Below, one piece after another: positions 1-36,900 of a stretch of 36,900 bases of DNA. The stretch spans positions 1-36,900 of the forward strand of contig ML002370.1 in the NCBI GenBank assembly GCA_003614675.1, written 5' to 3'. The notes beneath the pieces were generated by a model. The model saw only the letters and a program-made list of their open reading frames with translations. It made no database searches and was not told where the DNA came from. Every line of letters starts with the position of its first letter. Position 1 is the stretch's first letter. Made by a program: the position numbers and the translations under genes. The DNA is from Dimargaris cristalligena (lineage: Eukaryota).

Positions 1-67
1 TACTAAGTCTGGGGATATGCCCCAGACTCCTATAACTAAATGATCCTCGAGTTATAAGTAAGAACTA

Positions 68-109
68 TGAATACTGAATACTGAATACTGAATATTGAAT
101 GTTGAATAT
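68..109. repeat. Heptamer tandem repeat (TGAATAC/T)x6
   Basis: TGAATAC x3 (68-88), then TGAATAT, TGAATGT, TGAATAT (89-109), read directly. Confidence 0.9.
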
Positions 110-674
110 TGGAAAAACGGCCTAGCCATTGAATGGCTTATAACTGGGTGGGAAAAGATGAAGACTGATATTTGGTGATGTTCTTCATCTTTTCTAAACT
201 AAAAATAGTTTGGCCGGGATATGCTATTAGGGATTAAGCAGGCCCGGCCACAACATCCTCTAATAATTTAACCTCCTGGTATCATAATTGGTTGAGAAAG
301 TTTTCCTCTTCGCTTAGATTCATATATGGCATGCCATAGTATATTTACTATAGTCGGTATGTATAGTATATATCGTTTACCTTCTTCCTATTCGGGCTCG
401 GCGCCAGGGTTCTTTTCCAAACTTGCCTATTTGTCCCTGGACGTTGGGCGTAATCGGGCTAAAAATGCAGCACATAACGCACGAATTGAAATCGATATTT
501 TCGGCTCATTTTCTATTTTTCCCTGCCATCCTTAATCCCACCCCCACACTGACTCTACTGTGTTTACTAAGGCAATTCTACTTTAGATTTTTTCCCCCGA
601 AACTTTCATTTTTTTTCTAAAACCTCATTGATCCCATTCTTGCATTTTATATACGCCATTATCATATTGTTATC

Positions 675-2045
675 ATGGCCCAGTCCGACCCCATTTACCT
701 CAACATCGAGGACTCGTCCAAGCCCACGGAAATCGAGAGCTACTGCATGGGCTGCGGGGAGAATGGCGTCACCCGCCTCCTTCTCACCAAAGTCCCACAT
801 TTCCGCGAGCTCATCCTCATGGCCTTCGAGTGTCCCCACTGCGGCATGAAGAACAACGAAATCCGGAACGGAAGTGCCCTTGCCGAGAAGGGCGTGCACT
901 TCGAATGCCATGTGACTGATGCCGCTGACCTCAACCGCCAGCTGGTCAAATCGGATTCGGCGACTGTCATCTTCAAGGAGTTGGACCTGGAGCTTCCCCC
1001 CAAGAGCGGTACTTTGACCACCGTGGAGGGTCTTATTAAAAGCGTGATGGAAGACTTGGCGGGCCAACAACCCGTACGAAAGGTCATGGAGCCGCAGGTT
1101 TACGAGAAAATCGAGTCCGTGACGCAGCAGCTGTCGGACTATCTGGGGCACCGCACCGATTTCCATGTGGTGGTGCACGACCCCGCCGGTAATAGCTACA
1201 TTGAGAAACTCAACTTCCCGGCCGAGGATCCTAAGTTGGTGGTGTCCCACTTTGAGCGCACCCATGCCGACGAGGTGGCGCTGGGTATGGTGGCCCCGGA
1301 TGATGCCGAGGATGAAGATAAACCCGAGGGCGAGGCCGCCGGGGGTTCGGAAGTCAAACCGGATATGGCGTACGACACCGAGGAACTCAACCCCGACGAA
1401 GTGATTCGTTTCCAAGCCAACTGCTCCCACTGCAACGCCCCCAGCGAAACCCGGATGCACCTCATGAATATCCCCCATTTTAAAGATGTTATTATCATGT
1501 CTACCGCCTGCGACCAGTGCGGCTACAAGAGCAACGAAGTCAAGTCCGGCGGGGCCATTTCCCCGCAAGGCCGTCGGATTACCCTCAAGATCGTCGACAG
1601 CGAAGATTTATCCCGAGATATTCTCAAATCGGAGACTTGCGGCTTGGTCATCCCCGAAATCGACTTGGAGCTGCACGCCGGTACGCTGGGGGGCCGCTTC
1701 ACTACGGTGGAGGGTATTCTGGTCCAGATCAAGGAAGAGCTCTTCGCCAACGCCCCCTTCATGTCGGGTGACTCGGCCGTGGAGGACCGTAAGAGCCAGT
1801 TCGCCCACTTCTTGGCCAAGCTGGACGATGTTATTGAAGGCCGGGCTTTCCCGTGCACCCTGGTTCTGGACGACCCCTTGGCCAACAGCCACTTGCAAAA
1901 CCTGTACGCCCCTGATCCCGACCCAAATATGACCATCGAGAATTACGACCGGACATTCGATCAGAATGAGGATTTGGGTCTAAATGATATCAAGGTCGAA
2001 GGTTACGAGAAATTGGCCGAGTCGGAAGCCAAGGTGGAGGAGTAG
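675..2045 (+). CDS. ZPR1: Zinc finger protein ZPR1 (eEF1A chaperone), 456 aa, intronless
   Basis: Two ZPR1 modules, each a C4 zinc finger plus A/B domain: IESYCMGC...PHFRELILMAFECPHCG and CSHC...IPHFKDVIIMSTACDQCGYKSNEVKSGG. Also DLNRQLVKS/DLSRDILKSET, TTVEG, DPAGNS/DPLANS motifs. AATAAA near 2094. Confidence 0.98.
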   Translation: MAQSDPIYLNIEDSSKPTEIESYCMGCGENGVTRLLLTKVPHFRELILMAFECPHCGMKNNEIRNGSALAEKGVHFECHVTDAADLNRQLVKSDSATVIFKELDLELPPKSGTLTTVEGLIKSVMEDLAGQQPVRKVMEPQVYEKIESVTQQLSDYLGHRTDFHVVVHDPAGNSYIEKLNFPAEDPKLVVSHFERTHADEVALGMVAPDDAEDEDKPEGEAAGGSEVKPDMAYDTEELNPDEVIRFQANCSHCNAPSETRMHLMNIPHFKDVIIMSTACDQCGYKSNEVKSGGAISPQGRRITLKIVDSEDLSRDILKSETCGLVIPEIDLELHAGTLGGRFTTVEGILVQIKEELFANAPFMSGDSAVEDRKSQFAHFLAKLDDVIEGRAFPCTLVLDDPLANSHLQNLYAPDPDPNMTIENYDRTFDQNEDLGLNDIKVEGYEKLAESEAKVEE

Positions 2046-3180
2046 AATTTTAGTTTAACGATCCAGATTTATCCAACTGCCTTGTAATTCAAGAATAAAA
2101 GTGCCTTTTTTTTGTTCGAAAGAGTAGTTATCGAAGTGCAGAGTACAGGGGACACCGAGAACGGATCCATCTGAAGTGATTTAATATCCGTATTTGATGG
2201 TGCGAGAGACTGATTTGGGTTCGAGGTGGAAACGGAAAATGGGATATTCTTAAGGATGTGATAGATAATGAATATATGACCACTTTTACTTTGCGGTGGG
2301 TAATGATAAAGACGATTGGGGTGAAAACGTTTGGCTACAAATCGGCTCCGTAATGGACTATGGTACTTTTCAGTGCCGCTTTTGGAAATACCAGCACCAC
2401 CCAGCTAAATGCCTCTTGGCTATCTAGCGTAGGCTCCCCAGAGATGGATCTATTCCTTCATTTTTTCGGGAGGGGGGTGGCCTTAATTTGCATCTAGTAA
2501 GCGGACCCCATGGTCTTTCTAGCCTGCCTGCTTTGAAAGACACCTAGCCAGATGGCTCTTGCCGTGACTATTCAGGATTTCCACAACAGAGTGTATATGT
2601 TCCGCCTATCACTTTGAATATTACATTTCTCATTAGGGACTTAGCTAACTACTGGGATAATTGGTGTAGTGTTTTAACAGTCGAAATGTACTATACGGAT
2701 GGAGAAGTTCTTTCTGAGGCCAGCGGCTATTCCTTTATTCATTTGGTGGGCCATCCTAATTACAGGGGGAAAATCAAAACATTTATTTTCATAGGCCAGG
2801 CGTTTGTTTTGATGGCTGCGTGCGAGTGTGCGCTTGGAATGGAGTCAGCGTATTACATTAGCCAGTTCAGGAGCCACACTAAACACCCAAACGCGCGCAG
2901 TCGCAAACATACCATGGCCTCATATTCTCTCCCATAGAAGGCGTTGGAGCCTAGAAAGATAAACAGCTAGGCGCCTTCCCCCGCTGCCTTATTTTTCCTA
3001 TTCCCACTACTATTTCTTGTTCGTACCACCCCCCCCGCCCATGTCGACCAGTTCGCGAATTTGCGCTCAACCCTCCTTGACGCCAACACCTCTGTTATAA
3101 CCTCCTATTTACCGTTTGATCCACAGACTCCGCTCAGTGCTCTTGGCTTTCTTCATAATACCCTCTGCCCAACTCCAACC

Positions 3181-5527
3181 ATGACTTTTACTCTGGACCA
3201 ACTCCGGAATTGTACAAAGGGCGAACTTCAGGAATTGTGTAGGCAGCACAATATGCCTGACAGAGGAAAGGTAAGCCGTCGGAGTTTCATTCTTGGTGAT
3301 TGGGAGCATCCCATTTGGCCCACTGGGGTAGTATGGGGGCCATGGTCGCTCCATGTGTTTTCTTCACTGCCTGATTCTGTTAGGGAACCCACTTTTGATT
3401 AATGGAAAAATCCCCTAACTTGCACCACCCGTCAAAGTCCTCCTTTTTTTGTGGGCCAACCATTGGGCCTGTTTTGCGACACTGTCGTTACACCCAGGGT
3501 TCCCGAGCCCACAACCACATATCTATACGTGCCACACGGATCAGCTTATTCATTTCCACTTATTTGCGCTTGTTTGATCTAACACGCCATTCATTATAAT
3601 TTCCGATAATTTACCATAGACATCCCATCTGATGGTGCGTCTTCGCTACTATCTAGAGGATCAATTGCCTTCAGTCTCGTCCTCGGCTACTAGCAGTGCA
3701 CCCACATCCCCCAAGAGCGATCACTCCAAAAGTTCCAACAGCTCTAGCAGCTCCAACAGCTCAGGAAGCGAATCTGAGTACGTAGATGCCACCGATTCTG
3801 GAGAGCCTTCCAAACCCAAGGAGGATATATCTACGAATCCCGTTCCAGAATCCCTTAAACTCCCCCAAACCCCCAATGCCAAGCCACCTAACAATCCCAC
3901 ATCCCCGTGCCTGACACCCGTCCAAATCCCCCCGCTTTCGCCCGGCTCCTTCACCCCCACTATGGCCCCGGCCGACTCCGTGGCCGACGAACTCCTGACC
4001 GAATTGCGCAAGCGGGTGTCCCGGGACATGGCTCTGAGCAAAGAAGAGCGCGCGGCCATCCGCCCCAAGGCCTGGACCGTGGCTCGTGCCACCGAAGCCA
4101 AGCGCTCGGTATTTCCCGGGGAACTGGAGCGGCCCCAGGAGATTAAATTCGAGACCATCCACCAGAAGCATTTTAATCAAATGGACTCGATTGCCCAGCA
4201 CTTCTCCCTTCGTAAACGCCCGGCTCCCGATTCCGAAACTCCCCAAACCGCCAGTCGCCGAACAAACCGTATAACTCAAGCGGCGGAGAGTCGGCAAACG
4301 CCCAGCAAGCGGCAGCGCATTGGTTCCGACCGAGCGACGCCCGGTGTTCGGAAAATCGATACCTCCCCCACTTTAACTCCCTCCTTGCCACCCGCGGCCC
4401 AGAAATCCAATCCCGCGCAGAAGCCATTAGCCCAGCGCTTTCGGGAACAGGAGCGCCTGCGACGCAAGACTATGAACCCCGCACTGATGCCAACACGGCC
4501 CAAAGCCACCCCCACTGTACAACCAACACGCAGGGCCCCCTTACCAAAACTGGCAGCCTCTAAACCCATTGCTGAGCCCCAGCGGCCCATTAAATCTCGG
4601 GCGGTAGAATCTGGCCCGAAAGAGAACGTACCACCTAGTAAAGGTACCACCAAACCACCGGTAGCACCGACAGCGACCAAACTGAAGCCAAGTGCCCCAA
4701 CATTTAACATGACCACCCGATCGCGGTTGGCCGCTGTCTCTCGTAAAACCCCAGCCACCACGGCCCCGACCAAACCATCAAAGCCCGTGGTGCCTAGTCG
4801 TGCTGGCGCGGAGCCACAAAAACCGGCGGTATCTAGTCGCGGCGTCTCCAAACCAGCCCTACCAGCCGTGACCAGTCGGCCAGTATCGAAACCAGCGAGA
4901 CCCGCTGTACCTAGCCGTACCCTAACTAAAACCATTAAACCAGCCGTGCCTACTCGCCCGACTACCAAGCCTCTCACATCCACTGTACATTCTCGCCCCG
5001 CCAGCACAAAACCATTAAAACCCACGGTACCTAACCAGGCCACTGCGAAGGCGAAGCCAACCGTTCTATCTGTCGCCAAGTCGGTTCCCCCCGTCCCCTC
5101 GCGGACTAAGCCCCCCGGGGCCACATCAGCGGCCAAGCCTGTTAAAGCGCCTCCCCCGGCTCGCCCCACCCCGGCCCGGACCGGCGCCATTCGGACCAAG
5201 AGTTCCGTCCCCACTGCCAAATCCATCGCCGCCTCGGGTACGTCCTCCGCCAAAACCGCTACTTCCACTACTTCAGCGGCCTCCGGCAAACCTGTGGTCG
5301 ACCGGCTTAGTCGGCGATCTACCATGGCTGCACCAGTTAACTCCCAAGGTACCCTTCAACGTCGCCTCTCATACCAACCGCCCCGTATGACGACCGCCCC
5401 GAAAAAGGCGACCGACCTCAAGCCTTCCTCAATAGGTACCTCCACATCGGCGCGCTACGCTCCTTACTCGACCAAAAGGCCCCAACGATCTGCAGTGGCA
5501 CCCGCTCCTAAAAAAGTAGAGACGTAA
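3181..5527 (+). CDS. SAP-domain, NuSAP/Mink-like basic Pro/Lys/Thr-rich protein; exons 3181-3270 and 3620-5527 (665 aa)
   Basis: Exon 1 MTFTLDQLRNCTKGELQELCRQHNMPDRGK ends at donor GTAAGC (3271). Branch CTAAC near 3579, acceptor TAG 3617-3619. The phase-0 join gives ...RGK-TSHLMVRLRYYLE, completing a SAP motif. Internal FETIHQKHFNQMDSIAQH motif, KEN box, many S/T-P sites. Confidence 0.85.
4769..5045 (+). repeat. Degenerate 13-aa (39-nt) coding tandem repeat, consensus about [TS]KPxKPAVPSRxx, about 7 copies
   Basis: TKPSKPVVPSRAG / AEPQKPAVSSRGV / SKPALPAVTSRPV / SKPARPAVPSRTL / TKTIKPAVPTRPT / TKPLTSTVHSRPAS / TKPLKPTVPNQAT. Confidence 0.85.
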
Positions 5528-5626
5528 CTTATAGTTGCAATTAACTGGGCCGCGGTCCCTTTCTTATGCCATTTTTAAGCCGCACCTAATCAGGGTTGCC
5601 ACTATTTAATTGAATTGTTTATCCAC

Positions 5627-5645
5627 ATATATATATATATATATT
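5627..5645. repeat. (AT)n microsatellite in the convergent 3' UTR region
   Basis: Run of ATATAT... read directly. Confidence 0.85.
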
Positions 5646-6053
5646 ATTCTCATTCACGCCAACTTCCAAGCCCTTTCGCACTCGTTAGCTAGTTTCTTCC
5701 ATTATCCTTGATGGGCAGACTGCGCCCTGTACCCATATGTTATCCATAATTTGCGACTTTCTCTTCAGCGGTTTTCTTTTCATGATTCCACACCGCCTAT
5801 TTCATGTAGTTCATTGGTCTCCATTCCAGTAACGTGTTTCACATAACTGAAATAAACCAAAATGACAGTTTTTTTCTTGCCAGGACTGACATATTTCAAA
5901 TATATTTGTATTTATAAAGGAGTATACGCAAATTGGCACGGTGAGTAAAAAAAAAACATAAAATACCATTATACCTGGGCAAAGTGCCTTAGAAGCACTT
6001 GGCTAACGTGGATAAACTCTTCAGCCGAATGAGTCTAAGTAATCGGTGTCCGA

Positions 6054-9000
6054 TTAGTCGCTATCCTCGTCCTCGCTATCGTCATCGTCTTCCTCTTCAG
6101 CCTCGAGCAGCCAGTTGATCAAAGGTTGAAGCTAAGGCGAATATCGAGTAGATCAGAAATTATTCAGTGGTTAGTGATTCGTACCCCATTAACCCCCTTA
6201 TTTATACAAAGCCCGTATTGCAAAACCGAACCAGAATATTTTAGCAATAATAAAATCGGCAGAGCAATAGCAAACCAATTTCTGGTCCCAAACTAATAAA
6301 TGGCCTACCTTTTGGTGTAATAATAGTTCGCCGCCGGTGAGTTTCTCGGCCACCGCAGCCTGGTGCCACTGCAGCAGCATATCCTCTTCAACAATATCGG
6401 CATCGTACAACCGCTTAACACAGGGTAAGAACAGGTCGACACGGGCCCGGTCCACCAAACAAAAGTCCTTGACAATGGAGAGCGTGTCGGCCTGGTCCTG
6501 GTCGGAGTTCACCACACTGGCAATCAATTCCCCCCAACGCTGGAAGGCAGCCGCCAGGGAGGGCATGAGGTGGGACAGATCCACCTGGTCCAGAATCTTG
6601 GGGAGAATGATGATACGAATGTCGTGATTATTCTTGTTGTTGGCGAACCGGAGACCTTTGAGTTCTAGGAGAGTGTCAGCGATGGCGTGGCCCTCCGAGA
6701 AGGCCCGGTCAATGGTATCGGCCACTTCACTGCCGAAATGGTCGTACTCGTCGCCACTACCACCGACGTCATCCATATCTTCGAGGGAGTCCAGCGATGC
6801 TTCGGAGGCCGAATCGTCGATGTCTTGATCATCCATACGAATCTGGCCCAGATCGGCGGCTATTATAGTATCAGTAGGTGTCAAGCAAAGGGCAAATGGG
6901 GAGATATCGGAGTATGGAGTGAGACGGTTGCTGCCCAATCATATTTCCGTGATAATCGGCCATGAATAGTAACCGAAAAACTATAAAATCCACCAGAGTC
7001 GACACACTGCCAAGCTCAGACTACCCGAGCCATATCAATTACTTATAATTCCCAACTTACCTAGCGCGTTCACCTGGGATTGGTAAATAGCCTCTGCGTC
7101 ATCGTCATCCTCGTCCGAAGGCACCCAGATTACCGCATTACTCTCGGCTCCCCAACGGGAACTATCGACCACCGTATTATCTTCCGCATCGCTGTCATTC
7201 CAGTCCGAGTCCGCAGCAGCAGCAGCGGCGGCCTTGGTGGTTAGCCGGGTGTGGTCCGGGACACGAATTCCGGGGCCCACCACCACACCATCCCCCACAA
7301 TACAACCCTTACCGATTTGGGAGTGGGAGTGCACGGTGGTCTGATGACCCAAAATCGACCGTTCCACGGTACAATGAGCGGCCACGGTGGTGCCGTCCAA
7401 CAGATAGGCCCCCTGGATGGTAACGTGGTCCCCGATCTGGCAGTCGCGGCCAATTACCGAGTTGCTGATGATGGAGTGGTCCCCGACACTGGATCCCCGC
7501 CCGATGACGACGTTACGCTCCAGGTTCGAAGTCCGGGCCAGTTTGACCCCTGGTTCCTGGTAGACATGGTCGCGTTTGTGGACGTACGCATCGCCTTCCT
7601 GGAGGTTGCTTTCCGGGACCAACGGGAAGGTCCACCGGGCCATGACATCCCGACTCACGGCGTCGTAGAGCTGACCGCCCTGCACGCGGGCCGCGTAGGC
7701 GTGTTGGTCGGCGATGGGGTAAATGTAGAAGGTGGAATCCAGGACTTCGGACCCGAGGATACCGGTGACAAAATCGCGACGCAAGTCCTGGTAATCGAAG
7801 TTTTCGGTGAACAGCGCCGGCACTTCAACGGAACAAATGTCGATTTGGCAGTCCATGAGATCGTAGCGGAGTTGCAGTTGGGGATGCTTCTCGAAAAATT
7901 CGACCGAGAGGGGTACAGTGCGGTAACTGTCGGTACCCCGTCGCGGGGCGTGGTAGTGGATACACTGCTGGGTGCTGTCGTCAATCACGTAGACCGCCTC
8001 CTGGTGGCCGCGGGTACGGTGGTTCGGGGAGGTTTCCTTAACCACCATGGTCATGATGGCGTTCTTGTCAATGGCGCGGCGGGCCTTGTGGGCTTCGAGG
8101 GCCTTGGCCAGATTCATGTTCGATACCACGTCGCCGTAGATTAGAATGAAATCGTTACGGATGAGCGATTTGCCGTCCAGTTCGCGAAGGACGTCGCCTA
8201 CGGACATGGCCTCCTGGGTGACAATGATCCGCACTTCGAATGGAGAGTGGGACTTGCTCCATTTCGATTGACTGGTGCAGCGATAATAGGGCGGAGTAGC
8301 ATAACGTGTCCGGATGTTAGTCTTGATAGTCCAAGGGTCGGGTAAATTTTTAGCCTTATTTTCTTCATTAAATGGGTAATCTACTTAGATACATTGCGGG
8401 GGGGGGGGGCAATAGGTATTGCCCATATACGAATAATTTAAGATATAAAATAAAACAAAGCTTGTACTTACGCAATGTAGTCTTTGATTTTCTGGGCGTG
8501 GATGCAGCAGAAGATGAAAATCTCTTCAATGCCAGCAATCGCTAGTAATTCAAAAGTATATTCGATAAGTGGTACGTTGCAGAGTGGGAGCAGGCACTAG
8601 GGATTCAAGAATACACAGGCAGGTGACATAAGCGGTTTGGACAGGTTTAGTACGGGGTGTGTGGGCGGGGGGAGGGACCCCTATTAGTTGCATGAGTTAT
8701 AGCTAGTCAAATGACCCGACTGTTAATCTAAAGAGGTTCCAATGTCGTTAATGGGCCGGAGCTAGTGAGTGACCCTCACGAGTATATATTCGGCCGTTGG
8801 GACAGCCTGGCCTGGCCTGGAAGGCTTGGCTACGACCCGCTGAGCCGAATGCAGTCGAGTTACTTTAGAACCCGGCGGTACGGAATCTGGGGCCCACTCG
8901 ACTGGATCGGAATAGGTCAAGGGCTTTGCCCTGGTCGAGGGAATTGGCCTCACCGACTCGGCTCCAACCCGAGATGGACTTACTCGGGGGGTGGTTTGGG

Positions 9001-9100
9001 TTAGGGGCATCATTTGCTGGTCGAAACTGTCGGCGATCATGACCACCGACAGCTTCTCCTCCGCCTCGATGTTCTGTTGCTTGGGCTTCTTGGGGGGCAT
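6054..9100 (-). CDS. GCD6: Translation initiation factor eIF2B epsilon subunit; exons 9100-8984, 8596-8472, 8271-7061, 6859-6309, 6131-6054 (693 aa)
   Basis: Four GT-AG introns (donors GTAAGT x3, GTAGGC) join in frame. N-terminal nucleotidyltransferase-like domain (ADSF...PR/CLLPLCNVPLIEYT; SVGDVLRELD; IYGDVVSN; DCQIDICSVEVPALFTENFDYQDLRRDFV). Then left-handed beta-helix hexapeptide repeats (SNSVIGRDCQIG) and a C-terminal W2 domain (LYDADIVEEDMLLQW ... PLINWLLEAEEEDD). Confidence 0.96.
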
Positions 9101-10186
9101 TATAGACGAGTAAGGACTACAAGGTAAACGACAATTTTTAACCGAGATTCAAGTCGAGAAGTAAAGTAAAACGCAACGATTGTGAGTGGTGAAGTAATGA
9201 GCCACCCGAAAAAAATGGAAGCTGGCAGTAGTGTGCTGCTGACTGGGGAAATTCACTTGGGCTGTGTTTGGAATTGGTCTGGCCATGTACATGGGTCTCG
9301 GCATGGGATAGGAAGGCCGGTTAACTTCCAAGCTGGTCTTTATCTAGTCCAGTGAAATTGACTTGGATAAATTAGTGGAGTGGCTATGATATATAGGTCA
9401 ACCGTATTTGGTGACCCATAAGCCATTGCTTAACTTATACACTGTTTTATAGTTGGCTACTTGTGCAAGACTAAGAAGACCCTATATCAAGCTTTTCAGA
9501 TACCATTTCCTGCTCTCTCTCTGGCCCATGTTGATAAATCCCCAGTTGTTATATGTATATAGGGCTAAAATAACGTCTTTGTTCTTGATGACTAACTAGT
9601 TTTCGAAGATTTACATTCCTGCTGGCAGATTAGGCATCTATGAGGCTAACACTACTTCTTTGATATTTATATCCCCATGCTACTATCTTTCGCAGCTAAC
9701 CATACAACAACCATCTAGCTCTTCCAACTGAAAGCACCCTCTGTGCTTCTTTGAGGGGAGTGTTATTAATGCTTTACTTCCATGGATTTTATCCACCTGT
9801 AATGGCCAATACCCAGCCCCCTAGTAATTTTTGGCCTATACCTACCATATATTTTCGTACCAGCTGACTGTTACAGAGGTGTGACCACATTGGGGTTGCT
9901 ATACAGTTGTATATGCATCAACTAATGGGGGATTTGATCAAGGCCAATCACTGTGAAGGAAAATAGATCCCTTTTCAAGGCTACTCATCAAAATGTAAAG
10001 CTTCACAATGCACAGTCATGCTGAAACAGGCCTGTGGGTGTATGGCCAATGAATACATTTTCTAATTTTTAAAGGGCCAGGATAGATGGCCAGTGTAGAC
10101 AGAAATAGGGGCGGGACTGGAAACAATGACATCGGAGTTTTGGTACTAGTCTTTACACAGCAGGTCCATAGTAACACATCATACTT

Positions 10187-11592
10187 GGGGGTAGTACTGT
10201 GTCAGCCCACCTAATCCTCCCTAAATATGGGAATAACAGATCATCCCATCTGATCTTACCTTATTGTGCCATATTACTCTCCCCTTACTATATAACCCAC
10301 TATAACCAGGCCCCAATACTTCTCACACAATACTCCACCAGTGTGGTAAGGTGTACTGTCCCCCTATAAGCCACACTAATTATATTATTATTATTATCAT
10401 TATGCAGGGTATGAAGTGGCTTTTTTTTCTGGTATAACCAGTTTTTTCCCTTCCCCTTTAACCCATTCTTTCCATACAAATTTTGCCTTTGATTTCTATA
10501 TATTTCTATTAGTTAATCCACCCCTTTCATATAATTGGGTATGCATATTCATACATGAGTATTAGTGGTTATTTGATTTTATTCCTATCCTTTATTTTAT
10601 TAGTTTTACCTTGTGAATTCTTATTTTTCCTGTAATTGGTTATGCAGGTTCAATGCAGGCTTATTGGTTTTAATAATTCTCTGTCTTATACAGGGAATGG
10701 CTTGGCATTCTTGGCCATAGAGCCAAAAGTCTTGGCTTCTTTTTGGATTAAATATGCACTATCAATGCACTTGATTGGGCTATGCATGCAAGCAATCAGG
10801 GATACATTAGTGTGCATATTTTTACATATATAGGAAACTTTTTCCCCTCTTTTTTTCTGTGTGTCATTTGCTTTGTATCAAATTTTGGGTACCAATTTTC
10901 TTCTATCTTTTACTTTACAATAAACCACCTTTACTATTACTTTGGATTTCTTGGATTTTATATGCCTTTGAAAGTTGTGGTTACCAAGCAAATGGTCCTT
11001 TTGAGCTTCCAAACTGGTATGATTTTACTTGGTTTAGACTGGTCTTTTTTTATTAAAAGTATTTTATATAGAATTTTTATCTGAGTGACAAACCAGTTCA
11101 CCTGGAGAAGCCACCCTGCCCTTTTGATATGTTTTTTTTGTTGTTCATTTTAGTGGCCTGACACCACCACACTGTGACACTGGCTGATCCAATATTCCTC
11201 CTTTCTTAGTCAAGTCTTCCAGATGCAAGCCCCCCAGTCGAGGCCCTGCCCCTCGCCTCTTCTTTAGTCATCCCATTGCTCTTAAGGACCCCTCATTATG
11301 AGTAGTCCCAGTATATAAATAACCAGGCCCCTCTGGGACTGGTTCAGTTCCTTAGCTTATTTCTTACCCCCATAGTTTACCCCAATAAACTCATCATATG
11401 CTCACCCATTGTATTAGCCAGTAAGTGTACCCACTGCACATCCCTTGCATATACCTGTACTTATCCTTTATTGGTTAGTACTGATCCCTCCCTAACTCTA
11501 GTAGCCTGCTTGGCTGAGCCTAAGCCCCGCCTACCATTAGAAGCCTATCTCTGGGACTCTTGATGGACTAAGAGTGGTAAACCCAGGTGACA
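10187..11592 (+). mobile_element. Decayed LTR-retrotransposon-like relics (two diverged LTR-like segments) inside a CpG-depleted island
   Basis: PPT-like GGGGGTAGTAC followed by TGT at 10198. Second segment TGTGAC(11173)...GTGACA(11592) contains TATATAAAT and AATAAA. The two segments share collinear matches TCATCCCAT(C)TG(A/C)TCTTA (10241/11268), TATATAA (10289/11312) and ATAACCAGGCCCC (10302/11319). No intact ORF or TSD found. Confidence 0.4.
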
Positions 11593-12693
11593 TACTGTAT
11601 TTTGTTTTCAATATAGCAGGTGCTGCTACCCCTCACTAAGGGTAATAAAGAAAATCTGGCATGAGTGATCCATAGAATTCCCTGGTATTGGATATGAATT
11701 GAAAGTGCAGTGGCCAGTGGGGACTGGGTGGAGATGCAGCAGCTGGGCAGGTTCCAAAAGATGGAGTGGCAGTACAATTAGTAATTTGGTCCCTCTGAGG
11801 GTTGCAGCTTTAAAATCCTCTACATCAAAGGTTGACAGGAATCTTACTAGGTGCATTTGCCCTTACTCAGTGTGCTCACTCTCAACAACAGGAGGGAATG
11901 CTTGAGAGCAAGGTTATTATTGAAGGGGTGGGCTCCTCAGAATAATGTTAGTTAAAACAAAGAGTGTAGTACTTTCTTCCCCAAAGAGTGGGAGTATTGC
12001 CAATAAAAATTGGGCAGCTATCGCTCACCAAGCCCATCTAAAAATACGAATAGTGGGCATACGGCATCCCATTGCCCCTTCCTCAATGTACATTTTGCCG
12101 ACCCACAGGTTCCACCAAAATATACCTGTAAATATATAATTCCAGAGGGGATAAACGCACCCTCCGCCTTTTTGAATGCCCAATTGAACGTGCCATCGAA
12201 AGCTGATGGATTTGGCGGAACCCTTTCTTTAATTCCTGGCCAGGGTTACGCAATAAAAAGTCGTATTTTGGTGAAACCCCAATGCGCCCCTCTTCATCCG
12301 TTTCGTGAAGTACAAACGTTACATCTACACTAATGAATCTAACTCCTGTGAACAACAGGCGTTGGGTGGTGCCTTCTCTCCTTCCCCCCTGCAATCGCTG
12401 GGCCACTTAGCTATACTCCACTCCCGAATCCCTATCTCTGGCCATCTATTGATCTACCTTCGTCTCTGCCCTCGCGGGCACCACCAACATAAAACCCCCC
12501 AACCCGCCTCCTCAACTCTATTCACCAATACTACTCATCCACTGCAGAAGTTTCTCTGATATCTCTCTTAACCCATTTACCCACTCGTCTTCTAATTATT
12601 CAGCCACATATCAGGATTGCTTGCGACAAATTCTATTCACCCCCCCCCGTGCCATTTCCCACTAGCCTACCTCGCTCGTCCGCCTGAGCTACG

Positions 12694-13149
12694 ATGAAGC
12701 TGCATTTTATCTTTATCTCTCTGCTCGGCCTCGCCTTGGTCCACTGCGCTGTTGGCCACCCCCTGCCCGAGAACGAATCAAGAATAGCTGAGCTGGAATC
12801 CGAGACGCAGTTGACAGGTGCACTTCAAGGGTTTAATTTACCCAGTGAGGTGATCAATAATATCTTGCTCTCCCTTGACGATATAGAGATGGCCGAGGTC
12901 CCTGATCGAACGGATATAATTCAGGCTTTGTCTGCTAAAAACTTACCTAACGAGCTGATCAACCTTATCATAAGCTTTCTCGGAGATATTGAACGTGCCG
13001 AGGCCGCTGATCGGGCAGCCATCCTTAGTGCTTTATCTGCTAGAAACTTGCCTACCGAGTTGATCACCATTATTATGGGTTACCGGGACGAGGCCAATCA
13101 TCGTGAGCCGATAATTGAACAAAGTGCGCCAACACCATCAACTGAATAA
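12694..13149 (+). CDS. Small secreted protein, 151 aa: signal peptide plus three tandem 35-aa F-box-like repeats (candidate effector)
   Basis: MKLHFIFISLLGLALVHCAVG|HP is a typical signal peptide. NLPSEVINNILLSLD, NLPNELINLIISFLG and NLPTELITIIMGYRD have Leu codons at 12838, 12943 and 13048 (exact 105-nt period). They match the first half of the F-box consensus LPxE(I/L)xxxI(L/F)xxL. Confidence 0.8.
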   Translation: MKLHFIFISLLGLALVHCAVGHPLPENESRIAELESETQLTGALQGFNLPSEVINNILLSLDDIEMAEVPDRTDIIQALSAKNLPNELINLIISFLGDIERAEAADRAAILSALSARNLPTELITIIMGYRDEANHREPIIEQSAPTPSTE

Positions 13150-14841
13150 GTTTCATCAGTGTCCCCGCTACTCGAAAGGTCTTCCCCCGAAATGATGGTG
13201 ATTTCTATGCGCCATCATAACGTGGCGGCTTCGCGTAGACTGTTGGCTAAGAGAAGTGCCGAGGTTGCTAATAATGGGATAGCATCTCACTAGCTTACCG
13301 AGTGCTTGCATGGGTTCGAAATAGGGACTGTCCTCCTATATTTCAAAAATGTGCTATATTTTTATAGTTCACCCAAATAGTTGGGTTCTTTTTCATGCCT
13401 ACTGGATTCCTGGATGTACCTTTAATTGATAATGGATTATATTTAACAGCTCTTATTATTAAAGAATATCGCTATACTACGGTTGTAATTTTCGAGAGCT
13501 CAGGGGTGCTTTAATAAATGAAGCATCACCTCTACTATAGTATATCCCGAAAAATCCATTAAGTATGACTCGAAGATTAAATATTATACAGCTGCTCCGT
13601 ATTTGATATATAAAAATGGATACTCCATATCCCTTGTAGTTACCAGTCATGACATTCTTCGAAGCTCTCTCTTAGAACTGGTTGGATCCAATGTATTACA
13701 GCTTCCACATCTAGTATTAATTAGCAGAATTCTGCGTATTTTGGATCTTATTGAAAACCTCATGGCTAGCCTGACCAATATCAATCAATGGCGTGTTTCT
13801 TATTACAAGGCCATTATCCACATTTAAATTCTACAGGGATTCTTCCACAAGTTGGATTGTATATGTAAGATATATCCAATCCAGTAAAGGCAATCTTTGC
13901 GACCTCTTCACTGTTCGTTTACGACATATGTAGTTGGCTATGTTAGCCAAGCGACTTCTTATACCCCGGGCTAACCATTTTGAAAAACAACCTTATAGAT
14001 CGAGATATCGAGTCAGGACATTGCTGCTAATATGCCACTATTCCTGTTTGATTAGATCTATTACCTATAGAGTACACTGGGGTATTCATAATGACATTCC
14101 CATATGAATTGGTCGTGTATGAATATGCCGTTAGAATTGAGTATTTCATCTCTTACTACTCCTTCTGGATACCCAAGGGATATCGGCTTAAAAATGCAGG
14201 ATAAATGGAAATATGAATGTCATGTCCGTTATTAATGAATAAATTGCTGGACTGACGATTTCGAGAAAAGTTCCCGTTTTGAATGTCAATTCCATCATTC
14301 AGAAATTCCCCACCAGATTCGCGGTCGTTGGGTCGAGAATATAAGATTTTTCTTCCAGTTCCAGTGGGATATGGAGATTTTACGGCATATAAACCATTAA
14401 TGGAAATGCGAAGTTTCGCCTTACACGTTCGAATTCTCTAAAAATGGGTGATGGTAGGATTTAGCTAACATCGCTTCATTATGCGGCCATTCAACAACAT
14501 GCACCCCACTACTCTCGATAATCTATAGGTCCTACTTGACTGCCCCCGATTATCCATCCCCATATCTTATATAAACTGGATATCCTGGCCGTTTACACTC
14601 TCCAAGCTTGTACATCGACTACTCACTGGCCATTTACTCCGGCCATTTTAATAGTTTAGTGCATTTTGCCCGCCTTCCGTTACATGTAATGTATAGCGAC
14701 AATTAATTTACTAAATAATATGTGCACATTACCCTATATCCACCAGCATAACTCCATAAAATTCTCACTGGACTAGCCCCAGCAGGTGACTCGTACGTAT
14801 ATTCGCATTACAACAAGCCCTTCCCCAACATTTTCTTAAAT

Positions 14842-15174
14842 ATGGAGGGTCTCTGTCGGCTTTTCGGGAATGCCTGTAATCTGAAAAACACGCATCCGGG
14901 GGATCTTAAAGCTGACAATACCAGTCTTCCGATCTATTCACCAACCCAGGCCCTAGCAAGTTCTACTCCATCGACCACATTCGTGCCAAAATACCAGCCC
15001 CAAAAGTATCGATGTGGGAATTGTAAAAATGAGTTTCCGGATATCAGTAAGGTTCTTCTACATAATGGGGACATCTGGAGGACTAGCTGTGGCATTTGCT
15101 CACTGGGCTTCGCTACTTTTAAGAAAAGAGATGGAATCATCTCCTATTCCTATAAATCCTACCCGATCCATTGA
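14842..15174 (+). pseudogene. Degenerate C2H2 zinc-finger-like ORF
   Basis: YRCGNCKNEFPDISKVLLH has Cx2Cx3Fx8H spacing but no second His. SCGICSLGFATFKKRDG has Cx2Cx3F spacing but lacks the His ligands. Confidence 0.4.
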
Positions 15175-16937
15175 CGATGATTTTGACTGCAGCTTTGTCT
15201 CCTTAACCAGCCTTGCGTTCATTAATACTATACCTGGCTGACCTGCGATAGTATCGTCGTAAATGGCTTGCGTATTACAAAATAAAGGCACTAGCCAGAT
15301 TAACAAGTAAAATACTTATAAATGTAATGCGTTAGAGACTGACAAGAGAGTATCCAGGTGGTTATACCACAGGAAAGGGGCGACCTCCCAGTCTAGCCTA
15401 TTGAATTGGGTTGTTGGGTATTCTATTACTGTATCACGGACACGGCTAGTTGATGGTCGACCTACATTCAAGTATATCAGTACGCGTTTACAGTATAGCT
15501 TTGCTGCCACTTCACTATACTATACTACTTGCACACCCACACCTTTTCTTAGTCATTAATTGATTTCCCAAGCGCCCCTCCCTCTAATGCATTACCCCGA
15601 ACCTGGCTCCATTCTGATCACATGACCATATATGCCTTTCTGAGTCATCCTCACCTTACTGTTTGTTGTAGCAGGCGCACCCCCTCCCATACGACACAAC
15701 TTAATGATTTAGCTATATCCCTGTTTAGGTACGAATTTACAATAATATTATTACGCGACAGTTCTAAAGCTGTGCTGCCTATTTAGCTAGTTTGTCCAAT
15801 GGTTAGATCGGATCTATTGGTCTACACACTATCCCAAACCCCCAACAACCGAATCTAAACAGAGAAGGCCCATGCTTCATTGGCAGCCAGCTTCTTTTGT
15901 TGGTGGAATGTTATTTGTCCTGGTCGTCTTAGGGATTGCACTTCGCGATTATGGCATGGGATACACTTGCAAGAATCCGATTGTAGGAGTGCGTGAATGG
16001 ATCCCAGCCGGTACAGTGGAGGTTAAAGACATTGGAATCTTAAATTAACCGACATTCATAAGATGCACTCACTCCGTACCAATTCAACAATAAGTTAGGG
16101 AAATAGAAGTGGAATTCGGGCAGATGTGTACATTCGACGTATTCTCTAATCCGCCGCTGGCCAATGGGAAGACCTATTGTTGAGCAGGACAGGTCAGCCA
16201 ATCAGTCTTTCCATATAGGGAAACAGTAAACAAACCGAAGTTAGGAATGGAAGCGCAACTGTACCTGAGTGGTATATTTATGTTTTTTCACTCCCTCCAT
16301 TGTCAGGGGCCGCTCCGTCGCTACCCCTCAGGAACAATGGGCAGTGGCCTCTCCCCTACCAGTGTTGATATACTACCCCGCTCAACTTCCACAGCGCCGG
16401 TATCACCAGTTAGTTCCTTTAACCCATTTGTTGGCCTGTCTATTCTTCCACTAATGATAAGTTCAAACGCCACCCGTAAAACCTTCTTTTCCACTCTGCC
16501 GTATTCCGTCCGACGAGCCCCCCCGTATAGCTTATAGCGAGCTAATCTGCCCCGTTTATTAGTCACGCTTCCCCTTTTTGTGCTCTTTTCAATCCCCCTC
16601 CCCGTCAAATTAGCTCTCAGACACGTAGACCACTGTGTCCCGGGCAAACGACCCGATTCCTACATCTCATTATTCGGTTTATCTTACCCTCCGAAGCCCT
16701 TTCCACGTTGTACGATAGCAACCCCGCTTTCCGACCTCCGCTTCAAGGCGTGTCTATCGATTCCCTCATATTCCATTGTTTAGCCCCCCCTGTCCTACTT
16801 CCCTTGGTTGGGACCAATACCCGTCCTGCTCAGCTAGGAATTAACGGCCGCTATTGGTTTGTCCAACGGAGAAGCAGTCTCCCCTCTACTACGTTTTCCC
16901 GTGCCCCCGCTCGGTCGACTGCTAGCTTCTATTTACT

Positions 16938-19900
16938 ATGAAAAAGTTCCTCGGAAAAATTAAGAGGCGGCGGAAAGACAATAACAACGGTGACGACGAC
17001 GACGACGCTGGCCCAAGTAGCCTGACGGAATCGCTGGACTTGGCCGAGCCCGTCTCACAGTACAGCAGTCGCGAAGGCGCCAGTGTCGCCTACGATATCA
17101 GTGGAGCTATAGTCAGCTCGGCCATCGAAGTTTTGGATTTAGCTGGCTATCCCTCCTACCGCCCTGCCGCCGGGTTCATCCCGTTAGAATCGGCCACTTA
17201 CCCCCGGTTAGCCACCCACCCTGCGAGTGATATAGCCGGTTCCGTATCCCAGAACTCGTCCCAGGGCCCGAATACGCTCGATCAGTCATCGGTAGCTACT
17301 CCGGAACTGCAACGGTTCGAGGCCCGTTTTTTCACCCCGTCGACCCGCCCTGCCCACCCAAGCAGTCGCAATCGCCCCTTGGCCTCAAGTGCCGAGCTTT
17401 TATTGCGCTGGGAACGGCTCCTGGAACAAAATCGGGCCCGCCCAACGGTTTCGGCGACATCTTTGGGGGCACCCGCGTCGCAGGGGGCTTCCTACGCCGA
17501 AACCGTCTTTCCATTATCGGGTCGCCGGCAATATCCGGCTCCGACCACTGATGAGTCTTCTCCACCGGTGGTGACTTCCTTAACCATCGCCGAATCCGAT
17601 GCCACGCCCCAGCAATCCATGTTATCCACCCAATCATTACAGAAATCTATCCATGGGCTCAGCGAATCCCCCTTGGGCCTTCGGCAGTTGCCTGTGGCCC
17701 GGTCTCCTACCCAGCGCCGGGTATCAGCTCCTTTTCCCGTGACCCACGCACCATTATCTCAATCGGATCCCCACCAACATAACACTCTTCCCGGCCGGTT
17801 TCCCTCCGGGTCAGCAGCTAATCCCCAGCTCCGTCTGGATAACCAACGCCTAGTTAAATTTGCGTTTGAAGAGGCCCGACGACGCATCACTACCAAAGAT
17901 GGCCAGACCGTCGAGGTTCCATTGGAACGGTCCCGGCCCGAGGATATGACTGACGAAGAGTGGGAACTGTACGGTCGGCACATCAAGGTACCCATCATGA
18001 CGCCCGTCATGGAAGAAATCCCCATGCGCGAAAAATACCCCCTGCGACATGCCCGGGAACTCCACCGACGTTTATCCCAGCCGTCCTTGGATGAGGCTAG
18101 CTCGTCTAATATCCTGGGTGAATTGGGTCGAGCCCAGGATCCCACTACCCATGAACCGGGCCAGCGACCCAAGAAACCCCGCCATCCACTAGATGAGCTC
18201 TACTATGCGGCCGCCGGGTCGTCCTCGTCCTCAAAGTCTTCCGCAGCCGAGTCCCAGCCGGGCACGGTGCGTGAACACCCATACATAGTTCGCCGGAAAT
18301 CCCTGGCCCGTGCCCAACTCGACATGACATCACCAGTACCCGATACCACTCAGCACCCAAGTGCGGAAGCGGAATATTCCCCGCCGGCCTTTTCAGAACC
18401 CGAGTCAGAACCCGAGGCCCAGACGTTTGACGAAGCCCTTACTCAAGAACCAACCCCAACGGTTTCCCGCCGCAATGCAACCTATACCCCTGAGTTTATG
18501 ACCATTAACATGGGTACAGATGCCCCGTCGTTTAGGCCTACTTCTCCAACCCTACCCCAGCCATTGCCATCAGCTCACTATCAGGTTGCCGGTGACGATG
18601 GTGAGTATCACAATTCATCGACAACGAAATACCCGCCTTTCCAACTCAGCCTCGACCACAGAGAGCCGCTCCAGCCTTCGCCAGTGGTTGGCCGACGGGC
18701 CACCTTCGTCAGCCCAGTCCCCGCATCCCGGGTACCGATTGGGGCTGCCACCCCCTCCTACCATGTCCCCGAACTAGCCGAGGCCTTCGACTCTCTAGTC
18801 GTTGAAGAAATCCAGGGCTCCTTCGTTGGTTCGCGGCCACTGCGGGCGGACAGCTTCAGTTCTATGCAGGCGCGCCCCCTTTCCATGATGGGCGACCATC
18901 CTTCGTTCTCCCCGTCGGCCCGAATCCAACGTGCTCGATCAGCTTCACAGTCCAGTATCCAATTGGGGGTGACCCCCCCCCATGTGTTACCCCCGGAAGG
19001 CACCGTCCCGCAACTGGTACGGGCCTACGACGAGTACCACGAAGATATGCGGGCATCGACACCCACCCGCTTCGCCAGTCGACCCGAATCGCCCTTCCAA
19101 CGGGCCCAGTCCCGACTTTCGATAAGCTCCGGCACCGCTCGGCCTCAACTACCGGCGAACCATATGTATGGGCCTCCGCCCCCGGTTTCGTCGCAATTTT
19201 CATCCTATATGGCCGAGGGAACCCTGCCGTCTCAATCGGCAGGCCTTTTTGATCAAGCGCCCGGCGACTATATACGGCCGCCGCTACCCCTTTTTCAAAC
19301 GGAGGAACCGTACTTTTCGCCCCAAGGGTCATTCGGCGACCCCGGGCGTGGCCGTCAGCGAAGTTCGTCCTCGCCCTTTAATAATTCCTCCTTTGAGGTG
19401 AATCTAGGGGATGCTATAGTGGTAGACCCTAGTACTACCCTTTCCCGCAGATTATCCCGCTACCACTATAATATTGATCCAGCATCGTCCCAACGGCGTC
19501 AACAGCAGCATCAGCAGAAGCAACAGCAATCCCAAGCCCCTGGTGTACCATCAACTTCGTCCTTTTTGACCGAAACCAGCTTGGCGCTTAGTCCGGGGTT
19601 AGCCCCCGTTAGGTCGGGCTATCTTGTCGGAGAGTCATCTGTTGCGACAGTCCCCGTAGTGGCGCGTCTGGTACACCATGCCGAGCGGTTCAATTCGGCC
19701 GCACGCCAGTCCGCTGTTCCGGTTCCAGCTGAACCCGCCTTTATTTCACTGGTAGAACCACCATTACCATTAGCCCCGGGAATGGCACCCGCCACTGATA
19801 CCACGTATATGCCTAACGTGCCTTCTTTTCAAGAGGAAATTCCTTCTTCGCCGCCATTTCGCCCTAGCTTAGCCCCGCCGGCTGATGCACCGGAATCTGT

Positions 19901-22900
19901 CCAAGCTAACCCTGCGGCTTTACGCCCACGCTCACCACCCCAAGCAGAAGTATCCTTACCCCTTCCCCCCCTTTCTCCGCCTCCGCCTTCGTTCCCAACA
20001 CCCTCTCAACCCTCTTCTTCAGTTGTAGCACCCCCAGCGCCAACACTACCCCCGCTTCCCCCACTTCACGTCTTGGAGAGCACCAAGCGCGAGATTCTAG
20101 CTCGGCGGGCTCTTCGACTTAACAACACCAGTATGGCCTCGGTCGCTTTTTCCCGAGACACATTACCAATCGGCAGTTCTTCGACTCACATTGCCCGACC
20201 CTTGTTCACGGGGGATATCTTATCTTCTACAATGGAACGCGTCCCGCCCCAATTACCGTCCCAGACTTCCTCCGTGTCCCCGGAGGTGCACTCCCCGTCG
20301 GCTAACCAGAGTGCCTCTATTCGCCTCGGTCAGCTCTTCTCGGCCCCCGATCCGGAATCCCCCCTTCCACCCCGTACCGGTGATACTAGTAGTGGTCCTA
20401 ATAACGAAAAAGATGATAATCGGCCTACCTCTGATTCAATACTAAACAGCACCGAACTGTTGGAAACACCCTCGCCCGAGGACAGCGCCCCCACCCCGGC
20501 CCGGCTGAGCCATTTAAGTATCAGCAGCCATGATGTGAGTAAATTGTTTCCGAGTATGTCGTCCATCCCCGAAGTGTTTCGCCCACCCCCTAATTTTGTT
20601 CGTCAGCCGGCGCGCCGACCTCCTAAGCCTATAGAAACTGTGCCAGAGGAACGTCCGGAACCGAGAACCTTTGAGACTTCACCGCCTCCGATGCCGATGC
20701 CCGAGCCAGAGCTTGAGCTGGAACAAGAACCAGTAACTCTTGTTACTATTCCTAGTCCGGCCTACAATGACGGGCCGGTGATGAATCAACAGTTGGAGCC
20801 AGTGCCAATGTCCACGGTGATACCAGAGCCAGAGTTGGACAACCAAATGGAACCGGAACCAGAGCCAATACCGGAGTTCATTTCAGAAATTGACCTTAAC
20901 CCTGCCCCGATTTCGGATCCGGCGTTTAACTCCCAACGGATGCCTGAACCTGAGCAAGAATCAAAGCCTATACCCATGTTTATGCCGGAACCCGAACCCG
21001 AACGCCAATCGGAACCAGAACCAGAGCTGGAACCGGAACCAAAAACCGTACATATGTCGCCATCAATTCAACAACGGTGGTCCACTGATTATTACCCACC
21101 TAGACCGACCATCGCGGCTCCCGTACCAACTGCCACGGCCACTCCACCATATTTCCCTCCAAACCCCAGTGTGGTTATTTCCTCGCCCATCCCTCAATAC
21201 AGTACCGAGCGTTACCGCCCTATGCCGTCGTGGAATGCTCCATCGGACCCCCCGCCCCTTCCTCCGTTGCCTAAATTCGTCCTGGACCAGATGTCGTATC
21301 AGGTCCCCGTTATTACCGTTAGCTCCCCCCCGTCGGATATGCGCACGCTTGAATCCATCCGATCCCAGCTGGGCTCACCGAATGCTTCCACCCCCTTGAT
21401 TTTGATCCAACCTGCCACCCCTTCCCCTAAATTCCCGGTTCATAATGACGACGACCCCCTCCCCGGCTCCGCATCGCAGTTTTCCCTGGGCGCCGCCAAT
21501 CTTTTAGCTGTGCCCCAAATGGACCACGGAGGCTCGTTTACCAGTGATTCGGATATGGAGTACGAGTCGGAGGTACCCCAGTATTATTCATACGGCCCGC
21601 CTCCCCCGCTCCCTCCCATTCCTGCCCATTTCCGGCCCTACACTATGACGTCGCCCCCGATGGGACCGAGTAGAGCGACAGTGGACGGCGCCGCCATCAC
21701 TAGTGTACCACTAGAAATGCCGCAAGCTACCGGCTCCAAGTTACCCATCTACCACGATACACCCGAGCATCACAATTCCGCTGAGTTTGCGACAGCACCC
21801 AATTCTACCCGCGTAGTCAACCAGCCTAATTCATCGTCTGGATTCCAAACCCCGCCGCCGCTTTCACCACCCGCCCCTCTCAATACCTTACCCCCAATGC
21901 CTATGCCAGAGCCCGAGCCAGACCATGAAACGAAGCAACCGGCCCAGTCAATGATGTCTCTGGCGAATGACAGTGCGACGGACTTGGGGGCCGACGGGCC
22001 GTCGATTGACCGGCCGTTTTCTACACCTGAAATCCCGATGGATCATCCAACCGACCCCTCTCCTCTACCCCCCGCTCCCCCTCTGCCTCCTCCTCCAGCC
22101 TCCTTACTTAGGGAAATGGCCATGGAAGCCCAATCCATGGCTATGCCTGGACCTCCTAGTCCCACTGTATTACCCCCGCAACTTCCCCCTCTCCCACCGG
22201 GTGCCATACCCATCTCCCCCGATGAGCCTTCTACGCCATCGCTGTTGGCCGCTGAATTACAGGCCAAATTGATGGAACAGAACGGAGTCTATGTGTCTCC
22301 CCTGCGCCAACTAAGAGCCGGTAACCATTCAGCTACATCGATATCGATCTCGCCGGTGCAATCACCGACAGGTCCCCCGTCGTGGTCACATCCGACAGCA
22401 CCGCCCCTCTGGAATCCATCGGGACCAAGTAATGGCCCCGCTTTACCATCTTCGCCTCAACACCGTCAGTCGTCGCCGCGCATATCATCACCCCTACGCC
22501 AGTCCCATTCGGCAACGTTCCAAGGGGCTGGATCCCGGGTGAACTTATCCTCATCCTTACCATCGACCCCCACACACCCCGGTCGTACCCAGTCTTTCAT
22601 TGGGCCCGGCACTCCCCCACCCCTCGAGTTAAATTCGAGGTATTCGTTGGCGGCGTCGGGTTCGGTCCAAACCCCACCGGTACCGCCGTCGGGGCCGACT
22701 ACTTTCTCGGGCTACGAACGGCCGCTACCTGCGGCCCCCGGATCTACCAATATGCCCACCCAGTTTACACCCTCTGGACGGACTTCCCAAGGACAGGAGA
22801 CCCCCTCTCCCTTCTCATCGCCTGCCCGGCCCCCTCTTTCCCCCCAATCCGCAGTGGGGCTCGTCTCTCCCCCGGGGGAGGGACCACTCTCGGGAGGGCC

Positions 22901-25900
22901 AGGCGATACAGGGTCCCTCCCTTCATCTACTAAAAACCCCGCCGTCCAGCCCGGCTGGGAGGGCATCATGCCCATTGAGGTGAAGCACGAACCCGGGTAC
23001 GTGGTGGGTCCCCCAACAGAGGAGTTCCTGCAGAGCCAGCCGGGGAACGTGTTCAGTAAAGTAGCCAAACGACTCTGGCGGGCCGTGACGGGTGCCCCTA
23101 AGAAACCCTATCCCGCCGAATCCCTCAATTCGTCCTTCCAGCAGAGTCCCGAGTGGCACGATGACTTGACCGACTCGGAACACGAGATTTACCATAAAAT
23201 GGGACCATACGATCATCCATTGGCGGGCCTCGGGGCCGGATTTACCGGCCATACAAATATGCCCATGCCTCCGGTCCTTTCCCCTCCACGCCTGCCGCCA
23301 CCTCCCCCGCCGCCCCCTTCCGGGCCCCCCGGTGACTACGCCGACGATGAAAGTGACCAGGAGTCCGATTCCCGGCGCCGTATCTTGGCCACCCAAGCGG
23401 CCCTGTCACTTATGGCCAACGAAGGGGATTACGACCCCTACGTGATTCCCGATCAGGACAAAATCGAAGTACCGCCGCTACCCGAGAGTCCCTCCCCCAG
23501 TAGTCGACGCAAGAAGGTAGCCCGCCTATTATGGGAGGGTCGCTTATCGGCGGACCATGGGCCTGACGTGGCCCAACTCCCGTGGATGAAAGACACGGCA
23601 TCCAAACCGCCCTCGATTCATTCGCAACGACCTTCACTTTCTTCCAATGGGACTCAGATTGTCCTCCCTGAGCCTTCTTTGCCCTTTATTCCACCCCCGC
23701 CCCCGCGTATCCCCCAATCGCCCCACTCGTCGATGCATTCCGGGCGGCACACAAATATGCCCTATCCTTCAATGTACATGCAGGTACCCGCTCCGGGTCC
23801 GGTTTCGGCGGGACCAATGCCCATGCACATGCACATGCCTATGCCTATGTCACCGTTACCACCACCCCCACCGGTACGCGTATCGACGAGTAGAGTGGGC
23901 CTGCCAACTCCAATGCATATGTCCCATCAGCCCGGACATACCCACCCAATGGATGGTTCCGGGGCTTTACCATCTCCACTCCCTCCCCAACTTCATTCGG
24001 CGGGACCGCCCTCCCATCTCCCACCCCCGCCTCGACCCCCACCTCCCCCACCGGGCGATGACCCAGCCCCATCGTCTGGCGAGGGTGAGGGCGAGGGCGA
24101 CGATGCCGATGAACCCAGTACCGATAGCTTCCGGTCCCAGGGCACGATTCACAAGACCACCTCGCCACCCGGTTTAATGAGCTCGATCATCTCACCCCTG
24201 CTTAGCCTGTTTGGTAAATCGCCGGCCCCGGGTGCAGCTGGCTCCGGTCACGGTGATTCGGCGCATTCGTATAGCCAACTGCCGCCGGGTAATACGGGGG
24301 TACCTATGGAGGGTCTTGATGCTTCACCCGCTATCCCTCTACCCGGACAGCTGGCTAACCAAGCGGCCCCGCCTTCGCAGCCACCACCACCACCTCCTCC
24401 TGGTACCTATTTTGATGCCTTCGCCAACGACGATGATGACGATGAAGGCCACCACGGTGATGGCCATGGCCATTTTGGTTCGCAGGCAATGCCCGAAGGT
24501 CCCATGGGCAGTCAACTGGGCTCCAAATCTTTCCATAATCCGGCCATTTTCCCCGAGCCAACCATCGGAGTCAGCCCACCCCTCCCATCTTCGTCCACCG
24601 GCGGTATTTTTACCCGCCTGTTTAACAAATCCTCGGCCTCGGGACCGGAGCCTATTCCGCTGGAGGAAACGCGAATGAGTAAGACTCCACTTCCTTTAGA
24701 TGGCTCTATGATGGCTATGCCCGAACCCGAGATTCTGGACGTAACGTCACACCAACCCGATAGTATGCCCATGCCGTCCATCGATCACCACGGTCCCTTC
24801 CTGACCCCTAGTGAAGTGAAGCGTACCCATAGTCGCCCTCCCGGTGGAGGAGGAGGCGGTGGTGGAGGTGGGGGTGGGGGACACAACGATGATGACGCTG
24901 ACTCGATCGGTAAGGACTCATCGGCGTTTACCGAGTCCCCTGGCTGCTGCGGAGAATGGTGGTCCAATTTGACGGCAGGAATTCGGGCCGGCGGTACCCG
25001 CTATGGACTAGTGGTGACACCTGCCGGTGGACAGACCCTCAAGCGTTTTCAGGCCCTGGCCCTCCCGCTTTACTACCGAGATGTAGATAACTACCTGGCC
25101 GATTTTCCCCACGCCGTATTTGACCCCATCCCCCCTACATCCGAACAACACGACCATCCCCCCTCGGGTCAACGATCCCCGAGTTCCCCCCGCGACCGAT
25201 CCGTGACCTCCCCGGACTCCGCGGCCCACGCCACCTCGGATACAAATCCGGATCCACCGATTAACCGCGATACTTCCCGCAAAATATTATCCGAGGACCA
25301 GGAGGACGTCATGTTTCCCCCGTTCAACGTCCTGCCGAAGCACGCCACCGTCGATCTGCTCCGCAACAACGGCGGCAATTTACGGAAAGCCAGCGGCTGG
25401 TCATTTGGCACCTCAGTCCTGTACACGGCCATCGAAAACATGACCCTACTGGGAGTGATGTCGAACAATCTCACCAAACTCGAAATCATCCGGGACTTCC
25501 TGCAGCTCATTTCCGTGTATCTGCAATCCATCGACGAGCATGTCCGCACGGCACTGTCAATTATCTTTAAGGATATCCCCCAATTTCTCAGTTTAAATTG
25601 GTCCGACACGTGGGGCAAAGCGATTGTGTTCTTGATCGCGTTTAGTGTGGTGGTCTTCATCGCCGTTTTCACTTTCCGCATGACCAAGAAACGGGTACCT
25701 GATGCCGATGCCGAAGGGCTCGAAGTCGAAACCTGGAATATGCACAGTCGGCGTAATTCCCGCGTGCTCAATATCATTGTCGTATTTATTATTACCACAC
25801 TTTACCTGCCCCTCTCCAAATTGGCTCTGGAAGCGATCGTGTGGGACGACAAATACTGGGCCGTTGACAACCCCTACATCCAAAGCGATAATCCGGTGCT

Positions 25901-28283
25901 GACCCCGCTCGGACCCGCCAGCCAGTTCCGCAATCCCTACGACTTCTGTTATACTACCACCATGCGCACGGATCAAACCAACTTGGCCTGGCTGGTAATC
26001 GTACTTGCTGCCTTCTGTATTATAGTGCTCAGTTTCTACTTCCCCTGGGCTATTCGTAAGCTCATTCGCAAAAACCTACCCTACCCCAAGAATTACAACG
26101 AACACGGGGAGAAGCGGGTCAGTGCCATTGCGGAATACCGGGCCGCGTTGGAGTATGATGAATCGCCTTATGTGTTCCTTTACAATATGTACTATCCGGA
26201 GAGCGCGGGCCAAAAGGCCGTCGTCATGTTCCACAAATTCATCTACCTGCTTATTGTGGTCTTTATCTCTAAAGATAACTGCGTGTTCCGGGATGCTAAC
26301 CGCGAAATCCTGGATACTATTCGGCAGTCGCTCATTGCCGTCTATGGTACGGGTCTGCTGGTAATGCACTGGCGCCTCCAACCCTACCTCGTGGCCTCCC
26401 AGAATCTGAGCGAGTTCGTGTCGCGGGTTGCCCAACTCCTAACGGGTTACCTGGGTTTAGTTATCGTGGTACTGGAGAGTACCCGCTCCGCCTTGAGTAT
26501 CGTCTTGGTCGTCGTAAACGGGCTCGCCGGGATCACCATCGCGTACCTGACCCTGATCCAGCTGGAGTCGGTCCGCTACTTTATCTACCGTATGCGCCGC
26601 AAGGTCCGCCTGACCGAAGGACTCCTCGACTCGGACTCGTTGTCGGCCTGGGAACGCCTCAAGGAGCGGGTGTGGCAGGAAACATGGACGGGTCTCCTCC
26701 TGACCTGTAGTGAGTTCCGGATCCCCCCGGGGGAAAGCGTGGCCTTCTCCGAATCCCCCCAGCGCCCGCCCTATTTGCTCAATTTCAAGGGCACGGTGGC
26801 GGAACGGCACCTCGAAAACATCCGTGTACTGCGGTACATTGGCTTAAACGCCTATAGCCGAGAAATCGCCATTCCCCAAAGCGAAAACATGCGCCGTCTG
26901 TGCCACACCATCACCTCGTTCTTAGTGGGCCCCGACATGTACTATTACCCGCTGCAATTCACGGCGGGTTCGGTGAGTACCTTTTTCGGCAAGGCCTACG
27001 TGGTACCCTTCCCCTTCTCGTTGGTCTTTGTGTACGATGAGGATAGTAGTATTGTTTTGGTGATTCACGAGGAAGCCGAGCTCCAGCGGTACGTGGATTT
27101 AAATGCCAAAGCCGCGATTAAACGCCGTAAGGAAATCCGGACCATGCTGCGCTGCCTCGAGGGCCAGGTGGTGGAGCGGCCCTTCCAACGTCGCTTCGAC
27201 CAGCCCACGACGGTACTCCCGGCCAGCGTGCGCCATACCCTCACCCGTACCCAGCGGGCCGCCCAAGGGGGGCTGCAGAACAGCCTCAGCTCCAGTAAAA
27301 TTCTCAACCACTTCCAGCCCCACCCCTACCAGCATCTCGAAGAAGGGGCTGGTGATCTTCCAGCCACAACTTATCGGTCGACTTCGGAATTCACCCCCCA
27401 CATTCGCTACAAGACGGGTGTGTTGCATATCCACCGGGTGAAGGCCTCCAAGTGGCAGAACGAACACAATATGAACGCCGGCTTCCAAGTCCAGGTGGAG
27501 TATGCGCGGGGTGAGGGTCTGTTTAGCCCGGGCAAGACCCAGAACATCGACGAGCGCTGCGCCATTGGCAGCCGTCGCCTGGGCTTGGACGCCAGCTATT
27601 CCATGACCCCCCAACTGGCGGCCCTTTTGAAGGCCAATGAGGAACTGATCCGTGAACGCTACCCCCGGATTATTCAAACGATGGAACTCTACCGGAAGTC
27701 GTACCGCGACGAATTCCGCCGCAAAATCCATACCCTGAGCTACGATTTTTTGATCCGGGTGTTCAACAGTCCCCAACTCCCTGAGGCGGAACTGTGGGCC
27801 TATTTGGACCACGGCGAAGTCAACCCCCTTCTGAAGGACATCCAGCGGTTCCACCATCTTGATATCCGCCACCTGTATCAGCGGATGCATTTCGCCGCGT
27901 ACAGCCCTGTTTCGACTTACTGGTACCTCTTCTGGGACGACCTATACCGGATGAACCAGACCATCATTCCCCAGTTTAAACAGCACGCTCGGTTCTTTTC
28001 GCCGTATTATCCGACCTCCATCGCCTACTATCCGATGCCCCGCCGGGCCTTGCACGCATTCTTGAACCAGTTTGGCCTTTGGCACCCCCCAGGTCACCAG
28101 GGCTTTATCCATAATGGGTTGCTGAACCGCCTCTACTGTCGTCTCAATGTCATTCTCTTTGGTCAGGAAGTACCGATATTCCAGGGAACTCCACGCGAGG
28201 GCTCATTGGCCCAGATCTTTAATGGGAGCCGATTCCATCCATCCACGGCTGCTGCTGACTCGGCTCCGTCTGGCCCCGCTTGA
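16938..28283 (+). CDS. Giant 3781-aa single-exon protein: about 2700-aa Pro/Ser-rich disordered N-terminus, about 7-TM membrane domain (TRP/FLC-like topology) and soluble C-terminal domain; function unknown
   Basis: Uninterrupted 11,346-nt ORF. Hydrophobic helices between about 25610 and 26565: WGKAIVFLIAFSVVVFIAVFTF, VLNIIVVFIITTLYLPLSKLAL, LAWLVIVLAAFCIIVLSFYFPWAI, VVMFHKFIYLLIVVFI, LIAVYGTGLLVMHW, VAQLLTGYLGLVIVVL, LSIVLVVVNGLAGITIAYLTLI. YVFLYNMY motif lies between the third and fourth helices. Confidence 0.93.
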   Translation: MKKFLGKIKRRRKDNNNGDDDDDAGPSSLTESLDLAEPVSQYSSREGASVAYDISGAIVSSAIEVLDLAGYPSYRPAAGFIPLESATYPRLATHPASDIAGSVSQNSSQGPNTLDQSSVATPELQRFEARFFTPSTRPAHPSSRNRPLASSAELLLRWERLLEQNRARPTVSATSLGAPASQGASYAETVFPLSGRRQYPAPTTDESSPPVVTSLTIAESDATPQQSMLSTQSLQKSIHGLSESPLGLRQLPVARSPTQRRVSAPFPVTHAPLSQSDPHQHNTLPGRFPSGSAANPQLRLDNQRLVKFAFEEARRRITTKDGQTVEVPLERSRPEDMTDEEWELYGRHIKVPIMTPVMEEIPMREKYPLRHARELHRRLSQPSLDEASSSNILGELGRAQDPTTHEPGQRPKKPRHPLDELYYAAAGSSSSSKSSAAESQPGTVREHPYIVRRKSLARAQLDMTSPVPDTTQHPSAEAEYSPPAFSEPESEPEAQTFDEALTQEPTPTVSRRNATYTPEFMTINMGTDAPSFRPTSPTLPQPLPSAHYQVAGDDGEYHNSSTTKYPPFQLSLDHREPLQPSPVVGRRATFVSPVPASRVPIGAATPSYHVPELAEAFDSLVVEEIQGSFVGSRPLRADSFSSMQARPLSMMGDHPSFSPSARIQRARSASQSSIQLGVTPPHVLPPEGTVPQLVRAYDEYHEDMRASTPTRFASRPESPFQRAQSRLSISSGTARPQLPANHMYGPPPPVSSQFSSYMAEGTLPSQSAGLFDQAPGDYIRPPLPLFQTEEPYFSPQGSFGDPGRGRQRSSSSPFNNSSFEVNLGDAIVVDPSTTLSRRLSRYHYNIDPASSQRRQQQHQQKQQQSQAPGVPSTSSFLTETSLALSPGLAPVRSGYLVGESSVATVPVVARLVHHAERFNSAARQSAVPVPAEPAFISLVEPPLPLAPGMAPATDTTYMPNVPSFQEEIPSSPPFRPSLAPPADAPESVQANPAALRPRSPPQAEVSLPLPPLSPPPPSFPTPSQPSSSVVAPPAPTLPPLPPLHVLESTKREILARRALRLNNTSMASVAFSRDTLPIGSSSTHIARPLFTGDILSSTMERVPPQLPSQTSSVSPEVHSPSANQSASIRLGQLFSAPDPESPLPPRTGDTSSGPNNEKDDNRPTSDSILNSTELLETPSPEDSAPTPARLSHLSISSHDVSKLFPSMSSIPEVFRPPPNFVRQPARRPPKPIETVPEERPEPRTFETSPPPMPMPEPELELEQEPVTLVTIPSPAYNDGPVMNQQLEPVPMSTVIPEPELDNQMEPEPEPIPEFISEIDLNPAPISDPAFNSQRMPEPEQESKPIPMFMPEPEPERQSEPEPELEPEPKTVHMSPSIQQRWSTDYYPPRPTIAAPVPTATATPPYFPPNPSVVISSPIPQYSTERYRPMPSWNAPSDPPPLPPLPKFVLDQMSYQVPVITVSSPPSDMRTLESIRSQLGSPNASTPLILIQPATPSPKFPVHNDDDPLPGSASQFSLGAANLLAVPQMDHGGSFTSDSDMEYESEVPQYYSYGPPPPLPPIPAHFRPYTMTSPPMGPSRATVDGAAITSVPLEMPQATGSKLPIYHDTPEHHNSAEFATAPNSTRVVNQPNSSSGFQTPPPLSPPAPLNTLPPMPMPEPEPDHETKQPAQSMMSLANDSATDLGADGPSIDRPFSTPEIPMDHPTDPSPLPPAPPLPPPPASLLREMAMEAQSMAMPGPPSPTVLPPQLPPLPPGAIPISPDEPSTPSLLAAELQAKLMEQNGVYVSPLRQLRAGNHSATSISISPVQSPTGPPSWSHPTAPPLWNPSGPSNGPALPSSPQHRQSSPRISSPLRQSHSATFQGAGSRVNLSSSLPSTPTHPGRTQSFIGPGTPPPLELNSRYSLAASGSVQTPPVPPSGPTTFSGYERPLPAAPGSTNMPTQFTPSGRTSQGQETPSPFSSPARPPLSPQSAVGLVSPPGEGPLSGGPGDTGSLPSSTKNPAVQPGWEGIMPIEVKHEPGYVVGPPTEEFLQSQPGNVFSKVAKRLWRAVTGAPKKPYPAESLNSSFQQSPEWHDDLTDSEHEIYHKMGPYDHPLAGLGAGFTGHTNMPMPPVLSPPRLPPPPPPPPSGPPGDYADDESDQESDSRRRILATQAALSLMANEGDYDPYVIPDQDKIEVPPLPESPSPSSRRKKVARLLWEGRLSADHGPDVAQLPWMKDTASKPPSIHSQRPSLSSNGTQIVLPEPSLPFIPPPPPRIPQSPHSSMHSGRHTNMPYPSMYMQVPAPGPVSAGPMPMHMHMPMPMSPLPPPPPVRVSTSRVGLPTPMHMSHQPGHTHPMDGSGALPSPLPPQLHSAGPPSHLPPPPRPPPPPPGDDPAPSSGEGEGEGDDADEPSTDSFRSQGTIHKTTSPPGLMSSIISPLLSLFGKSPAPGAAGSGHGDSAHSYSQLPPGNTGVPMEGLDASPAIPLPGQLANQAAPPSQPPPPPPPGTYFDAFANDDDDDEGHHGDGHGHFGSQAMPEGPMGSQLGSKSFHNPAIFPEPTIGVSPPLPSSSTGGIFTRLFNKSSASGPEPIPLEETRMSKTPLPLDGSMMAMPEPEILDVTSHQPDSMPMPSIDHHGPFLTPSEVKRTHSRPPGGGGGGGGGGGGGHNDDDADSIGKDSSAFTESPGCCGEWWSNLTAGIRAGGTRYGLVVTPAGGQTLKRFQALALPLYYRDVDNYLADFPHAVFDPIPPTSEQHDHPPSGQRSPSSPRDRSVTSPDSAAHATSDTNPDPPINRDTSRKILSEDQEDVMFPPFNVLPKHATVDLLRNNGGNLRKASGWSFGTSVLYTAIENMTLLGVMSNNLTKLEIIRDFLQLISVYLQSIDEHVRTALSIIFKDIPQFLSLNWSDTWGKAIVFLIAFSVVVFIAVFTFRMTKKRVPDADAEGLEVETWNMHSRRNSRVLNIIVVFIITTLYLPLSKLALEAIVWDDKYWAVDNPYIQSDNPVLTPLGPASQFRNPYDFCYTTTMRTDQTNLAWLVIVLAAFCIIVLSFYFPWAIRKLIRKNLPYPKNYNEHGEKRVSAIAEYRAALEYDESPYVFLYNMYYPESAGQKAVVMFHKFIYLLIVVFISKDNCVFRDANREILDTIRQSLIAVYGTGLLVMHWRLQPYLVASQNLSEFVSRVAQLLTGYLGLVIVVLESTRSALSIVLVVVNGLAGITIAYLTLIQLESVRYFIYRMRRKVRLTEGLLDSDSLSAWERLKERVWQETWTGLLLTCSEFRIPPGESVAFSESPQRPPYLLNFKGTVAERHLENIRVLRYIGLNAYSREIAIPQSENMRRLCHTITSFLVGPDMYYYPLQFTAGSVSTFFGKAYVVPFPFSLVFVYDEDSSIVLVIHEEAELQRYVDLNAKAAIKRRKEIRTMLRCLEGQVVERPFQRRFDQPTTVLPASVRHTLTRTQRAAQGGLQNSLSSSKILNHFQPHPYQHLEEGAGDLPATTYRSTSEFTPHIRYKTGVLHIHRVKASKWQNEHNMNAGFQVQVEYARGEGLFSPGKTQNIDERCAIGSRRLGLDASYSMTPQLAALLKANEELIRERYPRIIQTMELYRKSYRDEFRRKIHTLSYDFLIRVFNSPQLPEAELWAYLDHGEVNPLLKDIQRFHHLDIRHLYQRMHFAAYSPVSTYWYLFWDDLYRMNQTIIPQFKQHARFFSPYYPTSIAYYPMPRRALHAFLNQFGLWHPPGHQGFIHNGLLNRLYCRLNVILFGQEVPIFQGTPREGSLAQIFNGSRFHPSTAAADSAPSGPA

Positions 28284-29566
28284 ATATTTCCTCCGGTTGG
28301 TTTAAAGGATACATGATCGGGATTCACATATTTATATATATATAATTCATTATTTTTACTCAGTAACTATGTTGCGCCACTGCGCAAGTGTTATCGGGTT
28401 GACCCCAGGCAAGCCTGGCCGTGTTTTTTTTATCGAACATTTGTTTAATGAGGTGTTTCCGATGCAGCAATATGATGATCGTTTTACCCTGTGTATTTTA
28501 TCTTGGTTATATCTTGTTAAGAAGTATTATTCGCCTCTAATTGCTGCTCTTGCCCAGCAAGGCCATTTCCTCCGTCCCTGCCGCATTGTGTACTGTAAAT
28601 AATAAATCGATTTTTTTCTGGGACAAGACCGACAGTCGGTTGAATGATTTTGATTATTGAAGGTTCTGCCAATTCGGGCATTCCTAAATCCCAATTGCCA
28701 CGCCAATTACGCTTGTCAGTTTATCTGGTACATACCTGGCCAATTGATCGGCTGGGTATGATACACCTTTATTCATCTCCTCATTCCAATCCACTTACCG
28801 AGCCCATTGAGCTGGGTGTCAGATTATGTATTCCCTTAAGTTATCTCCCCATTGATCTCACACCAAAGGCCAGTTTCCATCTACCATACATGTTCGTGAT
28901 GTTTTAAATATTATATTCCGGACAGCTAGCTGTGAGTGTATGTTATAGTTTTCTGCCTAGGGATACCTACGTAACGAGTAATCAAGTATCTATCAATCCG
29001 CTTTGGTTGGCAGAATTTCTTTGTAGTCGAGAAGGGCTTTTATTCGTAAAGAGCCCGCTAATATTGCTCAACTAATGTAGTGCTGCTGAAATTTCCACCA
29101 CTAATAGATTGGCCTGCTGGGCTTACAAGGTTGTTGTTGTCCAACCATGGGCCTTTTTTGCCTGCGTAAGAGGAGCAACTTTCTACCTCGTGCTTCTTAC
29201 TAATAAGCTGGACCAACCGCAACTAACCTACCGACAATCACGCCATTGCACCCAAAAGAAGGGCCACTTCCCCCAGTGGATCAACCGCGATTCTCTGCCA
29301 GGGGGTTTACAGCATCAGCTGGATTCTTTCAACCGCATACCACCCTCACCCAACAAGACTCTTCTGTACGCCTTACTTGACCTCCCTGTTGCCGCGGGTC
29401 CATTCCTAAATGTAGTCACCCCCTTCTATTTATTATTTATATTTATATATACTTGTTTTTCCCCGCTTCATCGACTCTCCAAAACCCCCATTCGATCCAA
29501 GCCCTTGAACTCCGGGTAGTCTTTCCCAGTATTTAGTCTGCTCGGACCCCTTCGGTCATTATAGCC

Positions 29567-31456
29567 ATGCTAGCCCGGTTGCGTTTAGCTCGCCTTCAGG
29601 CCGCGGGCCTCTTTCTGAGGCACCCAATGACTGCGACACCTCCGCTACGCTTCTACATCTCCTTGCGACATCCCCTTCAGCGTCCCGGGACCACTTCCGC
29701 CCTAACACGCACCATAGTCCGACCCTCCCTATTCATCCGCCCCCGACTCGCTGGCCGGTTTTATTCCTCGAAACCTCTACCCGCCGAAGGTCTATCGCGC
29801 GGCCTTCGGTGGACGTTACGACTGACCGCCGCGGCCGCCATTTCCGGCCTTCTCTATTACCAGTACGAGCCCTTTCGGTATTTCGTGAAGGCTTCGGCCC
29901 GTTGTTACCGGGCTGGAATAGCGGGGTTGATTACCGCCATTGATTACAAATGGGCCCTGCGACACCGTCCGGATCCCGCCCTGGATCCGCATAAATTGAT
30001 CGCGGATGGCCAGTCGGTGGACCCCGACGCGGCCCTGAAATGGCAGCAAGCGATGCTAGTCTATGAAACCCAAAAATCCGAAGTCCACCAACGGTCGGCC
30101 CTGCGGGTCCTTCGGTGCTTGATGAAAAGCGGCGGTATTTATATCAAGCTGGGCCAACACCTCTCCGCCATGACCTATATCCTTCCCAAGGAATGGACTG
30201 AAACCATGCGGCCTCTGCAGGACCAGTGCCCCGAGTCTCCTTTAGAGGACCTTGACCAGCTAATGATTGACGACCTGGGGCAGTCGCTCGAACAGCTGTT
30301 TACAGAATTTGACCCCCGTCCGCTGGGAGTGGCCTCCCTTGCCCAAGTTCATCGGGCCGTGCTGCGGGAGAACGGCCAGGAAGTAGCGGTCAAGGTACAA
30401 CATCCCTACCTAGACGAGTTTTCGAAGATTGATTTGCGAACCGTCAGTCTCATCATCGGACTGGCCGAGGATTTATTCCCCGAGTTCCAGTTCGGTTGGT
30501 TGCGCGACGAAATGAATGTCAGTCTGCCCCAAGAGCTGGACTTTGTGCGGGAAAAGAATAACGCCCAGCGGGTGGAGCGTAATTTCGCCGACGTGGCCCG
30601 CTGTCCGCTGGCCATCCCCCACGTCTTTTGGGCCCACCGGCGGATCATGGCCATGGAGTACATTAATGGTAGCCGAATCGACGACAAGGCTTACATGCAG
30701 GCCCATAAAATTAACCCCGACCAGGTGGCCACCGAACTGACCCGGATCTTCTCCGAAATGATTTTTATCCACGGCTGGGTGCACTGTGACCCCCACCCGG
30801 GCAACATACTCGTCCGCACCGCCCCACCTGCGTCCTCGGCGCGTTCGGGCTATAATTTCGAAATCGTTCTCCTGGACCACGGGTTGTACCGGGAATTATC
30901 GAGCGAATTCCGCATGAATTACGCTTACATGTGGCGGGCCCTCATGGCTGGGGATGAAACCGGTATCCGGCGCTACAGTAAACTGCTGGCCGGCACGGAC
31001 CTGTACATTGTGTTCTCGTGTATTTTGACCGGCCGCGACTGGCGGGTCATCCAAAACGACCTCAACCAGGCCCTCACGGACGATGAGGTGAACACGGTAT
31101 TCGAGAAGGTGCCTTACCTACTGGTCGAAATTATCGACGTATTAGCAACTGTACCCCGGGAACTATTGCTGCTGTTCAAGACCAACGACCTACTGCGGTC
31201 GGTTGACCAGTCCATTCGGAGTGCCCCCTCCCCTGCTATGACCATGGCGATCATGGGCCGCTACTGCACCAAGGCGATTTATAACGAAACCATGTTCTAC
31301 ATTAGACAGCACGCCCGGATCCTGGGCTACACCTGGTCCCTTCTGGGCCAATGGGTCCGCTGCCAGTGGCAGTACTGGCGACTGGAACTGCCCCTTGAGG
31401 TGGTGGAGTGGTTCTTCCATACGTACTCCCGCCTTTACCGCCTCCTATGGCTATAA
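29567..31456 (+). CDS. MCP2: UbiB/ABC1-family atypical kinase, ADCK1/ADCK5 (yeast Mcp2/Cqd2)-like, mitochondrial, 629 aa
   Basis: GGIYIKLGQH (KxGQ), Ala-rich loop GVASLAQVH, VAVKVQH, ELDF, HCDPHPGN, LLDHGLY, LLLLFKTNDLLR. Arg-rich presequence ending RFYSS, followed by a single TM helix. Confidence 0.9.
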   Translation: MLARLRLARLQAAGLFLRHPMTATPPLRFYISLRHPLQRPGTTSALTRTIVRPSLFIRPRLAGRFYSSKPLPAEGLSRGLRWTLRLTAAAAISGLLYYQYEPFRYFVKASARCYRAGIAGLITAIDYKWALRHRPDPALDPHKLIADGQSVDPDAALKWQQAMLVYETQKSEVHQRSALRVLRCLMKSGGIYIKLGQHLSAMTYILPKEWTETMRPLQDQCPESPLEDLDQLMIDDLGQSLEQLFTEFDPRPLGVASLAQVHRAVLRENGQEVAVKVQHPYLDEFSKIDLRTVSLIIGLAEDLFPEFQFGWLRDEMNVSLPQELDFVREKNNAQRVERNFADVARCPLAIPHVFWAHRRIMAMEYINGSRIDDKAYMQAHKINPDQVATELTRIFSEMIFIHGWVHCDPHPGNILVRTAPPASSARSGYNFEIVLLDHGLYRELSSEFRMNYAYMWRALMAGDETGIRRYSKLLAGTDLYIVFSCILTGRDWRVIQNDLNQALTDDEVNTVFEKVPYLLVEIIDVLATVPRELLLLFKTNDLLRSVDQSIRSAPSPAMTMAIMGRYCTKAIYNETMFYIRQHARILGYTWSLLGQWVRCQWQYWRLELPLEVVEWFFHTYSRLYRLLWL

Positions 31457-33104
31457 AGGGTAAATATGGATAGTGAGTGGTGGCTAGATTTTATATAATT
31501 TCTTGTAGATTGTTGGGTCCAATTGCCATTTGTATCGGGATTGTTTTATTATATATGTGTGTTTTAATGAGAAACGGTATATAGGCAATTACCAATCAAT
31601 AGATTAAACGTGTATGATTGTTGACGTGGTCACAGATATGTATGGTAATCATTGTCATGGGACATTTTACGTGGTCATAAGACTTTAATATATCAATTAC
31701 TTGTATCCTTCACTCAGTGCAAATACGCCGATTATACCATCAATTTTTGAATCTAAACGAACCAAAATACTTATATAGTGGCACTAAATCTGCTCTGTAA
31801 CTGGGTTAATATCTGGTGATATATCCCTTGGGCCTGTCTACATACTGCAGCCCATATAGATAGATACACCTGCGACGCTTTGTCTGTTGTCTAGTATTTG
31901 AGTATTCCGTGTTTAACCACTCGACAATTCCCACACAGAGCAGCACGTTGCCAGCCACTTCCACCTGAATTCGCACTTAGGGAATGAGCCTGGGGTTTGG
32001 GGAATTCAAAGCCCTCCCTCCAAGACCCGGAATCCACCGGTACCCCTTAAGAGACCGCTGCTATAAGGCAAGTGGGAGAAATAGCGGTTGTCTCTCAGGT
32101 GGTGTCAGTTGGCCCTTTTCGATGGAGTAAAACCACTCTCCTACTGACGGCTCACTACACCAGTGAAACTCCAGAGGTTTGTGAATCGATGAATCACGCG
32201 GCATAGAGTAGTATAGTACACCACAAATGAATAAATTATTCGGGCCGCCCGAAAAAAAGAAGGGAGTGGGAGGGGTGTACAGAACTCACTAACTGTAGGG
32301 GAGAGTGCTCGGTTGGCGGACTTGCAAGTTTATTATCACTACAACGCCAAGTCGCCAATGGATGTGACGGGGTGTCGTCGAGTCAAGTTGGCCGCTTGGT
32401 GCACGGGGTCGGCGGGTGAATCAGTCTGTCTATCTATCCTTGGGGAGGGGAAATCTGCCACAGATTTAATTCTCGGCGTGTAGATAATGATGTGACAAAA
32501 GAATGGGCCCACCAAGCATCGAGGTCACATGCACCAGCACTATTGGCGGCCAGGCCAGCAGGGCAAAATCGGCCCGTTAATCATTCGCCCAAGTGGATAT
32601 GGTCTGACCTTACTACTGCTGCGAGAGGAGGAGGGAGGCTAAGGCGGGGCAGGGCGCATATATGCAGTACACTCCAGCATAGAACGAGTGAATGCGCCCA
32701 ATCCAACCCTCCTCCCCGTGACTTGTATCCTATTACACGCCTAGCTCCGATGGCGTGTTGCTCTCTATATGCTGTCCCTGACTTCATATCATAATAAATT
32801 CCTCTCACTACAAAACACCTCTCTTCCATCCATTTCTTTCCCCTTACCATTCACTTCCCCTTCCTTTGTTTAGTCACACCACTTCCGCACACACTATAAA
32901 TACTCGACCCCGCCCACTCTACGGCCGCCGCTGCATTTTCTTATTCTCCGACTATCCCCGACTCCCGCCCTAAATTTTTATGGTCAATAATTATAGAGGA
33001 CCTGGTCCCCCGGGCTGCTAAACTCGACCCATTCAGAACTTATATTGATTGTTATAGCCAAACACCCCTCTTTCACCCAATTAGTCGCATCCACCCGCCC
33101 CACC

Positions 33105-34568
33105 ATGTACTTTAACCTCCATTCGTTCGCCTCGCTTAAGTCTCTGTCCGAGACCCTCTTTTCCTCGACCTACTCTTGGGGCGCCCGTCTTCGTCCCTCT
33201 GCCTGGACCAGTCGCTCAACTGCCGCTGTGAATGCGCTGGTACATTCCCCCGCCCCTGTGGTCAACGGCCAACGAGTAGCCTCCCAAGTCGCTGACTCGA
33301 CCTCTACTACCCAACAGGCCTCTCCCACCCCTCCCGAACACCGTTCCCAGCTCAACCAGCTCCCTGTGCGCCCCCACTATGTGGCCCCTCGCCTGCCCGT
33401 CGTCCTTTGCCACGGTCTCTACGGCTTCGACACGCTAGGTCCGGAGTCCCTACCATCCCTGCGTATCCATTACTGGCGGGGGATTAAAGAAGCCATGACC
33501 GACGTGGGTGCCAAGGTCCACGTCACCCGGGTGCCCAGCTCCGGTAGCATTGCCCAGCGCGCGGAGGAGCTCCATAGCCAATTACGTCGGTGGTTCAATG
33601 GGCAGGAAATCAACCTATTGGGCCATTCCATGGGTGGCCTGGACGGACGCTACTTGATTAGCCACATCCAACCCAGTGAGTACCGCGTCCGGTCCCTATC
33701 CACCGTGTGTACCCCACACCGGGGCAGTCCCTTCATGGACTGGTGCCGGGATATTTTTGGGGTAGGTACCATCGCCTCCAATCGGCGCACGGGCAACTTC
33801 GACCCCGAAGAGGCCTGGCTCCAGCAGTACGGCCAAACCGCGTCCTCGGCCACCCATGACAATCCCCTGACCAGCCACCTTCTCCTTACCAACCCCCTCC
33901 GGGCCTGGCAGTTGTTTTACCAGAAGATTGCCGGTCTGCTCGACACCCCGGCCTACTCCAACCTCACTACCGAGTTCTGCAACCAGTTCTTTAACCCGTC
34001 TACCCCCAACCACCCGGACACCGCCTACTTCTCTTACGGCGCCTCGTACAATCCCAAAATCCATACCTGGTCGTCCCTCCGGCTCCCCTACGAAATTATT
34101 AGGAAGCGCGAGGGACCCAATGACGGAATGGTAAGTCTCTACAGCGCCCGCTGGGGCCAGTACATGGAAACCGTTAGTGCCGATCACTACGACGTGACCA
34201 ACCCCATGAAACTGTCCGAACTACGCGACTGGATCAGCAGCAGCTCACTCATGGCCACTCTCTACTCGCAGCTAGACTCGCTTTTAAGCTACTACTCCAC
34301 CTCATTGACCAAGGGTAGTAGCAATAGTAGGCCCGCCTCTGGTCTAGGTCAAAGCAATCCCATCCCGGCCCATGAGGCGGCGGCCACCATGGCCCATATC
34401 ACCCAAATGGCCCAGCACTTGGCTAACGAGAGCCAGCGCCCTTCGGTCCAGGCCGCGGTGGCCGACCAGGCCCACGATAAGCTCCAGCGTGCCCGCCAGC
34501 AGGGCCCCTTCGATGCCATTGATTTCTATCTGCGTATGGGGACCCACTTGTACAACCAGGGTTATTAG
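33105..34568 (+). CDS. TGL2: Tgl2-like triacylglycerol lipase (alpha/beta hydrolase), 487 aa from ATG 33105
   Basis: PVVLCHGLYGFD oxyanion region, GHSMGGLD nucleophile elbow, TPHRGSPFMDW, NDGMVS (catalytic Asp), ADH (catalytic His) and C-terminal FDAIDFYL. Start ATG has a CACC context; the track's TTG start at 33045 is less likely. Confidence 0.88.
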   Translation: MYFNLHSFASLKSLSETLFSSTYSWGARLRPSAWTSRSTAAVNALVHSPAPVVNGQRVASQVADSTSTTQQASPTPPEHRSQLNQLPVRPHYVAPRLPVVLCHGLYGFDTLGPESLPSLRIHYWRGIKEAMTDVGAKVHVTRVPSSGSIAQRAEELHSQLRRWFNGQEINLLGHSMGGLDGRYLISHIQPSEYRVRSLSTVCTPHRGSPFMDWCRDIFGVGTIASNRRTGNFDPEEAWLQQYGQTASSATHDNPLTSHLLLTNPLRAWQLFYQKIAGLLDTPAYSNLTTEFCNQFFNPSTPNHPDTAYFSYGASYNPKIHTWSSLRLPYEIIRKREGPNDGMVSLYSARWGQYMETVSADHYDVTNPMKLSELRDWISSSSLMATLYSQLDSLLSYYSTSLTKGSSNSRPASGLGQSNPIPAHEAAATMAHITQMAQHLANESQRPSVQAAVADQAHDKLQRARQQGPFDAIDFYLRMGTHLYNQGY

Positions 34569-35317
34569 GAGAGGCTGCCCTCTTCTGCCCATACGTTTCC
34601 CATCCGCAGCCGGTGGATGTCTTTTGCGGGTCCTTTCGGACCGACTTAATCCCCCTGATCCCATTGACCTTTTTGTATTTCTAAATGTAACCTCGGCGGC
34701 GACTGTGAAACTCTCCCATCCCTTTATTCACCTTGTCGCTTTCCACCCTCTCCTATTATTTTCCATTTTCGACCCGTTTGATACAGGCCATCCAATTAAG
34801 ACTGTGTATATCATTGACTATTTGCATGTATCCACCATATACATTCCCCCCTTTCCTTTATAGTTGGTCATTAGGAGTAGAGTAATTTTACCTCTTTCTT
34901 TTTTATCCAATTTTCCTAAATAAAATATTTGCGCCCAGTTCATATGGTATTTATTTACGTCGGTAGACTTTACCATATCATATTAGAATATACGACTAAT
35001 TTACTAATAGAACCGTCTTTACCGGGCGCATTTTCCTGTAGCTGAACTGACTTGGGCTTAAAAATATAGCAGAAAGGGAACCCCCCAGATCTATGGAGGG
35101 GGACGGGGGCCGAGTAATGTGCCCCAGGCACTGGGTCAAGTATCTAGACCATTTTAATCGGCCGTTCCTATCGGCCGAATGGGCCGCTACAGTATAAATG
35201 GTTTATTGAATAGGTTAACTAACTCTCTTAGGAATTACACCCTCTATAGCTGGGCCGAACTTCCCCCATATTTTATCATGATCCTAGAGTGAACTTTGGG
35301 TAAAAAGGGAGACGGTT

Positions 35318-35702
35318 TTACAGAACGAACTTTCCGAGTCGAGCGAGATGGTAATTGATATTGGGTACTCGCTTAGCCGGGGCTTTCTATTCATTGAAGG
35401 AGGTGGGATTGTGAGCGAATTGTACAAATATATATATATATGGGTGCCAGAATTGTTAGTATACTATATAACCGATATCGGTGAAAAAATTTAGGGCGGG
35501 TCATGGAGAAGAAAGTAGGAGCTATATGAGATCTACTTACGGGCTTGGCCATGCATTCCGAAAGGGCTTTGGCAGCGATGGCACAGTGTTGGTCATCGAT
35601 ACTCCGGGTGGCCCAACAGCTCATAACACTAGCCATTTCCAGAGTACACGGGGTAGCCGCAACGGCCTTCTTGGTGTTGACTTTAAGTTTCTTGATGTGC
35701 AT
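35318..35702 (-). CDS. MRP10: Mitochondrial small ribosomal protein mS37 (twin Cx9C/CHCH); exons 35702-35541 and 35386-35318 (76 aa)
   Basis: MHIKKLKV...PCTLEMASVMSCW...CAIAAKALSECMAKP ends at donor GTAAGT. Acceptor TAG then gives KAPAKRVPNINYHLARLGKFVL*. Twin Cx9C plus INYHLxRL tail are typical of Mrp10. Confidence 0.92.
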
Positions 35703-36083
35703 GGTTGTGATCTAGCACGGGGAGGTGCGGTAGGAATCGGCAAATAAATAATGAATAGTTCCGTTGGAGCGGTGGGCCAGAGTCCAGTGATTGGGAATTT
35801 AATAGTCGTTGATGGTCCAATGCAAAGGAGAAAGCTAGCTACTAGGTATTATTGATACAGGCCGGGGAATGCAGCTTAAGCAATGCCTGATCCAAGGGTT
35901 GCTGGTGTGACAATGGATTCAACTGGCGATCGAGACGTATCTTTGTGAGTTGGATGGGTTCCTCATCCACTAGTATTCCCAAATCTCACAACCAGCCTGA
36001 GTGGGTTGAGACTCCCACTTGACTGACTGGGGCTCCTCTGGCTATGGAAATATAACCTAAATTCGTCCTGTTTTGTACCCGTC

Positions 36084-36095
36084 CCAATCACGTGA
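36084..36095. promoter_or_regulatory. Overlapping CCAAT box and palindromic E-box (TCACGTGA) in the divergent MRP10 / Cbp3-like intergenic region
   Basis: CCAATCACGTGA lies near the midpoint between the two start codons (35702 and 36390). Confidence 0.4.
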
Positions 36096-36389
36096 CTAGA
36101 TTGAGTGGGCTTGCATCTCTCATGGGAATGGAAAGAGAGCTTCCGAATATCGAAAACAGGGTGCGACCGGGTAAAGGTAGCTTACCCCAAAGCTAAAGAA
36201 CAACACTGGTATTTGCACTGTTCAACAAAATACAGCCGCATTCATAGCCAACCCCTTTACGATCCGACTTCATTGGCAGTTGCATTTGTCTATTATTTCC
36301 ATTGCTTGTACCTTAGAGCCTATTTTCCTTAACTTGCATTTCCTAGGCCCAGTCACAGCACTTCTATTAGCTATTTATCAATATTCACC

Positions 36390-36900
36390 ATGAGTTTCGG
36401 GCGATTCCCTTCTTCGAGTTTGGTAAGCAGCGCTGGGCTGCGCCCCATGCGGCTGTCTTCTCCCGGCCTGTCCATCGTTCGGGTAGGTGTACTTTACAGT
36501 GTATTTGTTACCACCCTTTGGAAGTCGATTAGTTATGCACCTTTAGCACAACCTGTCGCGGACCACATACATATGTATCGATCGCGCCCAATGCTAACCA
36601 CCCCAGGCTCTTTGCATGCTTGATTATGACCTTTTGTTTTACCTTTCCTATTATTGTTGTAACCGATGGGCCCAACTCAGCCCGCGCGTGTTTATAGTAG
36701 TGACGCCCTCAACAAAAAACTCCGCGAAACGGCGCTTAAATCCAAAATGCCCGAGGAGACCGAACTCATGGCCACCAACTACAAATCCTTCAAAAGCAAG
36801 CCCATTATCCGCCTCACGGAATTCGTGTTTGGCCGTTACAAGCCGCAGTACTCGGCCATTCCCATTTCCGCCAATATCTACACGCGGTGTCGGGATCTGG
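36390..36900 (+). CDS. Mitochondrial protein, possibly Cbp3/UQCC1 (complex III chaperone); exon 1 36390-36482, exon 2 from 36681, runs off the window end
   Basis: Presequence MSFGRFPSSSLVSSAGLRPMRLSSPGLSIVR ends at donor GTAGGT (36483). Acceptor CAG at 36680 gives a phase-0 join to PARVYSSDALNKKLRETALKSKMPEE...FVFGRYKPQYSAIPISANIYTRCRDL, with an R-x-Y-S-S cleavage motif. The gene model is solid; the Cbp3 identity rests only on a loose Y..A......Y..C resemblance. Confidence 0.6.

What the first reader, a model, noticed from the sequence alone, without database searches (positions are those of the whole stretch)
3181..5527. Probable fungal homolog of the animal spindle protein NuSAP1/Mink, hidden by an intron that splits its SAP domain
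Seen: splicing restores an N-terminal SAP motif that the ORF track misses. A short island IKFETIHQKHFNQMDSIAQHF (about 4142-4204) sits in otherwise low-complexity sequence, followed by an NLS-like TPSKRQR, a KEN box (GPKENVPP, about 4619) and a long basic tail. Known (recalled from memory): NuSAP1 has an N-terminal SAP domain, a conserved motif like FKKLHEAHFKEMESIDQY, KEN boxes and a basic C-terminal microtubule-binding region. Inference: same architecture and motif (F-x3-H-x3-F-x2-M-D/E-S-I), so a DNA-microtubule linker of a family usually described from animals.
Basis: partly seen in the sequence, partly recalled or inferred. Interest (0 to 1): 0.75.

Follow-up and report, generated by a model that had tools for sequence, protein, structure and literature searches.

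The report
Fungal NuSAP linking to yeast She1
This fungal gene encodes a relative of the animal cell-division protein NuSAP, and its most conserved motif also resembles the yeast spindle protein She1, which suggests that She1, long said to have no animal counterpart, may belong to the same family.

Summary
A 349-nt GT-AG intron (3271-3619) splits an N-terminal SAP domain; the public model from the same species starts after it. The spliced 665-aa protein has SAP, a helix, the F-x3-H-x3-F-x2-MDSI-x2-H motif and a 441-aa basic tail. It does not pass Pfam NUSAP itself (island 16-17.5 bits, cut-off 26), but its three nearest relatives (Tieghemiomyces, Dispira) do (26.8-40 bits); a 34-aa C-terminal piece of one scores E 3e-9. 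The motif defines a wide fungal family: with SAP in basidiomycete-like loci, without it in Pezizomycotina, where it is misnamed 'erythromycin esterase'. No She1 or animal sequence was retrieved, so this link rests on Pfam models only. No held paper mentions She1 and NuSAP together; papers say She1 has no clear higher-eukaryote homologue. Likely role: nuclear microtubule-bundling spindle protein tethered to chromatin. Splicing and function are untested.

The parts
3181..3270 (+). Exon 1 (30 codons), first part of the SAP domain; missing from the public protein model P0001
3271..3619 (+). Phase-0 intron, 349 nt, GTAAGC...TAG, branch-like CTAAC at 3579-3583 (inferred, no RNA)
   Evidence: the gap in P0124 against P0125 opens at the same residue, and Dispira P0123 similarity begins near the acceptor
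3620..5527 (+). Exon 2 (635 codons plus stop); spliced protein 665 aa
3620..3655 (+). Second helix of the SAP domain (aa 31-42)
   Evidence: alignment to P0125, whose SAP passes Pfam (27 bits)
3980..4018 (+). Motif 1: conserved helix; aligns to Msap1/She1 model from about position 27-28 (candidate PISH1, inferred)
4145..4216 (+). Motif 2: F-x3-H-x3-F-x2-MDSI-x2-H; aligns to NUSAP model 27-46 and Msap1 model 76-98 (candidate PISH2, inferred)
4298..4318 (+). TPSKRQR: Cdk-type site fused to an NLS-like basic patch; TPSKR and the last R are invariant in 4 of 4 Dimargaritales rows
   Evidence: function inferred
4433..4465 (+). Charged stretch R-x-R-x-QER-x-RR, conserved in 4 of 4 Dimargaritales rows; role unknown
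4619..4627 (+). KEN box candidate; absent from the 3 nearest relatives, but KEN occurs in 77 of 125 family proteins (10.3 expected by shuffling)
4202..5524 (+). 441-aa basic Pro/Ser/Thr-rich tail (pI about 12), candidate microtubule-binding and bundling region
   Evidence: function inferred from She1-C and NuSAP
5351..5383 (+). Decayed copy of the C-terminal NUSAP motif that is intact in the relatives
   Evidence: aligned (pairwise E 0.008); not detected by Pfam or a two-sequence profile

Best explanation
A single-copy, divergent fungal NuSAP-family protein acting on the mitotic spindle. SHOWN: the architecture; the family across Zoopagomycota, Basidiomycota and Pezizomycotina; NUSAP and SAP matches above cut-off in the nearest relatives; sub-cut-off, in-register matches of the central motifs to both NUSAP and Msap1/She1 models. 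INFERRED mechanism: (1) the TPSKRQR patch brings it into the nucleus, tunable by Cdk phosphorylation; (2) the long basic disordered tail binds the acidic microtubule surface electrostatically and bundles spindle microtubules, as She1 194-338 does (salt-sensitive cross-linking, PMC5584168); (3) the SAP domain tethers those bundles to chromatin, as described for NuSAP; (4) the two central helices are not a folded domain but a protein-docking module, most likely for the Aurora-B passenger complex, because She1's PISH1/2 region is needed for normal Sli15/INCENP binding; (5) KEN may drive APC/C-Cdh1 removal after mitosis.
For: Nearest relatives by full HMMER scan of 1.84 billion proteins: Dispira P0123 (E 7.6e-6), Tieghemiomyces P0124 (5.6e-4), Calocera P0122 (3.3e-7). 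P0123, P0124 and P0125 score 26.8, 39.8 and 40 bits on NUSAP (cut-off 26); P0125 also SAP 27 bits (cut-off 23.9). A 34-aa C-terminal stretch of P0124 alone gives NUSAP E 3.1e-9 at model 216-244, so this is not composition bias. Window vs P0125: 34% over 187 aa, E 2e-21. NUSAP is the commonest Pfam hit of motif segments (25 of 48), Msap1 second (13 of 48), next family 2 of 48. SAP lies 1.25-1.35 kb upstream on the same strand in 11 of 13 basidiomycete-type loci; all 9 of those 11 that I scanned have Pfam SAP as best hit, 4 above cut-off. Control frames carrying the pattern by chance: 0 of 6 and 0 of 7 hit NUSAP or Msap1. The tail after the motif is net positive in 125 of 125 family proteins. 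One copy in the genome.
Against: The window protein itself never reaches the NUSAP cut-off; whole exon 2 and P0001 give no hit. Its C-terminal NUSAP motif is undetectable. KEN is missing from the nearest relatives. No animal NuSAP or yeast She1 sequence was retrieved, so no reciprocal search or tree. The search pattern was shaped by a recalled NuSAP-like motif, so NUSAP hits among the loci are partly selected for (Msap1 hits are not). The segments are related and not independent. Pfam seed content could not be seen. No functional data.
Confidence: 0.85

Rival explanations
1. It is a NuSAP homologue, but the She1 match is convergence or chance: short amphipathic helices match many models weakly, and She1 is a separate yeast invention.
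For: All Msap1 scores are 12-20 bits against a cut-off of 27. Pezizomycotina-type segments, the closest to yeasts in my set, hit Msap1 in only 1 of 29 long segments. Unrelated families also recur (DUF3502 4 of 44, SRP68 2 of 44).
Against: A 31-aa segment has exactly two hits among 24,736 models, both spindle proteins (E 0.0024, 0.0038). The Msap1 alignment runs colinearly over both helices (model about 27-99) in 11 of the 12 hits; 9 of 14 basidiomycete-type segments hit it. Nobody selected for She1. She1's known layout (two N-terminal motifs, C-terminal microtubule-binding part) fits.
Confidence: 0.3
2. A fungal chromatin or RNA-processing SAP protein with a basic tail that has lost spindle function; NuSAP ancestry is real but the role has drifted.
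For: SAP domains and basic disordered tails are common in nucleic-acid binders (general knowledge); the C-terminal NUSAP motif has decayed here.
Against: Both characterised families matched by the motif act on spindles; Pezizomycotina members lose SAP (0 of 35 loci) yet keep the motif and basic tail, so SAP is the dispensable part.
Confidence: 0.12
3. The intron is not real; the gene starts at 3632 as in the public model and has no SAP.
For: NCBI model P0001 starts at the Met at 3632.
Against: Consensus donor, branch and acceptor; best of 32 splice options; SAP present in the Tieghemiomyces orthologue and in 11 of 13 basidiomycete-type loci; P0124's model has a junction at the same residue.
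Confidence: 0.04

Closest known systems
Animal NuSAP/NUSAP1 (Pfam PF16006; Drosophila Mink)
   Same: N-terminal SAP, central motif (model 26-49), NLS-like patch after it, KEN, basic tail; relatives also carry the C-terminal motif (model 216-244). NuSAP layout from PMC12173916 (passages).
   Different: Much longer than NuSAP (665 aa; the review places NuSAP's last domain at 410-430); C-terminal motif decayed here; KEN mid-protein; no charged helix seen at the C terminus; window protein below the Pfam cut-off.
Budding-yeast She1 (Pfam PF17077 Msap1)
   Same: Two neighbouring N-terminal motifs followed by a C-terminal microtubule-binding, cross-linking region (PMC5584168, passages); colinear match of window aa to model 28-101 (E 0.0013).
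   Different: She1 is 338 aa; I saw no evidence of a SAP domain in it (not testable here); match below cut-off; dynein inhibition on astral microtubules is known only for She1.
Pezizomycotina 'erythromycin esterase' hypothetical proteins
   Same: Same central motif (top 120 hits, E<=3.2e-19 to the motif profile), basic tail, KEN in 75 of 120.
   Different: No SAP found (0 of 35 loci); own terminal motifs. The name is a misannotation: only P0080 carries the esterase domain, joined in front (aa 63-417).
Dimargaritales orthologues P0123-P0125 (Dispira, Tieghemiomyces)
   Same: Helix 1, motif 2, TPSKR, charged stretch, C-terminal motif, probably the same intron.
   Different: They pass the NUSAP cut-off, keep an intact C-terminal motif and lack KEN; named only 'hypothetical' or 'SAP domain-containing'.

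Membership tests
NuSAP (PF16006) | N-terminal SAP domain | tested here: met
   Exon 1 alone SAP E 0.01; spliced N terminus aligns to the above-cut-off SAP of P0125. The joined protein was not scanned against Pfam.
NuSAP (PF16006) | Central conserved motif (model about 25-49) | tested here: met
   E 0.0038-0.011 for island segments; 0 of 13 control frames.
NuSAP (PF16006) | Score above the Pfam gathering cut-off (26 bits) | tested here: not met
   Window: no hit for whole exon 2, best 17.5 bits for the island. Met by 3 of 3 nearest Dimargaritales relatives; membership here is by orthology to them.
NuSAP (PF16006) | C-terminal conserved motif (model 216-244) | tested here: inconclusive
   Strong in P0124 (E 3.1e-9); in the window aligned at 5351-5383 but not detected by Pfam or profile.
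NuSAP (PF16006) | KEN box degron | tested here: inconclusive
   Present at 4619; absent in 3 of 3 nearest relatives; enriched in the wider family, 77 of 125 vs 10.3 expected, rows not independent.
NuSAP (PF16006) | C-terminal charged helical domain (ChHD, 410-430) | not tested
   No NuSAP sequence at hand to place it; window 5240-5524 has no Pfam hit.
NuSAP (PF16006) | Microtubule binding/bundling, chromatin binding, nucleolar-to-spindle localisation | not testable with these tools
   Needs bench work; only the basic tail is shown.
NuSAP (PF16006) | Reciprocal best hit or clade with animal NuSAP | not testable with these tools
   No animal sequence was returned (top 120 of 1346 shown), 41, 14 or 26.
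She1 (PF17077) | Score above the Pfam gathering cut-off (27 bits) | tested here: not met
   Window best 18.4 bits; family best 19.7 bits.
She1 (PF17077) | Two neighbouring N-terminal motifs PISH1 and PISH2 | tested here: inconclusive
   Helix 1 and motif 2 align colinearly to model 27-101; the offset from model to She1 residues and the paper's Fig. S1 could not be seen.
She1 (PF17077) | C-terminal microtubule cross-linking region; dynein inhibition; Sli15 binding | not testable with these tools
   Defined experimentally in PMC5584168.
Erythromycin esterase (PF05139) | Esterase domain | tested here: not met
   Absent from the window and from 7 other Pezizomycotina members scanned; present only in P0080.

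The most novel reading that the evidence does not exclude
NuSAP is an ancient animal-fungal family kept in most fungi, and budding-yeast She1 is its SAP-less member: She1's PISH motifs are the NuSAP central motif plus its upstream helix. Yeast genetics on She1 (dynein inhibition, Sli15/Aurora-B control, spindle cross-linking) would then predict untested roles for human NUSAP1, and the 'erythromycin esterase' hypothetical proteins of filamentous ascomycetes would be their missing She1/NuSAP.
Probability: 0.68. Interest if true: 0.82.

Novelty: new variant of a known kind. Interest (0 to 1): 0.7.

Why it matters
Papers state that She1 has 'no clear homologue in higher eukaryotes' (PMC8684761) and that it is absent from Cryptococcus (PMC6392335), and propose only functional analogues (MAP4, MAP9). 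An early-diverging fungal protein that bridges the NUSAP and She1 models makes the question directly testable: cross-species rescue of she1-delta, point mutants of one 18-residue motif, and whether NUSAP1 (studied as a cancer marker) binds INCENP or restrains dynein. It also names a large misannotated fungal family and corrects a truncated gene model.

Tried and rejected
RNA evidence: no RNA holder listed; no evidence either way. Pfam on whole exon 2: nothing useful. Word-seeded protein searches found only the same-species protein. Genome search with PF16006 and PF17077: no match, but no control genome rang either, so uninformative. ESM Atlas: three Ascomycota 'erythromycin esterase' clusters at 0.78-0.79, lead only; nothing for the 38-aa island. 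PDB sequence searches: 0 hits. AlphaFold of the 97-aa core: two separate helices, pTM 0.27, mean pLDDT 66.5; Foldseek 0 matches; a folded domain is therefore not supported. A hand-written SAP regular expression found nothing in 25 loci; a profile did. No complex prediction was obtained, so self-association is open. 'Erythromycin esterase' function rejected. My working label 'ChHD-like' for the C-terminal motif (notes) is withdrawn: it maps to model 216-244 of 297 and is probably upstream of ChHD (recall). A recalled idea that fission-yeast Nsk1 belongs here was not tested by sequence; the paper search gave 0. Earlier scan findings: none. The 21 prokaryotic pattern matches look like chance and served as controls; 13 translated to the motif, 7 were stop-free and scanned.

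Full report
1. Observation. The window lies in a fungus: exon 2 matches NCBI protein P0001 of Dimargaris cristalligena with 4 differences in 631 aa. The gene sits between ZPR1 (621-2045, +) and eIF2B-epsilon (minus strand, from 6198). ATG 3181 opens 30 codons ending at a GTAAGC donor (3271); a CTAAC lies at 3579 and the first AG after it ends at 3619; exon 2 is open to 5527. Spliced length is 665 aa; unspliced reading stops after 73 codons. Among 32 open GT-AG combinations this one aligns best to the SAP of the Tieghemiomyces relative P0125 (60 vs 49). P0001 starts at the Met at 3632 and so lacks SAP. In Tieghemiomyces, model P0124 has a gap against P0125 that opens at the same residue, which points to the same donor (inference). 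No RNA data confirm the splice.

2. Nearest relatives are NuSAP by Pfam. A full HMMER scan of 1.84 billion proteins with window 3965-4225 gave 4 hits at E<=0.001: itself, Calocera P0122, Dispira P0123, Tieghemiomyces P0124; P0125 is a cluster mate of P0124. P0123, P0124 and P0125 pass the NUSAP cut-off (26.8, 39.8, 40 bits vs 26) and P0125 passes SAP (27 vs 23.9); P0122 hit neither. A 34-aa C-terminal stretch of P0124 alone gives NUSAP E 3.1e-9 at model 216-244, so the match is a second real motif, not composition. The window protein is 34% identical to P0125 over 187 aa (E 2e-21) with a weak second block at the C-terminal motif (E 0.008). Against: the window's whole exon 2 has no NUSAP hit and its C-terminal motif is not detected. 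It is the decayed member of a clear NuSAP group. One copy in its genome; the only other match is E 0.63 with a stop.

3. The family is wide. 89 had a stop-free motif with full flanks in an open frame of 95 codons or more; I dropped L095 (AT-rich, no flank conservation) and reduced the rest to 47. Positions not fixed by the pattern are conserved (K 46 of 47, downstream R 46 of 47, upstream R 40 of 47). Two types appear; their taxonomy is inferred from likeness to named proteins. Type YA (like Calocera): a profile from the window and P0125 SAP finds SAP 1.25-1.35 kb upstream on the same strand in 11 of 13 loci with enough DNA; I scanned 9 of the 11, all have Pfam SAP as best hit, 4 above cut-off. 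Type P/A (like Pezizomycotina): SAP in 0 of 35. The motif profile hits 1346 of 8000 scored candidates; the named ones among the best 120 are Pezizomycotina, many called 'erythromycin esterase'. Only P0080 holds that domain, joined in front of the family protein, the likely source of the name (inference). KEN occurs in 77 of 125 proteins against 10.3 expected, but 120 of them are related ascomycete-type rows and the 3 nearest relatives lack it.

4. The She1 link. Scanned alone, the island has exactly two Pfam hits: Msap1 (yeast She1) and NUSAP: 52 aa, E 0.0032 and 0.0063; 31 aa, 0.0024 and 0.0038; 24 aa, 0.033 and 0.011. The register is fixed: NUSAP 27 pairs with Msap1 77. With the upstream helix included, Msap1 aligns over model 28-101 (E 0.0013). 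Of 48 short segments 25 hit NUSAP and 13 Msap1, the next family 2. Of 45 longer segments (43 loci plus parts of P0123 and P0125) 19 hit NUSAP and 12 Msap1 at E<=1, best 2.9e-4 and 5.2e-4; by type, Msap1 9 of 14 YA and 1 of 29 P/A, NUSAP 13 of 14 and 5 of 29. Chance frames with the same fixed residues hit neither: 0 of 6, 0 of 7; some controls are related to each other and some are short. Limits: no score reaches the Msap1 cut-off of 27; segments are not independent; other families recur at lower counts; no She1 or animal sequence was retrieved. NUSAP hits are partly selected for by the pattern; Msap1 hits are not. She1 has two neighbouring N-terminal motifs, PISH1 (removed by deleting 1-89) and PISH2 (removed by deleting 1-126), needed for normal Sli15 binding and to hold Ipl1 off the metaphase spindle, while residues 194-338 bind and cross-link microtubules (PMC5584168, passages). 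I infer that helix 1 and motif 2 are PISH1 and PISH2; the supplement with the alignment could not be read and may bear on this.

5. Mechanism. AlphaFold gives two separate helices and no fold (pTM 0.27), as expected for docking motifs in a disordered protein. The 441 residues after the motif have pI about 12 and the tail is net positive in 125 of 125 family proteins. Most likely (0.85 for NuSAP-type spindle protein; steps inferred): nuclear import through the Cdk-flanked basic patch; electrostatic binding and bundling of spindle microtubules by the tail; chromatin tethering by SAP; regulation through the central helices, probably by the Aurora-B complex (about 0.45, from She1 only); removal through KEN (about 0.5).

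6. What is known. NuSAP: SAP 10-44, NLS 194-211, microtubule binding 243-367, KEN 384-390, ChHD 410-430 (review PMC12173916, passages). Mink/NuSAP equivalence: bioRxiv 10.1101/2025.05.19.654801 (passages). [quoted passage not shown] Searches of the held library: She1+NuSAP 0 papers; NuSAP+fungi+SAP domain 0; NuSAP+conserved motif+homolog+fungal 0; Nsk1/She1/NuSAP/fission yeast 0; searches listed nothing on fungal NuSAP by title or abstract start (listings only). The library lacks most subscription papers, and curated orthology databases were not seen. Because the relatives pass Pfam, automatic annotation probably already marks some early-diverging fungal proteins as NUSAP; that part is modestly new.

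7. Verdict. The gene is a divergent fungal NuSAP by orthology to relatives that pass the cut-off; it is not filed as She1, since that cut-off is not met. The valuable result is the bridge between the NUSAP and She1 models (probability about 0.68). Interest 0.7; new variant of a known kind.

Noticed in passing
window 16926-28283 (+): A 3785-codon open frame with no Pfam hit at E<=0.001: about 2750 aa rich in Pro/Ser followed by about 1000 more hydrophobic residues with a likely membrane stretch; the last 785 aa also give no useful hit.
   Followed up: partly
window 621-2045 (+) and 6198-9148 (-): Flanking genes are ZPR1 and a multi-exon eIF2B-epsilon; ordinary.
   Followed up: partly
window 29537-31456 (+) and 32997-34568 (+): ABC1 atypical kinase and an alpha/beta hydrolase.
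   Followed up: partly
P0122 (Calocera viscosa), aa 322, 392, 461: Three tandem copies of the central motif in one protein, consistent with a modular docking motif.
   Followed up: partly
P0002-P0121 (Pezizomycotina-type members): SAP-less members carry an N-terminal RRSxR[LI] motif (45 of 120) and a C-terminal RLxxLAxPK motif (78 of 120), 0 expected by shuffling. By recall they resemble a nucleosome-binding arginine patch and a microtubule-binding repeat; possible replacements for SAP and the C-terminal NUSAP motif; untested.
   Followed up: partly
P0080 (Talaromyces stipitatus), aa 63-417: An erythromycin-esterase domain joined to the family protein, probably a merged gene model and the origin of the family's wrong name.
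   Followed up: partly
P0123 and P0124: Public models of the Dispira and one Tieghemiomyces orthologue also lose part or all of SAP at the same junction, so this intron repeatedly misleads gene callers.
   Followed up: partly

Follow-up and report, generated by a model that had tools for sequence, protein, structure and literature searches.

Solenoid repeats and F-boxes have both been described in proteins that are delivered to, or act in, another cell, and a related repeat architecture is known inside fungal cells. Fungal NLRs have been described with a sesB-like/NACHT/HEAT architecture (PMC4986451). Secreted ankyrin-repeat proteins make up the largest secretome cluster in two gall-forming plasmodiophorid protists (PMC12503489), and bacterial HEAT/ARM and ankyrin effectors provide examples of solenoid repeats in delivered proteins (PMC4617103). 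F-box effectors include Ralstonia RipG/GALA and the Hessian-fly SSGP-71 (PMC4617103). Each of these sources is drawn on here for the parts that deal with the systems named.

The open reading frame examined here, P0001, lies in a window of 36,900 nucleotides, the whole stretch of DNA that was analysed. Its product is read, with about an even chance of the reading being right, as a small, secreted, alpha-helical repeat protein that is encoded by a lineage-restricted gene and would serve as a solenoid-like, protein-binding module. The evidence for this reading is set out below together with the explanations that compete with it.

Genomic setting and coding status of P0001

P0001 has eukaryotic housekeeping genes as neighbours, namely ZPR1, eIF2B-epsilon and the genes of an ABC1-type kinase and of an alpha/beta hydrolase, which agrees with a fungus-like genome. 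The eIF2B-epsilon gene (6198-8384, minus strand) is read in two frames: the W2 domain lies in the one at 6198-6938 and the LbH/hexapeptide part in the other, at 7035-8384. A short intron is the simplest explanation of the ~96-nt gap between them and would be in keeping with a fungal-type genome. Two other long frames were observed in the window. At 16926-28283 (+), an uninterrupted frame of 3785 codons gave no Pfam match (E <= 0.001 for the whole frame, E <= 0.1 for the last 985 residues); low-complexity sequence rich in Pro and Ser (540 Pro, 431 Ser) takes up ~2700 of its residues, and its C-terminal ~1000 residues include several hydrophobic, membrane-like segments. At 3620-5527 (+), in DNA of 51–59% GC, a 635-codon frame with a 359-codon frame opposite it gave no Pfam family at E <= 0.001.

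Between the housekeeping genes lies a gene-poor stretch, 8400-16900, of ~8.5 kb and 37–49% GC, in which P0001 is the sole recognisable gene. RIP-type dinucleotide indices are not elevated in this stretch, and Pfam searches of nine flanking ORFs gave nothing above cut-off and thus no recognisable transposon relic. The ORF itself, at 12694..13149 (+) in the window ORF reading, is intact, with 151 codons plus a stop. It is the longest ORF of the stretch; its length alone proves little, because chance ORFs of 128–140 codons are found there as well.

This setting is also where a different origin has to be weighed, namely that a fragment of three units, from a HEAT or ankyrin array, came to lie between genes and stands open by chance, as a relic or a young non-functional gene whose product is unmade or has no role. 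We consider this unlikely, while giving it real weight. In its favour are the isolation of the ORF in AT-richer DNA, the company of chance ORFs nearly as long, and a GC3 of 0.51 that is below that of every neighbouring gene (0.59–0.73). The lack of relatives points the same way: an exhaustive phmmer search against 1.84 billion protein representatives found no full-length or similar-length relative, a word-indexed search returned the query alone at near lengths and nothing at longer lengths, and a scan of metagenome contigs found no relative.

The pattern of divergence between the repeats of P0001 (described below) bears on its coding status. The frame is or was coding, with constraint at the protein level between units, because the units diverge most at third codon positions (20 differences vs 12 and 12 between units 1 and 2, and 13 vs 9 and 9 between units 2 and 3) and have dN/dS values of 0.23, 0.34, and 0.39 (dS 1.0–1.95). 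The sole difference in length among the units, 15 nt, is a multiple of three and so preserves the frame. The low inter-unit dN/dS could nevertheless have been inherited from a donor array that had already diverged, rather than reflect selection on the present gene, and in that form it would suit a relic too.

Against a relic stands the fit between the frame and its contents. An in-frame stop lies two codons 5' of the P0001 ATG, which is the first ATG past that stop; the leader begins exactly there, and the frame closes soon after unit 3. When the seven phmmer matches described below and P0001 itself were compared with the window by tblastn, nothing was found outside the ORF (best E 0.31), and hence no flanking trace of a NACHT domain or of a longer array. 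All five DNA runs, which come from one organism and two studies and one of which may itself be the source of the stretch, contain it (word shares 0.88–1.00). In the four runs compared, P0001 lies whole within one contig with its frame intact, and the single difference, at 12864 in one run (ATC to ATA, Ile57), is synonymous; this counts against a relic with almost no power, one SNP across four runs being too little variation for selection testing.

The run that differs at 12864 also carries three SNPs upstream of P0001. A further difference falls in the presumed 5' UTR, where a stretch of C's at 12640, 54 nt ahead of the ATG, is one base shorter in the three runs of one study and has the window's length in the run from the other study. 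The cause is a homopolymer length polymorphism or else a difference between assemblies. The region immediately upstream of the ATG is weakly suggestive of a core promoter and 5' UTR, and is listed with the other features in Table 1.

Repeat architecture

P0001 contains three in-frame repeats of 35, 35, and 30 residues, each carrying NLPxE(L/V)IxxI. On comparison of the protein with itself, 34 identities were found at an offset of 35 residues, against 17 for the runner-up among offsets of 20–59, and none of 5000 shuffles reached 34. In the DNA, the units are spaced by 105 nt and then by 90 nt, and nine columns are invariant across all three (N, L, P, E, I, I, E, R, I). The first-pass annotation had described a signal peptide followed by three 35-residue repeats, which is borne out once unit 3 is amended to 30 residues at a 90-nt spacing. 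It had also assigned LPxE(V/L)IxxIxxxL to each unit; the motif is complete in units 1 and 2, and in unit 3 Y takes the place of the last L. Ahead of unit 1, residues 26-43 possibly resemble a further half unit, as judged by setting AELESETQLTGALQGF beside AEAADRAAILSALSAR. Tandem Repeats Finder gave no report on 12000-14000, because the copies are too diverged.

Table 1. Features of P0001 and its upstream region (window coordinates)
Feature	Residues	Position	Strand	Basis and remarks
Possible core promoter and 5' UTR		12489..12693	+	Pyrimidine-rich, with an A-rich TATA-like element near 12489; sequence reading
Signal-peptide-like leader	1-21	12694..12756	+	Hydrophobicity; -3/-1 rule by eye
N-terminal acidic segment	22-43	12757..12822	+	Sequon N27 and possible half repeat
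Repeat unit 1	44-78	12823..12927	+	Self-comparison, codon comparison, unit alignment
Repeat unit 2	79-113	12928..13032	+	Self-comparison, codon comparison, unit alignment
Repeat unit 3 (5 codons shorter)	114-143	13033..13122	+	DNA spacing, codon comparison, unit alignment
Short polar C-terminal tail	144-151	13123..13146	+	Sequence reading

For structure, AlphaFold2 was run without an alignment on the full protein (pLDDT 56.6) and on the mature part (pLDDT 49.6). In both of these low-confidence models, every unit has a long and a short helix whose positions agree between the two runs. Tandem units at a period of 35 residues, with two helices apiece in both models, fit a HEAT-type layout, in which pairs of antiparallel helices recur every 30–40 residues or so. 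With the first model as query, Foldseek found no PDB match at E <= 0.001; the top rows were unrelated helical proteins, an outcome that is meaningless at the confidence of that model (pLDDT 56.6). The ESM Atlas gave no usable feature match; its own model had a pLDDT of 0.47, with all structural neighbours at TM < 0.5. PPR and TAL-like repeats were considered for the 35-residue period and were dropped, there being no supporting Pfam row.

Nearest relatives

At E <= 1e-3, the phmmer search of P0001 returned seven non-self proteins of 617–2114 residues, all of them long tandem-repeat proteins that match in 3–8 stretches. By Pfam, P0003, P0004, P0005, P0006, and P0008 are HEAT arrays (HEAT_2, E 1e-33 to 7e-163), and P0005, P0006, and P0008 contain NACHT besides. 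P0002, which has the best phmmer E-value (4e-9), is an ankyrin array with a kinase domain, and P0007 consists of short repeats of ~15–18 residues that belong to no repeat family. The five HEAT arrays match P0001 at phmmer E-values of 1e-5 to 5e-4. These whole-sequence E-values are sums over repeats and overstate the significance, because scores per stretch reach at most 19.1 bits, the maximum for the HEAT arrays, with at most 12.9 bits for the ankyrin array P0002.

Pairwise comparison by BLASTP aligned P0001 with P0006 over 88 residues in register (32% identity, pairwise E 2e-7), and the alignment runs through the first and second helix of consecutive units; P0003 and P0002 likewise aligned in register. 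The repeat periods of the matching arrays, 31–37 columns, bracket the 35 residues of P0001. In unit-level hhalign comparisons with array units, the probability was at most 31% and covered the first helix only. No row was obtained for P0001 at E <= 10 from the Pfam HEAT models (PF02985, PF13646, PF13513, and PF03130), from ARM or the TPR clan, or from the ankyrin models (PF00023 and PF12796). Among PDB sequences, a three-unit profile had no match at E <= 10, and searching with the whole of P0001 gave chance-level rows only (E >= 0.48). Most economically, the P0001 unit would be of the HEAT/ankyrin solenoid kind and stand outside every curated family.

In P0007 (617 aa), the first ~330 residues form a regular array of ~15–18-residue units with the pattern LPxExVDRSxLVxFxx, without a Pfam repeat family, and the short unit resembles half of the 35-residue unit of P0001. 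The 35-residue unit might have arisen long ago by the doubling of such a half unit.

Leader and mature chain

The product of P0001 is probably secreted, its signal peptide being judged by heuristics alone (hydrophobicity and the residues at -3/-1). The leader has K2 and H4, followed by the hydrophobic run F5-V16, and its maximum 12-residue Kyte–Doolittle mean is 2.88; of the window's 100 ORFs that start with ATG and reach 50 aa or more, P0001 ranks second in N-terminal hydrophobicity. Small residues in a -3/-1 arrangement follow the run (A19-x-G21 or V16-x-C18), and the cleavage site is guessed to be after G21 or C18.

If the N terminus were instead left uncleaved, it would act as a signal anchor and keep the repeats attached to the cell surface or to a secretory-pathway membrane. 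Extended to V20, the hydrophobic run counts 16 residues, about as short as a membrane helix can be, and K2 and H4 on its N-side would orient the repeats towards the lumen or the outside. For a membrane segment the run is short, however, and as the sequence reads it leads directly into small residues (A19, G21) in the classical -3/-1 arrangement, so that we regard an anchor as improbable.

The single Cys of P0001 is C18, inside the hydrophobic leader, and the mature part is indeed free of Cys, as had been claimed; it also has no Trp and a pI of 4.27, with 23 Asp plus Glu against 8 Lys plus Arg beyond the leader. One N-x-S sequon is present in the mature part, at N27. The C-terminal tail, as read, has no hydrophobic GPI-type end and no ER-retention motif.

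F-box profile matches

According to the first-pass annotation, P0001 is a secreted protein made only of tandem F-box-like repeats. On this account, its units would be truncated F-boxes and the protein, on entering another cell, would act as a multivalent Skp1 decoy of the SCF ubiquitin ligase. Such delivery would be in line with a signal peptide placed ahead of a cytosolic-type motif, and the LPxE(L/V)IxxIxxxL helix, invariant in the three units save for the Y of unit 3, is the most informative part of the F-box profile. The whole of P0001 scored 26.7 bits (E 4.8e-6) against the Pfam F-box model (PF00646), above its cut-off of 20.5, and 20.9 bits against F-box-like (PF12937), under its cut-off of 24.3.

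When the units were scanned singly, units 1 and 2 each scored 15.2 bits against F-box (E 0.02) and unit 3 gave no match. The 26.7 bits are thus the sum of two sub-threshold matches, both to the first helix only, whose alignments span profile positions 3-20 or 3-22 of 43; the comparison with the F-box models therefore goes against the annotation. That the units lack the C-terminal half of the F-box, as it had also stated, is confirmed by the ends of these alignments. The 'VCKRW' part of an F-box stands for conserved hydrophobic and Trp positions of its later helices. The second and third helices have no counterpart in P0001, which has no Trp and where the Pfam alignments end earlier.

As a control, a four-repeat piece of the array P0006, which is HEAT by Pfam (E 1.8e-18), was scanned with the same models. 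It scored 16.0 bits against F-box (positions 3-21 of 43) and 21.7 bits against F-box-like (positions 3-17 of 47), and full-length P0006 scored 23.6 bits against F-box-like. The LPxE(I/L)L start of a HEAT helix yields the same F-box signal, and the match is not specific, because a genuine HEAT array gives the same partial match. Nor was there an F-box row above cut-off in any of the seven nearest proteins, among the matches listed (the best 25 of 26–44 families for four of them).

F-box identity of the units thus lacks support: no full-domain match above cut-off, no later helices, and no specificity were found. What stands of the annotation is the secreted appearance, the body made of repeats only, and a likeness to the first helix, in that the first helix of each repeat resembles the start of an F-box; its view that WD40, LRR, and other domains are absent agrees with Pfam, which finds no domain in P0001 beyond these partial F-box-type matches. 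We know of no tandem F-box array. F-box effectors do exist in bacteria and a gall midge (PMC4617103), which would lend a Skp1 decoy some precedent, but those in the part of that paper drawn on here have one N-terminal F-box followed by LRRs, and none of them is a tandem array. A decoy made of truncated F-boxes is accordingly rated very unlikely.

The window holds no feature bearing on a mycoparasitic lifestyle or a haustorium. In a variant of the same idea, the LPxE(L/V)I helices would mimic helix 1 of the F-box on a secreted mini-solenoid which, once taken up, might engage Skp1 or another partner multivalently. The evidence above weakens this reading too, and we give it only a slender chance; if true, such helix-1 mimics would be a eukaryote-to-eukaryote SCF decoy of an undescribed kind. 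Although a signal peptide followed by tandem repeats only is the layout of Kex2-processed, pheromone, and RiPP repeat precursors, it is barely credible that P0001 is a precursor cut into repeated peptides (in the manner of a Kex2-processed repeat protein, a pheromone precursor or a ustiloxin-type RiPP precursor), since it has no dibasic site (KK, KR, RK, or RR) anywhere, its units are long (30–35 aa), amphipathic, and predicted to be helical instead of short cores between cleavage sites, and no recognisable modifying-enzyme gene adjoins the ORF.

Discussion

Under the reading preferred here, of a secreted solenoid-like repeat protein, removal of a leader of ~18–21 residues would leave an acidic, Cys-free chain of ~14 kDa, composed of three and a half helix-turn-helix units, the likeliest fold of which would be a short stacked alpha-solenoid like those of HEAT and ankyrin repeats. 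In each unit, N-L-P would cap the long first helix, whose I/L residues would form the core, and the short second helix would pack onto it through its I-I/L..A-L pattern and the invariant Arg. The ORF, its repeats, their coding-type divergence and a helical propensity are observed, and secretion, the solenoid fold and a binding role are inferences. A module of this type, which has no catalytic residues, would be expected to act by binding another protein. A cytosolic-type fold with no disulfides would suit a partner inside another cell, as for an effector, or a mild extracellular niche.

Compared with known systems, P0001 shares with the F-box domain (PF00646, PF12937) the LPxE(L/I)(L/I)xxIxxxL first helix, and departs from it in that ~18–20 of 43 profile positions are covered, each unit is under the cut-off, and the second and third helices are absent. 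From the F-box effectors in the cited part of PMC4617103 it differs in being tandem and not single, and in having no LRR, WD40, or other substrate-binding domain. For annotation, this calls for caution: an above-cut-off Pfam F-box call can result when one LPxEL helix, repeated in tandem, matches more than once and the scores are added up, and the same signal comes from genuine HEAT arrays.

Arrays of the HEAT_2/PBS-lyase type, among them those at the C terminus of NACHT (NLR-like) proteins, have tandem two-helix units of 31–37 residues, as predicted for P0001. In both, helix A starts with (N)LPxE/x-hydrophobic, the turn after it is acidic, and helix B contains an Arg and ends in A-L; P0001 can be aligned with these arrays in register over 2.5 units. 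It differs from them in giving no Pfam HEAT match and in an inter-helix turn that is 3 residues longer in units 1 and 2. Set against the NACHT-HEAT proteins, which are cytosolic, it has three units only, no NACHT or other domain, and a secretory leader. With ankyrin arrays, as in P0002, an ungapped, in-register alignment is obtained for variants of 35–37 residues. P0001 nevertheless has no Pfam ANK match and is without the hairpin glycines and the TPLH-type motif of ankyrin repeats.

Repeat-containing secreted candidate effectors of fungi and oomycetes, as covered in part of PMC4617103, offer a comparison at the level of the whole protein: like P0001 with its putative leader, they are small, have a signal peptide and a tandem-repeat body, are lineage-restricted, and lie in gene-poor, AT-richer stretches. 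P0001 is unlike them in having no Cys and a differing repeat, and in being known here from sequence alone. Its value at present is modest, that of an orphan at the same stage of knowledge. The ankyrin proteins of plasmodiophorids would resemble it, by description only and as far as the cited part of their source extends, in placing a cytosolic-type solenoid behind a secretion signal.

Solenoid repeats in delivered or secreted proteins are thus already known, and what would be new here is an unclassified unit in a fungus-type genome. If the gene is real and expressed, P0001 would be a fungal-type case in which a classical secretion signal precedes an alpha-helical repeat module of cytosolic style, a layout that, in the parts of the literature drawn on here, is documented mainly for injected bacterial effectors and plasmodiophorid secretomes (PMC4617103, PMC12503489).
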